A stretch of 61,268 nt of DNA, from IMG/VR virus record IMGVR_UViG_3300036791_000423, positions 1 to 61,268 of that record, one strand, 5' to 3'. Position numbers and translations under genes: made by a program. This DNA is from a virus. Its lineage: Duplodnaviria; Caudoviricetes. Within the stretch, counting starts at the first letter, position 1. Each line of letters begins with the position of its first letter. Under the pieces are notes generated by a model. The model did not search any database. It saw only the letters and a list, made by a program, of their open reading frames with translations, and was not told the origin of the DNA. This document shows, piece after piece, positions 1-61,268 of the stretch.

Positions 1-171
1 TGCCTCCGCCGGTCAGATGTTTTACCAATCCTGTTAGATCGATTACTGCAGGTCCGCTACCATAGCCGGATGACATGACCGCCAAGATATGACCGCGTGC
101 ATCATTCTCTATTGACCAGCCATCGTTGTGTTCGAAATATGCCACCAACTCAGTCAGCATTTGCGCTTCCG

Positions 172-570
172 TCATTTCAGCACCCCCGCATGATACAGAT
201 ATTCCAGCGCCTCATCGACGCTGTCGGCGCTACCCCATAAATGATCCAGCCGTAACAGTTTAGCTTTAATGCCTAGCTGCGGTGTCGTCAGCGGTCCTCC
301 CGGCTTTTTCATCTCTAGCCATGCAACAAATCCACCGGGTAAAGGGAAGACCAGATCAGGCGAACCCGGCACCAAGCCTTCTTCCTTCAGCCGCAACGCC
401 ACCAGCGGGTGCCGCAAGCCTCCGTTTGGAATTGCCATATGGAAAATGCCGGGTTTAAGCAGAGGTGGCAAGATGCCTAGCAGCTTGCTTTGTATACTGT
501 GTTCGGAAGGATCATCAGAACCATAGCCGTGTTGTTTACGCTTGGATTTTTTTGCGCGCGGTCTAGGCAT
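172..570 (-). CDS. VRR-NUC family nuclease
   Basis: Motifs AIPNGG...G(S)PDL...WLEMKKPGG..T..Q typical of phage VRR-NUC proteins; start taken at ATG 570. Confidence 0.8.
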   Translation of the reverse strand: MPRPRAKKSKRKQHGYGSDDPSEHSIQSKLLGILPPLLKPGIFHMAIPNGGLRHPLVALRLKEEGLVPGSPDLVFPLPGGFVAWLEMKKPGGPLTTPQLGIKAKLLRLDHLWGSADSVDEALEYLYHAGVLK

Positions 571-775
571 GACGATATGGCCTTTACGCAAGGAAGGCGA
601 TGACCATGAAATGGTCAAGATGGTTGGCTTGATTTCTGGTCCAAAGGCGGGCAATGTTAGGTCCAAACATGTTTACAGGTCAAGCGCTTCTTTTGGTCTT
701 TATATAGCACCAACTATTACGCGCGTTGCTCGCAGCGTTACAATTGATCTGTGCAAATTTTATACGAGGTGATTG

Positions 776-997
776 ATGACAGCAGCACCGCGCGATTTCC
801 CGCACGCGACGACGTTCGCTGAGCTGGATTTCAGCACGCGCTGTTGCTGGGTGGTCAGCGAGGAGCCGCGATTGTTCTGTGGCAATGTGCGCGATGCCAA
901 GAGACCTTATTGTCAGCATCACTGCGAGCTATCATATACGGAGGATCGCCATGGCCGACGTTATCTCCCAAGACCGCGTCAGATACGTATTCGTTGA
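776..997 (+). CDS. Stand-alone GcrA C-terminal-like domain protein
   Basis: CCWVV..EPRLFCG.....RPYCQHHCELSY resembles the GcrA C-terminal pattern CRWP.G.P...FCG.....PYC..H...AY; GAGGT RBS upstream. Confidence 0.7.
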   Translation: MTAAPRDFPHATTFAELDFSTRCCWVVSEEPRLFCGNVRDAKRPYCQHHCELSYTEDRHGRRYLPRPRQIRIR

Positions 998-1190
998 TCA
1001 TGTCTTTAAGGTCGAGGAGAAACAGTTTAACGTCGGTGGCAAAAAACTTGCCGATGGCGAAGCCGAGTTGTTTGTGCAAAGCGGTGGCTGGTGGTTGACG
1101 CTTTGTAACTTCATGTCAATCCATATGGGCAACGATCAACCGACGCTAAAGGTTGGCGACAAGGTCAGGATCACGATCGAGAAAATCTAG
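951..1190 (+). CDS. hypothetical protein
   Basis: ORF from ATG 951 ending just before a terminator. Confidence 0.5.
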   Translation: MADVISQDRVRYVFVDHVFKVEEKQFNVGGKKLADGEAELFVQSGGWWLTLCNFMSIHMGNDQPTLKVGDKVRITIEKI

Positions 1191-1197
1191 GCAAAGA

Positions 1198-1226
1198 AAA
1201 ACCCCGGTTGGTTAGACCGGGGTTTT
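1198..1226. terminator. bidirectional intrinsic terminator
   Basis: AAAACCCCGGT-tggttag-ACCGGGGTTTT inverted repeat with A/T tails between convergent ORFs. Confidence 0.8.
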
Positions 1227-1229
1227 GTT

Positions 1230-1475
1230 TTACTTTAACATACTATATTGAGCAGCGATCTCCGTTGCAAGTCGATTGGCTTTTTTCTTTTTCATGTCGT
1301 TCATGTTGAAAACTAAAAACGCTGCATCATGCACATTTTTTATTAATTTCTCGTTTGGCGTTTCATCGATCTCGTCGGCTAATAAATGTAATTTTGATGC
1401 CAACTCTTCATCGGTCATCTTGTTTACGCTTTTAGCCAGTTCTCTCAGTTCGAATTGGATTTCAGTTTTAAACAT
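1230..1475 (-). CDS. hypothetical protein
   Basis: 81 aa ORF with a CAGGAG RBS before ATG 1475. Confidence 0.6.
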   Translation of the reverse strand: MFKTEIQFELRELAKSVNKMTDEELASKLHLLADEIDETPNEKLIKNVHDAAFLVFNMNDMKKKKANRLATEIAAQYSMLK

Positions 1476-2323
1476 TGTCGTTCTCCTGTTGCATGGGCAA
1501 AGCCAGCCCATGGCCAAAGGCCAAGGCTTGGTTTGCGGTTTGACGATATCAGACAACCCTAGCGCGGCTTGGCGCTAGCGCCAGCCAGTCAGCCCAAAAG
1601 GCCAGCCGCGCCAGCTAGGACGCTAGGCCAGCCAAAGGCCAGCCGCGCGCCCATAATAAAGGCTGGCATATTGCCTGCTTTAAAGCAAGCGGACATTAGG
1701 TTGTTAATTAACGCTGGCGCAACTTTAGGTCAATCGATCCCGGCCAGATCAAAAAAAGCAGGCAAAACAAGACCTTAACAAATATGTTGGTTTTGGCCGT
1801 TGATTGCTTTATATTAGGCCTGATCGCCAGTCTTGGCTTTAGGCTGGCAAAGCATGGTTGTCCGCGCCCCAAGGGCTGATATGCACAACCAGCGTTGTTT
1901 GACATTGTTGATCTAGATTGAAAACAGGGTAGCGCTCTACCACTGATCGTTGATGTATTGCCCCGTGTTGAGGGGAAGGTTTGTCAATCGGTCTTTGCGT
2001 CCTTATCCACAAAGCCAATGGATATACGGATAATCCCGCCAAAGTTTTGCAGCCAGTAGCCGTCACGTTGCTACAGTGCAAGCCTCCGTGCATAAGTCAA
2101 AACAAATCCCTGTAAGTAAATCCAGATTATATAGAGATAGTAGAACAACAAAGCCCTACGATATGCAGCGCAACTTAATAGCGCGTGATCATGATCACCT
2201 CCCCACCATGACCGAACAAAGTCAAAGAGGTTTGCATCTATCCATCACGCTGTTGCGGGAATCATCGGAAATCTCCCATCCTAAGTGATAGGGTCCGGGT
2301 TTTGCAGGCACCTAGTGTGCCGA

Positions 2324-2381
2324 ATTGTTCCCGTTATGCACTGGCGTCAGAGGCCAGTGCATCGGGGAGCAATCTTGCTTC
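2324..2381 (+). repeat. Structured leader element family B, copy 1 (others at 4787-4841 and 23821-23875)
   Basis: ATTGTTCC - variable hairpin - GGAGC AATxxT GYTYC directly before an RBS. Confidence 0.75.
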
Positions 2382-2397
2382 GTAAAAGGAACCAACC

Positions 2398-2871
2398 ATG
2401 ACTAAGGACCTAACACGCTTTAGGCCAGGTAGTCGCAAGCAAGCCGTTTGGGAAATCTATGCCACCAAAGGCTTGCAAGCGGCGTTCGAGTTTGGCCTGA
2501 CACAAGGCCTTGCGGCTAATACCGTCAAGGCATGGCATAGCATGTGGAAAAACTTTGGCGATGCACCCGTCGAAGCCAAGATCAAGACGCCAAGGATACC
2601 TAAGGCAGACATGCCAAAGGTCGTCTCAACCGAGACCGGCGAGGAACTGACCACCAAGGCCATGGCCAACAAGGTTTACATCAGTCAAACCAAAAAGCCG
2701 GTCAAGGTCACCTACTCCAAGCGCAAGGCCTATCTAGTCGAACAAGGCCCACAGGCCAGCATCATCATGTGGGAACATAATGGTGCCGAAGACTGCATCA
2801 GCAACGAGCATCTGGAAGGCATACCAACCGTGCGCCGTGAACCCAGAGCTGTGCGGAGGGATGACCTATGA
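2398..2871 (+). CDS. hypothetical early protein; N-terminal domain similar to the C-terminus of 9720-9998
   Basis: AAAAGGAACC RBS; shared R.GS.K..A..I....G...A......G....TV..W.S pattern. Confidence 0.7.
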   Translation: MTKDLTRFRPGSRKQAVWEIYATKGLQAAFEFGLTQGLAANTVKAWHSMWKNFGDAPVEAKIKTPRIPKADMPKVVSTETGEELTTKAMANKVYISQTKKPVKVTYSKRKAYLVEQGPQASIIMWEHNGAEDCISNEHLEGIPTVRREPRAVRRDDL

Positions 2872-3030
2872 CCGATATCGTGCAACAGACTTACCAAGAT
2901 ATCGTCAATGCCGGTTACCTCGAAGATCGTATGGAATATACGATCGACGATTTACAACTGGCTTATCCCAATCTAACGGCGGTCGAGATCATGCAGCTAT
3001 ATGACTTGATCCAAAACGCGGAGTGACAAT

Positions 3031-3276
3031 ATGCATTGGAAAATCAAGATAATCAATACCGACGGCACCTATTGGCTATGCGGCAATCAGAAATGGTCCG
3101 ATGACCATAAGGATGGCTTGGGCTTTAGTGACGAGGCCGAGGCTGACAAGCTGGTGGACATGTTTAGATCAAAGCTTACCGTCTACCGCGAGCCGTTTAA
3201 GGTCAAGGCCATTCGCTTTAAAGGTAAGGCGTCCATCAGGGACAACGTCATCACGTCCTTTCTCAACGATCAATAA
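3031..3276 (+). CDS. hypothetical early protein
   Basis: ORF with GGAG RBS in a co-oriented run. Confidence 0.6.
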   Translation: MHWKIKIINTDGTYWLCGNQKWSDDHKDGLGFSDEAEADKLVDMFRSKLTVYREPFKVKAIRFKGKASIRDNVITSFLNDQ

Positions 3277-3285
3277 AGGTAGACA

Positions 3286-3480
3286 ATGACTGAACGCGTA
3301 TGGGACGGCACGGCATCACATGCCCGTGTCAAAAATGCCGAGACCAAGTATTGCGACGAGTGCGGCCATGCCTTGGACCGGCATAAGCGCAACAATGACA
3401 AAAGACTATATGTCTGTAACTTCCATGGCTGTAGCTGCAAACTGCCAAAGTTAAAGGTGCATAAAGTTGAGAAGCCTTAA
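3286..3480 (+). CDS. small Cys/His-rich protein
   Basis: CxxCxH...H...CxxxxCxC pattern. Confidence 0.55.
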   Translation: MTERVWDGTASHARVKNAETKYCDECGHALDRHKRNNDKRLYVCNFHGCSCKLPKLKVHKVEKP

Positions 3481-3533
3481 GTTCATCGACGGGGCGGCAC
3501 TTGGCTTGCCGTCCAACGATGCACTTACGCATC
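3479..3533 (+). repeat. Structured intergenic element family A, copy 1 (others at 4273-4327, 6857-6911, 22765-22818)
   Basis: AAGTnnATC(G/T)AC - GC-rich hairpin - AA(C/A)GATGCACTTACGCATC; overlaps the upstream stop codon and precedes the next RBS. Confidence 0.85.
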
Positions 3534-3554
3534 ATGCAAAAGGAAAACAAACAA

Positions 3555-3920
3555 ATGGCTTATATCAAACCGCATCAAGTCGTTCATCCGGTGTCGCATC
3601 TATCCAAGTTTACGTTGATCTATGATGGCGGCGAATATCGCGCTACCGATGATCAATGGACCGGATGGGCTTTCGGTAAGGGACTATGGGACGGTGGACT
3701 ATGTTATCTCTTTCGCTGGAATTCATCTTACAGTGGCAATCCAAGCGGCGGACCTGATTATGGTTGGCCTCGTGGCTATGGTGGCGTGCCGGAGTGGTGC
3801 GTCCTTCCGCTACCGATTGGGGAAGCAATCCGTCGAACCATCCTCGCCGAGCGGCCGCAAGCGGCGCATGCCGCCAAGATACGCGATCTAAATGAAAAGG
3901 TTGTGATAGAAACCGAATAG
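3555..3920 (+). CDS. hypothetical early protein
   Basis: AAGGA RBS; ATG 3555. Confidence 0.65.
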   Translation: MAYIKPHQVVHPVSHLSKFTLIYDGGEYRATDDQWTGWAFGKGLWDGGLCYLFRWNSSYSGNPSGGPDYGWPRGYGGVPEWCVLPLPIGEAIRRTILAERPQAAHAAKIRDLNEKVVIETE

Positions 3921-3940
3921 TCCCATCAGGAGAAAGAACC

Positions 3941-4273
3941 ATGGAAGTTGATATCGATAAACTACAGGCACGGGCGGCTCGTCATCCGTCCAAGCATGTC
4001 ACCCGGTTTGAACCATTGATACCAATCGTCATCGAAGCTTTGCAAAAGGCCGGTATCAAGGTCGAACGATATTATACCAATCAAGTCAAGATTGGTGATC
4101 GCTGGATGGGTAGATTCGATCACGTCAGCCGAACTGCCGATCATATCTCGCGGTTGGCCATTTATGCGGTAGGGCGGGTAGACCACGATACCCGGCCGAT
4201 CTTGGAAATCCGCAACGAGGCCGAGGCACGATTGTTTGCCAAGACGGTTGCTTTGATGAAAGATGCTTTGTGA
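3941..4273 (+). CDS. hypothetical early protein
   Basis: CAGGAG RBS. Confidence 0.65.
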   Translation: MEVDIDKLQARAARHPSKHVTRFEPLIPIVIEALQKAGIKVERYYTNQVKIGDRWMGRFDHVSRTADHISRLAIYAVGRVDHDTRPILEIRNEAEARLFAKTVALMKDAL

Positions 4274-4327
4274 AGTCTATCGACGGGGCGGCAGCTAGTC
4301 TGCCGTCCAACGATGCACTTACGCATC
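4273..4327 (+). repeat. Structured intergenic element family A, copy 2
   Basis: Near-identical to 3479-3533 apart from the loop and two 5'-arm bases. Confidence 0.85.
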
Positions 4328-4343
4328 ACAGGAGAAATTGAAA

Positions 4344-4547
4344 ATGGCTAAAGCTACAACCAAAAAGACTGCTACCGTTACCCCGATCAAGGCAATGGCA
4401 ATCGAGGTCGAGATGAAACTTGACCGCGATACCAAGGGCACCTACGTCTACAAGGCCGATGGCGATGTGGCGGTGACCAGCCTTTACATCCAGCGTTCGC
4501 ATATGCCAGCCGGTGCGCCGGAAACCATTACCGTCTTGATTAAATGA
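4344..4547 (+). CDS. hypothetical early protein
   Basis: CAGGAG RBS after element A. Confidence 0.6.
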   Translation: MAKATTKKTATVTPIKAMAIEVEMKLDRDTKGTYVYKADGDVAVTSLYIQRSHMPAGAPETITVLIK

Positions 4548-4780
4548 TCAGGCTGGCAATAATCGTGGTTGCCATCTGTCTGGTGTCTGCCAGCCAAGCT
4601 CAACAGCGGTCATACTATGACCGACGCGGTAGCTTTGCTGGCAGCGCCAGCCAACACGGCAACTTAACATCGGCCTATGATCGCAATGGTCATTTTGCCG
4701 GTAGCGCTATCCGTAACAGCGATGGCACCACCAGCTTTTACGATCGCAATGGCCGGTTTACCGGTTCAGCGCGAAGATAA
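4544..4780 (+). CDS. small secreted protein with three YDRxGxFxGSA repeats
   Basis: Hydrophobic signal-like N-terminus; internal repeats visible in the translation. Confidence 0.65.
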   Translation: MIRLAIIVVAICLVSASQAQQRSYYDRRGSFAGSASQHGNLTSAYDRNGHFAGSAIRNSDGTTSFYDRNGRFTGSARR

Positions 4781-4786
4781 AGTTGG

Positions 4787-4841
4787 ATTGTTCCAACGGT
4801 GCGCCGTCTTCGGACGGCGTACAATGGAGCAATAATGTTCC
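4787..4841 (+). repeat. Structured leader element family B, copy 2
   Basis: ATTGTTCCA..GCGCCGTC-TTCG-GACGGCGT..TGGAGCAATAATGTTCC then CAGGAG. Confidence 0.75.
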
Positions 4842-4868
4842 GCAGGAGAAAGAAAAGGAAATATAAAA

Positions 4869-5585
4869 ATGTCTACCAAAGCCAAATTAATGACAGAGTG
4901 GAAATCGGTGCTCGACAAGCATCACTTGAAATTGGAAGATGCCAAAGACCCGCTCGACTTCATCGTCGATAAGACTGCACAAAAAGGCAGCAAGGCAGGC
5001 GAGCCGGGATTTTGCACATTTGCTCGTGCATTAAAACTTCTTGGCGCTGTTGAAGTGATGTTTGGTAATCAGGTTGCCAACGTCATCATGCGTAACAAGA
5101 AAAACAAACTACGTGCATTACGTTATGTTTTGCCCAAGACAATACAAGCCATGATCTTGGCCAAAGACACTGGCGGTGAAGTCGAAGCTGGTATTTATTC
5201 ATTGATGCCACCAACCAAGGCTCGCACTTTGGTTGCGGCCGACAAAAACCGACGCGCAGCGGCTGAACGATATCGCAATTTGCCCAAGGCAGAACGGAAA
5301 GCCATCATCAAGCAACAAAAAGCCCGCAAGGAACAACGGGTACAGCGCGATGCTGAGGTAATCCAGCAATATGCCGCGCGGACAACCCGCAAAGCCGCTG
5401 CCTTAAAAGCCGCTGCTACCAAGGCAAAGGCCAAGGCTGGTGGTATTAAGGCTGGCGGTGCCCGCAAGGCCAGCGTTACCGGCAAAGCCGGTGGCCGCGT
5501 CAAGCCTGTTGCAATATCATCCATCAAGCGGGTGACATTGCAGCTCCGTGACTTTTCCGGCAACAATGGTTATCAGGCTGCCTGA
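4869..5585 (+). CDS. basic protein with a Lys/Ala-rich (histone H1-like composition) C-terminus
   Basis: Composition of the translation; AAAAGGA RBS. Confidence 0.65.
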   Translation: MSTKAKLMTEWKSVLDKHHLKLEDAKDPLDFIVDKTAQKGSKAGEPGFCTFARALKLLGAVEVMFGNQVANVIMRNKKNKLRALRYVLPKTIQAMILAKDTGGEVEAGIYSLMPPTKARTLVAADKNRRAAAERYRNLPKAERKAIIKQQKARKEQRVQRDAEVIQQYAARTTRKAAALKAAATKAKAKAGGIKAGGARKASVTGKAGGRVKPVAISSIKRVTLQLRDFSGNNGYQAA

Positions 5586-5603
5586 TAGGCCGGGAGAAAA
5601 ACA

Positions 5604-6149
5604 ATGAAAATAAAATTGGTTTGCTCTGGCTGTGGGGCAAAAGGTGAAGGCTCGTGCAATTGTGGCTTGCCCTATATGCCAGAAAAGCAGCGACGCGCGG
5701 CCGAAGAAATTCGAATCAACCCGAATCGTACAAATAGAACTATAAGTAAAATAGTCGGCGTAAGTCATCAAACTGTTAGTCGGGCTCGATCTGTATCAGT
5801 TGGTCCAAAGAATGGACCAATTGATACGCGACGTATTGGCAAAAATGGTAGCTATCCTGTCACCAAACGCAAAGGTGTCAGGCCCTATACCAAGGACAAT
5901 GGCCGCAACGAGATCAATAATCTGATCGGCTGGTTTACTCATACCATCCGGCCAAAGATCAAGGAACGGTTTAATCGTGTCATCAAGGAAATATCGATGA
6001 CAAAAGACTTTTCCGAGCAATCGCGCGCGGTACTGGTCGATTCGATCAATTACCTACGGCAGGACATGGAAAAATGGATCGAACAACTAGATGCAATCGA
6101 TCTTGGAAAGTCTGTTAAAAGCAACGTAGTTGCAATGCATCGCAAATAG
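5604..6149 (+). CDS. Cys-rich plus HTH DNA-binding protein
   Basis: CxxC..CxC then NPNRTNRTISKIVGVSHQTVSRAR, an HTH-like segment. Confidence 0.65.
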   Translation: MKIKLVCSGCGAKGEGSCNCGLPYMPEKQRRAAEEIRINPNRTNRTISKIVGVSHQTVSRARSVSVGPKNGPIDTRRIGKNGSYPVTKRKGVRPYTKDNGRNEINNLIGWFTHTIRPKIKERFNRVIKEISMTKDFSEQSRAVLVDSINYLRQDMEKWIEQLDAIDLGKSVKSNVVAMHRK

Positions 6150-6434
6150 GTTTCCGGTTGGCAGAAACTACAACCGGGAAACGGCACGGACGGTCGGAGA
6201 ATAGCCCCCTCGGCCGTCCGTGTTCGTATTGGGGGTAACAAAAAGGAAAACATCATGTTTGTAATCGTCAGGGTGCAAGGCACCAGCTACCCGCCGTCAG
6301 AAGACCGCGAGCAATTGCAAAAGATCGCGGACGAACTGAATCAGGATGCCATCGATAACATTGATACAGGTCGGTGGATCGTCGTGCCAGAGGAATTGAC
6401 AAACGAGTTTATTCCTACGCCAACGGATCACTAG

Positions 6435-6638
6435 ATGCCTCGATATAATTCGGCAGACATCATCGAGTATGCAGTCATACTGCGTCGATCAATGCCAGAA
6501 GCATCTCATTATGATTTCTGTGTTGCTATGCGGGTAAAGTTTCCCGACATCACGGATTATCGTTTGCGTGAGGCATTTGCAGACGCCAAACTGTTGCTTG
6601 CTATCAAGCAGGTAATCAAGGATTTTACAGGAGACTAA
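6435..6638 (+). CDS. hypothetical early protein
   Basis: ORF in a co-oriented run. Confidence 0.5.
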   Translation: MPRYNSADIIEYAVILRRSMPEASHYDFCVAMRVKFPDITDYRLREAFADAKLLLAIKQVIKDFTGD

Positions 6639-6639
6639 A

Positions 6640-6858
6640 ATGATCGTAAAAGGAATGACGCCAACCGACTTGATTTTCATGTCGCGTATGGTTGAACAAT
6701 ATGGCGTGACCGCGGTGCTATGCGGTATCGCTGCAATCTGCCATGACAAGGCCACCAGTCTGATCGAGACCCAAGACAAGCACCAAGCTGGCCCATGGGT
6801 CAAGGCCGGTGATGTGATCGAAGGCACGGTCAGCGCAACAGACGGATGGCCATCTTAA
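6640..6858 (+). CDS. hypothetical early protein
   Basis: CAGGAG RBS. Confidence 0.6.
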   Translation: MIVKGMTPTDLIFMSRMVEQYGVTAVLCGIAAICHDKATSLIETQDKHQAGPWVKAGDVIEGTVSATDGWPS

Positions 6859-6911
6859 GTTCATCGACGGGGCGGCAGCGTGTCTGCCGTCCAACGATGC
6901 ACTTACGCATC
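6857..6911 (+). repeat. Structured intergenic element family A, copy 3
   Basis: Near-identical to 3479-3533. Confidence 0.85.
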
Positions 6912-6928
6912 ATATAAGGAAACGTGTC

Positions 6929-7120
6929 TTGTTAAGCATCACAACTGAACCATCTAGCTACCATGGTCGTTATCCGCGCATCTATGCCGCGCTGAAACGC
7001 TATGGCTTCTCGCCCGCCATGGCTATTCGCATCATCATCGATGCCACCCGTGCAGATACCTATGCATGGAATGTCGTCATGCTGGCCCGACGTTACCGCA
7101 GCGCCGGCGGTGCCGCATGA
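6929..7120 (+). CDS. hypothetical early protein
   Basis: TAAGGA RBS; TTG start. Confidence 0.5.
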   Translation: MLSITTEPSSYHGRYPRIYAALKRYGFSPAMAIRIIIDATRADTYAWNVVMLARRYRSAGGAA

Positions 7121-7240
7121 CGCCGGAACAGCGATACGAAATCTTAGACAAGCTTGTAGCCATGATCTTCATGGGCGTGCTTGTCTTTGTCGTCGTGATC
7201 ATCTGGTCACATTACTAAACAAACCAAAAGGAACCCAACC

Positions 7241-7507
7241 GTGAATAAGGAACGACGTAAACAACTGGCAAAAGCGCTTGAGCTGTTGCTGGAAGTCAGT
7301 CCCAAGCTTGACGAAGCCAAAGGTATCATCGAACAGGCTGGCACCGACGAACGCGAGTATGTGGACGCTATGTCCGACAATCTAAAGGCGGGCGACAAAG
7401 GCCAGCAGGCCGAACTCGCGGCGGATAATCTCGATGAGGTCAAGCGGTCACTTGATGACCTCGACATTGACGATTTGATCGCCAAGGTTGAGGAGGCGCA
7501 GACATGA
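7241..7507 (+). CDS. acidic helical hypothetical protein
   Basis: AAAAGGAACC RBS; GTG start. Confidence 0.7.
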   Translation: MNKERRKQLAKALELLLEVSPKLDEAKGIIEQAGTDEREYVDAMSDNLKAGDKGQQAELAADNLDEVKRSLDDLDIDDLIAKVEEAQT

Positions 7508-7730
7508 TTGCTTACAAATCAAATCTGCGGATTGTCTTTGCCGCTACCAACCAAAGCGACATGATCCAGGAACAGATTGCTAGGCTAAATCGTAATCTTG
7601 CCCGTCTTGAACAGATGGACAAGCTGATGATGGAAACCAAGCGTATGTTCCAATCATTGGAACGCGATCAGTAAACAATAATATGGGGACCGGGTTTCGC
7701 TCGGTTCCCATCTACCCATAAGGAACCAAC

Positions 7731-8027
7731 ATGCCAAAGCCAATCGACTTGATACCCGGATTTGCACCGCAGCGTCGCGAATCCAAGACCGAAGACGGGT
7801 GGGCCATCTACGTGACGCCACCAGCAGTCATCGGCCCAATGCCTACAGTCATTGTCTATCTGACCAATGATCAATACCAGCGCTACCATCTATGGCGTAA
7901 CAGCGGTGGCTTGATACAGGACCGGCTCCCGGACCTAACGCCAGATCAGCGCGAGCAATTGATGAGTGGGTTGCTAAACGATGACTTTCATCGATTTACA
8001 AAGGATGATGACGATGAAGCTTCGTAA
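7731..8027 (+). CDS. hypothetical early protein
   Basis: AAGGAACC RBS; C-terminal LIQDRLPDLTPDQREQLMSG motif. Confidence 0.65.
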   Translation: MPKPIDLIPGFAPQRRESKTEDGWAIYVTPPAVIGPMPTVIVYLTNDQYQRYHLWRNSGGLIQDRLPDLTPDQREQLMSGLLNDDFHRFTKDDDDEAS

Positions 8028-8478
8028 ATTCGTCGAAGAGGTCGCTGACAAGATCGACATTGTCTTTAATCACTCGTTAGAGATCGTACCGATGTGGCAT
8101 ATCATCGCTGGTGATGGCGAGGAACTGATCTTGCCATCAATAGCACCTGACAAGGATATGGCGTGCTTGTTTGCGCAGGCCTTTATGGCAGTCACCGAAG
8201 CCAAGCGTTATGTTTTCATCGATGAGGGATGGATGGCGTTTGTAAAAGACGAATCAAAAATCCCGATCAGCGGCGGAGTAAAAGAAATACCTGGCCGCAA
8301 GGAAATCGTAATGTTTATGGCCGAGGATATCGACGAAGGCACGATCATGGCCCACCGCGAGATCATCAGGCCAGAAGGCAAGCGTCCATATCTAGGCCCG
8401 ATCAAGATCAGTGACAGCGGCGGTGTCAGCGAAGGCCGTTTCTGCGGTCTACTACCCGTCAAAAAACTGCATTCATAA
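8014..8478 (+). CDS. hypothetical early protein
   Basis: ORF overlapping the previous stop. Confidence 0.6.
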   Translation: MKLRKFVEEVADKIDIVFNHSLEIVPMWHIIAGDGEELILPSIAPDKDMACLFAQAFMAVTEAKRYVFIDEGWMAFVKDESKIPISGGVKEIPGRKEIVMFMAEDIDEGTIMAHREIIRPEGKRPYLGPIKISDSGGVSEGRFCGLLPVKKLHS

Positions 8479-8533
8479 AAACACTACGCTCGATCCAACG
8501 ACGACCAAAAACCATATGAAACAGGAGAAGTAA

Positions 8534-8890
8534 ATGTTTAGAATAGAAGCGTTCTGTGACGATAAGAATTTGCCGCGCGTGCTGCATGCTTTGACCGGCT
8601 TGCTACTTGGCACGCCAAAGATTCAGCCAGTGGCCAATGCCCAAGCCAGCAATGGCGTGATCAAGGCCAAAGTAAACGGTGATCTTGCTGCGCTGTTTGA
8701 AGCCCATGTCAAGCGGCACCGGCTGGCGACGGTTACGCCAAAGCAGCTAAAGGAATTTGCCGTCGAGCATGGCTATTCCGAAAAGTCCTATAGTAACATT
8801 TTGACAAGGATGATTGAGGCCAAGCACCTGCGTAAGAAGCAGGGGACTAAAGGCCAAAATACTCTTTATGTAGTGACGGGAGCTAAGTGA
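8534..8890 (+). CDS. hypothetical protein, possible winged-helix C-terminus
   Basis: CAGGAG RBS. Confidence 0.6.
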   Translation: MFRIEAFCDDKNLPRVLHALTGLLLGTPKIQPVANAQASNGVIKAKVNGDLAALFEAHVKRHRLATVTPKQLKEFAVEHGYSEKSYSNILTRMIEAKHLRKKQGTKGQNTLYVVTGAK

Positions 8891-9180
8891 TGGCTGCAAA
8901 AACCAAACGTGCACCGCGTGTCTATGGATCATATCTGTTCAAGGACAAGGAACCAGTGATCGACGAAACCCGGACACTGTTTGAAGATGTCTTTGGCGAA
9001 AGGATAAACAACAAGATGTTTTCCAAGATCGAAGAAGATGGTGGACCTACCACCAGTTGCATGCGTGCTTGGTTTTTTGGCGATACCAAACGACCAAAAA
9101 ACGAAACGATCGAAGCCGCTGGCCGCGCAATCGGCTACCGGCGCAAATGGGTAAAGATGACGACTACAGCCAGAAAGTAA
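8890..9180 (+). CDS. hypothetical protein, possible HTH
   Basis: Helix-turn-helix-like C-terminal half (TSCMRAWFFGDTKRPKNETIEAAGRAIG). Confidence 0.55.
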   Translation: MAAKTKRAPRVYGSYLFKDKEPVIDETRTLFEDVFGERINNKMFSKIEEDGGPTTSCMRAWFFGDTKRPKNETIEAAGRAIGYRRKWVKMTTTARK

Positions 9181-9214
9181 ACTTTATTGGCAGGGGTGTC
9201 ACGTACCATAAGGA

Positions 9215-9490
9215 ATGGAAACGATGTCCACCATAAGTTACTCTACCACGGAACTAGCAATACTTGCGCTGCTGAAAAAGAAAAAACGTTTGACAGCGCA
9301 AGAACTGACCAACCTTTACTATGGTAAAGATACTGCGCCGCTTTATGCGGAACAAACAATTCGCAGCGCCTTGTCTAGACTGCAAAAGAAGATCGATTAC
9401 AATCATGAGTCATTTACGATAACGCTGGAAAAAAAGACCGGCCAAAACATTGTGTTTGTTTTCGGCCAAAAAGCTCGTATAAGGGCTTGA
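9215..9490 (+). CDS. winged-helix DNA-binding protein
   Basis: STTELAILALL....LTAQEL...YG......EQTIRSALSRLQKKI resembles an OmpR-type wHTH. Confidence 0.6.
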   Translation: METMSTISYSTTELAILALLKKKKRLTAQELTNLYYGKDTAPLYAEQTIRSALSRLQKKIDYNHESFTITLEKKTGQNIVFVFGQKARIRA

Positions 9491-9522
9491 AAACATTACC
9501 GAATAAAAATTGTTACGACATC

Positions 9523-9551
9523 CTCGACTTTACAACCACAGGATGCTATAT
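9523..9551 (+). promoter_or_regulatory. sigma70-type promoter
   Basis: CTCGAC-N17-CTATAT, one mismatch from the rhizobial consensus CTTGAC-N17-CTATAT. Confidence 0.6.
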
Positions 9552-9719
9552 CTATTTTTGTCGATGGCAAAGACGCCTCCGGCAAAAGTAATCGGACCGC
9601 AAAGCAAAACCCTCCAAAAAACAGGAGCCGCCATGCGCGACGATACAGACACGGTCACTGATCAGGCATCGCCAGTTGAACCCGTGCAACCCACAGATGC
9701 CACAAAAAGGAAATCTAAA

Positions 9720-9998
9720 ATGGCTACCACTGCAAAAAAGGCTAAATCCGCTCCCAAGGCCCGTAAGGCCGTCAAGGCCAAATCGACGGCTCGTCGCGTG
9801 ATCAAGAAGGGCGCGGCCAAGAAGGGTGTTGCGACCGGCATCAATGCCAAGGGACACCGCGAAGGTTCAATCAAGTCGAAGGCCCATGATATCTTCGACA
9901 AGGTCGGTGACAATGACAAGGCTCGGGCGCAGGTGCTCAAGCTTGGTGTCAAGGAGACCACGGTCTCGTCTTGGTTTTCGACCTTCCGTAACGTCTAA
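9720..9998 (+). CDS. small Lys/Ala-rich putative DNA-binding protein
   Basis: AAAAGGA RBS; ATTAKKAKSAPKARK... N-terminus. Confidence 0.7.
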   Translation: MATTAKKAKSAPKARKAVKAKSTARRVIKKGAAKKGVATGINAKGHREGSIKSKAHDIFDKVGDNDKARAQVLKLGVKETTVSSWFSTFRNV

Positions 9999-10013
9999 AA
10001 TCCGCAAACGCGA

Positions 10014-10052
10014 CCCTATGCCCGGCACCTGCAAAGGTTACCGGGCATAGGG
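10014..10052 (+). repeat. Structured element family C, copy 1 (copy 2 at 22453-22500)
   Basis: 27-nt identical core GCCCGGCACCTGCAAAGGTTACCGGGC with a GCAA tetraloop. Confidence 0.8.
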
Positions 10053-10086
10053 CATTAGGACAATCACACTCCAAAAAGGAACCATC

Positions 10087-10488
10087 ATGACTTTTGAACA
10101 AGAGGCCAGTGTGCTGGCCAATCTCGACACTATCCTTAGCGCCCCAACGCCTCCGCCGCTTCCGCTTCCTCGCCGTCGCTGGAAGCGCAAGCTCATGGCC
10201 ATCACCGCGCTCGCGGCGATCGGTTTCGGATATTATGTCTATAGCGGGGTAACCCATGTGGACACCATGGCCGAAAAAGGCTTGCGGCTTTGGGACCGCA
10301 CCGAGCTCCTGATCCAAGCTGATCCGTATCACCGTTCACCGGCCTCTTGTGATCTGGCTCGTGACGCCGCGACCAAGCTTCGGGCCTTGCAGGCTGGTGA
10401 CAAATTAGACATGTTGTCCGAGCGGATTGTGGCGCTCAATGACCTCGGCACAAACGCCAAACTCTGCGTAAGGGAGTTATCTAGATGA
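10087..10488 (+). CDS. single-pass membrane protein
   Basis: Hydrophobic segment LMAITALAAIGFGYYVY; AAAAGGAACC RBS. Confidence 0.65.
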   Translation: MTFEQEASVLANLDTILSAPTPPPLPLPRRRWKRKLMAITALAAIGFGYYVYSGVTHVDTMAEKGLRLWDRTELLIQADPYHRSPASCDLARDAATKLRALQAGDKLDMLSERIVALNDLGTNAKLCVRELSR

Positions 10489-10892
10489 AGCGTGTCTGCT
10501 TTGTCAGTTGTGGAAAAAACAAGGCCTCTGAAAAGAGGCCTTGTTCTTTTTTATATACGGGTGATTTGTTCCAAAAGTCGTTTCGGCTGGCCAAGGTCAG
10601 CTATGACGCCGTGGCGATTTTATCGGCAAAGCACGGCATGTTACAGCCCGATGACGTGATTGCACCCTATGACCTTACGCTTAAGACCATGGCCAAGCGC
10701 GAGCGTGCCTTATGGGCGCGCAAGGTCTCGGCGCAAATCATTGCGCGCTATCCACCCGAGGCTTGGCAATATGTTTACTTTGCCGGTGCCGATTATACGC
10801 AAGGCTTGCCGACGGGCGAGCACCCAATGGGTAAACTATCGTTCGGCCGTCGCTTGCAATGGCTGAACCAAAAATTACGGACGCTGGATTAG
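10485..10892 (+). CDS. DUF6884-like protein
   Basis: SCGKNK...LYTGDLF...ILSAKHG.L.P...IAPYDLTL pattern. Confidence 0.65.
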   Translation: MKRVCFVSCGKNKASEKRPCSFLYTGDLFQKSFRLAKVSYDAVAILSAKHGMLQPDDVIAPYDLTLKTMAKRERALWARKVSAQIIARYPPEAWQYVYFAGADYTQGLPTGEHPMGKLSFGRRLQWLNQKLRTLD

Positions 10893-10962
10893 CCAGCGGC
10901 TTAGCTGATCGATCCAAAGGCCTGCCATGGTGGCAGGCTTTTTCATTTTGGGAGGTGACAAA

Positions 10963-11121
10963 ATGTCGAACAATGATTTCATTTGCGAAGATTGCAAATA
11001 CCATGTCTACGGTTTCGGATTCAAGAGAGACGCAAAGCTTTGCGTCAATTGTCAATGGCTCAAAGATCATCCAGACGCATCAGAAGAAATCAAGGCAATC
11101 ATAAGAGGAGAACGCAAATGA
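10963..11121 (+). CDS. small CxxC...CxxC protein
   Basis: GGAGGT RBS. Confidence 0.55.
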   Translation: MSNNDFICEDCKYHVYGFGFKRDAKLCVNCQWLKDHPDASEEIKAIIRGERK

Positions 11122-11885
11122 CTTCAGCGCTAGTGATTCTGTCCGGTGGCCAAGACTCAACGACATGCCTTTACTGGGCCAAGCAATATTACGACAAAGT
11201 GCATGCGATCACCTTTGACTATGGCCAGCGGCACCGGCGCGAGCTTGAAGCCGCGTTTCTGATTGGCCATATGGCCAAGACTGATTCGCATGAGATTTTA
11301 CCAATAGGATCGATACTGGCAGGCAAATCACCGCTGACCGATCATTCGCAGCCACTTGAGACCTATTCCGATTACGCGTCTATGGACAAGATCATCGGTA
11401 ATCGTGTCGAGCTGACATTTGTACCAATGCGCAACGCATTGTTTCTGACACTGGCAGCCAATCGCGCTGCGGTGCTTGACATCCAAAACATCATCACAGG
11501 CGTATGCCAGCAGGACAATGCCAACTACCCTGACTGTAGATTAAGTTTTATCCGCAGCATGCAACAAACGATCAACGAGGCGCTTGGCTTGGATTACACC
11601 ATGCGTATCATCACGCCATTGATGACCTTGTCCAAGGCTGACAGTATCCGCATGGCGATGGAACTACCCGGTTGTATGGATGCCTTGGCCTATAGCCATA
11701 CTGCTTACGACAATGCGTATCCGCCCAATGGCAGGGACCATGCTTCAACACTGCGCGCCCAAGGCTTTTTGGAAGCCGGTATCCCCGATCCGCTGATAGT
11801 CCGCGCAGTGTTTGAAAACCTGATGGACCTTCCGGCAGGGACAAATTATGATGGCTTGCGCACCATCGCAGTCAAAGGGGAATAA
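11118..11885 (+). CDS. queC: 7-cyano-7-deazaguanine synthase
   Basis: SGGQDSTT PP-loop, FDYGQRH, VPMRNALFL, YPDCR; the usual C-terminal Cys ligands are not evident. Confidence 0.92.
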   Translation: MTSALVILSGGQDSTTCLYWAKQYYDKVHAITFDYGQRHRRELEAAFLIGHMAKTDSHEILPIGSILAGKSPLTDHSQPLETYSDYASMDKIIGNRVELTFVPMRNALFLTLAANRAAVLDIQNIITGVCQQDNANYPDCRLSFIRSMQQTINEALGLDYTMRIITPLMTLSKADSIRMAMELPGCMDALAYSHTAYDNAYPPNGRDHASTLRAQGFLEAGIPDPLIVRAVFENLMDLPAGTNYDGLRTIAVKGE

Positions 11886-11888
11886 CCC

Positions 11889-12248
11889 ATGATCCAGATC
11901 ACCCGCCGCTATCACTTTGAAGCCGCGCATTTCCTGCCCAAGGTCCCTGAAGGCCATAAGTGCAAACGCATGCATGGCCACAATTATGAGATCGAAGTCA
12001 CCGTCGCCAAGCCGCTAGGTAAAGACGGCTTCCTGATGGATTTCGCGGACCTCGACAAGCTGGTACAGCCAATCATTGACAAGATTGATCACCGCACGCT
12101 CAATGACATCAAAGGTCTTGAAAATCCAACGGCTGAACTGATCGGTCAGTGGTTTATGGACAAGCTGGCCAAGCATGATGTGCATGGTATAAGAGTGTAT
12201 GAGACAAAAGATTGTTGGAGCACAATCTGGAGGCCAGCCGATGAATGA
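11889..12248 (+). CDS. queD: 6-carboxy-5,6,7,8-tetrahydropterin synthase
   Basis: FEAAH..., C.RMHGHNY, DHRTLND, NPTAE, VYET. Confidence 0.95.
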   Translation: MIQITRRYHFEAAHFLPKVPEGHKCKRMHGHNYEIEVTVAKPLGKDGFLMDFADLDKLVQPIIDKIDHRTLNDIKGLENPTAELIGQWFMDKLAKHDVHGIRVYETKDCWSTIWRPADE

Positions 12249-12831
12249 ACTGGATGATGAGCGAAATCAATTCGCTATCAAAACACTGCTAAAATTTATC
12301 GGCGAAGACCCAAACCGCGAAGGCTTGCGGGATACGCCTGCTCGCGTCATGCGTGCTTGGCGCGAATGGGCCACCGGCTATACTCAAGACCCGGCAACCA
12401 TCCTTGCGCGGACCTTTGAAGATGGCGCGCAAGACTTCAACGAAATGGTGATCGTGCATAACGCACCGGTCATCAGCAAATGCGAACACCATTTGGCTGA
12501 CATCATAGGCCATGCCCATATCGGCTATATCCCAAAAGGCAAGATCGTAGGCATTTCAAAGCTGGTGCGGCTGGTGGATTGCTTTGCCCGTCGATTACAG
12601 GTCCAAGAACGGCTTACGACGCAGATTGCCGACGCGATTATGCAGCACCTCGAGCCGATTGGAGTGGGCGTGCTGGTACGAGCATCGCATGCCTGCATGT
12701 CAACGCGTGGTGTCAACATCCAGCGCTCGGTGACGACCACATCGGCCATGCGCGGTGCGCTGATGGACAAGCCGGAAGCGAGAAAAGAATTTCTGGACCT
12801 ATGTGCAATGGCGGAAAAAGAAGTTCAGTAG
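12241..12831 (+). CDS. folE: GTP cyclohydrolase I
   Basis: REGLRDTPARV, CEHH, GISKL.R, RRLQVQERLT, H.CM..RG. Confidence 0.95.
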   Translation: MNELDDERNQFAIKTLLKFIGEDPNREGLRDTPARVMRAWREWATGYTQDPATILARTFEDGAQDFNEMVIVHNAPVISKCEHHLADIIGHAHIGYIPKGKIVGISKLVRLVDCFARRLQVQERLTTQIADAIMQHLEPIGVGVLVRASHACMSTRGVNIQRSVTTTSAMRGALMDKPEARKEFLDLCAMAEKEVQ

Positions 12832-12843
12832 GGGAGTGATCAT

Positions 12844-13836
12844 ATGCGTATCTATCTGGCAGGCTGGTGGCATGTCGGCAACGCCATCGGAACCAACATC
12901 CATCAGTATAATCTGCATACCGTGCGGTATCCGTTTCATCTCGAGTCGTTCCATTACATGGACCGGCAAATCATTCAGCAGGCCCGCATGGCACAGACCA
13001 AGATGTTCTTGGACAGTGGCGCATTCAGCGCCATGACACAAGGCGTAAAGATCAACATCAAGGCTTATGCCAAGTTCATCCAAGGCAATCAGGACATCGT
13101 CGATTTCGCTTCCAATCTTGACGATACCACCAAGACCGAACAGGTAAGTTACGACAATCAAAAGTATCTGGAAGGTGCAGGCTGCCAAGTCAAGCCGGTG
13201 TTCCATTGTCGCGAAGACGAGAAATGGCTGCGCCGCTATATCGACGAAGGTTACGACTACATCCTGTTGGGCGGCATGGTCCCAGAAACCACCAAATGGC
13301 TAATCGGCTGGCTTGATCACCTTTGGCATCACTACTTTACTAAATCAGATGGTACCGCACGGTTCAAGGTTCATGGTTTTGGCTTGACCAGTCTACCGCT
13401 GATGTATCGCTATCCATGGTATAGCGTCGATTCGTCATCATGGGCACAGACCGCCAAGTTCGGCGGTGTCCTGCTTGACATCATGCAGCCTGATGGCAGC
13501 TATAAGGATTACAACATCGAGTTTTCCGACAACACCGCCAGCCGTTATAATCTGCACGGCTGGCACTATTGGAGTTTAAGCAAAGATGAGCAGCGGACAA
13601 TTGAAAACCGCTTGGCCGAGATGGAGGAAGCACGCCATAAAAATCCTGAAATCGAAGACCGCTTGGCGGTGATGATGAAATGCAAACAAGGCTTCTACCC
13701 CGAAGCTTTGGCCAAATCTTACGGCTGGCGCATGTATGCCAATCTGGAATATTTCCGCCGTGCCATGGAACGCCGCGTCACAACGTTTCGTCGTAAGCAG
13801 GATACTCTGTGGGACCACTTTGGGAGGACCGGATGA
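12844..13836 (+). CDS. dpdA: DNA 7-deazaguanine transglycosylase (TGT-like)
   Basis: FLDSGAFS, PVFH, LGG, VHGFG, YPWYSVDSSSW motifs; embedded in the que cluster. Confidence 0.85.
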   Translation: MRIYLAGWWHVGNAIGTNIHQYNLHTVRYPFHLESFHYMDRQIIQQARMAQTKMFLDSGAFSAMTQGVKINIKAYAKFIQGNQDIVDFASNLDDTTKTEQVSYDNQKYLEGAGCQVKPVFHCREDEKWLRRYIDEGYDYILLGGMVPETTKWLIGWLDHLWHHYFTKSDGTARFKVHGFGLTSLPLMYRYPWYSVDSSSWAQTAKFGGVLLDIMQPDGSYKDYNIEFSDNTASRYNLHGWHYWSLSKDEQRTIENRLAEMEEARHKNPEIEDRLAVMMKCKQGFYPEALAKSYGWRMYANLEYFRRAMERRVTTFRRKQDTLWDHFGRTG

Positions 13837-14005
13837 TGCCGGGAAGTGTAGGTCGAGCAAAGAAATCCGTCGAACAGATCATGGATCGCTTAGATGAGTT
13901 TCAAGGCAAGCACCAAGATGATATGGCCATGCTTGAACTATCAGCTATCATCAGAGAGCTTGCTTTTACACTCCAACATCTATTGGAAAGCGCGAGGGAG
14001 CCGCA

Positions 14006-14227
14006 ATGAAAGATGAAAAACAAATTGATGCTTCGATTGCACGCCAGTTATCGCGTTCAATGATGAAAAACGCCAAGCTGACTGCTCGGCTGCACGCGCT
14101 ACGGGCGGTTGTCGAAACCGTCAGAACGACTCTCCCGGATAATCTTGTTTGGGACAATCCTTTACGTGACCTTTGCACCAAGGCATTGGAAATCGATAAT
14201 ACGTTAGCCGAGAAGGAAGACCTATGA
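14006..14227 (+). CDS. hypothetical protein
   Basis: GAGGGAG RBS; overlapping stop/start. Confidence 0.55.
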   Translation: MKDEKQIDASIARQLSRSMMKNAKLTARLHALRAVVETVRTTLPDNLVWDNPLRDLCTKALEIDNTLAEKEDL

Positions 14228-14457
14228 TCAAGCAATGGATCGAAGATCGATGCGTGCGCTGGCTTGCATCGCGCGGCTATCACAGCATAAGAGTGGGCGT
14301 GCCATATCTGATCATGACCTATGCTACGGGTACTTTTCATGATGTTTACGATGGCACGGTTTATACGATCCACATGCCGAAAGGACATAAACGCGTGGCA
14401 TTGCTAAACACGGTGCTTGTGCCAGACAAGCCGCCACCGATGCCGAGGAAAAAATGA
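14224..14457 (+). CDS. hypothetical protein
   Basis: ATGA-coupled ORF. Confidence 0.5.
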   Translation: MIKQWIEDRCVRWLASRGYHSIRVGVPYLIMTYATGTFHDVYDGTVYTIHMPKGHKRVALLNTVLVPDKPPPMPRKK

Positions 14458-15422
14458 AACAATCGCTCAAATGGATCACTGATGCGATCAGTACCAAGGA
14501 TGTGGCGCATGGCATGTCGCATTACAAGATTGCCGAGCGCCAGATACGCGCGACCAATGGCCGCTTGATTGCGGCGCACCCGTGGCCAGCCGACGGAAGC
14601 TTCGTCGTACCGGGTGATGAGTTTGAAAAGCTTGTTGGCCGCATGCCGGAAGAACCCACGATCAAAATCAATGACAACAGCATCACTGTTCGCGCCGGAC
14701 GCTACCATGGCACGATCAATACCCTTAGTCCTGATGCATGGATACAACCGGGTGTCGATGAAGCTGATTGGAAAAAACTGCCACCGCGGCTGTTGCCTGT
14801 CCTGCATGCACTACGCCCATTCGTCAGTGACAATGCCATGCAGCCATGGGCGGACTGTATCGCGCTGGAAAACAATTGGGGATACGCCACCAACAATGTG
14901 GCCTTGGCTGGCGCACATTGTCCCGGCCTCGGCAAGATCATGGCGCTACTGCCATCATGGGCGGTTGACTTTATCCTGACAAGGGAAGAAGGAATCACTG
15001 ATTGGGCTTGGACGGCAAACTATGTTGCTTTTCGCTGGCAGAACAATGCTTGGCTACGATCGACGCTGGTGATCGGACAATTTCCAGAGCGCGCGGCCGA
15101 ACTGGTGCGATCAAGTCTTGATGAAAAACCATCGCAGGAAATCAGTGATGATTTTCGCAAGGCCTTTAACAGTGTGGCGCATATGGCCGAGGACACGATC
15201 GAAGTGCATGCCGACAAGATGGTAGCACGTTTCAAGCAAGCCGAAGTCATTGCTGAGATCGAATGCGAAGTGCCCAATGGCTGCAAGTGTTCGATATGGG
15301 GAGCAACTTACCTGGTACCGGCGATTAACTCAGCAACACATTGGCAACCTAGTCTATGGCCGAAGCCTGTTCCGTTTAAAGGTGACATGGTCAGCGGCTA
15401 TGTCGTCGGCAGACGAATGTGA
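14454..15422 (+). CDS. DNA sliding clamp (DnaN beta)-like protein
   Basis: 322 aa; repeated ATNG/ATNN motifs analogous to the AT(D/N)G repeats of beta clamps; lies in the replication region. Confidence 0.55.
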   Translation: MKQSLKWITDAISTKDVAHGMSHYKIAERQIRATNGRLIAAHPWPADGSFVVPGDEFEKLVGRMPEEPTIKINDNSITVRAGRYHGTINTLSPDAWIQPGVDEADWKKLPPRLLPVLHALRPFVSDNAMQPWADCIALENNWGYATNNVALAGAHCPGLGKIMALLPSWAVDFILTREEGITDWAWTANYVAFRWQNNAWLRSTLVIGQFPERAAELVRSSLDEKPSQEISDDFRKAFNSVAHMAEDTIEVHADKMVARFKQAEVIAEIECEVPNGCKCSIWGATYLVPAINSATHWQPSLWPKPVPFKGDMVSGYVVGRRM

Positions 15423-15536
15423 ACACTGGTAGATGTGATCAGGTTTGAGTGGTTCCTTTCCTGATTTAGTCTGCCAGCTAGGAGGCGGTGGTGGGTAAGT
15501 ACGCCGCCGCCTCCGACCTTAACAGGAGAAATAAAA

Positions 15537-16235
15537 ATGCACGGAAAAAATCATATAGAAAGAGTGAAACATGACGAGGGCATGGAATTGCATGTTGTCA
15601 AAGGTAGTCCGTTTCTCACTATCCAAGGCGAAGGGCCATATATCGGATATCCGGCTATCTTCATTAGGCTGCATGGTTGTCATCTACGTTGCGTATTTTG
15701 CGATACTGCTTTTGATGATGCCGACGACCCGACTTGGACCATCTACGATCTTGTCGGCAAAATCACCCGCATTTGTAAGCTTGCCAAACTTGTCGTCATC
15801 ACCGGCGGCGAACCCATGCGGCAAAACATCAAACCACTATGCCAACAATTATGCGGCAACGGTTTCCGCGTGCAAATAGAAACCGCCGGAACATTTTGGC
15901 TGGATGGCATCGAAAAATATGCCGATATTGTCTGTTCGCCCAAGACACCGACAATCCACAAAGAGGTATATCGTCATGCCAGAGCCTTCAAATATGTCAT
16001 CAGTACTGGACAGATTTTCGACGATAGCTACCCTGTACCAATTACAGCGACGCAACCGGAAGCGCGGCCGAACCGGCTGGCGTTGCCGCGCCGCGGTGCG
16101 GCGGTTTATCTTTCGCCGATGGACGAAGGAGATGAAACCGCCAATGCTGCCAATCGTAAACTCGTCGGCGAACTCGCCATTCGATTCGGAGTCATCGCCG
16201 GAATCCAATTGCACAAATTTATAGGTGTCGAATGA
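15537..16235 (+). CDS. queE: 7-carboxy-7-deazaguanine synthase (radical SAM)
   Basis: TIQGEG..G..AIFIRL.GCHLRCVFCDT, VITGGEP, IETAG, QLHK. Confidence 0.95.
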   Translation: MHGKNHIERVKHDEGMELHVVKGSPFLTIQGEGPYIGYPAIFIRLHGCHLRCVFCDTAFDDADDPTWTIYDLVGKITRICKLAKLVVITGGEPMRQNIKPLCQQLCGNGFRVQIETAGTFWLDGIEKYADIVCSPKTPTIHKEVYRHARAFKYVISTGQIFDDSYPVPITATQPEARPNRLALPRRGAAVYLSPMDEGDETANAANRKLVGELAIRFGVIAGIQLHKFIGVE

Positions 16236-16546
16236 TTGGCCATGTAATTCTGCGTCATCCACGCGCAACATTGGATCACTTGGGCATCTTGCCCGAGATG
16301 TTAAATCCAGCCAATCCAAAATCAGCGCGCGAACAACTCAACGATGGTTATCGTCACGGCGGTGGCTGGCATCCGCAACCCGGCTTTAAGCTACGCGATG
16401 ATGACAGTCTCAAATATCCGGGTGATCCAGCTTTCCCGCCACTATTTGAAATGCATCTGCGCAACGAACGCATATTGGTCTATGAACATGCTTACGTTGC
16501 CATCATCCAGCCTGATCGATCCTTTGAAGTCTGTCGAATGGATTGA
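16232..16546 (+). CDS. hypothetical protein
   Basis: ATGA-coupled ORF. Confidence 0.65.
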   Translation: MIGHVILRHPRATLDHLGILPEMLNPANPKSAREQLNDGYRHGGGWHPQPGFKLRDDDSLKYPGDPAFPPLFEMHLRNERILVYEHAYVAIIQPDRSFEVCRMD

Positions 16547-16550
16547 CGCC

Positions 16551-16805
16551 ATGACAATGCAAGACAACAAGTGTGATGTATGTAACATCAAGCCACCGAT
16601 AGGCGTGGCATCAACCGCCATACCGCTTAGCGTTGCGTACTGTGTCGAATGCGCAAGACGCCATGCTCAACCGCTATGCGTATTCCTGATGTGGGAAGAA
16701 GAGATACCGCCAGAACACCACGCGGCTCCCGATCAATTTTGCACGTTTGATAACGGCAGTTACATCTCTTATCGGAAATGGTATAGATTGCGTCACAAAA
16801 AGTAG
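16551..16805 (+). CDS. small CxxC protein
   Basis: CDVC...CVEC. Confidence 0.55.
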   Translation: MTMQDNKCDVCNIKPPIGVASTAIPLSVAYCVECARRHAQPLCVFLMWEEEIPPEHHAAPDQFCTFDNGSYISYRKWYRLRHKK

Positions 16806-16815
16806 GCGGTGCAGC

Positions 16816-17214
16816 ATGACACCTGGTGGACAGTTTACAAAAATCATGATGATGACAACCAGTGATAATGATCAAGAATGTCTGGTGGCCATTCGCAAAG
16901 CCAATCGTGTCCTCAAGATGGCGCAAGTGACTTGGGAAGACATGCTAAAAGCGTTAAACGCTCCTGCGGCACCGCCACCGCGGCCGGAGCCGGAGTGGCA
17001 TAATGTCAACACTGGCCAGACGGGCGGCAGTACCAAGAAAAAATATACCAACGAAAAGGAGATCAACGGCTTCTTTGATCGGATATTTAGCCGCGATATG
17101 TCTGGCGACTTCGAGGAGTTCGCCATGTCAGTGCATCTATGGTGGAAGGACAAAGGCTTCTTGACCGAGCGACAATACAACGCCATCAAGAAATCGGCCG
17201 AAGTGCGAGATTAG
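16816..17214 (+). CDS. hypothetical protein
   Basis: ORF in a co-oriented run. Confidence 0.6.
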   Translation: MTPGGQFTKIMMMTTSDNDQECLVAIRKANRVLKMAQVTWEDMLKALNAPAAPPPRPEPEWHNVNTGQTGGSTKKKYTNEKEINGFFDRIFSRDMSGDFEEFAMSVHLWWKDKGFLTERQYNAIKKSAEVRD

Positions 17215-17324
17215 GTTTCCGGCAGTTAGCTGTACTCTCTGTCGGGAAGCGCGGGTGGTGAGGCTAGTATACAACCCCCAGCCAACCTCATCACCCGTTG
17301 CTTAAATATATGAGGGAGAAGAAA

Positions 17325-17555
17325 ATGACAAACTCAACAAGTCATGATTTGGTAACCATTTTAAAAAGTGGCAGAAAAACACTACGTCGTATCTATAGTG
17401 ATTTTAGGCATTTAAGAAAAGACAAAATAGCGCCGACTTTTGAAGCTGAAATCCGCAATACCTTGCAAAGATGTTGCCCCGAGTCTAGTCAATTTAACGG
17501 TAAAGACAGCCTATTTAAGCATCATGGTCTAAGCGTGTGGTCACTGCGGGAGTAA
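17325..17555 (+). CDS. hypothetical protein, possible winged helix
   Basis: GAGGGAG RBS. Confidence 0.55.
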   Translation: MTNSTSHDLVTILKSGRKTLRRIYSDFRHLRKDKIAPTFEAEIRNTLQRCCPESSQFNGKDSLFKHHGLSVWSLRE

Positions 17556-17559
17556 CAGC

Positions 17560-19491
17560 ATGCTACGCGACGATGCCTATGGACTTTTCTGGGAAGATAT
17601 ACCACCTATATCGACGCGTGGTACTGCCGGTGATAGACCTCTACCGCCTATCCCGGAGACCGGCTGGCAGATGCCAGATGACTACCCATCGCTCGAAGGC
17701 CAAGGTGCAATTGCACTTGACGTGGAAGGTTATGATCCTGATCTAAAAACTATGGGACCGGGTGCATTACGTGATGGCTATATCTGCGGCGTATCGATCG
17801 GGACCGAAGCAGGATTTAGACGCTATTATCCTGTTGCGCATCAGATGGGACCTAACCTCGACAAGGAAAAAGTATTTCGCTGGCTCAAGCGTGAGCTAAA
17901 GCGACCGGTGCCAAAGATCGGTGCCAATCTGCTTTATGATCTGATGTATTTGACTGAAGCCGGAATCGAGGTCACCGGACCTTTCTATGATGTGCAGGTG
18001 GCCGAGCCGCTGATCGATGAAAACAAGCTTTCCTATTCGCTTGAAAACATAGCCAAGGATTGGTTGGGCGAAGGCAAAAAGCAGAACGCCATGCGCGAAT
18101 GGCTGGTCGAAGCCTTTGGTGAAACCAATTACAAAGGCAATATCTATCGCGCACCGGCTAGTGTTGTCGGACCTTACGGCGAAGGTGACGTTGACTTGCC
18201 ACTTCGCGTCTTTGCATTACAGCGAGCCGAACTACAACGACAAAACCTATGGGACCTGTTCTTACTCGAATCAAGTCTGATACCGATGTTGCTGGCTATG
18301 TGGCGGCGTGGCGTCAATATCGATCTCGATAAAGCCGGACAGATATATGAAAATCTTGCCACCCGCCAAACCGCGGTGCTGCAACAGATCAAGCGCGTAT
18401 CCGGCATTGAAGTGGATATATGGTCCGCTGATAGCTTGGCCGAAGTCTTTGATTCAGCAGGCATCCCATATCTCTATACAGAAAAAACCGGCAAGCCATC
18501 GTTCCGCAAGGATTGGTTACAGGCCTGTCCGGCACCCGTTGCGCAATTGATTGTAGACGCGCGACGGCTGGACAAGTTCAAGGGAACGTTTATCCAAGGC
18601 TATTTGTTGGACGGTCACATCAATGGCTGCGTGCATTGCCAATTCCATCAGCTACGATCCGAAGGTGGCGGCACCGTCAGTGGCCGCTTTTCGTCATCTG
18701 ATCCGAATCTACAAAACATACCAATCCGAGACGAAGAGCTTGGTAACCTTATACGATCATGCTTTATTGCAGAGCATGGCAAGCGTTGGTGGAAGTTTGA
18801 CTGGAGCCAGATTGAATTTAGGTTGGCCATCCATCACGCCGCGCGGCTTAAGCTCTATGGCGCACAACAAGTGGTCGATCAGTATTGGAATGATCCGACA
18901 ACAGATTACCATAAGGTCGTGGCGGAGATCACTGGCCAGCCGCGCAAGATTGCCAAGAACATCAATTTTGGTATCATCTATGGCCTTGGTGTCGATGCCT
19001 TGGCGATCAATCTCGGTGTCGATGTTGATACTGCCTATAGGATGTATCGCGATTATTTGCGACGCGTGCCATTTGTTGGACAGTTACGTAACCGAGCCAT
19101 GGATCATGCAGCACGCACTGGCGTTATCACAACGCTTAAGGGCCGCAACCGGCATTTTGATGTTTGGGAGAAGAACGGTTATTATTTCCAGGAGTACGTC
19201 AAAGGTGCCAAGCGTGCCTTTACTCATAAGGCGCTTAACGCCAGACTACAGGGTGATGCAGCCGACATCATGAAAACCGCCATGTCGCAAAGTTGGGAAG
19301 CTGGCGTATTTGATTATATCGGCGCACCGCATCTGACAGTTCACGATGAACTTGATGGTAGTGACGACAACAGTAAGGCTAGTAATGAAGCCTTGGCCGA
19401 GCTAAAGCATATCATGGAGACTTGCGTTGAACTGCTGGTGCCGTTAAAGGCTGATGGTGGTACCGGCCCAAATTGGGGAGCGATCGAATGA
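17560..19491 (+). CDS. family A DNA polymerase with 3'-5' exonuclease domain
   Basis: ALDVE exo I, GRFSSSDPNLQNIP, motif A DWSQIEFR, motif B R..AK.INFGIIYG, motif C VHDEL. Confidence 0.95.
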   Translation: MLRDDAYGLFWEDIPPISTRGTAGDRPLPPIPETGWQMPDDYPSLEGQGAIALDVEGYDPDLKTMGPGALRDGYICGVSIGTEAGFRRYYPVAHQMGPNLDKEKVFRWLKRELKRPVPKIGANLLYDLMYLTEAGIEVTGPFYDVQVAEPLIDENKLSYSLENIAKDWLGEGKKQNAMREWLVEAFGETNYKGNIYRAPASVVGPYGEGDVDLPLRVFALQRAELQRQNLWDLFLLESSLIPMLLAMWRRGVNIDLDKAGQIYENLATRQTAVLQQIKRVSGIEVDIWSADSLAEVFDSAGIPYLYTEKTGKPSFRKDWLQACPAPVAQLIVDARRLDKFKGTFIQGYLLDGHINGCVHCQFHQLRSEGGGTVSGRFSSSDPNLQNIPIRDEELGNLIRSCFIAEHGKRWWKFDWSQIEFRLAIHHAARLKLYGAQQVVDQYWNDPTTDYHKVVAEITGQPRKIAKNINFGIIYGLGVDALAINLGVDVDTAYRMYRDYLRRVPFVGQLRNRAMDHAARTGVITTLKGRNRHFDVWEKNGYYFQEYVKGAKRAFTHKALNARLQGDAADIMKTAMSQSWEAGVFDYIGAPHLTVHDELDGSDDNSKASNEALAELKHIMETCVELLVPLKADGGTGPNWGAIE

Positions 19492-19623
19492 CAACAAAAG
19501 CCAAGATGCATAGGCTATTCGTAATCGAAGTTTATCTCGACTATGTCATCATGTGCGGACAGATTGTTCGCCGTCCATCCTATGTCAGTCGTTCAGATTG
19601 GCTGGCATTTTGGGAGTAAACAG

Positions 19624-19863
19624 ATGACGACAACGCGAGTACCGATCAGTGCTTGCAAAGCATGTGGCAAGCCAAACGACTCAGCTACCAGCATCTCTGC
19701 TGATATAAAACCGACACCAGGAGACGTATCCATATGTCTCTATTGCGGACACGTCACAGTGTTTGATGATGATTTGACATTGCGCGAACCGACATCCAAA
19801 GAAATGCATGAGATTGCGGCTAACAAAATCATGTTGGCCGCGCAGAAAGCACGCAAACCTTGA
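19624..19863 (+). CDS. small Zn-ribbon-like protein
   Basis: CKACG...CLYCG. Confidence 0.6.
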   Translation: MTTTRVPISACKACGKPNDSATSISADIKPTPGDVSICLYCGHVTVFDDDLTLREPTSKEMHEIAANKIMLAAQKARKP

Positions 19864-20070
19864 TGCAGCGCCGCAGATTTTTAGCTAACCTTCTGGCCTT
19901 TACATTGTTTGATGCCAAGTGGCTTGACCGGGTTGAATTGCCGCTTAGTAAGATCATACCAAAGGCAGAAGAGTTTGATGAGCAACAGGCAGCGGAGGAG
20001 CGATCGAAAAAGACACCGCGACAATATCACTACCACAGACGATATCACCACAGATCAAGGAAAAAATCTG

Positions 20071-20631
20071 ATGAATAACAGACGCACTGCGATTCCAGCG
20101 ATTCCGATGTTTCCGGAAGTCCATGCATCTCCAATCACTGGCTATGACGACAACGTCATTGCCATTGGCGATGAGATCGAAGCAGGCTTGCGCGAATTGC
20201 GCCAGCATGAGCCAGTGCATGCCAAACTACCGTTACCGGACTATGTCGAGCATGCGCCGGAAGTCAGTGACGTTGGCCGCTTGTCATCGCAAGCCTTGGC
20301 AGCAGAATACGAACGCGCCGCCAAGGAAGTCGAAGCCATGGGCGTAGCATTGGTGAAGGCCATGCAGGAATGCGAACAGGATGCCGTCGAAGCCGTAAAG
20401 GCGATGGAACGGGTACGCGAGAACACGCTCGAGGCAGTCAAGATGTGTCAGGCCACGGCCACAGCATATCGTGACGAAGCCAAAAAGCTTTTCGACCGTA
20501 TCCAAAAATCAGCACTGCTCGCCGAAGACGTGCGCCGTGTCTGCGTGCAGCTATGCCAGAATATCGAAGCTGGCGAACCTGCTGCACGCGCGGATAAGAC
20601 CGACGACGACAAGACCGAGACCACCAAGTAA
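20071..20631 (+). CDS. coiled-coil hypothetical protein
   Basis: AAGGA RBS; heptad-like Ala/Glu-rich sequence. Confidence 0.65.
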   Translation: MNNRRTAIPAIPMFPEVHASPITGYDDNVIAIGDEIEAGLRELRQHEPVHAKLPLPDYVEHAPEVSDVGRLSSQALAAEYERAAKEVEAMGVALVKAMQECEQDAVEAVKAMERVRENTLEAVKMCQATATAYRDEAKKLFDRIQKSALLAEDVRRVCVQLCQNIEAGEPAARADKTDDDKTETTK

Positions 20632-20758
20632 CCAAGATTGCGGGTGGTCTTGGGAGCAATCCTTGGACGGCGTAGTGCTTGGGTTTAGTTCCTTTTACCG
20701 AGTCGAACGCAGCATGTGTGCTGAACACCCGCTTTTGATTTTTGCAGGAGAAAGAAAA

Positions 20759-21139
20759 ATGACAACGAAAGCTCAAACCAAGCAACAGGAATTGGAAGAT
20801 CAGATCATCAGGCTATCGCAGCAATGTAAGCTTAATAGTTGGACATCACTTATCGTCGATATAGATGTACCCATGGATATCGCGCCAGCGTTGCTGAGCG
20901 GTAGGCCTGAGCTGATCAAGATCATCCAGCCGCGCGATCTACCGGCAGCCGAAGCCGCCATCCTGTTTAACATCATCGGTAATCTGATCGAAACCAATCA
21001 GGCCTTGCAGGAGCACGCGGCGCAGTTGGCGGATTTCGTCGGACAATGGACCGATGCCTTTAAGCATCTGCGTTCGGTCGGTAACCGCATTTGTCGATTT
21101 GCGTTGTTCGATAAGCAGGAGATAGGCGATGACGAATAA
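20759..21139 (+). CDS. hypothetical protein
   Basis: CAGGAG RBS. Confidence 0.65.
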   Translation: MTTKAQTKQQELEDQIIRLSQQCKLNSWTSLIVDIDVPMDIAPALLSGRPELIKIIQPRDLPAAEAAILFNIIGNLIETNQALQEHAAQLADFVGQWTDAFKHLRSVGNRICRFALFDKQEIGDDE

Positions 21140-21365
21140 GGATTTTCCATTCGATCAGATATGCGATGCTGTCCTGGAGCAGTCGCGAAAGAGAGGTCAC
21201 TTCTGCTATCAAAAATTCACGTGTTCTGGTTGCGGTGCGCGCTTGACCATGGATCAACCCAATATAATCTTTGAAACCGGAACCTGTGACAAGTGCCCTG
21301 CAATTACGGATATCAAAAAGCAGGGATGCAATTACATGCTACAAATCAAACTGGGAGCCAAGTAA
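21129..21365 (+). CDS. small Zn-ribbon-like protein
   Basis: CSGC...CDKC. Confidence 0.6.
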   Translation: MTNKDFPFDQICDAVLEQSRKRGHFCYQKFTCSGCGARLTMDQPNIIFETGTCDKCPAITDIKKQGCNYMLQIKLGAK

Positions 21366-21366
21366 A

Positions 21367-22029
21367 ATGCTGAACCAATCCATCGCGCATCTGCCAATAC
21401 CCGAGCGCATGCAGCACCTGCCGATTTCGGACAAGGGATTTCCGATCCCTTGGTTTGTCTACATCGATCGCATCACCAATGAGTCTGACTTTAGAGTGAT
21501 AGGTCCGGGTAAGCTGGTGCTAGCTTATCAAAAACATCTGTGCTGGCTTTGCGGCAAGAAGATGGGCACCTATAATTGTTTCGTCGTCGGGCCAATGTGC
21601 ACCATCAATCGCGTCAGTGCCGAACCACCATCACATCTCGGCTGTGCAACTTATGCCGTGCGCGCTTGTCCGTTCCTGACACAGCCGCGCATGCGACGCA
21701 ATGAGAAGGATCAGATTTTGGAAGCGAAGGAAGTCGGTGGCGTAATGCTAAAACGCAATCCGGGTGTCAGTGCGTTATGGTGCACCAAGAACTATGAACC
21801 ATTCCGCGTATATAATGGTGTCTTGTTTCATCTGGGAACACCGACCGAAGTGCAATGGTGGTCCGAAGGCCGAACCGCGACACTGGCCGAAGTCCAAGCT
21901 AGCATTGATAGCGGCTTGCCGTCGCTGCATGAGATGGCAAAGCTGGAAGGGCGGCGTGCCGAGCTGGCCTTGGCCGGTCAAATCGCGGCTTCGAAGCAAT
22001 GGTTGCCATCTGCGCAAGATGCAATCTAA
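21367..22029 (+). CDS. Cys/His-containing hypothetical protein
   Basis: PIPWFV...CWLCG...EPPSHLGCA.YA..ACPFL. Confidence 0.7.
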   Translation: MLNQSIAHLPIPERMQHLPISDKGFPIPWFVYIDRITNESDFRVIGPGKLVLAYQKHLCWLCGKKMGTYNCFVVGPMCTINRVSAEPPSHLGCATYAVRACPFLTQPRMRRNEKDQILEAKEVGGVMLKRNPGVSALWCTKNYEPFRVYNGVLFHLGTPTEVQWWSEGRTATLAEVQASIDSGLPSLHEMAKLEGRRAELALAGQIAASKQWLPSAQDAI

Positions 22030-22299
22030 GAGGTCAAAATTAGGTCAGCATTATTGCCGTTTTTAAAGCCATTGGCAGGCTTGCCCAGTGGCCTTCCGCT
22101 GGCCCTTCCCGGCCCTAGCGCCAAGGCCGGTCTAGGCCTGCCCTAGCGGCTGGCTGATGGGCCAGCTAGGGCCGCAAATCGAGGTCTTTGGGCCGGTTTG
22201 GCGCTCGGCCTAGCTGGCTTGCCGATTGAATCCGATCCGGCCGGAGTTGGGCTGGCCCAAGGCCTTGATCTGATTGGTAAACATTTTTACACTTACAGA

Positions 22300-22328
22300 T
22301 TGCAAATCTTTACACTATAGCGTATATT
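22300..22328 (+). promoter_or_regulatory. sigma70-type promoter upstream of the block containing the RAMP gene
   Basis: TTGCAA-N17-TATATT, with TTTACACT repeats nearby. Confidence 0.55.
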
Positions 22329-22452
22329 GGCTTTGTTGGTCACGGCAATCACGCCGGTGCCAAAAGCCAAAAGGTGTAAAATGTTTTTCCGCTATGTTAA
22401 CAAGTTCATTGATCGCGTTTTCCTGCCGTTTATGGAAGGCACGGTTAGATAA

Positions 22453-22500
22453 GACCTTTACGCCCGGCACCTGCAAAGGTTACCGGGCTTTAGGGCATTA
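22453..22500 (+). repeat. Structured element family C, copy 2
   Basis: Same 27-nt core as 10020-10046, followed by TAGGGCATTA in both copies. Confidence 0.8.
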
Positions 22501-22529
22501 AGGAGTTAGGCTTTAAAAAGGAACCTGCT

Positions 22530-22766
22530 ATGTCTACGATCTACGATTACTACGAGTCGCAATTAAATGCGACATGCAAGGATGTGTCACTGCGTGACTT
22601 GCCTGTCGAGTCAGTTTGCGGCCAAGATTGCAAAGGCGTGATTGATGCCACCAAGACTTATCTCGATTACTTCGAGCTGGCCCATGGCTTGGAAGCATCA
22701 ATAACCGAAAGGCAACATATGGTCAGAAAATGTAACCATGTGATAAGCATCTTTTGGAGAGGATAA
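22530..22766 (+). CDS. hypothetical protein
   Basis: AAAAGGAACC RBS. Confidence 0.6.
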   Translation: MSTIYDYYESQLNATCKDVSLRDLPVESVCGQDCKGVIDATKTYLDYFELAHGLEASITERQHMVRKCNHVISIFWRG

Positions 22767-22818
22767 GTTTATCTACGGACCGGCCTTTAATGGCCGGTCA
22801 AAGATGCACTTACGCATC
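22765..22818 (+). repeat. Structured intergenic element family A, copy 4 (covariant)
   Basis: ATCT/AGAT replaces ATCG/CGAT; different inner stem GACCGGCC/GGCCGGTC; same GATGCACTTACGCATC 3' end. Confidence 0.8.
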
Positions 22819-22833
22819 AAAAGGAACCAAACC

Positions 22834-23547
22834 ATGTCAACACGAAAGGTAATAGGCGCGGCTCTGTCCGCGCTGGCTATAACGACGGGAGCGGCGCATG
22901 CCGCTAACATCACGGCAGAGCGTGATGGTTGTACCCCGAAAGACTGCTACGTCATCAAGGTTGACGGCGAGATCAAGCTTAACGATGAAAAAAAGTTTGA
23001 TGCCGTAATCAAGGCCAACAATATCAAGGTGGCCGTGGTTTATCTGGATAGTCCGGGTGGCAACATGCTGGCTGGCTTGTTAATGGGTCTATCTATCCAC
23101 GAGCACAATTTTGCAACGATGGTCTATTACGACACTCATTGCGTTAGCATGTGCTCAGCCATGTGGATGGCAGGCGGCAAGCGATATGCCACACCCACAT
23201 CCAAGATCGGTTTCCATCAGGTTTACACCTTGGATAGGCGTGGCCGGATGCATTCTGATGCAATGGGTACTGCAATGATGAAAAAATACTACGCGGAAAT
23301 TGGCGTGCCAAAACCGGCCGCAGACTTCCTCGTGGCGGCTGATCCAAACGATGTATACTGGCTCAACGGAGACCTCGCCGCTGGCTTTAAGATCGATGTG
23401 ACCACGCTCGATGACAAAAAAGAGGAGCCTAAAAAAGACCTTAGCAAGACCTGCATTCCCGGTGCGGTTGTATGTCCCGATCAAAGCGCCTCGGTCACCG
23501 TGCCCAAGGCCTTTGTCGAGAGCCTGATGACCAAGAAGCCACTCTAA
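22834..23547 (+). CDS. exported ClpP/crotonase-fold protein (COG3904-like)
   Basis: Signal peptide (AAHA cleavage), LDSPGG, CVSMC...AG..R.....KIGFH. Confidence 0.7.
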   Translation: MSTRKVIGAALSALAITTGAAHAANITAERDGCTPKDCYVIKVDGEIKLNDEKKFDAVIKANNIKVAVVYLDSPGGNMLAGLLMGLSIHEHNFATMVYYDTHCVSMCSAMWMAGGKRYATPTSKIGFHQVYTLDRRGRMHSDAMGTAMMKKYYAEIGVPKPAADFLVAADPNDVYWLNGDLAAGFKIDVTTLDDKKEEPKKDLSKTCIPGAVVCPDQSASVTVPKAFVESLMTKKPL

Positions 23548-23581
23548 CTTGATCTAATCAAGACACTAGATTATAAGACCC

Positions 23582-23612
23582 AAAAGGCCTCCGGATTTTC
23601 GGAGGCCTTTTT
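23582..23612 (+). terminator. intrinsic terminator
   Basis: AAAAGGCCTCCG-gatttt-CGGAGGCCTTTTTT. Confidence 0.8.
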
Positions 23613-23820
23613 TGTTATGGGGGAGACCTAGTTGAAAGTCAAAATGCCAACCGACGATTTACTGATGGCCGCGCTATGCTGCGGTAACCAATGCCAGCAC
23701 CCGGATCGATGTCACCGTTATGACTTTGTGCTGGAATGCGTGCGCGTCAAGCAGTTGCTTGTCGAGATGACCAACAGTAACGGCGAACAACCCATAATCG
23801 AAAACCATCCTTGACAAAGG

Positions 23821-23875
23821 ATTGTTCCCACGGAGCGGCTGATACGTCAGCCGCTTTAGGGAGCAATAATGCTCC
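23821..23875 (+). repeat. Structured leader element family B, copy 3
   Basis: ATTGTTCCC..AGCGGCTGA-TACG-TCAGCCGCT..GGGAGCAATAATGCTCC then CAGGAG. Confidence 0.75.
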
Positions 23876-23890
23876 AACAGGAGAAAGAAA

Positions 23891-24265
23891 ATGAAGCATA
23901 TCGATATCCAAGAAATCATCGATGCTGTACCGCTTCGACCTGTGATGTCACGTCGTGACAAGCTATTGCGTTGGGCGCAATTGGTTGATCGGTGCCATAG
24001 CGACTTGGCGCTTTACCATGGCATCGAATATATGCGGCCATATGATCTCAACAACATCCGGCCATATGCTACCACAAGAAGTGCCTTTACGATTGCCATC
24101 ACAGACCCGACGTTCCAAGCCATGGGCCTGACGCTATCCAGCTCGTTGATTGACACCATGCGGTTCTTCGAACTATCGCAGGATCAACTTCATGGATTCT
24201 CCTGTGATTGCGGTGGCTATATCGACAATCACGAACAGGCCCGACGCATTGCGCATCTAGCCTGA
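23891..24265 (+). CDS. hypothetical protein
   Basis: CAGGAG RBS. Confidence 0.65.
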   Translation: MKHIDIQEIIDAVPLRPVMSRRDKLLRWAQLVDRCHSDLALYHGIEYMRPYDLNNIRPYATTRSAFTIAITDPTFQAMGLTLSSSLIDTMRFFELSQDQLHGFSCDCGGYIDNHEQARRIAHLA

Positions 24266-24315
24266 CACTGATCCACCCATCGGCTGTCCCGATTAATTGA
24301 ACGCAGCCGACAACT

Positions 24316-24350
24316 GGCGGGAGGGCGCAAATGCCTCCCGCCGCTTTTTT
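24316..24350 (+). terminator. terminator-like hairpin just upstream of the RAMP gene
   Basis: GGCGGGAGG-9 nt-CCTCCCGCC-GC-TTTTTT. Confidence 0.6.
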
Positions 24351-24371
24351 GTAAACACAAAGGGAAATACC

Positions 24372-25079
24372 ATGGCACGAGCAAAGAAAACATTGTCCGC
24401 CGACGTAGTGCAGCTAACCCAAACCCAGCGAGCCGCAAAGCAAGCCGCTACACCAAAGCCTGAAACCAAGGTCGTGATCACGCCGCCCAAGCTGGCCACA
24501 GCCACTGTCACTATCATCGGCAAAGCTCCCTATCTGCAAAACCGCTTTTCATCCGACAATCGTGACAAGATGATGGAGGCGCAAAAGGCTGGTAGCGCGG
24601 CCAAGAAAACCCGCAAGGCCAAGGCACCCAAAGACTTTGAAAAGGTCTATCGCGGTTCAATGCATGTATCGCAGGATGGCTGGCACGGCATCCCTTGCAC
24701 TGCCTTACGGAACGCCATGATCGACGCGTGCCGCTTGACCGAGATGGACATGGTGCGCGCCAAGATGTGCATATTCATCGTCGAACAAGGCCGTGACAAG
24801 GAAAACCTCGAGCCGCTGGTAAAGATCGATGGTAAGCCGCAGATGCATATCGAACGTGTCAAGGTTGGTATGGGCAGCACCGACCTTGCCGCGCGTGCGA
24901 TGTTTGTCAAATGGTCCTCGACGTTTGAGATCACATGGGATGACGACGTATTCCATGCACAGGATATCATCAATCTATTGGCCCGTGCAGGCTGGCAAGT
25001 CGGCATCGGTGCCGGTAGACCATTCTCAAAAATGTCTGGTGGTACTGGCAAGGGGACCTTTGAGGTACGGCAGTCATGA
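24372..25079 (+). CDS. stand-alone RAMP/Cas7-like RNA-binding protein (Vipr-like)
   Basis: N-terminal strand ATVTIIGKAPYL, GIPCTALRNAMIDA (cf. RAMP IPGSSLKG.LR), and a C-terminal Gly-rich loop GIGAGRP...GGTGKGTFEV; no other cas genes; next to the pentamer array. Confidence 0.7.
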   Translation: MARAKKTLSADVVQLTQTQRAAKQAATPKPETKVVITPPKLATATVTIIGKAPYLQNRFSSDNRDKMMEAQKAGSAAKKTRKAKAPKDFEKVYRGSMHVSQDGWHGIPCTALRNAMIDACRLTEMDMVRAKMCIFIVEQGRDKENLEPLVKIDGKPQMHIERVKVGMGSTDLAARAMFVKWSSTFEITWDDDVFHAQDIINLLARAGWQVGIGAGRPFSKMSGGTGKGTFEVRQS

Positions 25080-25363
25080 CCGCACACGACGAAGGCTTTA
25101 TTCCCGACGGTACGATGTGGCTGCAACCCAAAAATACGTTGCCGCGCATCGAGCAGCTATGGGCCATTGTATCGGTGGACGCCCAAGATGGTAACGAAGG
25201 CGTCTGCGCCGCCATGATCGGTGGCGTAATCATGCCGCTGATTGCCGCTGACGAAAAGCGGCTCGAACAGATTGTGCCGATTGCGAAAGAAGTCGCGGCC
25301 GAGACCGGCACAAAGTTTAAGCTGGTAAGGTTTAGCAATCGCGAGGAGGTATCGGACATATGA
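25076..25363 (+). CDS. hypothetical protein coupled to the RAMP gene
   Basis: ATGA overlap on both sides. Confidence 0.65.
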   Translation: MTAHDEGFIPDGTMWLQPKNTLPRIEQLWAIVSVDAQDGNEGVCAAMIGGVIMPLIAADEKRLEQIVPIAKEVAAETGTKFKLVRFSNREEVSDI

Positions 25364-25803
25364 GTATCGAAAAGGAACTACTTGGCTTGATGAACGCCGA
25401 AGGCCTGATCGTGGCCGAGGCAGCCGAAAAGTGGGCGGCGAGTCATCGGCAATCGGACCTTGCCAAACAATTGGAATGGGACAACCGGGTAGCTGGCAAG
25501 CAATACCGGATCAATCAAGTAAGGCAATTGATCGTAAGCCTAAAGATCACAATGGGCAACGGTACCAAGCGGTTCTATTCGCTGTCCATCGATCGCGGTA
25601 ACAAGAAAGGCGGTGGCTATCGCGATATCGGCGATATCATGAAGTCCAAGACACTTTACGATATATTGCTTCAGGATGCACTTAACGATTTGCAGCGCAT
25701 GCAGGAGCAGTATGAACGCTTGCGCGAGCTGCAACCGATATGGAAGGAGGCCGAGAGGATCAGGAAACGAAAAAAGACCAAGGAGGACCGCGCCAATGTT
25801 TAG
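25360..25803 (+). CDS. hypothetical protein, candidate partner of the RAMP/array system
   Basis: GAGGAGG RBS; EWDN..AG.QYRI.Q.RQLI motif. Confidence 0.65.
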   Translation: MSIEKELLGLMNAEGLIVAEAAEKWAASHRQSDLAKQLEWDNRVAGKQYRINQVRQLIVSLKITMGNGTKRFYSLSIDRGNKKGGGYRDIGDIMKSKTLYDILLQDALNDLQRMQEQYERLRELQPIWKEAERIRKRKKTKEDRANV

Positions 25804-25918
25804 ACGCTGGTGCTGTTTCTGGTTCCATTATCCTTTCTATCAGGTAACCAGAACCGATGTCTGCACAACGCAAATGCATTGCAGCTATTGCGATCGTAGC
25901 TGGATTGTCTTGCACTAG
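25796..25918 (+). CDS. 40 aa Cys-rich peptide
   Basis: AGGAGG RBS; stop abuts the first array delimiter. Confidence 0.4.
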   Translation: MFRRWCCFWFHYPFYQVTRTDVCTTQMHCSYCDRSWIVLH

Positions 25919-27185
25919 GCAGGCATAGCAGTTCTTTGCCGAGCTGAGCTGTGATTAGTCTAGCAAAGCGGAGCTGAACATAGCCCAGCAGGCAAAGCGG
26001 AGCAACTCAGGGCCACTCGTCACCGAGCTTAGCCTAACCCTGCTCGCCCGTACCCTGCACATCGTGTCAGCGCTTAGCAGTGCAGGCCAAGCTCTCCATA
26101 GCTAAGCCGAGCTTGGTACTGGCGGTGCGCAGTAAAGCAGGCTAAGCTAAGCGAAGCCACATGGAGCAAAGCCCAGCACAGCAGGCAAAGCCAATCAGTG
26201 CAAAGCGGAGCGGTGCGGTGTCAAGCTTGGCTTAGCGGGCAGAGCTTACCTAGGCTGACAACGGCGAAGCGGTGCAAGGCAGGCATGGCATGGCATGGCA
26301 TGGCGTAGACGGTCCTTGCGATCTATGTGCGTGGCCCGGCTAGGCAGGCCAAGCCAAGCATAGTATACCAAGCTTAGCGTAACCGAGCAGAGCAGGCCGT
26401 GCATGGCACAGCCGATCTTGTCCGTGCATAGTCGAATCAAAGCGATGACCAGCGGAACTTGGACCGGCAAAGCAGGCGCAGCAAATCCAAGCGGAGCCTG
26501 TTACATCGTAGCGAACTGAAGCCTAGCATGGCAGGCGAAACTGAACAAAGCGCAGTCCAACCCGGCGGTGCTGAGCGTCTCTGACCACAACTGAGCGCGA
26601 CACGGCACAGCAGGCAAAGCACTTTACGGCTTAGCGTAGCTTGACGTTACACTGTCCTGCCGAACCGTCCTGAGCAGAGCAGGCTATGTGATGATATGCG
26701 AAGCGTTTCGATGCGAAGCGGATCGTGGCTAAGCAGGCCAAGCGAACCACAGCAGATCGTAGCCCAAGATGCATAGTGAAGCCGCTCACTGTTAAGAACG
26801 GCCGAGCTAGGTATAGCAAGACGAAGCCAACCGCTGCGAAGCGATGCATAGCAGGCATGGCATAGCTTCACTAGTCAGAGCGTAGCGTGGCCGATCTCTG
26901 CAAGCCGGACCAAAGCAAAGCTGGCCCAGCAGAACAAGTCCCGGCCCTGTCGTGCTGATCAGTGTACTGCCCGACAAATTCGAGCGAGACCGGGCAATGC
27001 GCAGCAGGCCAAGCTAAACTTAGTAGTGCTTGATCTGGCAGTGCTTGGCAAAGCAGGCACGGCAATGCAAGGTCGCGCCGAGCCCGATCAGGCCCATCGT
27101 GGCCCAGCCTAGCTCAGCAGGCATGGCACAGCTCCGCATCCAGTACAAAGCGAAGCGAAGCTTGTCATCGCAGCGCAATGCTGGC
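25919..27185 (+). ncRNA. pentamer-periodic putative guide-RNA array, block 1 (19 units)
   Basis: Runs of NN(A/G/T)GC pentamers separated by AGGC at 25921, 25990, 26084, 26139, 26183, 26237 (GGGC), 26281, 26346, 26394, 26474, 26533, 26612, 26681, 26735, 26853, 26922 (TGGC), 27006, 27055, 27119, 27182 (TGGC). The pattern is seen directly; RNA function is inferred. Confidence 0.8.
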
Positions 27186-27221
27186 ATATTAAACTTCAAG
27201 CGACCAAAGCAAGGGAGCACC

Positions 27222-27395
27222 ATGATGAAATACAAATTATTTGTCGTCTTGGCGTTGTTCTCCGCAATATGCTTGATCACTGGTTACATGCTATCACGAG
27301 ACCAAATGTCGGCGTGGGCACTGCTGGCTTTTATACTCAGCAGTTGGTTCGCGCTGTCATTTGGTTTTATGGTTGGATTGTTTGGTGCAAGGTAA
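27222..27395 (+). CDS. 57 aa two-helix membrane protein inserted in the array
   Basis: AAGGGAG RBS, two hydrophobic segments; pentamer periodicity stops across it and resumes at its stop codon. Confidence 0.65.
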   Translation: MMKYKLFVVLALFSAICLITGYMLSRDQMSAWALLAFILSSWFALSFGFMVGLFGAR

Positions 27396-27396
27396 A

Positions 27397-28517
27397 GCAG
27401 GCTTGGCATAGCGGAGTGACGTTGAGCATAGTCAAGCGAAGCAGGCAATACAGTGCTAAGCTCGGCTGACTATGCTATGACCAGCGAAGCAGGCAGTGCA
27501 TAACCTAGCGACACCCGGCGTGGCAAAGCGCTATCAGCAAATCAATGCGTTGCAGGCTTAGCCTTCCAAGCCAAGCACGGATCATCACAGCGTAGTTATG
27601 CTCTGTCAAACCAAAGCAGGCCGAGCACTGCCCAGCATGCCTCGGCAAACATGGCGGTGCATATCCATGCTAAGCTGAGCAGGCTATGCGAAGCCACGTT
27701 GTTCTGTGCGGAGAGGAGCATGTCAAAGCACGGCTCGACCATGCAGGCGTAGCCCAGCTAGGCCGAGTGGAGCACGGCTTGGCGCATTCCTAGTTGAGCA
27801 AAGCTGAGCAGAGCTGGCGAGGCATTGCTAGGCTAAGCCTTGGCATCAAAGCACAGCAAGGCAATGCCTAGCAGGCCGAGCTTGGCTTAGCCGATTGGTG
27901 CGGTGCGCGGCATAGCGGAGCAGGCTAAGCTTGACAAATCCTAGCAAGACAGAGTCAAGCGGCGTCTGGTGGAGCCCAGCAAGGCAAGCAATGCGGTGCT
28001 TTCCGGAGCGCTGCAAAGCCCGATAGGTCTCAGCGATGCAGGCGAAGCGGAACGCTGCCAAGCTTTGCCAGACATTGCGACGCGTAGCAGGCACAGCCTT
28101 GCTAAGCGAATCCCGGCACTAACCAGCCTAGCACAGCAGGCCCAGCCCAGCGTACCGAATCGTTGCCCGGTGCTGCATACCAGTGTTCTGCAAAGCGAAG
28201 CTATACAAAGCAGGCATAGCCAAGTTGCACGCACCATTGCTGTGTTCAGCACACATATCGTAGCAAAGCAGGCTCCGCAGTTAAGCGCCTTCGGCATTGT
28301 AAAGCTCTGCATGACCTAATCCAAGCGGTGCAGTGCCCAGCGGAGCAGGCTAAGCCAAATCGCTCGAGACTAAGCAAAGCTTGCCGGAGCACAGATGAGC
28401 GAAGCTGTGCAGGCGTAGCGAAGCGCGATATAGTAAAGGGTGCTTTGCCGAACGGCGCAATGCCGAGCAGGCTAAGCGAAGCGTACAAAAAGCCTAGCTT
28501 AACACTGCTTAGCAGGC
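27397..28517 (+). ncRNA. pentamer-periodic putative guide-RNA array, block 2 (19 units)
   Basis: AGGC delimiters at 27399, 27443, 27491, 27554, 27618, 27681, 27745, 27815 (TGGC), 27873, 27922, 27986 (AAGC), 28040, 28089, 28138, 28212, 28270, 28347, 28411, 28469, 28514. Confidence 0.8.
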
Positions 28518-28519
28518 AC

Positions 28520-28555
28520 AAAAAAGGCGTTGGACCGGGAGGCTGGCCCAACGCC
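28520..28555 (-). terminator. intrinsic terminator of the late operon, facing the array
   Basis: GGCGTTGG...CCAACGCC stem preceded on the + strand by A6 (a U-tract on the - strand). Confidence 0.7.
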
Positions 28556-28814
28556 AAGTTTACAACAGGAGAAAGCTACTACCGCAGCCTATCGCACTGG
28601 CGTTCAAACGAAGCAGCGTACATTTGAACACCAGCCGCGATTCCGTATAAGAAGACTGCCTGCCATTGCAGCACCGCGCGTTGCCAAGCAAGTGGTAAGC
28701 TGTCTTCGGTTATTTGATTATTACTGACAAGCTTTAGACTAGCACCCATGTCAGCATCCTTTGCATATGTTCGGTGGTGGTGGTTCCGCCGGTGGCAGTG
28801 CAGGGAATTGGCTG

Positions 28815-29057
28815 CTATGGTCGAATGGCGTGAAAGGGAGGTCCGGCTCCTACCAGACAACCAAGTAAGCCGAAGATCAAATATACAATCATGATGGCGA
28901 CTATCGCCCACAGAATTATCATGATGATTTGACCGACAATTGGAGATACAAGACCGCTCAGAAACGGCACTAGTAGCTTGATGCAAGCAACGATTGCTCC
29001 AACTATGATCACCCAAATGATCAATTGCTCCAGAAACCCAAGAGTAAAACACGCCAT
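28815..29057 (-). CDS. holin-like membrane protein
   Basis: 80 aa, two hydrophobic segments, directly after the endolysin. Confidence 0.55.
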   Translation of the reverse strand: MACFTLGFLEQLIIWVIIVGAIVACIKLLVPFLSGLVSPIVGQIIMIILWAIVAIMIVYLIFGLLGCLVGAGPPFHAIRP

Positions 29058-29068
29058 GGCTTTTCTCC

Positions 29069-30190
29069 CTATTCAAACTTCCAGTCTACTTGCCCCATGC
29101 CGTCGATATCCAAAAGCTTGGCCAGCGCTGGCGATAGATCGATACCGGCACCATTGGTTGTTTCGCCCTGCATATCGGTTCCGCTTTCTGCCTGCGGCCG
29201 TTTGCCGGTTTGCCAATATGGATCATCGGTATTCCATGGTCCAACATCTTCGATAGTTGCTAATACGCTGACGCCAGCACTGTTGAACACCCGGACATTT
29301 GGCCGCTCGCCTTCAATGCGATCAGGCAATGCGACATAGAGATCGGTGTCGTTGAGCACCTTGTTCTCGTCGTAGGCGCTGACGTTGTAGTCGCTTGCGC
29401 CGCCGAATACAGTTGCGGTTATGCCGCATTGGTTGGCGGGAATGATTGGCGCGTTGTGAAAATCCTGACCGTTGATCGAAACAGTCACATCACCTTGCAT
29501 CTTGATTTTTAGATTGATGACATTAAGACAGCGTGTATCGCCACTGATCGGCTGGCCATTGATGATGACCGATATATCGCCCCTGACTGATCCGAGGATA
29601 TCAACCCGATTGTCACCGCTTAATTCAGGTGGCGGTTCTGGCTCGACATCGGGCGGCGGGAGATCGGCTATCTCCTTACCGCTGATCACTGACGCGATAG
29701 CCGAACAAATCTCATCAAACTTCTGGCGGTATAGATCGGCATCGGTAGATGAATCGACGAAACAAGTTTCGATCAGGATTGCCGGTTCTTCAGTATTGTT
29801 TAAAAAATAAAGATCACTGCGATACTTAGGTCCGCGATCAGTCAGATTACCGGCGTTTGCGATGGCTTCAGACAATGTCTCAGCCAAGTCTCCTTGCGTG
29901 ACGTAAAGTACTTCGCAACCCATCGGTTTTGATGTAGTCTCATAGGCGTTAAAATGCACAGATATGTCGAGATCGCGTTCTTCTGAATTATGGTAATCGA
30001 CAATGGTCTCCAGATTTTCGCTTTGCGTGGTCGATATGTCATCATGAAAAGTCTTGACACCGAGGCCATGCCGCAACAGCAGATCGGCCACCGTCTCGAC
30101 GACCAATCGCGCTTCATCGACTTCATCCAGATAGCCACTAGCACCGCGGATATGTTTTCCATGTCCAGAAGAAATGACGATTTTGCTCAT
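29069..30190 (-). CDS. endolysin: N-acetylmuramoyl-L-alanine amidase (Amidase_3) plus C-terminal DPBB/RlpA-like domain
   Basis: SSGHG...E, ISVHFNA, ILIETCFVD; C-terminal ALP...ATIEDVGP...IDLSPA. Confidence 0.85.
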   Translation of the reverse strand: MSKIVISSGHGKHIRGASGYLDEVDEARLVVETVADLLLRHGLGVKTFHDDISTTQSENLETIVDYHNSEERDLDISVHFNAYETTSKPMGCEVLYVTQGDLAETLSEAIANAGNLTDRGPKYRSDLYFLNNTEEPAILIETCFVDSSTDADLYRQKFDEICSAIASVISGKEIADLPPPDVEPEPPPELSGDNRVDILGSVRGDISVIINGQPISGDTRCLNVINLKIKMQGDVTVSINGQDFHNAPIIPANQCGITATVFGGASDYNVSAYDENKVLNDTDLYVALPDRIEGERPNVRVFNSAGVSVLATIEDVGPWNTDDPYWQTGKRPQAESGTDMQGETTNGAGIDLSPALAKLLDIDGMGQVDWKFE

Positions 30191-30436
30191 TTACTTTCCT
30201 CTCATTTCCTTGATCCGCTTGTCGGCGATATCGCGCAACTTCTTTTCGATATCATCACATGACTCAGCGGTAGAGTAGAACTTCCCATCAACCATCGATA
30301 CAACGCACCTGACTTTATCAGTAAAGTGCTTACCCGGATCGTCTGCATCCTTGGCTTCGGCGACACTGACGATGTGGCGCGGATTGAGATCAACTATACG
30401 ACCATCCAACAGCACTAAGATCAAAAAATCCAGCAC
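30191..30436 (-). CDS. small protein, FlbD-like pattern
   Basis: LDG..V.LNP.HI.SV...V.M.DGK.Y...ES..DI.KKL. Confidence 0.5.
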   Translation of the reverse strand: MLDFLILVLLDGRIVDLNPRHIVSVAEAKDADDPGKHFTDKVRCVVSMVDGKFYSTAESCDDIEKKLRDIADKRIKEMRGK

Positions 30437-30438
30437 GT

Positions 30439-30678
30439 TTACCGGCTCTGCAATAACTTGGTCAGGTCTTCGATCTGTTTTTGAAGCGCAGAAAACTGCT
30501 CTAGGGTCACATATTCCTTGGCTGGTTCAGGAGCCTTTGACGGTGGATTGAGATAGGCAACGACCTCGGGATGATCGGCAGGTAACTGCTCCTCAACAAT
30601 ATCCACTTGGGCACAACCGAACACACCGCAGACATTTCCGCCAGCATTGCGTTGCACCCACACTGTTTCCGTTGCCAT
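30439..30678 (-). CDS. small tail-fibre-associated protein
   Basis: Position after the fibre gene; GGAAGG RBS. Confidence 0.55.
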   Translation of the reverse strand: MATETVWVQRNAGGNVCGVFGCAQVDIVEEQLPADHPEVVAYLNPPSKAPEPAKEYVTLEQFSALQKQIEDLTKLLQSR

Positions 30679-30681
30679 CGT

Positions 30682-32172
30682 CTACCTTCCCCTGAAGTCC
30701 AGCCACCCAATGCCATCGGCGCGGAACAGCACACCGGCCGCCGCCGAGACGTTCGCGCTATAAAATTGCTGATTGTTGATTTTAAGCAGGATGTGCGCGC
30801 CACCAGCCGCCGTAGCCGCCGTGGCACCTTGGATCGAGACATAAGTACCAGTGTTGCTGTTAGACGCAGCGCTATCCGTCGCACATACGTTGCCGTAGGC
30901 CTGTGTAGTAACCCCTGCCTCACTGTCCTGCATGTAGATATTGAGGAAGCCCAGCACGGAGATGCCTGCGGGCATCGAGACCAGTGTTCTCAGGATCGTA
31001 GCCGCGCTCCCAGAGTTGACGCTGATGTCACCCACGGGAGCGACCCACCCGAAGTGGTCATAGAGATTGGTGACTGGCCTCCAAACCGATGAGGCGTTGA
31101 TGTACAGCGTCGCGATGCGGCGAGCCAGCGTCCAACCTGATTGCAGCGTCGGTGCTGTTGCCGAGAGCGAAAACGTTATGTCAACTGCAATCGGAGGTCC
31201 GAGCTTCTCGATCAGATGGATATGATACCAGGTGCTCGCAGCAATTGCACCAGTGTCCAACCCTCCATTTCCAGTGCCAGCCGCCCACGCGGCAGTGGTC
31301 TTGCTCATGGCAGCGGCAAGTATCATAAACGCGGCGTTGGTGCTGTCCGCCGCGACACCTGGCTGCATGGTGAGCGTGTTACCAGAAACAGATATTCCCA
31401 GTCCAGAGAGATAGTTTCTCAGGACGTACAGTGGGTGGACGTGGTCCTCGCGAGAGAAGTTAGTTGAGACACCCACCACCGCAGTTGGAGCATTGACCAG
31501 CGGCAGCGCGACACCCGGCGATCCCGCACCCGGAAGGCCTTGGATGCCTTGGGGACCTCTGATGTTTCCCTCGAGCGTCCATACTCCTCCAACTAGTGTA
31601 TAAACATCACCATTAGTCGTATTGAGATAATTGTCACCATTCAATTGTCCGGTGATCGTGCCTGGAGCGCCAGCGCCAGTATAAAACAGGCTGCCACGAA
31701 CGCCCTGAATACCTTGGATTCCCTGAGGACCGACTAGAGATATGCCCGTGGGCCACACCCCGGCTGCTCTTGGGCCATAGATGAAATTGGTCGAGGTATT
31801 GATATAAAAATCGCCGTCGATGCCGATCGCTCCGGTTGGTGCACCGGCACCGTAAAGAACAGAATTGCCGCGCGGTCCCTGTGGACCAACAATTGAAACC
31901 CCAACCGGCCAAGCACCAGCTTGCTTTGGGCCGAATAGAAAATGGGTGTTCGTATTGATATAGAAATCACCTTCTTGACCGACGCTTGGGAGCGGATCGG
32001 CCGTACCATACCAGATCGTGTTGCCATCTGTACCCGGAGTACCCTGCGGTCCCTGCGGACCAACTGGGCCTTGCTCCGGAACCTCTATGACCTCGAGCTC
32101 GGTGTCGGCCGTCACGATAACGGCATCGGCAGGCTCTGCCGTGATAACGATGCCTCCGCCGACATCAGTCAT
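30682..32172 (-). CDS. tail fibre protein with short collagen-like and repeated G.GAP...G.DGD.Y.NT modules
   Basis: Repeats in the translation; position after the baseplate genes. Confidence 0.75.
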   Translation of the reverse strand: MTDVGGGIVITAEPADAVIVTADTELEVIEVPEQGPVGPQGPQGTPGTDGNTIWYGTADPLPSVGQEGDFYINTNTHFLFGPKQAGAWPVGVSIVGPQGPRGNSVLYGAGAPTGAIGIDGDFYINTSTNFIYGPRAAGVWPTGISLVGPQGIQGIQGVRGSLFYTGAGAPGTITGQLNGDNYLNTTNGDVYTLVGGVWTLEGNIRGPQGIQGLPGAGSPGVALPLVNAPTAVVGVSTNFSREDHVHPLYVLRNYLSGLGISVSGNTLTMQPGVAADSTNAAFMILAAAMSKTTAAWAAGTGNGGLDTGAIAASTWYHIHLIEKLGPPIAVDITFSLSATAPTLQSGWTLARRIATLYINASSVWRPVTNLYDHFGWVAPVGDISVNSGSAATILRTLVSMPAGISVLGFLNIYMQDSEAGVTTQAYGNVCATDSAASNSNTGTYVSIQGATAATAAGGAHILLKINNQQFYSANVSAAAGVLFRADGIGWLDFRGR

Positions 32173-32525
32173 GTGTTCGTCCCTCGGCTCGGACCGGCAT
32201 TGTTGGTCAGAGAGCCCGACCAAATCCTAAGATGCTGTTCACCATTTATACGGATCAACGAGTGCACATAATCTCCGAGAGGAAGCTGTTGGAGTTGCTC
32301 ATAAGTAATGGTCAACGTGAATGCTCCGCTTGGCGGACTGGTGATAGTCAAACCGCCGTTCTCCGTCGTGAGCAACAGGTCCTCAGTGACATCTGTCGCC
32401 TGTCGTCGGATACCCATTCGCATCGTGTTGCCACCGAGATCGATGGGCAACCCGGTTTGATCACGATAGATAAAGCCGCGCACGAAGTCGGCGTCATTCT
32501 CGCAGGTGATATCACAGATAGCCAT
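32169..32525 (-). CDS. tail/baseplate-associated protein
   Basis: Beta-rich ORF between two fibre genes. Confidence 0.6.
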   Translation of the reverse strand: MAICDITCENDADFVRGFIYRDQTGLPIDLGGNTMRMGIRRQATDVTEDLLLTTENGGLTITSPPSGAFTLTITYEQLQQLPLGDYVHSLIRINGEQHLRIWSGSLTNNAGPSRGTNT

Positions 32526-32531
32526 GTCGTG

Positions 32532-33827
32532 TCACCCGTTATATTGGCCACCACTCTCAGTGGTACCGGCGATCGTGCCGGGGTAAAAGTTCACTCCTAA
32601 ATTCAGAGCTGTGATGACGCCATTAAGATTGGCATCGAATTTCTTGCCGGTCACGTATGACGGGTTGACGAACACCACATTGCCTTGACCCGCGCCCGGA
32701 GTGCCAGCCGTAGCTCCAGCACCGGCGGAGATGAAGTCGTTGATATTGATCGGATTGGCAAACGTGTGCGTGCCGTTAAGAGTAATAAAACCACCATAGG
32801 TACTCCACACCGCCAGCAGTGCTGATGAGCCGCGATAGGTGTGGTTGTTGCTTGATATGACGCCACCCGAGGCATAGAACACACCTCCTGTCACAACGTC
32901 ACTGCCGGTGTTATTGCAGATCATGGTCGCATTGCTGCCACAAACAAAGCCACCATAGTTACCTCCGGCCCCAGAGTTGGTCACCGAGATATCATTGACC
33001 GTCATGACGTTCGGGCCACCGAGGCCGAGCGTATGGTTGGCACCGCCGTTGATCATTGTGGTCGCATTACCGGCACCTTGAATGATCAGAGACGGACCAG
33101 AATAACTTGGAGTTGCCACAGCTTCATTGTAGGTTCCGGCAGCAACATGGATAGTGATCTGGAATTGGCTCGGCGCATAATTGAACGCAGTATTGACACC
33201 TTTTTGAATTGTCTTAAATGGACCATGAACTCCACTGACCGCGGCCGTCGTGCCATCATAGAGCGTGTCGCTACCGGTCGAGGCATTGACATAGATGTCA
33301 ATGTTAGCCGTCGGTCTCGTGACAATGTTAGGTGGAATAACGGCACCAGCACCTGAAACAGTACCGGTCTGAAAGTTGACGCCGTCACATCTGAGCTGGA
33401 CAATATCGCCAATCGCCCATTCGCCTCCGGCCAACGGCACACCGCCGCTTTTGATGATCGGCGCAAATCCTATCCCGTTGAAGTTTACTGTTGAGGGTCC
33501 GGTCGGCGCATTTTTCATCTTTACGAAATAGACATTCCCGGCCTTGTATGTACCGGGATTTGGGTTAAGTGTAGCCACCACTGTGTTAGCCACGCCAGAC
33601 GTATCCACGCCATAACAAATTGCGCCGCTCTGTATGGCTTTGGCCAGTTGAACCAAATCTGAATTATTTGGCGTAAGATTACCAGCGTTGATCAGCGCAA
33701 CAATTTCACGTTGTGGATATTCGATACTAGCCGCCGGAGGGATCGATCCGGGCCTACCAACGGACGGATCACCATTGATATAACCAGCGTTTGGATCAGT
33801 GACGCCATAGGGTTGATTGTACTGCAT
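32532..33827 (-). CDS. tail fibre/spike protein with beta-helix-like C-terminus
   Basis: IYVNASTGSD...GPFKTIQK.V...I.VAAGTY.E motif; follows the baseplate wedge genes. Confidence 0.75.
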   Translation of the reverse strand: MQYNQPYGVTDPNAGYINGDPSVGRPGSIPPAASIEYPQREIVALINAGNLTPNNSDLVQLAKAIQSGAICYGVDTSGVANTVVATLNPNPGTYKAGNVYFVKMKNAPTGPSTVNFNGIGFAPIIKSGGVPLAGGEWAIGDIVQLRCDGVNFQTGTVSGAGAVIPPNIVTRPTANIDIYVNASTGSDTLYDGTTAAVSGVHGPFKTIQKGVNTAFNYAPSQFQITIHVAAGTYNEAVATPSYSGPSLIIQGAGNATTMINGGANHTLGLGGPNVMTVNDISVTNSGAGGNYGGFVCGSNATMICNNTGSDVVTGGVFYASGGVISSNNHTYRGSSALLAVWSTYGGFITLNGTHTFANPININDFISAGAGATAGTPGAGQGNVVFVNPSYVTGKKFDANLNGVITALNLGVNFYPGTIAGTTESGGQYNG

Positions 33828-33842
33828 GGTTTGATCCTGTCT

Positions 33843-34622
33843 TTACGGTGTCCCTGCCATGGGATCATCCGGAGTTAAGCCAGAGTAGTCATAAACAATT
33901 TCAGTATGAGCTGGTTTCCAGCGAGCCAAGATGCACTCTAGGTCCTGAGCGTGAACAATTGTCAGATGTGGATTGACACCAGTCTGACCGCCACCACTAC
34001 CACATCTGAACCAAATCAGCGGTGCTTCATGAACATGAACCGTCCAATAGTAGCGGTTCTCTGGAGGTCCCAATCCATAGTTGGGATACTCTGAAATCTC
34101 GCCACTGGCCACCCTGTCACCGTTTGGATTGCAGATTGGCAAATATCCACGAACGAACATATCGCTGAACATCGGATTTGTACCATCGCCGGTAACACGA
34201 TTATCGCCACAGCGATCCAGCCCAACCATAAACGGACGATATTCAGTAATCGATATATTGTAACCAAGCGACGCGGCAAAGTTGATATAGAACTGTCTCG
34301 ATTGAGAACCAAGCATAGTCATACGCTGAACCAATGCAGTCTGTCGTGCCCCAATAGACTGCGGAGCAGAGTAACATGGATCAGGCAATCCCCAATTTCG
34401 CTCCCAATCAGGAAGCAATTCCAACGTAATCCTTGGATCACTTTCCTGTTCTAAAAGATCAGCGGCCCTGCTGTCAACAAATCCCCAATACTCACAGAGA
34501 CCGTCACATGTCTGCCATAGCACTGCCGTGGAACGCTTTGGCCAAGCCTGACCATTGGGCAGCAGAGAAAGAAAGGCTTCCCGATAATCACTGCCCGATC
34601 TGCGGACATGACGATCACTCAT
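33843..34622 (-). CDS. baseplate wedge protein, Mu gp48-like
   Basis: LLP.G.AW, LLPDWER..GLPD.C, KPAHT. Confidence 0.85.
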   Translation of the reverse strand: MSDRHVRRSGSDYREAFLSLLPNGQAWPKRSTAVLWQTCDGLCEYWGFVDSRAADLLEQESDPRITLELLPDWERNWGLPDPCYSAPQSIGARQTALVQRMTMLGSQSRQFYINFAASLGYNISITEYRPFMVGLDRCGDNRVTGDGTNPMFSDMFVRGYLPICNPNGDRVASGEISEYPNYGLGPPENRYYWTVHVHEAPLIWFRCGSGGGQTGVNPHLTIVHAQDLECILARWKPAHTEIVYDYSGLTPDDPMAGTP

Positions 34623-35694
34623 AGGCAATTGTCCCCAACACTGCCATACTACCGGGATTATCCATCACAAAATCTTCGTTGGATATCAGATCAAATGATA
34701 TCACTGATGGAGCGTTCATGATCGCGTAGTTGATCCAAGATGCAAAAATGGTCTGGTCAGGTGCAGCCTTAACTAAAAGCATATTGTGCAATGAGAGTTC
34801 AATTTCAGCCTGAGCTTCTGTAGTATTGGGCACAAGACTTGCAATCGTAACATCCATAAATTGCTTGATCGGTGCGACCACATAGCAATCCTTGACCGTC
34901 ACTGGCCTCATCTTGTCGATATAATCGGCCACAGTGATTATGTCTGCGGGAGTGGGCCACCCGTCATCATCAGCCCTCAAATCATCCATCAAAAACCTTA
35001 TGGTCATGGTCCCAATACCCATTTCATTGGGACTGGACCAAGCTCGCGTAACTCCAGGTACAGCCAATGCCCACTGTTCATAATCAGTTGCATCGCCGCC
35101 CATGGGTGGTTGCTGAATGCGCCGCAAGATGCGAGTGCGCAACTCATCATCGGTCTCTGTATCCGCACCACCATCCATCGTGATCACGGTCACCTGACCA
35201 TCTACACCGGGAGGCGGGATCAAGAAGGCAAGTGAGTCTTCAGACTGCAAGTTACCGACTGTTCCGGGTACTAATGAAGTCACTGGAACTATGGTTGGAC
35301 CAGAACCTACCACCGTCATATCGGTGATTTGATAAGTCGCGTTCTGACCAGCTCCCAGAAGAGCACCGGCAGGGATAGGACTCCCATTTAAGCCAGTGGC
35401 CGTCACTGTACCAGTGGCCATGGTGGCTTGCTTCCTGCCAGTAGTCCCATCGGCATTGACTAACCAAATATTGCCGTGCCGATCCAGCCACTCTGTCTCT
35501 GCAGTATCAGGAAGCAATTGGAGCGCCAACCAATCTATATACTCAAGCGTTAAAAAACAGAGCGCGCCCTGATTGTCGCTCATGACCCGCAGCACGCTGT
35601 TCGGGATGGTCGCGTCACTGCCCGAAAGCGAACCGTGGACGCTGTCCCTTACCAGCGATCTGACTTCCCTCAGCGTAGGAGTGTTCCAAGGCAT
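34615..35694 (-). CDS. baseplate J-like protein (Mu gp47-like)
   Basis: LLPDTA..EWLDRH, GGAD.ETDDELR.R, GG..DY..WAL.VPGVTRAW. Confidence 0.9.
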   Translation of the reverse strand: MPWNTPTLREVRSLVRDSVHGSLSGSDATIPNSVLRVMSDNQGALCFLTLEYIDWLALQLLPDTAETEWLDRHGNIWLVNADGTTGRKQATMATGTVTATGLNGSPIPAGALLGAGQNATYQITDMTVVGSGPTIVPVTSLVPGTVGNLQSEDSLAFLIPPPGVDGQVTVITMDGGADTETDDELRTRILRRIQQPPMGGDATDYEQWALAVPGVTRAWSSPNEMGIGTMTIRFLMDDLRADDDGWPTPADIITVADYIDKMRPVTVKDCYVVAPIKQFMDVTIASLVPNTTEAQAEIELSLHNMLLVKAAPDQTIFASWINYAIMNAPSVISFDLISNEDFVMDNPGSMAVLGTIAYE

Positions 35695-36206
35695 TACGGC
35701 ATGATCCCTTGCCAAAGCATTTGATACATTAGATCGATGGCAGCGCGTGGTCCTCGATAAATCCGAACAACGCAATCCAACTGTTGCTTGCTGACTCTCA
35801 TCGAAAGAATTTGGTAACGACTGGCAATCTTTTGATCAACAAATGGCTGGATGGCATCTCTGATATAGTTCATCGCCCAGCTCTGAGTATTGCCAAACTT
35901 CGCTTGCGTCGATTCCAGCGCACTGCGTCGAAGTAACCATAGTTTTGTTCCAATTGGCCAAGCGTTCCAGATTACATCCCCGTCAAAATCACCCCACCAG
36001 CCTTCTCTGTTGGTGCTGTCCGGGTCCGGCAATCTATCATCTTCGCTTGCCAATGCATCAGTACCAAGCGCGACCACGACCGCAGTGGCTAATGCCATGC
36101 TATCGTCAAGCTCTCCATTCGGCAGCAACACCCAATCGATCGTCACCGAGTATTTTGGGAACTGGGTATTTTGAACGGTCCTGATGTCTACTGGAAGCGT
36201 GGTCAT
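35694..36206 (-). CDS. baseplate protein, Mu gp46-like
   Basis: L.TAV...L.TD..A...GWWGD...G.KLWLL.R. Confidence 0.85.
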   Translation of the reverse strand: MTTLPVDIRTVQNTQFPKYSVTIDWVLLPNGELDDSMALATAVVVALGTDALASEDDRLPDPDSTNREGWWGDFDGDVIWNAWPIGTKLWLLRRSALESTQAKFGNTQSWAMNYIRDAIQPFVDQKIASRYQILSMRVSKQQLDCVVRIYRGPRAAIDLMYQMLWQGIMP

Positions 36207-37261
36207 GGTGTAGCCATCCTGCCTTCAAGCGCTGTAAGTCTTGCCTCAATGGCAGTCAATCTATCCAACAGCTCATCTACCCATGTAGGTGTCGTGACAG
36301 GTGGTGACGATAGCGCCGCTTCCTGCGGCAGAGTTACGCCTGGAGGTAATGTTACGCCTGGAGGTAGCGGTGGCATTGGCAGATTTGGGATTGACGGGAT
36401 TTGGAAGCCCAACCCTTGGATGATGCTATCTACGTAACCCTTGGTCGTCAGATGCATTGATGACGCTGGCGGAGCAGCGGTCACTTGCTTCATGAAGTAA
36501 CCCATGCCACCAGTAAACTTATCGCCGAAAATCTGGACCAGAGGTCCGCCACCGGCTTGAGGAGAAGCACTGCCGCCGCTGCTTTCTGGAGGCTGAAAGC
36601 TATGCGTGCCGGTCTTATAATTGATGGTCTGATCATGAACCAAATTATGTGCATTCTTGGTCATCTCCAGATATTGCTTACTGGATTTATCGTAGCGCTT
36701 TTTCTGGCCCATCGATGATTGACCGCCACTACCACCACTGCCGCTACCTCCACCACCACTAGCAGCAGTGGCTTGAGCACTGGGAGCGCCGCTACTTGAC
36801 GACGAGGATTGATCCTGTGGCGGATCGACCAACTGAACTTTGATCTTTTTGTCAGTGCGACCAGTAGTAAAGATACCATCATTATTCATATGAAGCTGAT
36901 GCTGAAGGTAATCGAACATCGAGACATCGCCCTTCTCCAGTTCTTTCAACCTAAAGCGACGATCATCCATATTTCCAAACACTGGGAAGCTCCGATTGCC
37001 TCCCATAAAACTAACGAAGGTCTCGGCGCTCTGTTGGATTTTTCCATCCGCGCCCTTGACTGCATCCCTCACCACGCTGGTAAAACCGTAGTTCTGCGGT
37101 GACTCGATCTTCTCTCTGGCCTCATTGGCCATGAAATTACCCTTGCTCTCTTGCATGAGCTGGGTATCGTCAACCTCTGGAACGGTGACCCGTGCACCTC
37201 CGGCTACGTATGATCGAAACGAAGAGTTGAGTGGCGTTGCCCTGTGCATTTTTTTCCTCAC
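36203..37261 (-). CDS. baseplate spike/assembly protein, Mu gp45-like
   Basis: E.PQNYGFTS, GGNRS....DDRRFRL..L..G.V; low-complexity C-terminus. Confidence 0.8.
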   Translation of the reverse strand: MRKKMHRATPLNSSFRSYVAGGARVTVPEVDDTQLMQESKGNFMANEAREKIESPQNYGFTSVVRDAVKGADGKIQQSAETFVSFMGGNRSFPVFGNMDDRRFRLKELEKGDVSMFDYLQHQLHMNNDGIFTTGRTDKKIKVQLVDPPQDQSSSSSSGAPSAQATAASGGGGSGSGGSGGQSSMGQKKRYDKSSKQYLEMTKNAHNLVHDQTINYKTGTHSFQPPESSGGSASPQAGGGPLVQIFGDKFTGGMGYFMKQVTAAPPASSMHLTTKGYVDSIIQGLGFQIPSIPNLPMPPLPPGVTLPPGVTLPQEAALSSPPVTTPTWVDELLDRLTAIEARLTALEGRMATP

Positions 37262-38505
37262 TCGACTGCTGGAATATTTTGACCGGGAAGTACCTGACCG
37301 GGCATCATGTATGGAATGGACGGGTCTGGACTACCCACATTCATTGGCGCATTGTCCTTCAGCGCCCAAGGTTGTTTGAGGTCTAATTGGGTCTGAGTGC
37401 CAGAATTGTTATCCTGTGTAAACGTGACCGTCTGGATTTTCATCATCATGTTCAACGGACACATCGGAGAATAAACAAACACATTGTCTCCTGGCCACCA
37501 TAAATTTATATCATCCCTGAACCATCCCTGCACAATGATAGTAACATCGATCTGAGGTCCTTCGCGCCAAAGTGCCTCGTTCTTTGCTCTATCGCAAACC
37601 TCTTGCTGAGTCTTTACTGGCTGTTCCGACGGAGTAATCAACAAACTACCTGCATAGCCGGTGCCGCCCCAAGAACACTCTAGCTCACTAGCCGCTGTGC
37701 CTATCACACCGTTGCTACCGCCAGCCGTCTGAGCGACCACCTTGTATTGATTATAAACTTCTTCCTTATGAAATACGCATTGGCATTTCTTGATGTTCTC
37801 TCCCTCGATCAATTGAGTATTGATGATCGGCATATGATGATCGCCGATCCCCAAAAAATTTCCCCAACTGTCCGAGCCCAAGATAATCCCTCGAGGTCTA
37901 GCTGTTCGCTCAAGAAAATCATGGATGGTCTCTCCCGGTTGGTTCTGAAGCTTGTCAAACGGAATACTGTTTAAACTGCCAACGGGAATGATCTGCGTAT
38001 CATATGGACTGACCACTTTCTGTGCCACTTGCAACCATGTCATACCATCAAAGCTACCGCTCTTGGTATTAACGCTGCTCCTGGCTATCGGTGCCGTCCA
38101 GCTTTTACCTTGGAGCTCGATGCCATGCTGATTCGCATCATACGAAACTTGTCTAGTCTCTATGTAGCCTCTCAAGATATTTACGCCGCCCAAATTGATC
38201 TGACAAATCGATCCGGGCATAAACTGCTTGTAAACGTAGGTTCTATATGCTCCTCCTGGGCCAGTCGGGGTATCCCGCTCTACACTAGTAAATCGGAAGT
38301 ATGACCAACTATCATGCCAGCGAAGTTGAACGAACACGCTCTCCCAATCTTGAAAATCAGTTCCATCCACAATCAATGTGGCCTGCTCATATGGTACTCT
38401 TGAATTAGGATCGCGAGTTGGGATCGAATATTGATTGTCGGCCGGTTCCTGCTGGCTCGGCGTACGGTTTGGCGAGACATATAATCGCCCTCCATCACCC
38501 ATCAT
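37258..38505 (-). CDS. baseplate hub protein, Mu gpP/gp44-like
   Basis: QPGET..DFLER.AR.RG..L..D..G, V.GW......W.PG; synteny. Confidence 0.8.
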   Translation of the reverse strand: MMGDGGRLYVSPNRTPSQQEPADNQYSIPTRDPNSRVPYEQATLIVDGTDFQDWESVFVQLRWHDSWSYFRFTSVERDTPTGPGGAYRTYVYKQFMPGSICQINLGGVNILRGYIETRQVSYDANQHGIELQGKSWTAPIARSSVNTKSGSFDGMTWLQVAQKVVSPYDTQIIPVGSLNSIPFDKLQNQPGETIHDFLERTARPRGIILGSDSWGNFLGIGDHHMPIINTQLIEGENIKKCQCVFHKEEVYNQYKVVAQTAGGSNGVIGTAASELECSWGGTGYAGSLLITPSEQPVKTQQEVCDRAKNEALWREGPQIDVTIIVQGWFRDDINLWWPGDNVFVYSPMCPLNMMMKIQTVTFTQDNNSGTQTQLDLKQPWALKDNAPMNVGSPDPSIPYMMPGQVLPGQNIPAVE

Positions 38506-38513
38506 TCTTCTCC

Positions 38514-39182
38514 TTAAGCCGAAAGGGCTTGACCAGTTACTGGACAAAACGCCGGATGAACAATCTTATTTTCTTGTCGTATCTCATCATAGCGACTTGC
38601 ATCTCCATAGAGTCGATGAGAGATGACCAGACTCGGTAATGGTTTAGCGAATTGATATGTCAACATGCTTGGCAAAGGTCTGGCTGTAGATACTAGATAA
38701 TTGACAATCGCCGCCCTAAGCTCAATGATACCTTGGTAATCCATTTGATCCATGGTATCCGCAGCTACTTCTTCGGCCTTGTTAAACGGGTCTTGAATTT
38801 GATAAATCAAGTCATCCACGTCTTGACGACTAACAAAAGTCATATTCGAAATTATCTTGCCTTCTTGACACAGAGCAAAATTGATGCTGCGATCCCTGAC
38901 CATGGTAGCGCCAAGCGTTACAGGTGTCTCAACATCTAATAATACTCTAACCTCATCCATATGCGGGAGATCACAACCGGCTTGCCGAACCTGATCGAAG
39001 CAAGCATCCAATGGAGTACCCAATTGATCGTAATAAAGCAACATCAGCGCATTCGCAGCCACCCAACCAATCATCATGGTAGCCTGAATGCCAGCTTGTT
39101 GCTTATCTACAATGCATCCAAGCAAGTTGGCCAGCAAACGCTGAACAATCCCCTCGGCCTCGATGGCATCAGGCTTATCCAT
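38514..39182 (-). CDS. Mu-like tail protein (C-terminal half of the DNA circularisation protein family)
   Basis: LPSLV...RLYGDASR.DEI...N...HP.F.P. Confidence 0.7.
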   Translation of the reverse strand: MDKPDAIEAEGIVQRLLANLLGCIVDKQQAGIQATMMIGWVAANALMLLYYDQLGTPLDACFDQVRQAGCDLPHMDEVRVLLDVETPVTLGATMVRDRSINFALCQEGKIISNMTFVSRQDVDDLIYQIQDPFNKAEEVAADTMDQMDYQGIIELRAAIVNYLVSTARPLPSMLTYQFAKPLPSLVISHRLYGDASRYDEIRQENKIVHPAFCPVTGQALSA

Positions 39183-39787
39183 TATCTCCTCACGCGCATG
39201 GTCTTTTGTTGAGTTGGAAAACGATTTGCGAACGTACTGTTCTCCGCCGGAGGATCAGGTCCAGCTAATCCGGCCTGCGTCTGTTGTCGCAATGTATCCG
39301 CCGCGCTGTTTAACACGGTGTTTGTGTTTTGCGATGGCGTAAGATATTGTGGCGGCAAACCAAACTCAGAAAATTCTATATCGAATGTGCAGTAGCCACC
39401 GAACCTTTCTTCTTCTGTCAATCTATATCTCGTGACAACAACGTTCTCAGACGGTCTAGTAGAAAGAATCAAGGTACCGGGTCCGGGTTGCTCCAGCGCA
39501 GTGATCAATGCATTTCTGGTGACCCGATAATCTACGTTATATAATCCATCCAAAAACGGACCTTCCATGGTGAATGGATGCGTGATGCAATAAACCCGCA
39601 GCGTAAATGTCTTGGCCTTCCTCCCCATGTCCTCGGCATAAGGCAACTCTTTCTTTGGAAATTCGTGCTCAACAATCCTGCGACCGCTATCCCTGCTATT
39701 GGCTTCGCAGAAAAACGGTGCATTCCTAAATGAAGCTGTGACCCAATCATCGCGAAATGGAAGATGGATATCTTTGATTGTGCTCAT
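39182..39787 (-). CDS. Mu-like DNA circularisation N-terminal domain protein
   Basis: ASFR..PF......GRR...HEFP.....EDMGR. Confidence 0.85.
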   Translation of the reverse strand: MSTIKDIHLPFRDDWVTASFRNAPFFCEANSRDSGRRIVEHEFPKKELPYAEDMGRKAKTFTLRVYCITHPFTMEGPFLDGLYNVDYRVTRNALITALEQPGPGTLILSTRPSENVVVTRYRLTEEERFGGYCTFDIEFSEFGLPPQYLTPSQNTNTVLNSAADTLRQQTQAGLAGPDPPAENSTFANRFPTQQKTMRVRR

Positions 39788-42255
39788 GGGGCAATTGCCG
39801 TATCTTTGACGTTACTGGTACTGGGACCTGTCGCAGCAGTAACCATCTGAGTCTGGCGCTCCGGAGCAGTTGGCTTAAACAGCTTCTCACTACCGAGCGT
39901 GGCATCACTTCCGGCACTGGCAACATTTACCTTTACGCTACCAGTCGCATCAACCTTTACCGTCTTAATCGATTTGCGATCGACTGTAGCTCTATTGGCT
40001 TCCGCAGCAGCAGCCGCCTTTGGATCGGCGGTAGCATCCGCTTTTTCGAGCTCAGCTTGTCGCGCCTTTCTCCATTCCACTGAACCGGGATAACCCCAAT
40101 CATTAAACCGTTCTTTATTGATATTGACACCGATCCCACCGGCTTCATAATTCGGGTCACCCTTGCTGCCTTGATCTGTATAGCTCTTGATTGTATTGGC
40201 ACCGCCAAGCGCTGAGTCGATCCGCTTGTTCATCTCCGCGGCATATTTCGGATCGTTCATCTTCTGGAGGTGTTCCCCAATGTACCCATGCTTGATCGGG
40301 CCATAGAAGCTGTGACCATAAGTGCCCATCATCTGCTTGAGCGTAAGTGGCTTCAGTCCTCGCTTGGCCCGAGAGGCGTTCACCAACTCTGTCCGATTCA
40401 TCAGGCTCTCTGCAACCGCAGAACCAGCTCCAACATTTTCCGAGCTGATCACAGCACCAAGTAACTTGCGGGTCTCTGGGTCCTTCAGCTCCTCTTTAAA
40501 TCCGGCTCGCTTCCTGGCCAGCAAGGCGGCGGCTCCCTCACCTTGAACTGCATCAGTACCACCACCGCCAGTCCCCTCTCCAAATTTTTGAGCCATATTG
40601 GCAGCGGTCGCCTCTGGAGTTGTAGCGCCAAGCACTCCTCTGGCCCTCGCGCCCTTGGTGAAGGTGTCCAGCTCGGGAGCGTTTAGAGGAGCACGACCAC
40701 CGCCTGGTGCCGCAGGACCGCCACCAGCAGCGCCGCCTCCGGATGGCTGCGCTGCGCCACCGCCAGCACCCTCTCCTTCACCACCGCCACCACCTCCGCC
40801 GCCCCCTCCACCGCCGCCTCCACCGCCGCCTCCTCCACCGCCACCGCCACCGCCACCACCATTCATGCTTTGCGGCGCTGTGCCCTGCGATGCGATATTA
40901 CCACCGCCTCCGCCATCACCACCTGGAGTCGTACCGCCTCCCCTTGCTCCTGGAGCTTCGATACCAAGTTGCTGGGCCGCGAGATAATCGTTTAATCTCT
41001 TTAGCTGACCGGTGTTGTCCCTCATAATATCAGTATGAGTATCAGTAGTATCTTCCATCGTTGATAACAAATGAGTTGCGCCTCCAACGGCCGCAGCTCC
41101 AGCCTTGCCACCCTTCGCTTCTGGAATATCACCCAATCCAAGTTGATCAGCCAGACCCTTTTGACCATATTTCTTAAGAGCCTCTGCGGTCAAAGGAGAT
41201 TTACCGATTGGCCCCGATACCTCTTCTGGATGTTCTTTTCCAAAGAAATAACGATCTATGCCAGATAAAGTTTTACCAACATAGGGTATCTCACTTTCTC
41301 TTTTGAGTATTCTCTCTTCAGTTTCTCCGCCTTGAGTAGCCCCATGCAAAAATTTTACTAACCGAATAATTTCGTGAAGACCTTCTACAATCAAGCCATC
41401 CGGAGCCAGCGCGGAAGTCTTGATATCTTCCATCCAACTATCCCACTCCTGTTTCAGAATAGTGGTCTGCTTATAGTAGTCAGCAGTTGCCGCAGAACGC
41501 TCGGTCATCAATCTCTTTTCTTCGTCACTGACCTCATGCAGATGTTGGATTAAAGCAAATGTCGGATCAATCCCCCACGCAGCCAAATATTCTTTAGTAA
41601 ACTCGGTCGCGTCAACAACATTATTGTTGGTCTCCTTTAAGCGATTGTTGTAGACGTTTTGCGCCTGAGCTAAAACTTCGTTGATCCTAGAGACCTCCGT
41701 ACGCTGATAGAGAATCGTCTGGATACCAGCTTCCATTTCCCTGCCATAGTGTCCAGCATCTTGCACAAGCTTAAAGTGCTCTGCACTACCGACACGGCCC
41801 ATCTTGGCATAGGCATCATTAAACTTGGCTACGTTTTGATCAGCCTGATCCGCACCCACTCCGATTTGAGCCAATTGCTCTTCTATACTTTTCAATACGG
41901 CCGGATGGACACCAATCACTTTCGCCTTGTTATTGAGCTCCACGATCTTGCTGGAAAATTCATTCAGACCTTTAATCCCTTCGGCCAAGACTAAGCTAAA
42001 TGCAGACACTGCTGCACCGGCCAATCCGAATTTACCGATGAAGCCAATCATGGCCTTTTCGCCACCAGTGACGAGCTCTTGCATCTCCTTTATCTGCTTG
42101 GCCATCTCATTGTGGCTTCGCTTGAAGCGCTCGATATGGCCTTGAGTAGCTCCGCCGCTCAATTGCTCGGATGCTTGGCGCAATTTTTCTATGCCACCGG
42201 ACGCATTGTCCGTTAGCGTGATGACAAGCCTTAGTTCTTCAACTTCAGTTGGCAT
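39784..42255 (-). CDS. tape-measure-like protein 2 with poly-Gly linker and SleB/Hydrolase_2-like domain
   Basis: Position after the chaperone; helical N-terminus; LLGAVISSEN..AGSAVAESLMNR. Confidence 0.65.
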   Translation of the reverse strand: MPTEVEELRLVITLTDNASGGIEKLRQASEQLSGGATQGHIERFKRSHNEMAKQIKEMQELVTGGEKAMIGFIGKFGLAGAAVSAFSLVLAEGIKGLNEFSSKIVELNNKAKVIGVHPAVLKSIEEQLAQIGVGADQADQNVAKFNDAYAKMGRVGSAEHFKLVQDAGHYGREMEAGIQTILYQRTEVSRINEVLAQAQNVYNNRLKETNNNVVDATEFTKEYLAAWGIDPTFALIQHLHEVSDEEKRLMTERSAATADYYKQTTILKQEWDSWMEDIKTSALAPDGLIVEGLHEIIRLVKFLHGATQGGETEERILKRESEIPYVGKTLSGIDRYFFGKEHPEEVSGPIGKSPLTAEALKKYGQKGLADQLGLGDIPEAKGGKAGAAAVGGATHLLSTMEDTTDTHTDIMRDNTGQLKRLNDYLAAQQLGIEAPGARGGGTTPGGDGGGGGNIASQGTAPQSMNGGGGGGGGGGGGGGGGGGGGGGGGGGGEGEGAGGGAAQPSGGGAAGGGPAAPGGGRAPLNAPELDTFTKGARARGVLGATTPEATAANMAQKFGEGTGGGGTDAVQGEGAAALLARKRAGFKEELKDPETRKLLGAVISSENVGAGSAVAESLMNRTELVNASRAKRGLKPLTLKQMMGTYGHSFYGPIKHGYIGEHLQKMNDPKYAAEMNKRIDSALGGANTIKSYTDQGSKGDPNYEAGGIGVNINKERFNDWGYPGSVEWRKARQAELEKADATADPKAAAAAEANRATVDRKSIKTVKVDATGSVKVNVASAGSDATLGSEKLFKPTAPERQTQMVTAATGPSTSNVKDTAIAP
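40781..40860 (-). repeat. GGN microsatellite-like tract encoding poly-glycine
   Basis: Run of CCA/CCG/CCT/CCC triplets on the + strand. Confidence 0.85.
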
Positions 42256-44567
42256 TATTGCAACGGCATTGTTCTATTGGTTTCAGTTTTATTAAACGCT
42301 CCTCCGCCCTCGACCTTGACTTCCGAGCCAGCCGGAGCGTTTACGTCTGCGGTCAACTTGCCGCCAGTCTCAACCTTTACTGTTCTGACTTGCTTATCCG
42401 CTGAGGCTTGGTCAATGGTCTTGCGATCATCATCGTTCGCTGGCTTTACAATCTCGTGGCGAATTTGATACTCACCCGGACGACTACCTATACGGAGTGG
42501 AATGCTTGTGATAACATCACGACCATATTGGCCAACGCCGGATACTCCTTGTTTGCCTTGGTTGACTCCTACGCCACGAAATCCGATGACCTTGCCACTA
42601 TCGTCGGTGATAGGAACGGCAGACGTGACGTGAGCTCCAGTAGACCCAGTGCTAGTACCCTGCTTGACCGCAATATTAATCGCATTAGGATCGGCGGAAT
42701 ATCCAGCACCTTGCACGCCACCAAACGTATTCCAATTCGAAGCAACGGCTGGATTTTTAGGCGGTACTCCTCCATGTTCCTTAACCACTGATGACATGAA
42801 TTGCCCGCACGTCGCCTCGCTAAGATTGATCCCATGTTGAAGCATATAAGCGTGAATGTTGTGCGGCTTGGCACCGGCTAAAGTCATAGCCGTAAGATCA
42901 GATACAAAGCGCTGTGGAACAGAAGTTGATGCACTAGCCGGATTGGATTGTTCAACTGGACTGGCGCTGCTCTCCTCACTTGTCCCTCCTCCCTTCGCAG
43001 TAGTCGGAGGGCTGTCTCCAGCTCCCTTCCCATCTCCACTACCAACATCACTGCCATTTGGCGCGGTCGGAGCCGGAGCAGTCCAACCACTAGTCGCTCC
43101 GCCACCTCCATACGTTCCTCCGGCAATATTCCTTCCACCACTATCGAATCCTGGAAGACCGCCAAGACCTTTCAGTACGGCTTCTCCTCGATCAAGTAAC
43201 TTGAAATTATCATTCAGTCTTTTTGTTTCTGCAGTATTGGCCTTGATGAAATCTACATATTCGTCGCCCTGTCTTAAACTGTTATCGACTTGTCTACGAT
43301 CTTCTATGTCATTGGATTTCCGCATCCACTCCCAGCCCTTGCTGATGCCAGGAATTTGGTCATCTCCGGTATAGCTACCCATTGGTCCAGAAAGCAGACC
43401 AGCCGGTTTCGAATAATTCGGAGCAGCTCTCTCGATACCAAGCTTCTTGAGCTTTTCTGCAAAGTCTCCTTGTGCATTTGGAGCTTGGGTCTGACCAAAC
43501 CTTTGCCCAAAGGTTGCACCCGGTTCATCGGTGATCTGATTATGATAACCAAGTGCGCCTCTGACTAAATCAAATGCAGTTGGAACAACTCCTCTAGTGA
43601 TTAAAGATTTGATCGTGCGACCAGCAGTACCGACCCATGGTTGATTCCAAATCTCGTGTAGCTCCTTGACCAGATCAGTTGCCATCTTCAGACCAGTGAC
43701 AATTGCTCCATCCGAGGTCAACATGCTGGCCTTAATGTCATCCATCCAGCTATCCCACTCTTGACCAAGAATGGTGACTTGCTTCTTATAGTCTTTCGTT
43801 ACCTTATCGCGTTCTTCTTGTCGCTTCTTCTCTTCCTCTGTTACTCTCTCAATATTTTCAAGTGTTCTCATTGATGGATCAAGACCCCAAAGCTTCAAAT
43901 AGTCATTGACGCTCTTGGTCGCATCCGCAACGTTACCCTTGGTTTCAGCCAATCTATTATCATATACATTTTGAGCTTGAATCATAATTACATTTAACTT
44001 ACCAGCCCAAGTCGTCTGAGCTTCTACGCGTTCTATACCTTTCTCCATCACCTGACCGAACTGACCAGCGGCTTCGACCATCTCCATTCGCTTAGTGCCA
44101 CCGATCCGATTTATTTCGGCGATCGTAGTGGAAAAGCCTGCCATGCTTTGCTCGACCACTCCAGCAGAAATACCAAGCTTCTCGTACTGCTCGATGATGC
44201 TTTTTAACTCTGCCGGATGCATTCCGATGACCTTGGCCTTATTGGTCAAGTCAACGACCTTATCGGCAAACTCTTTTAGATTACCCAAACCCAGCAGAAT
44301 CGTTGCAGCAAATCCAGACATAGCAGCACCGGCAGCTCCGAACTTGCCGATGTAACCGATCATTGCTTCGCCACCACCAGTAGCGAGTTCGCCTAACTCC
44401 TTGACTTGTTTTCCTAGCTCTGCCTGTTCTTCTTTAAGCTTCTCCATCGCTCGCTTGCCCGAGCCCTCAGAGAGTTGGCCAAGTTGTTCTTTAATTTTGC
44501 CAATACCCTCGGAAGCCTCATTGATCAGGCTAACGCGAAGCTGTAGCTCTTGAAGCTCAGTAGGCAA
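42255..44567 (-). CDS. tape-measure-like protein 1 with CHAP/NlpC-like domain
   Basis: Paralogous N-terminus to 39784-42255; CGQFM...ASNW..FG...GAHV...GVNQG. Confidence 0.65.
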   Translation of the reverse strand: MPTELQELQLRVSLINEASEGIGKIKEQLGQLSEGSGKRAMEKLKEEQAELGKQVKELGELATGGGEAMIGYIGKFGAAGAAMSGFAATILLGLGNLKEFADKVVDLTNKAKVIGMHPAELKSIIEQYEKLGISAGVVEQSMAGFSTTIAEINRIGGTKRMEMVEAAGQFGQVMEKGIERVEAQTTWAGKLNVIMIQAQNVYDNRLAETKGNVADATKSVNDYLKLWGLDPSMRTLENIERVTEEEKKRQEERDKVTKDYKKQVTILGQEWDSWMDDIKASMLTSDGAIVTGLKMATDLVKELHEIWNQPWVGTAGRTIKSLITRGVVPTAFDLVRGALGYHNQITDEPGATFGQRFGQTQAPNAQGDFAEKLKKLGIERAAPNYSKPAGLLSGPMGSYTGDDQIPGISKGWEWMRKSNDIEDRRQVDNSLRQGDEYVDFIKANTAETKRLNDNFKLLDRGEAVLKGLGGLPGFDSGGRNIAGGTYGGGGATSGWTAPAPTAPNGSDVGSGDGKGAGDSPPTTAKGGGTSEESSASPVEQSNPASASTSVPQRFVSDLTAMTLAGAKPHNIHAYMLQHGINLSEATCGQFMSSVVKEHGGVPPKNPAVASNWNTFGGVQGAGYSADPNAINIAVKQGTSTGSTGAHVTSAVPITDDSGKVIGFRGVGVNQGKQGVSGVGQYGRDVITSIPLRIGSRPGEYQIRHEIVKPANDDDRKTIDQASADKQVRTVKVETGGKLTADVNAPAGSEVKVEGGGAFNKTETNRTMPLQ

Positions 44568-44570
44568 AAT

Positions 44571-44764
44571 TTAGTCTCCGCTTTCAATAGCGCGCGTCCT
44601 CTCGAGCTGAGCGGTCCTACTTAAATGAAGCCTGACCTCGCTGATAGACATCTCGAGGAACATCCGAGGATCAAGATGGTAATAACTAGCCAATCGATAG
44701 CAATCAATGATCATGCTGTCGTCGATGACGGTAGTTACCACGCCCGCAGATCGGGTAAAAAAAA
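44571..44764 (-). CDS. -1 frame extension of the tail assembly chaperone (G/GT-type)
   Basis: Open -1 frame entered at the T8 run 44757-44764. Confidence 0.7.
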
Positions 44765-45238
44765 CTTGCGTAAACGATAGGCGCAACTATTCCAGTCACG
44801 CGGGTCCATCGCCTCAAGCAGAGGCGGAAGGATGCCACAAAGCGCACCCATGATGTAGGTCATCTTGCGCTCCTCGATGATGATCTCACCATCCCAGAGC
44901 ATACGAGTTGGATTGCCAATCCGGTTGATCTCACTGGCGCGAGGCTCCCTGAAAGTCAGGTTCCAGACCTCCTCGCCCTTGTCGTTCTTTACCGGGCGAT
45001 AAAGCAACTGGACCGTGATCGGCCAATCCTCCGCGCTGTCCCTGATGTCCTTTCTGATTCGTTCCGTCTCGCTGACCACAGGCTCTGGCTTAGGAGCTTC
45101 TGGCTTGATTTGCGAGGGAAGCGGTTCCTGAGGAGCGGCCGAAAGCGGCTCACCAGAAAGCGGTTGAGGTATATCAGGAGAAGTCGGCATGATAAAGCCT
45201 TCCCTGATTGGACCATTAGTCCTTGGTTGTTCTGCCAT
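44735..45238 (-). CDS. tail assembly chaperone (Mu gp41-like)
   Basis: LTFREP...MDPRDW...FFL; between tube and tape measure. Confidence 0.8.
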   Translation of the reverse strand: MAEQPRTNGPIREGFIMPTSPDIPQPLSGEPLSAAPQEPLPSQIKPEAPKPEPVVSETERIRKDIRDSAEDWPITVQLLYRPVKNDKGEEVWNLTFREPRASEINRIGNPTRMLWDGEIIIEERKMTYIMGALCGILPPLLEAMDPRDWNSCAYRLRKFFLPDLRAW

Positions 45239-45246
45239 ATGTCACC

Positions 45247-45615
45247 TCATGCGATCGAAATTTCCTGGCAGGCCAAGCCCTCCCAGCGGACTCTGACTTG
45301 ACCGTCTCGAGTATTATTCTCGAATCCGGCCTTACATGTCCCACCAGTGAGCGTGTACTGCATACCGTTTGCCAATTGGGCAATCACTGTCACATCCGTC
45401 TCTGCCTCGAGGTCCTCGAGGAGAAGACCTGGAACAGTGGATAGGTCTCCCTCTATGTACGGAACTCGCGGTAATTCTTGATAGCCGTGAACGCCATCTT
45501 GACCGGCGATCATGGTGCGCTCAACTGCGCTTGGACTTACGGTAAAATTACCACGGAGGGCCAACTGAGTGCCATCCACGGTTAGAAATGCGATGCCAGC
45601 AAATCGCTGTGCCAT
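45247..45615 (-). CDS. tail tube protein (Mu gpM-like)
   Basis: AG.AF..VDG, GQDGVHGY.E.P..PYIE, LANG..Y. Confidence 0.85.
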   Translation of the reverse strand: MAQRFAGIAFLTVDGTQLALRGNFTVSPSAVERTMIAGQDGVHGYQELPRVPYIEGDLSTVPGLLLEDLEAETDVTVIAQLANGMQYTLTGGTCKAGFENNTRDGQVRVRWEGLACQEISIA

Positions 45616-45651
45616 AGTCTAGGTCTCCTTTCTTTGAAGTTGATCGAAGTG

Positions 45652-45996
45652 TCAATCCGTCTCGATCGCTATCGCGAATTTGCATGGGTCTGGACTCTGC
45701 TTGGTCGCGGCCGATCGTTTACCCGACCTGAACTTGATATATGGAAGCGACTTCACCCAGTTATCTTGTAAGACAATCCCAGTATCAGGATGAGCCACGA
45801 TCTCGATTTCATTGCCCTGTGCGTCGTAAAGATCATTGAACATCTTGCCATCGGTCGAGACCTGAAACGTCAGAGTCTGCCCGCTAAACTCATGCGGTAC
45901 GGTGATTCGGATCATCTTTCCGGAGGCACAATTAGCTGCATCCGAAAGAGACTCACCAGCAAGGATGGTTGGTCCATCTACGATAGCGAAAGGCAT
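45652..45996 (-). CDS. hypothetical protein between sheath and tube
   Basis: AAGGGAG RBS; beta-rich. Confidence 0.65.
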   Translation of the reverse strand: MPFAIVDGPTILAGESLSDAANCASGKMIRITVPHEFSGQTLTFQVSTDGKMFNDLYDAQGNEIEIVAHPDTGIVLQDNWVKSLPYIKFRSGKRSAATKQSPDPCKFAIAIETD

Positions 45997-46023
45997 AGGT
46001 TCATCTCCCTTGATTTAGAAATT

Positions 46024-47607
46024 TCAAGCTCCAGACGAAGCTTGATATGGAGCTGGCGCTTGACCGATAATCGCAGTATCAATCCCGCGATCATACTGAA
46101 GACGAAACTGCGCCAACACGGCAAAGATGCGAAGCTGATTGATCAGATCAGGCGGATAGAGCACATTGACCCTATTGGGATCATTAGGGTCACGCTCTAC
46201 GATTAGATTGGCCTTAAACGCTTTGAGATTTTCGACCAACCCGTTCCACATGTCCATCTGATACTCGTTGACCAACTCAGCCTTGATGATACCGGGTGTC
46301 ACGATAGCCTGACCCGGTCCAAACTTGGTCCCATCATCGGCTAATTTGTGCCTCGGGAATTTGCTTGTAATGGCATACTTCTGATTTCGCAGAAGTTTCG
46401 CAAGCGTAGCCAAGGTAGTCACAAGCTCGTATGCATCGTCACCCATCCCATAGAGGTTGAGCTGGTATGTGGTCTGCTCCCGCAAGATCATGGGTTGATT
46501 GTCACTGCCGATTTCCTGGATAGCCAGACCATTGGAAGCGATACTGTTAAGCTCTGGGAAATCAAACCGATCCTGAAGCGGACATCCCTTGATCTTGTTC
46601 AGTGCGAGGGTCTGGAGTGGCCTCGCCGGATCATTGATCAAAGCACGCTGAGCCTTGGCCGTATACGCAGCAACGCATTCGAACATCGGAGACGGAGTAG
46701 TCGTCTCAAACGCCATAATGCTCTCAACACCACTATTAAGCGTATCTCCGAATGCGATCAACCCGGCATAGGTCCCTCGCTTAGCGCTGAACACATGACC
46801 GAACTGTTGTCGCTGCCATCCCCAGCGACCTTGATCCGTAAAACCATACTCCTGATCCCAAACAAACAGAGAGTCGGTATCGTTGTATGGCAACGCAACA
46901 TATTCGAAATCTTTTTTCTGGATATTCGAGATCGCTGTTGCGAAGTCCGGAGTACCAACACCGCCTGAGAGTAGGCCGTTGGCAGGCAACGTAATGCCAA
47001 GACCAACCGGAGTTGTCTCAGACCCGATCGGGCCATAATAGTTCATAGTGACCGTGATCTCATTGCCGTTAACGCCTTTGAACAGCGAAGTCAGCGCCAC
47101 TGTGCCAGTGGTCGCATTTGCAGTAACCGGAAGAGCGACGTTTCCGATAACATCAGTAAAAGTATTGATCGCACTTGCGATTGCATCCCCGATGTTATCG
47201 ATCGTATCCGTAGACATGATATTGATCGGAACATGAGTTCCGGCAATATAGAGATGAACCGTTCCGGCTTCTGTTGGAGGTGCGGTGATCACAATATCGC
47301 CAGAGGCGGCAACCGAAGCTGGAGGCTCAGCCACAGGAAGGCCCCAAACTTCGTTAGCGAAATTGTTCGCATAGAAAGCCTGGAACATCCGAGAAAGCTC
47401 AGAACCCGGACCAAAATGTGCATCAGCCTGAGCCTGACTACCAATCGGAATCGGAATATCAGGAGGAACATCTCCGTCTGCGGTCATGATCCCAACAATC
47501 AACGATTTAAGATTGATCGTCGTAAGACCAGCCATAGATGGATCGACTTCGACCCAATACAGTGGAACTTTGATATTGGCAGGAATGTTGGCAAAACTGA
47601 TCGGCAT
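46024..47607 (-). CDS. contractile tail sheath protein (Mu gpL-like)
   Basis: ISF..IP...VPL...E.D, DPARPLQT, VERD..DPNRVNV..PPDLINQLRIFA. Confidence 0.92.
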   Translation of the reverse strand: MPISFANIPANIKVPLYWVEVDPSMAGLTTINLKSLIVGIMTADGDVPPDIPIPIGSQAQADAHFGPGSELSRMFQAFYANNFANEVWGLPVAEPPASVAASGDIVITAPPTEAGTVHLYIAGTHVPINIMSTDTIDNIGDAIASAINTFTDVIGNVALPVTANATTGTVALTSLFKGVNGNEITVTMNYYGPIGSETTPVGLGITLPANGLLSGGVGTPDFATAISNIQKKDFEYVALPYNDTDSLFVWDQEYGFTDQGRWGWQRQQFGHVFSAKRGTYAGLIAFGDTLNSGVESIMAFETTTPSPMFECVAAYTAKAQRALINDPARPLQTLALNKIKGCPLQDRFDFPELNSIASNGLAIQEIGSDNQPMILREQTTYQLNLYGMGDDAYELVTTLATLAKLLRNQKYAITSKFPRHKLADDGTKFGPGQAIVTPGIIKAELVNEYQMDMWNGLVENLKAFKANLIVERDPNDPNRVNVLYPPDLINQLRIFAVLAQFRLQYDRGIDTAIIGQAPAPYQASSGA

Positions 47608-47613
47608 GGGTGA

Positions 47614-47931
47614 TTACTCCTCTTGCTGGACCGCAGCATGACGAGACCGACCTCGCTCGCCTTCCTGCTTCTTCTGCTCGACCAGTTTGATCGAGCCCTC
47701 TCTCAACCTTCGTTTCGTGAAGGTATCATTGGGCCACTCGATGTCTCCACTGCTGCGGAAACCTCCGGCACTGGGATGCTTAAGCAGGCGGCGCATCTGC
47801 TCTTCTGTAAATCCTTCGCCGCTATTCGGGAGCACGCGCACCCCTTCTACCTTCTTCATATCCTTTACCCGCTGAAGCCGCGCCTTCATGCGCTGTCCAG
47901 GAGTTTGAACTTCCGTCTTTACGTCAACCAT
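47614..47931 (-). CDS. small pre-sheath protein (DUF2635-like)
   Basis: W..D.F..RRLREG.I; position before the sheath. Confidence 0.55.
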   Translation of the reverse strand: MVDVKTEVQTPGQRMKARLQRVKDMKKVEGVRVLPNSGEGFTEEQMRRLLKHPSAGGFRSSGDIEWPNDTFTKRRLREGSIKLVEQKKQEGERGRSRHAAVQQEE

Positions 47932-47933
47932 GG

Positions 47934-48551
47934 CTAACTCCTCCTTGCTTCTCTCAACACATCGAGCATGTATTTAATTGTGATAGGCTGCACCGCGTTG
48001 ATATCAACATTATTGACAGCAACGGTCACATCAATTTCGTTTAGATCATCGGTGATATCTGGATACCACTCGCTGCGGCTAAAGCAATTAACTTCATACT
48101 GGAGCTCTGCAAACGGTGTCTCATTGTTAAGTCCAGTAGACCCAAAAAGATGCTTTCTTGATCCTCTGACCAAACTCTCTATACCTACGCCTTCTGGATT
48201 ATTGTTGTGCAACACATTCATCAATTTGATATCCGTCCAAAGCAGACTCATGATCTTCAGATAAGCGGCATCGATCCCCTGCTCCAATGCCACTGGATCA
48301 TTGTTGGCTTGGACCACTGAAAAACCGATTCGAGAAGTATGATTAAACCTAATACACCCAGCATTGGCATCTCCGTCCGGCACCATGATCTCATCAACAA
48401 TATAAACACCAAGATATGGAATAAGAGCTACTTGGACCGGAAACATCTTGGTTTTTCGAAATGTATAACCAGCAAAATAAGGATCGACTGTCACGACATT
48501 ATACATCGCGTCGCGAATATCCAAGGCGAATGTCTGAGTTTCAGTAATCAT
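47934..48551 (-). CDS. putative tail terminator/completion protein
   Basis: Synteny in the neck module. Confidence 0.55.
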   Translation of the reverse strand: MITETQTFALDIRDAMYNVVTVDPYFAGYTFRKTKMFPVQVALIPYLGVYIVDEIMVPDGDANAGCIRFNHTSRIGFSVVQANNDPVALEQGIDAAYLKIMSLLWTDIKLMNVLHNNNPEGVGIESLVRGSRKHLFGSTGLNNETPFAELQYEVNCFSRSEWYPDITDDLNEIDVTVAVNNVDINAVQPITIKYMLDVLREARRS

Positions 48552-48895
48552 ACCATCGCCTTTAAAGATAACGTGACCTCTCCACCGCCGTTGTGAAAGA
48601 CATCTGTGATCATGAAACTTCCGACTGGTGGAAGACCGGAAATAGGCTCTGCTGGAATATCGATCACGTCACCTTGTACCGGCAGCACGCCGAACTCGCT
48701 TGTTCTAATATCCAAGATAGTCTGCTGATCTGACAAGATACTACCATCTTCTAATAAAACGTTCAAAGAACGACTGTCGTAAATGCCTCTGTTCATCCCA
48801 GAATAAGAATTACCCAGCGTGGATGTAAAGCTGACCGGCCGACCAAATACCTCTTGGCACGGCATGTAGACAAACGTGGACATATTTACCGCCAT
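48548..48895 (-). CDS. putative head-tail joining (head closure) protein
   Basis: FG.PV.F...GI.D...QGD.I...GG...L.L; synteny. Confidence 0.6.
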   Translation of the reverse strand: MAVNMSTFVYMPCQEVFGRPVSFTSTLGNSYSGMNRGIYDSRSLNVLLEDGSILSDQQTILDIRTSEFGVLPVQGDVIDIPAEPISGLPPVGSFMITDVFHNGGGEVTLSLKAMV

Positions 48896-49254
48896 GTCAA
48901 ATCCTTTGCCATCAGCTCATCCATCCTCGCAACCAACTTGTCATAAAGCTCGGGTCTAAGGATCGGTCTCGTACTTCCTGACCTCTTGACCGTACCAATC
49001 ATGTTTGAACTTTTACGAGCTTTGATTATCTTATTGATCTTCTTTTGATCTCGCTCTACCACTCTAGAAGTCGGCCAAATCTCAGTAGACACCGCATTCT
49101 CTTCAGTCTCAGTATTTGGATAACGACGGCGCATGTCTTCCGTCTGCCAAGCAGTCAATTCATCGGCCATTTGCTTAGGAAATTCCTCGAGCTTCTTGGA
49201 CATGTCTTCAAGTCGCGCTATTAATCCGCCCATATCCAACGTGATGTATAGCAT
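48886..49254 (-). CDS. neck-module protein
   Basis: Synteny; C-terminal RPILRP. Confidence 0.55.
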   Translation of the reverse strand: MLYITLDMGGLIARLEDMSKKLEEFPKQMADELTAWQTEDMRRRYPNTETEENAVSTEIWPTSRVVERDQKKINKIIKARKSSNMIGTVKRSGSTRPILRPELYDKLVARMDELMAKDLTWR

Positions 49255-49910
49255 CAGACCTCGAACCTCACATAGTGCATCAACAGATTGTTCAATGCGT
49301 CATTAAGCACTCCGGCCGCCGATACTTTTCCAAGTGGAGCCTTGACAGCAGAGCTATCAAAATACATCACTCGACTATCCTTGTGCGAAATGCTTCTGAT
49401 CCCGCTCACTGCCAATCGGTTCATAAGCGACTGACCTTCCCTTACCAATAATGTAGTTGCCTGCTTTAAGGCTGGTGGTGCCTCATCCGGCAGATTATAC
49501 CCGCCCCAATAAGTCACAAAAATAGGTTCAGCATAAGTCTGAAGTAACTCGATCTTGCCAGACCTCTCTTCAATTGCGTAAGTGGATGGATCAAGTGCAG
49601 AGCCCGTTGGGCTCTCGATCGTGACAGTTTCTTCAGTAGTGTCAATAGGCCAATGGCTCAAGAACAATCTAGTCATGGCGTTATTATCGTCATGCTCCAC
49701 GCATCGCCAAATCTCTGTGACTTCTTCGTAGGCAAATACCCTGTTGCAAAGCGTGGCCACTATATCCGAATACTGGGTAATATATTCTTGCAGCGTGGCG
49801 TCTTGGCTTGTATCCGTAGATGGTACACCGATCAAAAGTTTTAATTCATCAAGCGAGACAAGATCAAAAACTGTTGCCGGAGTGAGTATTTTGATGACCC
49901 GGTCAGCCAC
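49254..49910 (-). CDS. head-tail connector/adaptor
   Basis: LVSLDELK..., VTY.GGY....P..LKQA; GAGGAG RBS before GTG 49910. Confidence 0.75.
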   Translation of the reverse strand: MADRVIKILTPATVFDLVSLDELKLLIGVPSTDTSQDATLQEYITQYSDIVATLCNRVFAYEEVTEIWRCVEHDDNNAMTRLFLSHWPIDTTEETVTIESPTGSALDPSTYAIEERSGKIELLQTYAEPIFVTYWGGYNLPDEAPPALKQATTLLVREGQSLMNRLAVSGIRSISHKDSRVMYFDSSAVKAPLGKVSAAGVLNDALNNLLMHYVRFEV

Positions 49911-51213
49911 GGCCAGTCTCCTCGTTGTATTGCTCGAATAGCGATCTGATACAAACCGGCTCGGCTTCTTCTCCATTGGATAAAACAGGCGTGATCGTAT
50001 AAGTATGTCTGTTCAATTTCCATGTCTTGATGGTCAACCCATCCCTACCCGGTAAACCAATGCCGCTTGATCCACGCTCTCCTTGTTCACCTCTTGGTCC
50101 CGGCTTACCTGGCTTACCTGCACTTGCAATCAATTGCCAACCATCTCCAGGACAAACTCCTGGATCATTATACTTGGCAATGAAGCTTGATCCATTTAGC
50201 GCCACGATATTCAAAAAATTATAACCAATATCCTTGTCATCTTTCCATGTACCCTTGATTTGCGGCACAACAGCATCAGCGCCAGCAGCAGCGACACAAA
50301 TCCAATCATCGTGCGGAGGCAATCGAGCCGTATCGCACATCGCTTGATACGTGCTGCCCTTATGCGTCACCACATCCCCGTGATAATTGACTCGACCTTC
50401 CACGAGCCGCCTGATCTCTCTCATCGAGCCTGGAGCGCCATCTTTACCAGATTGGCCGCCTTTACCCTCGATACCTTGATCACCCTTCTCGCCTCTCTCG
50501 CCTTGATCGCCTCGATCTCCTTTCTCTCCCTTCTCGCCTTGCGTGCCGATCTCGCCTCGATCACCTCTCTCGCCAGACTCACCGCGTTCACCTTGGGCAC
50601 CAATATCACCCTTCTCTCCCCGCTCCCCTTTGGCCCCTTGGGCACCAATATCGCCAGCGAGCCCGATAGGTCCTTGGTCTCCTTTCTCACCCTTCTCGCC
50701 ACGTTCTCCGTTGAGCCCATCTTTTCCGGGCTCTCCCTTGTCACCATTCTGGCCGGAGTCGCCCTTTTGTCCTGTCTCGCCCTTTTCTCCGGTAACTCCT
50801 GGTTCGCCTTTTTCACCCGGTTCGCCGCGACCACCTTCCTCTCCGCGATCACCTTTATCTCCGGGCTCACCCTTGGGACCTTGCTCACCGAGTTCTCCTT
50901 TTTCTCCAATAGGTCCCTGTTCGCCGCGATCTCCCTGTGGACCAACCGGACCTTGCGCACCATCTTTCCCGTCCTTCAGCTCAGCCAGACGAGCAGTAAT
51001 CAATCCAGTAAGCGTTGCATTCTGCGCCTCGAGCTTAGCAATAATCGCACTCGACTGAGCTTCCATCAATCTGCAGTGACGCTGCCATTCATCATCCTTG
51101 CGGTCGAGTATCTCGGCGAGTGCTATACGCCAAACATCAAGCAGAATTTCTTCGCCGTTGTCCAACTCGCTCGGTGAGGCGGAGAAGGTTTCTAACTTCC
51201 CGTTGGATGTCAT
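49903..51213 (-). CDS. collagen-like (Gly-X-Y) virion protein
   Basis: Long uninterrupted Gly-X-Y tract; follows the portal. Confidence 0.8.
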   Translation of the reverse strand: MTSNGKLETFSASPSELDNGEEILLDVWRIALAEILDRKDDEWQRHCRLMEAQSSAIIAKLEAQNATLTGLITARLAELKDGKDGAQGPVGPQGDRGEQGPIGEKGELGEQGPKGEPGDKGDRGEEGGRGEPGEKGEPGVTGEKGETGQKGDSGQNGDKGEPGKDGLNGERGEKGEKGDQGPIGLAGDIGAQGAKGERGEKGDIGAQGERGESGERGDRGEIGTQGEKGEKGDRGDQGERGEKGDQGIEGKGGQSGKDGAPGSMREIRRLVEGRVNYHGDVVTHKGSTYQAMCDTARLPPHDDWICVAAAGADAVVPQIKGTWKDDKDIGYNFLNIVALNGSSFIAKYNDPGVCPGDGWQLIASAGKPGKPGPRGEQGERGSSGIGLPGRDGLTIKTWKLNRHTYTITPVLSNGEEAEPVCIRSLFEQYNEETGRG

Positions 51214-52576
51214 CTTGGTTACCCTTCGGTGGAGTTGGTTTATCGTCTCCAGGAGGCGGTGGTAGCTTCGGCTGATCAGATGGACCAGAAGAAGGAGGAG
51301 AAGGAGGCGCTGGAGGAGCCGCAGGAATATTTCCAGCAGCGCTTAACGGAACAACCTGTTGCTGCACCCTTGGCTCATCTCCGAATGGGACTTTTGGAAG
51401 GTCTTCTGTATTGCGAGCCTCATTGGGCGCGTAGATACCGCCTTGAACCGCTTTTGCCAGACCATCGATTCGGTCCTTGAAGGCTGATCTAAGCAATGCC
51501 TTGGTATCAAATTCTACGTACTCGTCCGGCTGACCCTTTAGCTGGAACAGCAAACCAAATGCCTCTTCAACATGGTTGAGGCAAAAGCCAAGACCGCTGG
51601 CAATCCAACTCTGCATCAGGAGCTCGGCGGACCCAAGGGGAACGCCACCGATACCTAAGATTTGAAGCGGTACCCGGAAAGCAAGAGCGATGTGCTCATT
51701 GGTCAATTTCATCATCTCAGCCGTCGCGGCATCCTTACCACCAAAGGCCCACGGCTGGACCTTCAAGCCAGCCGTCAAGATCGGGGTACCGCCTTGATTA
51801 ATGCCTTGCACTTGCTCATTCCATCTGTCTCGCAAGGCTTGAACTTGATCCTTGTCCAATACGAGATCAGTAGATAAAACCGCAGACGGTCTTGCTTCAT
51901 TCATATAAAACGATTGCTGTTGTTTTGAAATCGCCCCGGCAATCGCCATGTCACCATAAGCCGCCAAGATTGGACTCTCGCCAACCAGAGGATTCGGAAA
52001 GCGACGATTCACGTGAAGCTTGATATGCAGCACGTCGCGCATTGGCACAACGAGATACTCTTCTTTAAACCTTTTAGCCACTATGTCATTTCCCGCTAGC
52101 CAATAAAATACGTCTCCAGTTTCGGCCAAGCGAGGATAAGACATTTCCGGATGCATCGGGTGAAGCTCATTGATCTCAAAGCGATCACTGCGGAGTGCCA
52201 ATGCATATGCATTGCCGGTCAAATAAAGCTGGCGTACTATGTTTAAAATGAAATCACTGATTGACTGATAATCATTTGGGTGTCGCAAAATGCGGGCGAG
52301 CGCAGAGTTTTTTACTCTGTCTCGTCCGCCTTTGTCGTTCGATCGCCAATGATCACCGGGACACATGGCAACTGTCTGAGCGTAAGCTGAGACACATGCC
52401 TCAACCATAGCCGAGCAAGTCGTCATAAATAGAGGATCGTAACCCTGTTGCCACCAATTTATCCCCGCACCGTTTGGCAACCATCCACCCGTAATAGGAA
52501 GATAGTATGGACCCGGACGGAAGCCGCCCTCGACAGCTTTCAGGATAGACCTGAACTTGGCGATCAATCCGGCCAT
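51137..52576 (-). CDS. HK97-family portal protein
   Basis: L..PN.YQ, GNAY, G.SP, IA.AFRVP, PNEAR..EDL.....GD. Confidence 0.92.
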   Translation of the reverse strand: MAGLIAKFRSILKAVEGGFRPGPYYLPITGGWLPNGAGINWWQQGYDPLFMTTCSAMVEACVSAYAQTVAMCPGDHWRSNDKGGRDRVKNSALARILRHPNDYQSISDFILNIVRQLYLTGNAYALALRSDRFEINELHPMHPEMSYPRLAETGDVFYWLAGNDIVAKRFKEEYLVVPMRDVLHIKLHVNRRFPNPLVGESPILAAYGDMAIAGAISKQQQSFYMNEARPSAVLSTDLVLDKDQVQALRDRWNEQVQGINQGGTPILTAGLKVQPWAFGGKDAATAEMMKLTNEHIALAFRVPLQILGIGGVPLGSAELLMQSWIASGLGFCLNHVEEAFGLLFQLKGQPDEYVEFDTKALLRSAFKDRIDGLAKAVQGGIYAPNEARNTEDLPKVPFGDEPRVQQQVVPLSAAGNIPAAPPAPPSPPSSGPSDQPKLPPPPGDDKPTPPKGNQDDIQREVRNLLRLTERVGQRRRNSA

Positions 52577-52579
52577 TGG

Positions 52580-52882
52580 TTACTCTGACTTGGGGCTGTG
52601 AGAACTGTGCTGTTGTCTAGTCTGATAGCTAGCAGGTTTACCAGCTTCCATATGCCGAGTATTGGTCTCATGCCTGATGTTTGGATCAGGATCGCTTCCG
52701 TCCTCATCGTGCTCAAGAATATGCGCACCGAGAGCGGTCATATTTAGTTCTTCTTGGGTTGGTGTTGGTTTACCCTTGGAACGCGAAGCATAATCGGATC
52801 GAGACTTTTCAGTGACCTTATGTCCCTCGGCGAGAACTTTTCTGGCATTTTCCGTCGCTTCATCATCTGCGAATTTAGTCAT
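52580..52882 (-). CDS. small acidic protein with KPTPTQEE motif
   Basis: AGGAG RBS. Confidence 0.65.
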   Translation of the reverse strand: MTKFADDEATENARKVLAEGHKVTEKSRSDYASRSKGKPTPTQEELNMTALGAHILEHDEDGSDPDPNIRHETNTRHMEAGKPASYQTRQQHSSHSPKSE

Positions 52883-52891
52883 GCATATCTC

Positions 52892-53098
52892 CTATTCTCT
52901 CTTCTTTGATCGTTGCGATATTCGTTGTTCAACTTCAGGCGGTGGCGGCTCCTGTTGTGGCGGCAAATCCTGTTCGACTTCAGGCGGTGGCGGCGTATCC
53001 GGGTCTTCATATTCACTGCCATCATGTTCCTTGACCATGACGATGACACCCATCGCAGCCAAATCATTTTCTTCTTGGGTAGGTGTTGGTTTCGGCAT
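52892..53098 (-). CDS. small acidic protein with KPTPTQEE motif
   Basis: AGGAG RBS; paralogous to 52580-52882. Confidence 0.6.
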   Translation of the reverse strand: MPKPTPTQEENDLAAMGVIVMVKEHDGSEYEDPDTPPPPEVEQDLPPQQEPPPPEVEQRISQRSKKRE

Positions 53099-53210
53099 GA
53101 TCTCCTCCTATTCGAATGCGGCCCCTCGATCTCACCGGCGTCATCGGATCATCGATCGAGGTCCGCTTGCTTTCCCTGTAACGCCCCACCAAAGTGGGCA
53201 GGTTATGCAA

Positions 53211-55337
53211 CTACCAGCTAACGGCCGTAGTATAAGCAACAGTGCCAGCTCGGCGCTGAAGCCAATTCAACGGAAGCACCATTCGCAGAGCAAGCGAATC
53301 GGTCTGGAACAGCGAACGCTGTGGCGCAGCAACCGTGCTCGGAGACGCAACCAACTCTTGCGGATTGGTATCCTCCATATGGAGCGTAGCCTGATCAGAC
53401 ATCTCCATCCTCGGAGTATCGCCGCCAACTACAACGAAATCAGCCGCGTCCATCAAGATCATCGTTTTTGCCGGAACAGTGGCGCTGTCGATGAACGGGA
53501 TGGTGGCCAAAGTACCGCCGCGAATTTCATCGCGGAACGGGAAAATTCCGGTATTAGCGGCGGAGAGCAGAGACGCCCGAAGCATATCGGTTTGATTGAC
53601 CAGCCAAACCAAATTTCGCACGTTGCCGTAAGTAGCTGCGCTAATCGCATTGATCAACGCCACGATATCACCAACAAGAGCCGTGATGCCGCCGCCAGCA
53701 GTCGCACCGGTCGCCACAACACCATTGAGGAGGCCTGCTGGCCTGATCACAGTTGCCGGATTGGCATCGATCAACACGCTATCGATTGCCACGCTAGTGT
53801 CCTGCTGAATAGCTTCGCGCAGGAGACCTTCGATCGCGGGGATGGAGTGCTCATCCATCTCTTTCGTCCAAGTCGTGATCACTGCCATTTTCTTCGGAGT
53901 AAGCGTCTGACTGGTGAACGCACCCTGCCTGACCGGGATAGCCAGACCTTCGCCAACAAACGAGCCAGCGAGGCTAGGCGTGCGAGAACGAGTGGGAATG
54001 ACAATCTTGCCAGTAGCTCCGAAGCTTAAGGTCAAGCCCTTCGGCGCAAGCCGGGTAAGAATGGCCTTCGGCATCAGTAGTGGCATCAGCGGCGCAAATG
54101 TAGTCTGCACCAGTTCCTGAGCCCAACCGGCAACGTTGGTCATCGCCGGTGCCGAAGCCGAGCGGAGCACGATATCCGCAATCAGCTTTACCGCGTCATC
54201 CTTATAATCTGGATAACGCTCGGCGATCTTGGCTCGAGTGTCCTCGAGCGTACGGCCCCAACCTTTGCAGAAATACGCTAGAGTACCAGCTTTGACAAAC
54301 AGGTCAAGCGGATCGTAACTGTCCTTAGTGCGATTATGAATCACCGAAGGTGAAGCAATACGATCATGTCCACTTGAAGGAACAAGTGAACGACTGCGAG
54401 GCGTAGGCTCTTGACTCGTAGTAGATTTTGCCAACAGCTTTTCGCTGTCAACAAGTGCATCGTGAGTTCGCTCAAGCTGAACAAGGTCTTCCTTGAGCTT
54501 CTGAACGATTTCCAGATCAGCATTGCTGACGTTCGAATCATCCATCTTATCGACATGATCTTGAAGAGCATCACGCTTGGAGGTGATCTGAGCCTCCAAA
54601 TTTATGATGCGTTGTGCTAGGCTAGACATTTGTCCGCCCTTTCTATTGCCACGATTATCTCTGGCTTGCCCGCCGTTGAGCCCGCGACGCTTGATTTTGT
54701 CTTCTTTGCCTTGCCCGGCGAAAACAAAATTTATCGTCTCGGACGAAATCTTTAAACTCTTGGCCACAGCCAACGCATTTGGGTTTGCAGGAACTGCAAC
54801 TACGCTGGTCTCGATCAATTCGCACTTTATAAATACCGTGCCCCAATCTGTGTTTTCCCGATCTTTCGCCTCGATCGGCTTAAAGCCGACGGATACAGCC
54901 CTGAGAACATCGGCATCGATCAATCTCCTGATCTCGTCGATTCTCTGACTGGTGCCTTCCGGCGCCATCTCGAGCCGTCCCTTTAATTGTTTTCCTTCGA
55001 CGCGAACATCGGCCCACGTCCCGATTGGAAAAGTGCTGTTGTGCCCAAATAGAGCGATTGGATTTCTTTTGAAAGCGCGAAGGTCCCATCCATCACTCAT
55101 GATCACATCATCAAGGCGATCAGGCGTCTCGTCGGAGAGAATAAACTCCATGCCACTTACTTTATCGGCATGAGTCTTATATTTTACTTCTCCGGCCGAA
55201 CGATCTTCCCATAGCATCTGACAAACGTCCTCATTGCCGATCTCATCGACACAATCGGACATGAACCCATCCTCATCGTCATCATCATAATCTGACGGGT
55301 CAGGTACCTGCTTGCCATGTTTGCGTTTCATAAGCAT
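53211..55337 (-). CDS. prohead protease - major capsid protein fusion (HK97 fold)
   Basis: NPIALFGH...PIG.W, AVSVGF, ELIETSVVAVPAN protease motifs; capsid FVGEG.AIPV, SLFQTDS.ALR; GAGGAG RBS at ATG 55337. Confidence 0.9.
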   Translation of the reverse strand: MLMKRKHGKQVPDPSDYDDDDEDGFMSDCVDEIGNEDVCQMLWEDRSAGEVKYKTHADKVSGMEFILSDETPDRLDDVIMSDGWDLRAFKRNPIALFGHNSTFPIGTWADVRVEGKQLKGRLEMAPEGTSQRIDEIRRLIDADVLRAVSVGFKPIEAKDRENTDWGTVFIKCELIETSVVAVPANPNALAVAKSLKISSETINFVFAGQGKEDKIKRRGLNGGQARDNRGNRKGGQMSSLAQRIINLEAQITSKRDALQDHVDKMDDSNVSNADLEIVQKLKEDLVQLERTHDALVDSEKLLAKSTTSQEPTPRSRSLVPSSGHDRIASPSVIHNRTKDSYDPLDLFVKAGTLAYFCKGWGRTLEDTRAKIAERYPDYKDDAVKLIADIVLRSASAPAMTNVAGWAQELVQTTFAPLMPLLMPKAILTRLAPKGLTLSFGATGKIVIPTRSRTPSLAGSFVGEGLAIPVRQGAFTSQTLTPKKMAVITTWTKEMDEHSIPAIEGLLREAIQQDTSVAIDSVLIDANPATVIRPAGLLNGVVATGATAGGGITALVGDIVALINAISAATYGNVRNLVWLVNQTDMLRASLLSAANTGIFPFRDEIRGGTLATIPFIDSATVPAKTMILMDAADFVVVGGDTPRMEMSDQATLHMEDTNPQELVASPSTVAAPQRSLFQTDSLALRMVLPLNWLQRRAGTVAYTTAVSW

Positions 55338-55897
55338 TGTGCTGATCTCCTCATGAAAGCCAACCAAGAGTTTCTTACGCTCACTATTGGCCAACCCTGT
55401 GCATAGAAGCTTACTAATGCCTCGGTAACTTCCACAGATGGGTTCTGAAAATCATGCCAGACGATGATACCACCGGGCCTGACCAAATCTCTGGCAATCA
55501 GGCTTTCATGAGTCACCGCTGGAAAACTGTGATCGCCATCTATGAATACAGCATCGCAAGGCTCGAGGTCACTGGCCTCAAGCTCCTGGGTAGGAGCGGT
55601 CAAAAGACTAAAGCGAGGATCATTGGCATAACACCCAGCACTCTGTGGGACCTCTTCAAGCTGGCATATTAACGTGGTCATATGATCAGGAGGCACATCG
55701 ATCCCGATATATCTCTCGAGCGTAGGCACGTTCTCGAGTACCCGCTTGGCTGTGATCCCAAGATTACAACCAAACTCAATCATCACTCTAGGTCTTACGC
55801 TCTTGACCAGATCAATTAAAATAGAACACTCATTGGCCCCGAGATATCGAGAAAATGGCCCGACCACTTGCGGAACAGATATATTCTCTGTCATCAT
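55328..55897 (-). CDS. class I SAM-dependent methyltransferase (Methyltransf_24-like)
   Basis: IEFG...G, DAVFIDGDHS, PGG.IVWHD. Confidence 0.85.
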   Translation of the reverse strand: MMTENISVPQVVGPFSRYLGANECSILIDLVKSVRPRVMIEFGCNLGITAKRVLENVPTLERYIGIDVPPDHMTTLICQLEEVPQSAGCYANDPRFSLLTAPTQELEASDLEPCDAVFIDGDHSFPAVTHESLIARDLVRPGGIIVWHDFQNPSVEVTEALVSFYAQGWPIVSVRNSWLAFMRRSAQCL

Positions 55898-57078
55898 CTC
55901 TGAGCCAGCGCGCTAGTCCAATCACCGTCAACCGATTGCCTGAGTAGCTTGACGTTGTCATACCATCTGGCCTGCCATCTCCAGCTTGCCCAAGAAGAAA
56001 GAAGTCCGGTAACGCATGGATGACCTATCGCACCAGCCAAATGCAGCGCCGCGGTATCCACGCTAATAATCTCATCCATGTTCATCATGAAAGCAGCGCA
56101 ATCGGCCATATCGTCAAACTCGTGAGAAAAAATGCGCCGATCTTTTACCCATCTTGGAGCGTCTTGGACCTGAACGCTATGAAGTTGCGCATCTCCTGGA
56201 AGATGATTGACAAGTAACTCGAGATCGATCTCTCTTGGATAATCGCCATCACTGGGTTTGCCTATGCTCCAGGCGATACCTATTCGTTTGCCCATCTTTA
56301 TGCCAAGATCGCTTCGCTCTTTCTCCTTGATCAATTGAGACGAAATACTGAGATATGGCTCGCCGGACACCTTGAGCGGATCAATGTTAAGCATGTACAA
56401 GAGATGGAGCATCGGGGCAAAAAAATCACAATCGACTAGATCGGCTTCAACTTCGCCGCATTGAATGGCCAGCTCGTGCAACTCCAGCGGCATCACCATA
56501 ACCGCATTCTTGATCCTGTGGACATAACGCAACGTCATGATCGTATCGCCGAGACCGTGAGCATGAAGCAAAAGCAACCGCTTTCCGGTCAATGGTTCAC
56601 CCTTCCATGGTCGAAGACCAAGCGAAAGCGCTTGTTCGACTTGAGGCCTCCTAAACGGCCTATCTTGCTCGCAATCCCAATACTCGTAAAGACCTTCTTT
56701 CCACCGTCCTGCCGCCAACAGGATCATGGCTCTGTTAAACTTGGCTCTCATTGTAGGCGCGGCTCTGAAAGTCAGATCAGCCTCGATGAGTGCATCGTTG
56801 ATCCGATTGATCTTATAAAGCTGAACTGCTCGATTGAAATGCAACAGATAATCGTCAATATCGACCTTCCAGTCATTGGTGACTTTTCGCCTACCAATAG
56901 GCTTGCCTCCAGCAAACACTGTTATTGAATCTGGTATATAGATTTTCTGGCCATCTTGACCTCTGACCTCATAGACTTCACCTTGTCCGGTCAAGCCTCG
57001 CCAGCCATAATCAGTTTCTTCATAGAACACGATTGGGTCCATGTCCTGAAGATCATCCAAAAAAGCTTCTTGCTTCAT
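55894..57078 (-). CDS. TPR-like plus glycosyltransferase (GT9-like) protein
   Basis: HGLGDTIM..RY, IGIAW, IISVDTA..HLAGA.G. Confidence 0.75.
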   Translation of the reverse strand: MKQEAFLDDLQDMDPIVFYEETDYGWRGLTGQGEVYEVRGQDGQKIYIPDSITVFAGGKPIGRRKVTNDWKVDIDDYLLHFNRAVQLYKINRINDALIEADLTFRAAPTMRAKFNRAMILLAAGRWKEGLYEYWDCEQDRPFRRPQVEQALSLGLRPWKGEPLTGKRLLLLHAHGLGDTIMTLRYVHRIKNAVMVMPLELHELAIQCGEVEADLVDCDFFAPMLHLLYMLNIDPLKVSGEPYLSISSQLIKEKERSDLGIKMGKRIGIAWSIGKPSDGDYPREIDLELLVNHLPGDAQLHSVQVQDAPRWVKDRRIFSHEFDDMADCAAFMMNMDEIISVDTAALHLAGAIGHPCVTGLLSSWASWRWQARWYDNVKLLRQSVDGDWTSALAQR

Positions 57079-57079
57079 T

Positions 57080-58165
57080 TTACTTCCATGCAGGAGTAAG
57101 CCAAGCCACACCAGCCGGATTACGCAATACCCAAGACGCGGGCCATCTCATCTTAAGCGCAATGCTGTCGGTCTGGAACAGACTGCGTTCCGGGCCAGTC
57201 GATCCTAATGCACCGGTAGGAACTGAATCCATCAGCAATGCACCAGTATTGGCGGATTCCATCTCCGGAGTCGGACTGATCGCGGCTGCAAGAGCCTGTG
57301 GAGCTATCACAACAACATCGGCACCAACTGCGGCAGAAGCCACCGGGATAATCATCGCATCAGTGCCCTCGGCCTTGAGGCTACCATATCGCCCACTGGC
57401 ACTAGCCAGACGACCGATCGACGAAACAATGAAGAAAGGCCCATTGCCGCCAACCGCACCAACTGCGTTAAGCAGCGTAGACATATCTTCGAAGAATGCC
57501 CCGAATGCATCAGCATTACCACTGGCCGCGAGTGCATTGATCCCGTTACGGATGCCAGCCGGTGCAGCGGCTGTAGCCGCAGTGTTACCGAACAACACTG
57601 CATCCAAAGCCAGACCTGCTGACCTGATCAGTGTATCTCCGACGATTGCCTCCGCATTGCTGCTATCGATCATCTCTCTTGTTAGCACGGCTATCGAAGC
57701 CAGCTTGTGCGGGAGCAATGTCTGTGATGAATCAGGAAACTGGCGAACCGGGATAGGATCACCATCCGCTACAAATCCGCCATTGGCGGCAGAGGCCACA
57801 AAACCCGGCACGCCGATTGCCCCGGCACCATCCCACATGAGCAACAGGCTACGACCCAAGACTTGCGCTCCAGATGAAGCAGCGCCAAGTGCTTGTACGA
57901 TATCCGCGGTAACCTTATGACTGAGCTCCATAGCCCACCCGGGCACCGCGATCATTGCGGGATTTGAAGCCGCCTTGACCACTGCCGCCAGTTCTCTGTC
58001 ACTAGGCCAAAGCTCAGCAACCACATCTTCGAACCTTGACTTTCTTACTACGGCTACTGCCTTGGCAGTCAGCATCCGTCTGAACAGATTACCGCGAGGC
58101 AAATCAAGCGGTGGTTCGCTTTTGCGAAAAGCCGTTGGTTGGGTAGGCTTGATCATCTCATTCAT
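57080..58165 (-). CDS. second HK97-fold capsid-like protein
   Basis: Shares IPVRQ, TL.P.K.A.I...T.EM and RSLFQTDS.AL.M.....W..R..G.VA with 53211-55337. Confidence 0.8.
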   Translation of the reverse strand: MNEMIKPTQPTAFRKSEPPLDLPRGNLFRRMLTAKAVAVVRKSRFEDVVAELWPSDRELAAVVKAASNPAMIAVPGWAMELSHKVTADIVQALGAASSGAQVLGRSLLLMWDGAGAIGVPGFVASAANGGFVADGDPIPVRQFPDSSQTLLPHKLASIAVLTREMIDSSNAEAIVGDTLIRSAGLALDAVLFGNTAATAAAPAGIRNGINALAASGNADAFGAFFEDMSTLLNAVGAVGGNGPFFIVSSIGRLASASGRYGSLKAEGTDAMIIPVASAAVGADVVVIAPQALAAAISPTPEMESANTGALLMDSVPTGALGSTGPERSLFQTDSIALKMRWPASWVLRNPAGVAWLTPAWK

Positions 58166-58324
58166 GGTGGCTCCTATGCGCAAAAGATTTTAGATGCTTG
58201 GAAGCGGTCGCAAATTTCTTTGCGATTTTCTGCCTCCTGGCCTGACAATTAGCACAAGCCAAAAGCCGCTGCCAATTCAGTCTAGCTGTTTTTTCTGCCA
58301 ACAGAAAAGATCGACGAAACGGCC

Positions 58325-58810
58325 TCACGCCCTTGGTTCAGCGTGCGGCGCAATCGGTTGTGCCTCACCGAGCGGCTGAACGCTACCCGCAACCGCTTCA
58401 CCAGCCACGACTTCGATATCACAGATGGTGACAAGACTGCGCACGCCGCTACCAAGATCAGCATCAGCGGTTGCCGTCACCTGACACTGGCCAGCCTTGC
58501 CAACCGGCACAACAGTACAAATAGCACTGTCCTGACCATCAACCCTGACTGTTACAATATCGGTATCAGACGAACTCCAGCTTACCGCACCGTCAACCTC
58601 GGCCGGATTGTTGTTAGCATCCACATAAGTCACTTCCATATTAACTTGGTGATCCACTGGCAGATTATACATCACGTGATCTCCCTCAACGATGATTGAA
58701 AACTGTTCATATTCTATCGTCAACAATTGCTTGCCGATTGACGGCTCTTCGACTTCTTCAACAATCCGGAGCGGATTGGTAAAAACAATTTCAAGCCGTT
58801 GTTCATTCAT
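58325..58810 (-). CDS. Ig-like domain protein (possible capsid decoration)
   Basis: VSWSSSD..IVTV...G...VTATA; alternative start at 58672 has a GAGGGAG RBS. Confidence 0.6.
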   Translation of the reverse strand: MNEQRLEIVFTNPLRIVEEVEEPSIGKQLLTIEYEQFSIIVEGDHVMYNLPVDHQVNMEVTYVDANNNPAEVDGAVSWSSSDTDIVTVRVDGQDSAICTVVPVGKAGQCQVTATADADLGSGVRSLVTICDIEVVAGEAVAGSVQPLGEAQPIAPHAEPRA

Positions 58811-58923
58811 TGCGCCATCCACGCAATCAACATCAGCAATATCAACATGGCACCAATACCAAACCAAACCCAAAGCTTGACGTTATCCAACGGACCGAAA
58901 CGCATTGCCCTACCCCTTTTATT

Positions 58924-60525
58924 CTACCCAATCAATGCTGAGATATCAATGATGTTGCTTTGCATCGGTGCAACGGAAAATGCATCCGCCAGCGCCACCA
59001 ATCCGTCAATCCGCCCATTCGATCGTTGCTTCGACAATTTGCGTGCACTGTCATTGCCCTCGACCACTGCACAAGCCGCGCACATCGCCATCACAGGATG
59101 ATTACCGTGCGCAATATTCCGATCAATGATAGCCTGTTCCATGTCACGCAATGCAGGTGTCATGGTCAAGGTGCCTTGCCCGACCTCGACAAATTTTTCG
59201 GCAATCACCGCATCAGTGAATCCGGCCTGCTTTAGCCACGGCGTAAGATATTTCATACCCCATCGGTCAAACGCCAGCTTCTTGATCGAATACTCCTTGA
59301 AAAATTCGAACAGCCGTTGCGCGACATATTCATAGGATATCGATGCACCGGGTGTGGTCTCGAGAAAACCCTGATCATGCCAAAGATCGTACGGCACATG
59401 GTCACGCTGCGCTTTCTCGCGCAATCCTTCAGACGGCAGCCAAAACCAAGGCTGCACCTGCCACACCTTGTCAACGCGGCCCATGATTACAAACGCGGTA
59501 AGGTCCTGCACCGATGACAGATCAAGACCGGCATAGACCTCGATGCCGTGCAAATCCTTGACCGGCGAGCCACACAGCCGCCACGTGGTCGCGGACACGA
59601 ATGGATTACTGGCTTCGACGCGACGGTTCAGCACAAGATTTTCATATTCAGCCTGACGTGCTGGCATCCGCCTTGCGTTCTCGGCCATTGCGATCACTTC
59701 AGAGCAATTCATAAAAATATCAAAGCTTGGATTGGCAGCCCGGATCGCCGCCTCGGTAAACGGGTCCTCGAATTCCTTGCCTGCCGTGTTCAGCCGCAAT
59801 ACTGTTTTCGGATCATGACCACCCGCCGCATCGTCAATCAGTACTGATAACAGATCATTGTCGTTAGGTGCCTGCGTGCTGATGATGATCGACAACGGGT
59901 CTTCCTGTGCCGCGGTGGCCGTCTCCAGCGCCTCGTATAATGTCGATCGCGGCCCACGCACTTGCCCCAGCTCATCATGCATGATCAAGGCCGGTGACAG
60001 GCCAAAGGCCGTTGTGGCTTCTGCCGCCAAGGCCCGATAGGTAATGCCCAGCGAATCGCAGATCAATGTCTTTACTGACTCCTTGATAGTGATAAAGTTA
60101 TATAGTGCACCGTTGAGCCGGATCATCTTTACCGCTAGGCTAAAGATCAATGCGGCTTGATCCCGCGATGTAGCCGATGAATAAAGCTGGCTGTTCTTGC
60201 GGTATTCAGGCCCTACCAGATGTAACAACAGGATCATCGCCGCTTCGGTGGTCTTGGCGTTCTTGCGTCCACGAGACAAGATCGCGCGCCGTGTCCCATG
60301 TGGATTATCATAGATCGCCCGGAAATCCTCTTTCATAAACTCGGCCATCACCAAAGGCTGTCCGACAAACTTACCTTCTGGTATCTTGATATATTTCTCG
60401 CACCATAGGATATTGCGTTCGGCGCGCGAAAGTAAGATCGGCTGCGGTGGTGCAGCCTTGCTGGCCAACGGCTTGACAACCGGCTTGACCTTCTTCTGAA
60501 CCTTCTTGACCGCCTTACGAACCAT
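58924..60525 (-). CDS. terL: terminase large subunit
   Basis: Walker A GRKNAKT, Walker B IMHDE, IISTQ, nuclease GLDLS...D, RIDG..A. Confidence 0.95.
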   Translation of the reverse strand: MVRKAVKKVQKKVKPVVKPLASKAAPPQPILLSRAERNILWCEKYIKIPEGKFVGQPLVMAEFMKEDFRAIYDNPHGTRRAILSRGRKNAKTTEAAMILLLHLVGPEYRKNSQLYSSATSRDQAALIFSLAVKMIRLNGALYNFITIKESVKTLICDSLGITYRALAAEATTAFGLSPALIMHDELGQVRGPRSTLYEALETATAAQEDPLSIIISTQAPNDNDLLSVLIDDAAGGHDPKTVLRLNTAGKEFEDPFTEAAIRAANPSFDIFMNCSEVIAMAENARRMPARQAEYENLVLNRRVEASNPFVSATTWRLCGSPVKDLHGIEVYAGLDLSSVQDLTAFVIMGRVDKVWQVQPWFWLPSEGLREKAQRDHVPYDLWHDQGFLETTPGASISYEYVAQRLFEFFKEYSIKKLAFDRWGMKYLTPWLKQAGFTDAVIAEKFVEVGQGTLTMTPALRDMEQAIIDRNIAHGNHPVMAMCAACAVVEGNDSARKLSKQRSNGRIDGLVALADAFSVAPMQSNIIDISALIG

Positions 60526-60527
60526 GG

Positions 60528-61079
60528 TTATCCAATCGCCTCCCTAGCCGCACCGCGCTTATCCCATGGTGCACCGGCTGGTGCCTGATCTTCACTGGTA
60601 TAATCCACCGCTAGATTGGTATCATTCCACGGGCTCGCGTGCTGGATCGTTGGCATATTGCGCTCAACATCCCTGCGTATCGCCGCTTTCATATCCTTGT
60701 TTAACGCCATTACTTTGTGTCGGGTTGTCGTATTGGCCCGTGATGCTATACTTAAAGTAGTCGCCAGCTTTTTGACCTGATCGGTAATCTTACGTTGTTC
60801 GATGGACATGAACCGCGCGTTATACCAATCTTTGGCTTTCTTTAGTTCTTTGACAGATTGTTGAAAATCGCGTGATCGCACCACAGCTCTGACATATTCA
60901 GCAAGTATACCAAAAGACTCGCGGGCAAACCAGTTTGGTGGTAATGCACCGACAACCGACTCCCATTCAGCGTTTTCTTCTGCCGTCAATTTATAGTGCA
61001 CTGGTGCCTTTGGGCGCGGTATCTGCGCCAGCATGTCTTCTTCGGTTTGCAACGCTGCATGGGTTAGTTTGCTAGGCAT
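60528..61079 (-). CDS. putative terminase small subunit
   Basis: Directly upstream of terL; P..L......W..VV..L......LA.Y pattern. Confidence 0.65.
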   Translation of the reverse strand: MPSKLTHAALQTEEDMLAQIPRPKAPVHYKLTAEENAEWESVVGALPPNWFARESFGILAEYVRAVVRSRDFQQSVKELKKAKDWYNARFMSIEQRKITDQVKKLATTLSIASRANTTTRHKVMALNKDMKAAIRRDVERNMPTIQHASPWNDTNLAVDYTSEDQAPAGAPWDKRGAAREAIG

Positions 61080-61268
61080 AATTACTTCCGATTTTCCTTA
61101 CAGTGGATTAGGGTCCGATTAGGTCCGATCTGGACTAGGACCGATCTGGCCCTATCATAGGAAATTTTCCTACTTTTGGGATGTCAAGCTAATTCCTTTA
61201 CACTATTCCGATTTTCGGTACGCTAAGTCCTTACGATTATTCGTAAATTCACGATGACTAAATTCTCG

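Follow-up and report, generated by a model that had tools for sequence, protein, structure and literature searches.

A probable VIPR locus with a long staggered array of putative guides in a soil phage

The locus and its genes

The window analysed here is a 61,268-nt stretch of DNA from an IMG/VR virus record of a myovirus-like phage with sheath, baseplate, portal and terminase genes, and the only sequencing run that holds it is a DNA soil metagenome. A short run of genes on its + strand leads into a long periodic tract, with the following features (numbering of the + strand genes and array is by position in the window):

23891..24265, + strand: ORF of 124 aa lying 5' of vipr, after a hairpin
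24372..25079, + strand: vipr, a 235-aa single-domain Cas7-like RAMP, predicted to be a guide-RNA-binding protomer
25076..25363, + strand: gene B, 95 aa, lineage-specific and inserted between vipr and gene C
25360..25803, + strand: gene C, 147 aa, the conserved companion of vipr and a candidate vap
25796..25918, + strand: Cys-rich ORF of 40 codons, overlapping the gene C stop and ending directly on the first array junction
25919..27190, + strand: array part 1, vrRNA-like, with 19 units of guide size and a further one interrupted by an insert
26475..26533, + strand: the one guide unit for which an exact candidate target turned up, 11 dinucleotides at one-base spacing
27222..27395, + strand: membrane ORF, 57 aa, two-helix, within an insert (27191-27396) that lacks the periodicity and divides the array
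27397..28517, + strand: array part 2, vrRNA-like, 18 units, with the last GCAGGC at 28512
27682..27745, + strand: guide unit shared most widely within the clade, its NN string kept and its triplets differing
28526..28555, - strand: intrinsic terminator, an 11-pair stem then T6, ending a convergent late (lysis/structural) operon

The original prediction singled out a 235-aa protein with RAMP-like motifs, and the vipr ORF (GIGAGRPFSKMSGGTGKG) does contain a GIPCTALRNA motif and a Gly-rich loop at its C-terminus. The protein matches phrog_4652 (E 1.4e-19). A single-sequence search of the PDB returned the Vipr protein of phage SUSP1 at E 0.04 and nothing else up to E 10; SUSP1 Vipr belongs to VIPR, a CRISPR-related system first described in 2026 in which, according to the preprint text, a small Cas7-like protein reads guide RNAs in five-base steps (bioRxiv 10.64898/2026.04.26.720920). 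With a profile built from 42 homologues, SUSP1 Vipr was the one match (E 3e-6, the next standing at E 1.7), in an alignment that spans the thumb strand and the G-loop and covers only the C-terminal 59 profile positions. The AlphaFold model (pLDDT 87.5) drew 55 Foldseek matches at E<=1e-3, with CRISPR RAMP subunits in all of the matches listed, and VIA gave Z 10-12 against Cas7-family backbone subunits, including the Csm backbone subunit Csm3 (Z 12.0, rmsd 3.2 A, 148 residues, across 39-235). The structure comparison proposed as a check for an RRM/RAMP fold thus came out in favour of one: as modelled, Vipr has the RAMP/Cas7 fold, with an RRM core, a thumb and a glycine-rich loop in a single small domain. 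We take the thumb to be the long beta-hairpin 156-178 and the G-loop to be the Gly-rich segment 207-229, both assigned via alignment rather than by superposition on a Vipr structure. In that alignment the thumb arginine R138 of SUSP1 falls on the invariant R175 and the G-loop R179 on the invariant R216, and the residues that read G1 in SUSP1 are replaced (H17 by N57, D177 by A214).

As the original prediction stated, no cas genes are recognisable in the window: PADLOC returned no match to any Cas model over its 87 + 5 ORFs (92 in all). Nor were CRISPR repeats, Cas10, Cas5, Cas6 or Cas11 found there, and a class 1 CRISPR-Cas system was ruled out on the lack of a repeat-spacer array and of Cas5, Cas6 and large-subunit genes in the window.

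The genes leading to the array had been described as a translationally coupled run of four. Three of them hold up, joined by 4-nt overlaps (vipr/gene B and gene B/gene C); the fourth, the Cys-rich ORF, is open in one relative only (L011, 36/40 residues identical), so that we count three solid genes and one doubtful, and this segment could equally be the leader of the array. Gene C, a homologue of which adjoins vipr in 59/92 loci (tblastn), matches phrog_15946 (E 1.3e-12) and is a candidate vipr-accessory (vap) gene of the clade; structure searches with its model (pLDDT 87.8) gave no informative fold and no recognisable DNA-binding fold. Gene B has homologues in just 2/92 loci (L001 and L011) and no match in Pfam, PHROG, NCBIfam or PADLOC, and a comparison with the ESM Atlas found viral hypothetical clusters only. 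The 124-aa ORF is likewise without match in these four collections and has homologues immediately 5' of vipr in 2/92 loci, L001 and L002 only. A terminator scan placed a terminator-like hairpin 5' of this ORF (23582-23611, + strand), and the transcription unit may start with this ORF.

The periodic array and its units

The tract at 25919-28517 is 2.6 kb long and 5-nt periodic, made up of pentamers of the form [D-G-Y][NN]. AGC occurs at 66.5 per kb in the array against 18.2 per kb elsewhere in the window, and the distances from one RGC to another peak at 5k and 5k-1, with 113 pairs at +5 compared with 16.3 +/- 3.8 (max 30) in 500 dinucleotide-preserving shuffles. GCAGGC is present in 35 copies, where 1000 shuffles gave a mean of 1.2 (max 7), and the other 58.6 kb of the window hold 20 copies on the + strand. 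Junctions of the type AGC-A-GGC cut the array into ~38 units and shift the register by -1 (a 4-nt step). In all, 40 xGC-N-GGC junctions delimit 39 intervals, 22 of length 5k+4 and 11 of length 5k+3. Once the junction inside the ORF insert is dropped, 38 intervals remain, 37 of them guide-sized (44-118 nt) and one of 217 nt, and the 38 units counted earlier are therefore reproduced. The only constant segment of the units is ~7 nt long, AGCAGGC; no Rfam family matched in the array, and Tandem Repeats Finder reported just three short rows within the tract. The array had also been called non-coding. It is indeed a periodic tract co-oriented with the genes, but the insert at 27191-27396 carries the 57-aa membrane ORF, which is 72% identical in L011, and a promoter-like site (27162-27190) lies just 5' of this insert.

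In the best register, chosen to maximise RGC, the triplet is A.49/G.27/T.19 at position 1, G.75 at position 2 and C.86/T.10 at position 3, and the two variable positions have a flat composition. It is thus an A-dominant RGC and does not match GGY, the strict published consensus. The pentamers do combine a fixed triplet with a variable dinucleotide, but unit interiors are degenerate: canonical RGC occupies only 266/540 register slots and 11/39 intervals need a second register shift. Some units may have decayed.

Periodic tracts were also expected to adjoin homologues of the gene, and they do. The sample comprised 93 loci encoding relatives (the window, 80 viral and 12 genomic), and the detector called period-5 GC arrays of at least 100 nt no more than 2.5 kb from the gene. 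Such an array lies beside the gene, before or after it, in 76/93 loci, and downstream only in 61. A motif-free detector applied to 13 of the 17 array-less loci found GG-/GT-type period-5 tracts in 9 (at least 7/9 units in phase) and none such in the four others (L014, L023, L084 and L087). GGC-NN tracts adjoin the gene in two cultured phages, Cy-LDV1 and Mycobacterium phage Donkeykong. On the gene strand the fixed triplet among relatives is GGC, AGC or CGC, and arrays of all three types adjoin members of one protein family. The methods of the VIPR preprint list NNNGG, YNNNG and NNNNG as alternative repeats (bioRxiv 10.64898/2026.04.26.720920), and the CNNAG pentamer of our array fits the YNNNG class. 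The mixture of triplets in one family, together with these alternative repeats, resolves the earlier worry that AGC takes the place of GGY here.

Because GC is its own reverse complement, periodicity alone gives no strand, and the same family and array could in principle make its active RNA from the - strand, with guides read as GCY-NN; a promoter-like site on the - strand within the array (27609-27581, 10/12 matches) would suit such an RNA. Several observations argue against it. In the G-type relatives the fixed triplet is GGC on the gene strand, equal to the published GGY, and would be GCC if read on the opposite strand; arrays run in the direction of vipr and in most cases lie downstream of it; the membrane ORF within the array is encoded on the + strand; and the - strand operon has its terminator at the array edge, where it probably shields the array from antisense read-through. 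Softer evidence comes from the usage of NN steps (n=1418), which correlates with that of the first two codon positions when the + strand is read (r.64) but not for the reverse complement (r.02). We consider a - strand RNA very unlikely and read the array on the + strand.

Conservation of the variable dinucleotides

According to the original prediction each unit is a guide whose dinucleotides carry the information, and the comparative data, in which NN is conserved against drifting triplets, appear to bear this out. Among guides common to related phages the variable dinucleotides are 85-96% identical, with the fixed triplets at background identity. In blocks collinear with L011 (~91% identical), mismatch rates in the triplet are.197/.125/.100 (positions 1-3), against.056/.076 at NN (Fisher p 5.6e-4). 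Pairwise identity in a guide family found in four phages is.43/.67/.86 for the triplet and.96/.85 for NN, compared with a random-pentamer background of.32/.56/.79/.25/.25. The most widely shared unit, 27682..27745, has kept its NN string in L001 (23/24), L002 (22/24) and L011 (22/24), the copy in L011 being at another array position.

Two further readings of the array have to be weighed against these data. A decaying remnant, with a protein that is perhaps functional beside an array of largely eroded repeat DNA without current function, would be expected to show what we see in the many non-canonical slots, the degenerate interiors and the extra register shifts of some units. The NN positions, however, evolve more slowly than both flanks and triplets, and guides persist between phages that share only 78% identity in vipr; this argues for selection rather than decay, and we regard a remnant as extremely improbable. 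Alternatively, the array may act as DNA, either as a set of protein-binding sites or as a substrate for recombination, with gene C or Vipr as possible partners. Array content differs strongly between close relatives, as in recombination-prone repeats, which favours such a role. Binding-site arrays, however, conserve the site and not the spacer, whereas here the two-base "spacers" are conserved and the "sites" drift, and Vipr itself has a RAMP fold of the RNA-binding kind and is a homologue of a protein for which binding to such RNA has been demonstrated. A role as DNA is thus highly unlikely in our view, and guide RNA remains the preferred reading.

New guides might be written by an active templated process, that is, by de novo copying of codon positions 1-2 into an xGC scaffold, instead of being inherited unit by unit. 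The idea draws on the putative guides to a single target whose NN strings are left intact in four phages, the re-rolled triplets and the L011 copy at another array position. We think it improbable; were repeated de novo copying to occur, VIPR arrays would possess their own adaptation step. In a milder version, the drift of the triplet between GGC, AGC and CGC may follow substitutions at residues 173 (thumb) and 214 (G-loop), in which case Vipr-guide pairs would be mutually orthogonal and rivals could not load decoy guides.

Interpretation and relation to known systems

The Cas7-like protein, the 5-nt array, their linkage in relatives and the conserved dinucleotides together lead us to place the locus among the VIPR systems of the 2026 preprints. 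It is highly likely that this soil phage encodes a VIPR consisting of the Vipr protein, gene B, gene C and a staggered + strand array of ~38 units. The original prediction had pointed to phage VIPR loci with a RAMP protein and GGY/NN RNAs, and such systems are in print (bioRxiv 10.64898/2026.04.26.720920).

From the SUSP1 system we infer a mechanism in which operon and array would be transcribed rightwards, the RNA would be processed, and Vipr protomers would polymerise on it into a filament, one per pentamer. Each protomer would bury the fixed triplet (D-G-Y, mostly AGC or GGC) and present the next two bases. The presented dinucleotides would pair with double-stranded DNA holding the same dinucleotides with one skipped base between them, equivalent to codon positions 1-2, and binding would silence genes of competing phages or satellites. 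The 4-nt step at AGC-A-GGC would break the 5-nt register, so that each unit would be a separate guide. For SUSP1, the preprint text includes GGY>AGY among the tested substitutions and reports that perturbing the GGY motif abolished silencing (bioRxiv 10.64898/2026.04.26.720920); since the triplet here is not GGY, our clade must read position 1 differently.

One unit, 26475..26533, has an exact candidate target. Its match is 22/22, at a single site of IMG/VR (L094/G001) where the skipped base falls at wobble, although chance may account for this, the encoded peptide motif being common. The match is in frame with the codons AKHGLTVDDLM in the tail assembly chaperone gene of another phage, and the unit is kept in L011 (21/22). 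The matched phage has 68.5% G+C against 50.9% in the window, and none of the other guides of the clade (131 scanned) rose above shuffled controls in it. Four of the 5 guide patterns scanned against IMG/VR had no match, and neither had both metagenome scans for guide targets, exact-match scans of sparse soil data being a weak test. A search of the window for self-targets gave no match above the level of shuffled guides, with 13 real guides reaching at least 0.8 compared with 11, 14 and 14 in three shuffled sets; the preprint, where its text treats the matter, likewise reports no self-targeting for its VIPR systems (bioRxiv 10.64898/2026.04.26.720920).

The mostly empty scans under the one-base rule would suit a VIPR relative that targets RNA, like the type III Csm3/Cmr4 backbones, or that follows another skip rule, the one-base rule for DNA being inapplicable. 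The closest solved folds, which are RNA-targeting type III and VII backbones, and the departure of the first-base-reading residues from SUSP1 point the same way. Against this, the locus retains both the pentamer geometry and the arginines of thumb and G-loop, the single exact match follows the one-base rule with its skipped base at wobble, and the scans weigh little. We judge such a relative quite unlikely and continue to favour DNA as the probable target.

Class 1 Cas7 backbones (Csm3, Cmr4, type VII Cas7, Cas7-11) share with Vipr the RRM core, thumb hairpin and glycine-rich loop, and they polymerise on guide RNA with a fixed step, which is 6 nt there as against 5 nt in the locus. Guide information in the locus is non-contiguous, and the window differs from class 1 systems in lacking their CRISPR repeats, Cas10, Cas5, Cas6 and Cas11. 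Type II VIPR, that of Escherichia phage SUSP1 (bioRxiv 10.64898/2026.04.26.720920; structures in bioRxiv 10.64898/2026.04.26.720927; PDB 36pp), resembles the locus in its homologous protein (profile E 3e-6), the conserved thumb Arg and G-loop Arg-Pro, the five-nt step, an accessory gene after vipr (in the locus the candidate gene C) and its phage-borne setting. As described in the portions of these preprints drawn on here, however, SUSP1 vrRNAs are ~100 nt long and carry 9-16 strict YNNGG repeats plus an invariant, pseudoknotted 3' tail, whereas the units of the locus measure 44-118 nt, have no tail and no Rfam match and are constant only in AGCAGGC; H17, D177 and W178 of SUSP1 are N, A and G in our Vipr. 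A type II (SUSP1-like) assignment was rejected, as the array lacks vrRNAs of ~100 nt that end in an invariant structured 3' tail. Entropy periodicity has revealed non-canonical VIPR arrays (bioRxiv 10.64898/2026.10.21.760802), which are also period-5, with non-GGY triplets beside Vipr-like folds; the motifs given in the text of that preprint are GAC, CAC, WGT and TGH, and AGC, RGC and NGC do not occur in it as words.

The staggered and YNNNG variants of VIPR (bioRxiv 10.64898/2026.04.26.720920), insofar as the text and legends of the preprint describe them, likewise show a small Vipr RAMP standing alone in a phage, with neither cas genes nor a CRISPR array, together with a long intergenic stretch of pentamers (fixed triplet plus two variable bases) with degenerate interiors, one conserved accessory gene (here the candidate gene C) and no self-targets. 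Their staggered vrRNAs overlap by 1 nt (fig. S18 legend), and the 4-nt step at AGC-A-GGC amounts to the same 1-nt overlap of units; the staggered architecture stands, in that text, outside those confirmed by small-RNA sequencing. The locus differs in its A-dominant RGC triplet and in the length of its array (~38 units, 2.6 kb), which is split by a membrane-protein ORF. Judged by its sequence, it fits both the "staggered array" and the "YNNNG" variants. A system of this kind has thus already been published in the 2026 preprints, and the soil phage provides a large new example of it, with ~38 putative guides and a relaxed fixed triplet.

A Vipr-type protein ahead of a periodic array

The 235-residue protein encoded at 24372–25079 matches no Pfam or NCBIfam family and falls into an unnamed PHROGs family, and its sole sequence match in the PDB is the Vipr protein of Escherichia phage SUSP1 (36pp). 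Queried singly, the sequence reached E 0.04 in this match; a profile built from 42 homologues brought it to E 3e-6, with the runner-up at E 1.7. An AlphaFold model of the protein (pLDDT 87.5, pTM 0.78) gave 55 Foldseek matches at E ≤ 1e-3, all of those listed being CRISPR effector subunits. When realigned with VIA, 148 residues spanning positions 39–235 superimposed on a Csm backbone subunit with a Z-score of 12.0 and an rmsd of 3.2 Å, and the 50 entries listed were CRISPR effector complexes save for two titled just "a bacterial protein". The fold thus agrees with the RAMP/Cas7-like assignment of the original prediction, and sequence profile and model together indicate that the protein is a Vipr-type RAMP.

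The virus record is linear, 61,268 nt long and an estimated 83% complete according to IMG/VR, and a run search found the stretch in one sequencing run, a DNA soil metagenome that is possibly its source, and in no RNA run. PHROG matches outline a rightward module with a DNA polymerase, a sliding clamp and a 7-deazaguanine gene set, and a leftward late module with terminase, portal, major head, sheath, tube, baseplate, fibre and endolysin genes. The VIPR locus sits where the two modules converge:

23582–23611, + strand: terminator-like hairpin 5' of the vipr operon
3' of this hairpin and ahead of vipr, + strand: 124-aa ORF, first in the row
24372–25079, + strand: vipr, 235 aa
overlapping vipr by 4 nt, + strand: gene B, 95 aa
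overlapping gene B by 4 nt, + strand: gene C, 147 aa
25796–25918, + strand: 40-codon ORF with five Cys, overlapping the stop of gene C and ending at the first array junction
25919–28517, + strand: periodic tract
27162–27190: promoter-like site ahead of the 57-aa ORF
27191–27396: non-periodic, AT-richer insert that splits the array
27222–27395, + strand: 57-aa membrane ORF with two hydrophobic helices, within the insert
28555–28526, − strand: hairpin with a T6 run, terminator of the leftward operon, past the tract end at 28517

The 40-codon ORF, which is also open in L011, the locus of a close relative (36/40), could encode a small protein or merely be the array leader. The fold of gene C was sought widely, with a best E of 2.6 in Foldseek against the PDB, 0.042 in BFVD and 0.33 in the PDB profile search, a best Z of 5.3 in a wide VIA search that covered the C-terminal helical hairpin only, and just unnamed viral clusters in the ESM Atlas.

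The array is a genuine, co-oriented, 5-nt-periodic element, as had been claimed. AGC is 3.7 times denser in it than in the rest of the window, and RGC triplets (A or G followed by GC) are paired at +5 in 113 cases, compared with 16.3 ± 3.8 (maximum 30) in 500 dinucleotide-preserving shuffles. A period-5 GC detector that called 473 of 438,721 shuffled bases found solely this tract and an 80-nt stretch at 40842–40921 in the whole window. The latter, where T stands ahead of GC in 80% of cases, lies inside an 823-aa ORF (39784–42255) and is probably a coding repeat. Spacings between RGC triplets peak at both 5k and 5k−1, the second series arising because the consensus junction, AGC-A-GGC, steps 4 nt rather than 5 between fixed triplets. 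The hexamer GCAGGC occurs 35 times in the array (mean 1.2, maximum 7 in 1000 shuffles), and of the 39 intervals between the 40 xGC-N-GGC junctions, 22 have the form 5k+4 and 11 the form 5k+3. Triplet conservation peaks beside the junctions and declines into the unit interiors. The best register has A at.49, G at.27 and T at.19 in position 1, G at.75 in position 2, and C at.86 and T at.10 in position 3, figures that are upper bounds since the register was picked for maximal RGC; positions 4–5 are flat in composition. No Rfam family matched the tract, which argues against a hammerhead-interspersed array, and blastn of the operon against deposited phages gave no match. Contrary to the original prediction, the array is not wholly non-coding, since its insert carries the membrane ORF. 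Of the 92 loci compared by tblastn, L011 alone has a counterpart of this ORF, in the corresponding position and with 72% identity.

Several features elsewhere in the window deserve mention. Genes at 10983–16235 (+) encode QueC-like, QueD-like, GTP cyclohydrolase, queuine tRNA-ribosyltransferase-like (DpdA-type) and QueE-like proteins, with the sliding-clamp gene interleaved among this synthesis and insertion set. From this gene set, the phage probably modifies guanines of its own DNA, which, if true, could also alter recognition by the RNA-guided systems of rivals. Adjoining these genes upstream, 10485–10892 (+) encodes 135 aa matching the PADLOC candidate defence model PDC-M57A (E 8.7e-33). 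Directly ahead of the terminator that precedes the operon, 22804–23547 (+) encodes a 247-aa protein with a signal-like N-terminal segment, a match to phrog_30575 (E 1.8e-8) and a weak Pfam match (E 1e-3, short of the cut-off) to ClpP/NfeD-type serine proteases. The tail-fibre-like protein of 30682–32223 (−) contains many collagen-like G-x-x triplets (GPQGPQGTPG and similar).

Relatives of the locus and recognition of the triplet

A word-indexed search returned 357 relatives of the window Vipr protein at E ≤ 1e-3, and an exhaustive profile search returned 3,877 cluster representatives at that threshold, falling to 439 at E ≤ 1e-30. From the 201 loci confirmed in IMG/VR, 80 were selected and combined with 12 genomic loci and the window into a linkage set of 93. 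The 12 genomic relatives, from a set with one genome per species, show no more than 48% identity and come from a wide range of phyla, all on contigs of MAG type or draft status.

The original prediction tied the protein to periodic tracts that would also stand beside its homologues, and a GC array with period 5, 100 nt or longer, indeed lies within 2.5 kb of the vipr gene in 76 of the 93 loci, window included, solely downstream of the gene in 61. Typed by the base that precedes GC on the gene strand, the arrays are G-type in 49 loci (GGC, a canonical GGY), A-type in 14, mixed A/G in nine, among them the window, and C-type in three; that of L011 has a mixed composition outside these types. GC-N-GGC junctions recur in most relatives' arrays. 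Thirteen of the 17 loci that lacked an array call were inspected: nine carry GG- or GT-type tracts with 7–9 of 9 units in phase, and four, two of them short contigs, have no in-phase tract. By tblastn, a homologue of gene C lies beside vipr in 59 of 92 loci, and homologues of gene B and of the upstream 124-aa ORF are each found in 2 of 92.

Among deposited phages, vipr homologues, all annotated as hypothetical, occur in Cyanophage Cy-LDV1 (42% identity), five Gordonia phages (~30%) and 25 Mycobacterium phage records (~29%). In Cy-LDV1 (BK059895.1; ~4439–4520 of the extracted locus), the gap that separates g33 from the excisionase gene, downstream of the Vipr homologue g34, contains a GGC-NN tract; the locus adjoins a cI-like repressor region. 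In Mycobacterium phage Donkeykong (NC_051648.1; 2233–2310 of the extracted locus), GGC-NN pentamers and a GGCAGG junction fall within the annotated gp48 coding sequence and at the start of the Vipr homologue, gp49. It is possible that the gp48 annotation covers a guide RNA and not a protein.

How the triplet is read can be approached through SUSP1 Vipr, for which the portion of the structural preprint used here describes G1 as read by H17 and D177, G2 as held by R138 of the thumb and W178, and Y3 as held by R179 and a narrow pocket (10.64898/2026.04.26.720927). In an HMM alignment, R138 corresponds to R175 of the window protein and R179-P180 to R216-P217, and both R175 and R216 are invariant across the Vipr family. 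D177 and W178 are replaced by A214 and G215, and H17 aligns with N57 in a stretch that scores nothing by itself. The alignment thus suggests that the contacts for triplet bases 2–3 are conserved and those for base 1 lost, and this loss would fit the loose first base of the window array.

Residues that might set the first base were compared in 51 non-redundant proteins with typed arrays, after incomplete proteins, array-less or mixed-array loci and duplicates had been dropped. Thumb residue 173 is Arg in all 30 G-type and both C-type proteins, in 4 of 8 mixed ones and in none of 11 A-type ones. In the G-loop, residue 214 is Ala throughout the 19 A or mixed rows, whereas the G-type rows have Glu (15) or Ala (15) and the two C-type rows have Glu; the residue is acidic in none of the 19 A/R-type rows. 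Position 57 is Cys in both C-type rows. We hypothesize that residues 173 and 214, and perhaps 57, are triplet-specificity determinants, on correlations that are confounded by phylogeny: the A and mixed types form largely one clade (support 78), and an independent-pairs test, with no more than about two informative pairs in the tree, lacked power. For specialists, these proteins offer a natural series of GGC, AGC and CGC readers with candidate specificity residues.

Guide evolution and candidate targets

From vipr into the array, L011 and the window share ~91% identity, and comparison of the L011 array (1150–3040) with that of the window shows a mosaic: certain blocks of units are shared in the same order, many units of the window lack an equivalent, and differences involve whole units. 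Array content turns over much faster than the genes do. A blastn comparison over all positions yielded the shared blocks; in them, triplet positions 1–3 mismatch at rates of.197,.125 and.100 and the variable pair at.056 and.076, or 75/534 versus 22/335 (Fisher p 5.6e-4). The unit at 27682–27745 behaves likewise. Its copy in L001, whose vipr gene is 78% identical to that of the window at the nucleotide level, keeps 23 of 24 variable bases with 11 of 36 triplet bases changed, and the copies in L002 and L011, the latter at another array position, keep 22 of 24. Pairwise identity among the four copies is.43/.67/.86 across the triplet and.96/.85 across the dinucleotide, against.32/.56/.79/.25/.25 for random pentamers from the same arrays; the L002 and L011 copies were found via dinucleotide matching, so their dinucleotide identity is ascertained, while their near-background triplet identity is free of this effect. 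A second guide family (27987) shows the same behaviour. This is the pattern expected if the selected information resides in the two variable bases and the triplet is merely a handle, and it provides comparative, experiment-independent evidence for selection on the former and not on the latter.

Targets proved harder to find. Searched against the window and 80 related loci with skips of 0, 1 or 2 bases, 32 window guides did no better than shuffled guides. Larger collections were scanned for exact one-base-skip matches with five guide patterns in IMG/VR. Guide 27682 had no exact viral or metagenome match, either with its 23 specified bases or in a relaxed 20-base form, and guides 26184 and 27056 had none in IMG/VR. 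Guide 26475–26533 (22 specified bases) had one, in a complete 39,397-nt phage record, G001. The match is in frame with the codons A-K-H-G-L-T-V-D-D-L-M of a 138-aa gene that has the tail tube gene on one side and the tape-measure gene on the other and matches a tail assembly chaperone family (phrog_10551, E 1.1e-4); all skipped bases are wobble positions, and the guide reads as the sense strand.

Several observations bear on whether this gene is a natural target. The first eight dinucleotides of the guide have 21 matches, compared with six for the backwards pattern; all 21 encode A-K/N-H/Q-G-L-T-V-D/E in frame, and several lie within what we take to be a peptidoglycan-binding-domain motif (FQAKHGLTVDGIVG). 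Because this eight-codon peptide is common, the rough chance expectation of the exact match rises from ~0.005 to ~0.04. When 131 guides of ten arrays were compared with the whole of G001, only 26475 and its L011 copy matched; at a threshold of at least 0.85, the G001 search returned six real guides versus 4 of 655 shuffled ones. The G+C content of G001 is 68.5%, against 50.9% for the window, and the window has no homologue of the matched gene. The G+C gap, the lone guide, the common peptide and the missing window homologue all argue against the gene as a natural target, leaving it a candidate only, and we consider it unlikely, with a small but real chance, that the match is biologically meaningful. 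As the skip rule is blind to synonymous sites, the true target could be any gene that specifies this peptide in a phage infecting the true host. Dinucleotide usage in ten arrays (1418 steps) correlates with codon positions 1–2 of the window genes in the sense orientation (r.64) and not in the antisense one (r.02), which is at best suggestive of a sense codon reading.

Relation to published VIPR systems

The portions of the VIPR preprint drawn on here describe a Vipr RAMP, usually one vap gene and vrRNAs of 9–16 YNNGG repeats, which pair with targets through the NN dinucleotides with one base skipped, usually the wobble; the systems silence rival phages and satellites and fall into seven types (10.64898/2026.04.26.720920). 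The phage VIPR loci invoked in the original prediction are thus published, and the window locus is a member. Its reservation about AGC stands as description, the array being mostly AGC and of mixed A/G type, and falls as an objection, given that GGC-, AGC- and CGC-type arrays all stand beside members of one protein family. The reading of the locus as an RNA-guided system is supported; by its sequence, it is a large example, of AGC/GGC type, from a branch that has been little studied, and its kind is already published.

The locus leaves the general understanding of VIPR unchanged. VIPR was discovered only months ago, and its experimental foundation is a pair of closely related systems, both of type II; the biology presented in a third preprint, as far as the part used here goes, was shown in E. 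coli. The branch to which the window belongs is large (3,877 cluster representatives, E ≤ 1e-3) and unstudied, uses the staggered architecture that the VIPR preprint proposed and did not confirm, and includes cultured relatives suited to bench work among mycobacteriophages and Gordonia phages.

The same portions of the VIPR preprint mention "a related consensus" and the alternative repeats NNNGG, YNNNG and NNNNG, and a figure legend (fig. S18) describes "staggered arrays" of vrRNAs overlapping by 1 nt; there, small-RNA sequencing confirmed the ribozyme-interspersed and single-guide architectures and not the staggered one (10.64898/2026.04.26.720920). Non-canonical fixed triplets reported elsewhere are GAC, CAC, WGT and TGH, with AGC not named in the parts of that text used here (10.64898/2026.10.21.760802). 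The window pentamer, CNNAG, fits the YNNNG repeat, and its 4-nt junction step fits the 1-nt overlap of the staggered arrays.

What the first reader, a model, noticed from the sequence alone, without database searches (positions are those of the whole stretch)
25919..28517. Grammar of the array: 5-nt period, variable NN, 4-nt AGGC punctuation
Parsed by hand: 40 delimiters (35 AGGC, 3 TGGC, 1 GGGC, 1 AAGC) define 38 units of 40-114 nt. 23 units are exact multiples of 5 nt and 14 more are off by one. Example 26143-26186: TAAGC TAAGC GAAGC CACAT GGAGC AAAGC CCAGC ACAGC AGGC. In unit 25994-26083 all 18 pentamers end in C. Positions 1-2 vary freely while 3-5 favour AGC/GGC/TGC, and I saw no two identical units. 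That is information-bearing periodicity rather than a decaying microsatellite. Inference: the NN strings spell gapped targets, e.g. unit 25994 = AA GG AA AG CA GT CG TT CT CC TC CG CC AC GT AG TT AG. If one base is skipped between pairs, the code would ignore codon wobble positions.
Basis: partly seen in the sequence, partly recalled or inferred. Interest (0 to 1): 0.92.

Follow-up and report, generated by a model that had tools for sequence, protein, structure and literature searches.

The report
Phage VIPR guide-RNA array, AGC type
The five-base repeat tract is the guide-RNA array of a VIPR system, a CRISPR-related RNA-guided DNA silencer of phages first described in 2026 preprints, so it is real and was read correctly but belongs to a known kind.

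Summary
Window 25919-28517 has 40 four-base delimiters and 38 non-identical units of 40-114 nt. It keeps a strict 5-nt phase (lag-5 identity 0.416 against 0.258 in shuffles, z 17). Positions 1-2 are free (1.99 and 1.98 bits) and position 5 is fixed (0.75 bits).

The array is the vrRNA array of a VIPR system (bioRxiv 10.64898/2026.04.26.720920 and .720927). The gene just upstream, 24372-25079, encodes a stand-alone RAMP. Its profile hits the solved SUSP1 Vipr protein (E 6.9e-6), and its model matches Csm3/Cmr4/Cas7. In IMG/VR and GTDB, 76 of 86 loci with a homologue carry a same-strand 5-nt array beside the gene. A partner gene (25360-25803) is detectable in 44 of 86.

I could not confirm it for these guides: scans of 2.4 Mb held locally gave no excess over controls.

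Particular to this locus:
- The scaffold is A-G-C (D-G-Y) instead of G-G-Y.
- It has the largest array of the 87 records compared.
- Units have no tail and are separated only by AGGC.
- A G-loop residue (Ala here, Glu in G-G-C relatives) tracks the first scaffold base.

This scan has already noted VIPR loci in at least 390 genomes, including AGC-type ones.

The parts
24372..25079 (+). vipr gene: a stand-alone small RAMP (Cas7-like) protein of 235 aa. The ORF list starts it at a TTG at 24297, but homologues start near the ATG at 24372.
   Evidence: The profile of 52 homologues hits PDB 36pp_D, 'SUSP1 Vipr protein', at E 6.9e-6 over the G-loop region. The AF2 model has pLDDT 88.7. Foldseek against the PDB gives 53 matches at E <= 1e-3, led by Cmr4, Csm3 and type VII Cas7. 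There are 354 homologues, none with a Pfam domain. Pfam, NCBIfam and PADLOC give no cas family hit.
25076..25363 (+). Small 95-aa ORF overlapping the vipr stop (ATGA). Function unknown. Not a conserved part of the module.
   Evidence: tblastn finds it in only 2 of 86 Vipr loci, both close relatives. No hit in PHROGs, NCBIfam or PADLOC.
25360..25803 (+). Conserved partner gene (147 aa), a candidate vipr-accessory protein (vap): an N-terminal domain weakly resembling a winged helix, plus a 50-residue C-terminal helix.
   Evidence: A homologue is detectable in 44 of 86 Vipr loci, always on the vipr strand: 0-621 bp downstream in 39 loci and 1.1-1.8 kb upstream in 5. It matches phrog_15946, of unknown function. 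The AF2 model has pLDDT 88.9. The best Foldseek rows are forkhead and MecI winged helices, but only at E 0.13-0.6. The VIA wide search saw only the long helix.
25919..27185 (+). vrRNA array, first block: 19 units of NN-[A/G/T]-G-C pentamers, each opened by a 4-nt AGGC-type delimiter that shifts the phase by -1.
   Evidence: Seven of these units have an orthologue in the 95%-identical relative L039.
27222..27395 (+). 57-aa ORF with two hydrophobic helices and an AAGGGAG ribosome-binding site, lying inside the array. Its stop overlaps the pentamer that restarts the array.
   Evidence: Sequence. The 5-nt phase is lost at 27190-27395. It is conserved at the same place in L039/L068 at 72% identity, while Vipr there is 99% and the partner 95% identical. 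No family hit apart from a sub-threshold Pfam row.
27396..28517 (+). vrRNA array, second block: 19 units, ending in a last AGGC at 28514-28517.
   Evidence: Seven of these units have an orthologue in L039.
28526..28555 (-). G+C-rich hairpin (11 pairs) with a T-run on the minus strand. It terminates the converging lysis/tail transcripts just before they would enter the array, and may also end the plus-strand array transcript.
   Evidence: It is 97% conserved in L039.

Best explanation
Window 24372-28555 is a VIPR (Viral Interference Programmable Repeat) locus of an uncultured soil myophage.

Proposed mechanism, all steps inferred from the published SUSP1 and P. fulva systems and not shown for this locus:
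1. The plus strand is transcribed through vipr, the partner gene and the 2.6-kb array.
2. One Vipr protomer binds each pentamer. It sequesters the conserved triplet (here mostly A-G-C, generally D-G-Y) and exposes the two variable bases.
3. Each 4-nt AGGC step breaks the 5-nt register. The transcript is thereby divided into 38 guides of 8-22 pentamers. These have no 3' tail, which fits the published 'staggered array' layout with 1-nt overlaps.
4. Each Vipr-guide filament binds double-stranded DNA whose sequence matches the NN string with one skipped base per pair. It forms an R-loop triplex and silences transcription of a competing phage, satellite, prophage or host gene.
5. The 147-aa partner probably assists as a DNA-binding accessory.

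Shown here: the grammar, the RAMP fold, the sequence link to SUSP1 Vipr, and the conserved gene-array linkage. Unknown: what the 38 guides target.
For: Protein:
- The profile of the upstream gene hits the solved SUSP1 Vipr chain at E 6.9e-6.
- Its confident model (pLDDT 88.7) matches Cas7-family RAMPs, with 53 chains at E <= 1e-3.

Linkage:
- 229 IMG/VR contigs encode relatives.
- Of the 86 loci kept (79 viral, 7 GTDB genome contigs), 76 have a 5-nt-periodic tract beside the gene, with the conserved triplet on the gene's strand. A looser threshold gives 82 of 87 including the window.
- The same AGGC punctuation is seen in both G-G-C and A-G-C relatives.
- The partner gene is present in 44 of 86 loci, always on the same strand.

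Grammar: per-phase entropies are 1.99, 1.98, 1.65, 1.35 and 0.75 bits. This fits the paper's 'YNNNG' class of alternative repeats and its remark on internal degeneracy (Methods section read).

Evolution:
- Against a relative whose flanking proteins are 95-99% identical, only 14 of 38 units are shared, in colinear order. This is cassette-like turnover.
- Within shared units, NN changes at 8-9% against 18% at triplet position 1.

Protein-RNA covariation: the G-loop residue aligned to SUSP1 D177 is Glu in 18 relatives. Of these, 17 have G-dominant arrays with A at 0-7%. It is Ala in 10 relatives, of which 7 are A-dominant and 3 are mixed. The paper says D177 hydrogen-bonds the first G.

Orientation: the minus-strand terminator lies just outside the array.
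Against: - No target was found. The window's and relatives' 345 in-phase guide blocks were scanned against 1.78 Mb and 0.61 Mb of fetched phage DNA. Best-match distributions were the same for skips 0-3 and for reversed controls. At a match fraction of 0.9 or more the counts were 7 for skip 1 against 1, 4 and 8 for skips 0, 2 and 3, and 3-4 in controls; they were 3 against 0, 1 and 1, and 0-1 in controls.
- A peptide-level scan of the contig's own six frames gave 6 of 106 registers at 7 of 8 matches, against 40 of 530 shuffles.
- No RNA data exist for this contig, so expression and processing are unshown.
- 15 of 38 units have an internal phase slip and many have degenerate interiors, so some guides may be inactive.
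- The link to SUSP1 Vipr covers only 59 residues.
- The Foldseek PDB library predates the Vipr entries, so no direct structural superposition on Vipr was made.
- The partner's winged-helix resemblance is weak (E 0.13), and its identity with any of the published vap1-6 genes is untested.
- The paper's figures and supplementary tables, which hold the type definitions, the fig. S17 logos and the fig. S18 layout, could not be seen.
Confidence: 0.9

Rival explanations
1. A genuine VIPR array that is largely a fossil. Many of the 38 units would be decayed or unprocessed remnants, and only the clean ones would still act as guides.
For: 15 of 38 units are not multiples of 5 nt, and many interiors lose the G-C. 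Only 38% of in-phase pentamers (99 of 263) are exact AGC. More distant relatives such as L011 and L109 have much cleaner arrays.
Against: [quoted passage not shown] The pyrimidine at position 5 holds at 97% even inside degenerate units. Shared units are kept colinear, with low NN divergence from the relative. Both ends of nearly every unit are well formed.
Confidence: 0.2
2. A decoy or anti-VIPR array. The RNAs would mainly capture or redirect the Vipr protein of rival phages, as the satellite-borne solo vrRNAs do in the October 2026 preprint, instead of guiding the phage's own protein.
For: The abstract of 10.64898/2026.10.15.759431 (abstract and outline only) describes standalone vrRNAs that redirect a rival's VIPR machinery, and phage-borne orphan vrRNAs.
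Against: The array sits directly behind its own vipr and partner genes. Its scaffold base matches its own protein's G-loop residue (Ala with A-rich arrays). No match to the vipr or flanking genes of 86 related loci was found.
Confidence: 0.05
3. A decaying pentanucleotide microsatellite or selfish repeat with no function, produced by slippage.
For: A short run of ATGGC x4 at 26285-26304 shows that local slippage does occur.
Against: Variation is confined to two of the five phases, with entropies of 1.99 and 1.98 against 0.75 bits. No two units are alike. TRF finds only that one 31-nt run. The same grammar lies beside a RAMP gene in 76 of 86 loci of diverged phages, and the scaffold base covaries with a protein residue.
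Confidence: 0.01
4. My own first guess: an RNA or ssDNA sponge wrapped around a ring-shaped triplet-reading protein in the manner of TRAP (trp RNA-binding attenuation protein).
For: TRAP reads triplets spaced by two or three free bases. That is recalled knowledge, with no call behind it.
Against: The conserved neighbour is a RAMP related to Vipr, not a TRAP-like protein. No Rfam family matched.
Confidence: 0.01

Closest known systems
VIPR systems with 'staggered' vrRNA arrays and non-GGY (YNNNG-class) repeats. Source: bioRxiv 10.64898/2026.04.26.720920, legend of fig. S18 and the Methods section 'VIPR type classification' (text read; figures and supplements not seen).
   Same: A stand-alone Vipr RAMP, a two-gene core, and a same-strand array of pentamers with a conserved triplet and free NN. 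Guides abut one another without spacers. The 4-nt AGGC step equals a pentamer that overlaps its predecessor by 1 nt. There is no CRISPR array.
   Different: I could not see the figure, so the equivalence rests on the legend's wording. Here the first scaffold base is A (53%), G or T but almost never C. The array has 38 units, against a median of 7 delimiters in the 82 relatives with arrays. A membrane-protein gene interrupts it. Which of the seven published types it belongs to is undetermined.
Type II VIPR of Escherichia phage SUSP1 and the Pseudomonas fulva prophage: the experimentally characterised exemplars (Vipr structure PDB 36pp).
   Same: The RAMP core and G-loop are alignable at E 6.9e-6, with the Arg equivalent to R179 conserved. 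The 5-nt repeat has a pyrimidine at the third triplet position. Guide lengths of 8-22 repeats overlap the published 9-16. A small accessory gene is present.
   Different: SUSP1 has four vrRNAs, each with an invariant structured 3' tail (a pseudoknot); here there is no tail. The scaffold is G-G-Y in SUSP1 and A-G-C here. The residues that read G1 and stack on G2 in SUSP1 (D177, W178) are Ala and Gly here. The proteins are too distant for tblastn.
CRISPR class 1 backbone proteins: Cas7, Csm3 and Cmr4.
   Same: The fold: these are the top structural matches. The principle also matches: one protomer per fixed step of guide RNA, with a thumb that flips bases out.
   Different: The step is 6 nt with 5 contiguous pairing bases, against 5 nt with 2 pairing bases here. 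CRISPR systems have repeats, spacers and further cas genes, none of which were seen at this locus.

Membership tests
VIPR system | A stand-alone small RAMP protein (RRM core, glycine-rich loop, thumb) outside any CRISPR-cas context. | tested here: met
   The AF2 model (pLDDT 88.7) matches Cmr4, Csm3 and Cas7 chains, 53 of them at E <= 1e-3. The G-loop motif GIGAGRP is invariant in 52 homologues. No cas family hit in Pfam, NCBIfam or PADLOC for the four locus proteins. The rest of the window was not screened for cas genes.
VIPR system | Sequence relationship to an experimentally characterised Vipr protein. | tested here: met
   hmmsearch with the family profile against PDB sequences returned one hit only: 36pp_D, 'SUSP1 Vipr protein', E 6.9e-6, over 59 aligned residues spanning the G-loop.
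VIPR system | Tandem pentanucleotide repeats beside vipr on the same strand, with a conserved triplet (GGY or a related consensus such as NNNGG, YNNNG or NNNNG) alternating with hypervariable NN. | tested here: met
   Entropies are 1.99 and 1.98 bits for NN against 1.65, 1.35 and 0.75 for the triplet. The pattern C-NN-D-G fits the YNNNG class. The strict GGY consensus is not met: GGC makes up only 25 of 263 pentamers.
VIPR system | The gene-array association is conserved across relatives. | tested here: met
   76 of 86 loci, or 82 of 87 at a looser threshold.
VIPR system | A vipr-accessory (vap) gene forming a two-gene operon. | tested here: inconclusive
   A conserved same-strand partner is found in 44 of 86 loci. 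Its winged-helix likeness is weak (E 0.13), and no comparison with the published vap1-6 genes was possible.
VIPR system | vrRNAs are expressed, processed to about 100 nt or less, and bound by Vipr. | not testable with these tools
   No listed sequencing run is on record as RNA.
VIPR system | NN strings match natural DNA targets under the 1-nt skip rule. | tested here: inconclusive
   Local scans only, on 1.78 Mb, 0.61 Mb and the contig's own six frames, with no excess over controls. The whole-collection search was not run.
Type II VIPR (SUSP1 clade) | Each vrRNA ends in an invariant structured 3' tail. | tested here: not met
   Units abut with only AGGC between them, and the last pentamers vary. 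The locus is therefore not filed as type II.
CRISPR-Cas class 1 | A repeat-spacer array, a 6-nt backbone step and accompanying cas genes. | tested here: not met
   The period is 5 nt, not 6. No direct-repeat array was found at 25000-29500. None of the four locus proteins hit a cas family.

The most novel reading that the evidence does not exclude
In this Vipr family, one G-loop residue would set which base the protein accepts at the first scaffold position. The residue is Ala214 here and aligns to SUSP1 D177, which reads the first G. With Glu, arrays are G-G-C and almost free of A. With Ala, arrays are A-G-C or mixed A/G/T. If so, A-G-C and G-G-C systems would be naturally orthogonal protein-guide pairs. 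Co-infecting phages could then run VIPR systems that cannot hijack each other's guides, and engineers could multiplex them. The 38-guide tail-less array would be the largest natural guide panel of the A-G-C kind among the 87 records I compared.
Probability: 0.4. Interest if true: 0.55.

Novelty: new member of a known kind. Interest (0 to 1): 0.4.

Why it matters
VIPR is a months-old class of RNA-guided DNA binders with a non-contiguous code, proposed as the ancestor of the CRISPR backbone proteins. This locus adds an uncultured soil myophage with a very large, tail-less array. It also shows that the A-G-C scaffold is a clade property tied to one G-loop residue, which can be tested by swapping that residue and the scaffold base.

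The open biological question is what a phage does with 38 different guides. Answering it needs a collection-wide decoded search that I could not run.

For the scan itself, this is a correct first-stage reading of a thing already in print, and one the scan has already noted in at least 390 genomes.

Tried and rejected
- Known RNAs: Rfam at E <= 1 on 24000-30000 gave 0 matches. ARAGORN found 0 tRNAs in the window.
- Array DNA against the 'phages' collection (blastn): no match.
- Cyanobacterial host marker: the HIP1 octamer occurs 0 times in the window, so that idea was dropped.
- TRAP-like ring-protein sponge and primase-site array: my early ideas, dropped once the RAMP/Vipr match appeared.
- Target search, DNA level: 23 in-phase window guides against 1.78 Mb. 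The best matches were 13-23 of 16-36 bases with no skip rule standing out.
- Target search, all guides: 345 in-phase blocks from all arrays against the same 1.78 Mb, and against 0.61 Mb around the terminase and tail-sheath genes of sister phages. There was no excess of skip 1 over skips 0, 2 and 3 or over reversed guides.
- Target search, peptide level: guides read as codon positions 1-2, both orientations, 53 registers, against the contig's own six frames. This tested the 'sister-phage allele with own copy recoded' lead from earlier scan notes. Result: 6 of 106 reached 7 of 8 matches against 40 of 530 shuffles, and none reached 8 of 8.
- Decoded degenerate peptides were printed once and read by eye. 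One unit looked to me like a helix-turn-helix segment, but that is a resemblance from memory with no search behind it, so I make no claim.
- Related loci by DNA polymerase: none found.
- VIA wide search with the partner model: only coiled-coil rows for the long helix, Z about 6, uninformative.
- Maximum-likelihood tree of 61 Vipr rows: only the quick tree finished. The deep split has 66% support and my array labels in that call were too strict (26 rows labelled 'none'). I use it only to say that the window's 14-row group (support 82) is where most A-G-C arrays lie.
- A first attempt to label arrays by counts over 6.5-kb regions was too noisy: 53 of 61 came out 'mixed'. It was replaced by counts within parsed pentamers, which left 28 rows with at least 20 well-formed pentamers; the other 33 rows were dropped.
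- Sequencing runs: no RNA holder listed. There was one DNA run, possibly the source sample, which I did not lay.
- Supplementary tables and all figures of the three preprints were not available. The type assignment, the fig. S17 logos and the fig. S18 layout could bear on my statements that the A-G-C scaffold and the AGGC stagger are covered by the paper.
- Of the October 2026 preprint I saw only the abstract, the outline and a term search that found none of six terms.
Full report
**What is there.** The window is a 61,268-bp IMG/VR virus record, 83% complete by the record's estimate.
- It has plus-strand replication and nucleotide-metabolism genes up to about 25.8 kb: family A DNA polymerase, a sliding-clamp-like protein and a queuine tRNA-ribosyltransferase-like gene.
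- Minus-strand lysis, tail, sheath, portal, capsid and terminase genes run from 28.6 kb onward. It is therefore a myophage.
- The only run that holds the stretch is a soil metagenome.
- The finding lies where the two converging gene blocks meet.

**The observation.**
- There are 35 GC-AGGC delimiters plus 3 TGGC, 1 GGGC and 1 AAGC, each coinciding with a -1 shift of the 5-nt phase.
- There are 38 units of 40-114 nt: 23 are multiples of five, 14 are off by one and 1 is off by more.
- Lag-5 identity is 0.416. In 500 dinucleotide-preserving shuffles the mean was 0.258 and the maximum 0.286. The flanks show about 0.25.
- Over the 263 pentamers of the in-phase units, the five positions carry 1.99, 1.98, 1.65, 1.35 and 0.75 bits.
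- The grammar is NN-D-G-Y: A 53% at position 3, G 70% at position 4, and C 85% plus T 12% at position 5.
- No two units are similar. TRF sees only one 31-nt ATGGC run.

**What it is.** A pattern made of the delimiter and three NNAGC pentamers found 51 stretches in IMG/VR. About twenty of these carry long 5-nt-periodic tracts. tblastn showed that two window genes travel with these tracts: 24297/24372-25079 and 25360-25803.
- The first gene has 354 homologues, all unnamed and without a Pfam domain.
- They share motifs typical of RAMPs, including a terminal glycine-rich loop.
- A profile of 52 of them hit exactly one PDB sequence: 36pp_D, 'SUSP1 Vipr protein', at E 6.9e-6.
- The AlphaFold model (pLDDT 88.7) matches Cmr4, Csm3 and type VII Cas7 chains.

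That led to three 2026 preprints:
- 10.64898/2026.04.26.720920: I read Results, Discussion and three Methods sections.
- 10.64898/2026.04.26.720927: I read Results part 1.
- 10.64898/2026.10.15.759431: I saw the abstract and outline only.

They describe Viral Interference Programmable Repeat systems:
- A phage-borne stand-alone RAMP (Vipr) works with an accessory gene (vap) and vrRNAs made of 9-16 pentamers.
- In each pentamer a conserved G-G-Y alternates with hypervariable NN.
- One protomer binds each repeat and hides the triplet.
- The NN bases pair with double-stranded DNA while every third target base is skipped, usually the codon wobble base. The result is transcriptional silencing of rival mobile elements.
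- The Methods mention alternative repeats (NNNGG, YNNNG, NNNNG) and frequent internal degeneracy.
- A figure legend describes 'staggered' arrays in which the end of one vrRNA is the start of the next, with a 1-nt overlap.

**Membership.** The locus meets the sequence-level criteria.
- Of 86 further loci with a homologue (79 from IMG/VR, 7 from GTDB genome contigs), 76 have a 5-nt-periodic tract next to the gene, with the conserved triplet on the gene's strand.
- The AGGC step punctuates G-G-C arrays (L069, L117) as well as A-G-C arrays (L011, L029, L109).
- Read as CAGGC, the step is a pentamer that shares its first C with the preceding unit. This fits the 'staggered, 1-nt overlap' wording, but I could not see the figure.
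- The 147-aa gene is a conserved same-strand partner in 44 of 86 loci.
- Its model is confident (pLDDT 88.9), but its winged-helix likeness is weak (Foldseek E 0.13-0.6). I call it a candidate vap and nothing more.
- The type II hallmark, an invariant 3' tail, is absent, so this is not type II. The type is otherwise undetermined.

**What is particular here.**
1. *Scaffold.* A-G-C dominates (99 of 263 pentamers), followed by T-G-C (35) and G-G-C (25).
2. *Covariation with the protein.*
   - Among 28 relatives with at least 20 parsed pentamers, the G-loop residue at window position 214 is Glu in 18. Of these, 17 have G-dominant arrays with 0-7% A.
   - It is Ala in 10. Of these, 7 are A-dominant and 3 are mixed with 13-36% A.
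   - By the alignment this residue corresponds to SUSP1 D177. The structure paper says D177 hydrogen-bonds the first G.
   - The rows are related, so the count is not a probability. Two Ala/A-rich rows (L056, L098) sit on long branches away from the window's group in a quick tree.
3. *Size.* The array spans 2.6 kb with 36 strict delimiters by the counting rule. The median in the 82 of 87 records with arrays is 540 bp and 7 delimiters. Loci are cut at 10 kb, and another scan note reports about 40 guides elsewhere.
4. *Turnover.*
   - A relative whose Vipr C-terminus, 95-aa ORF and partner are 99%, 97% and 95% identical shares only 14 of 38 units, in the same order.
   - In the shared in-phase units, substitutions per phase are 8/98, 9/97, 18/98, 11/98 and 9/97.
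   - NN is therefore highly diverse between guides but conserved within a guide, as expected of positions that carry target information.
5. *Interrupting gene.* A 57-aa two-helix ORF with its own ribosome-binding site splits the array into 19 + 19 units. It is kept in the relative at 72% identity.

**Mechanism, and what is shown versus inferred.**
- Shown: the grammar, the fold, the link to Vipr, the conserved linkage, the orientation (a minus-strand terminator at 28526-28555 just outside the array), the cassette turnover and the residue-base covariation.
- Inferred from the published systems: transcription of the plus strand, one protomer per pentamer, filament boundaries at the register breaks, 1-nt-skip pairing with DNA, silencing, and help from the partner protein.

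**Targets.** This is the gap.
- I scanned 345 in-phase guide blocks (14 from the window by the strict parser, and 23 whole in-phase window units separately) against all DNA I could hold.
- That DNA was 1.78 Mb of VIPR-flanking phage sequence including the contig itself, and 0.61 Mb around the terminase and sheath genes of sister phages.
- Skips 0-3 were tried with reversed-guide controls. A peptide-level scan of the contig's own frames was added.
- Nothing rose above the controls.
- The published searches used whole collections.

**Novelty and score.**
- The kind is in print, in preprints of April to October 2026. My literature searches found only those three papers plus one that mentions the term.
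- The scan has already flagged VIPR loci in at least 390 genomes, including A-G-C ones and the loss of the G-reading residues.
- This is a new member of a known kind. It is a good example of a correct first-stage reading, with a testable specificity determinant and a large guide panel of unknown purpose.

Noticed in passing
window 27222-27395: A 57-aa ORF with two hydrophobic helices sits in the middle of the guide array. The close relative L039/L068 (2082-2252) keeps it at only 72% identity while the neighbouring proteins are 95-99% identical. It may be a fast-evolving small membrane protein such as an exclusion factor, but that is a guess.
   Followed up: partly
window 12844-13836: A queuine tRNA-ribosyltransferase-like gene (phrog_887, E 1.2e-50). 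I did not explore whether modified G in the phage's own DNA affects VIPR binding.
   Followed up: no
L142:4425-6525 (Gemmatales MAG contig): A 2.1-kb 5-nt-periodic tract beside a 38%-identical Vipr homologue. Its recurring triplet is GTC (298 lag-5 recurrences), with only one AGGC-type delimiter. The scaffold and layout both differ from the window's.
   Followed up: no
L086, L087, L090: Arrays whose recurring triplet is CGC instead of GGC or AGC, beside Vipr homologues that carry Glu at the G-loop position. My GC-based parser may have mis-registered them.
   Followed up: no
L109:9339-9945 (same contig as L056): A very clean A-G-C array (A at 90% of scaffold position 1). Nearly every unit ends in the same two pentamers before AGGC, a miniature conserved 3' end that the window's units lack. 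Arrays lie on both sides of vipr.
   Followed up: partly
L029:4958-5395 (same contig as L071): The partner-gene homologue lies inside the array, with guide units on both sides. Genes and guide blocks are therefore interleaved in several relatives, not only in the window.
   Followed up: partly
window 53211-55394: A 727-aa protein matches both the major head protein (phrog_617) and the head maturation protease (phrog_80). This suggests a fused protease-capsid gene.
   Followed up: no
phages collection: hits H26-H55: Isolated phages carry unannotated Vipr homologues: Cyanophage Cy-LDV1 (42% identity), and Gordonia and Mycobacterium phages (28-33%). All are labelled hypothetical protein. These are culturable systems in which this Vipr family could be studied.
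   Followed up: no
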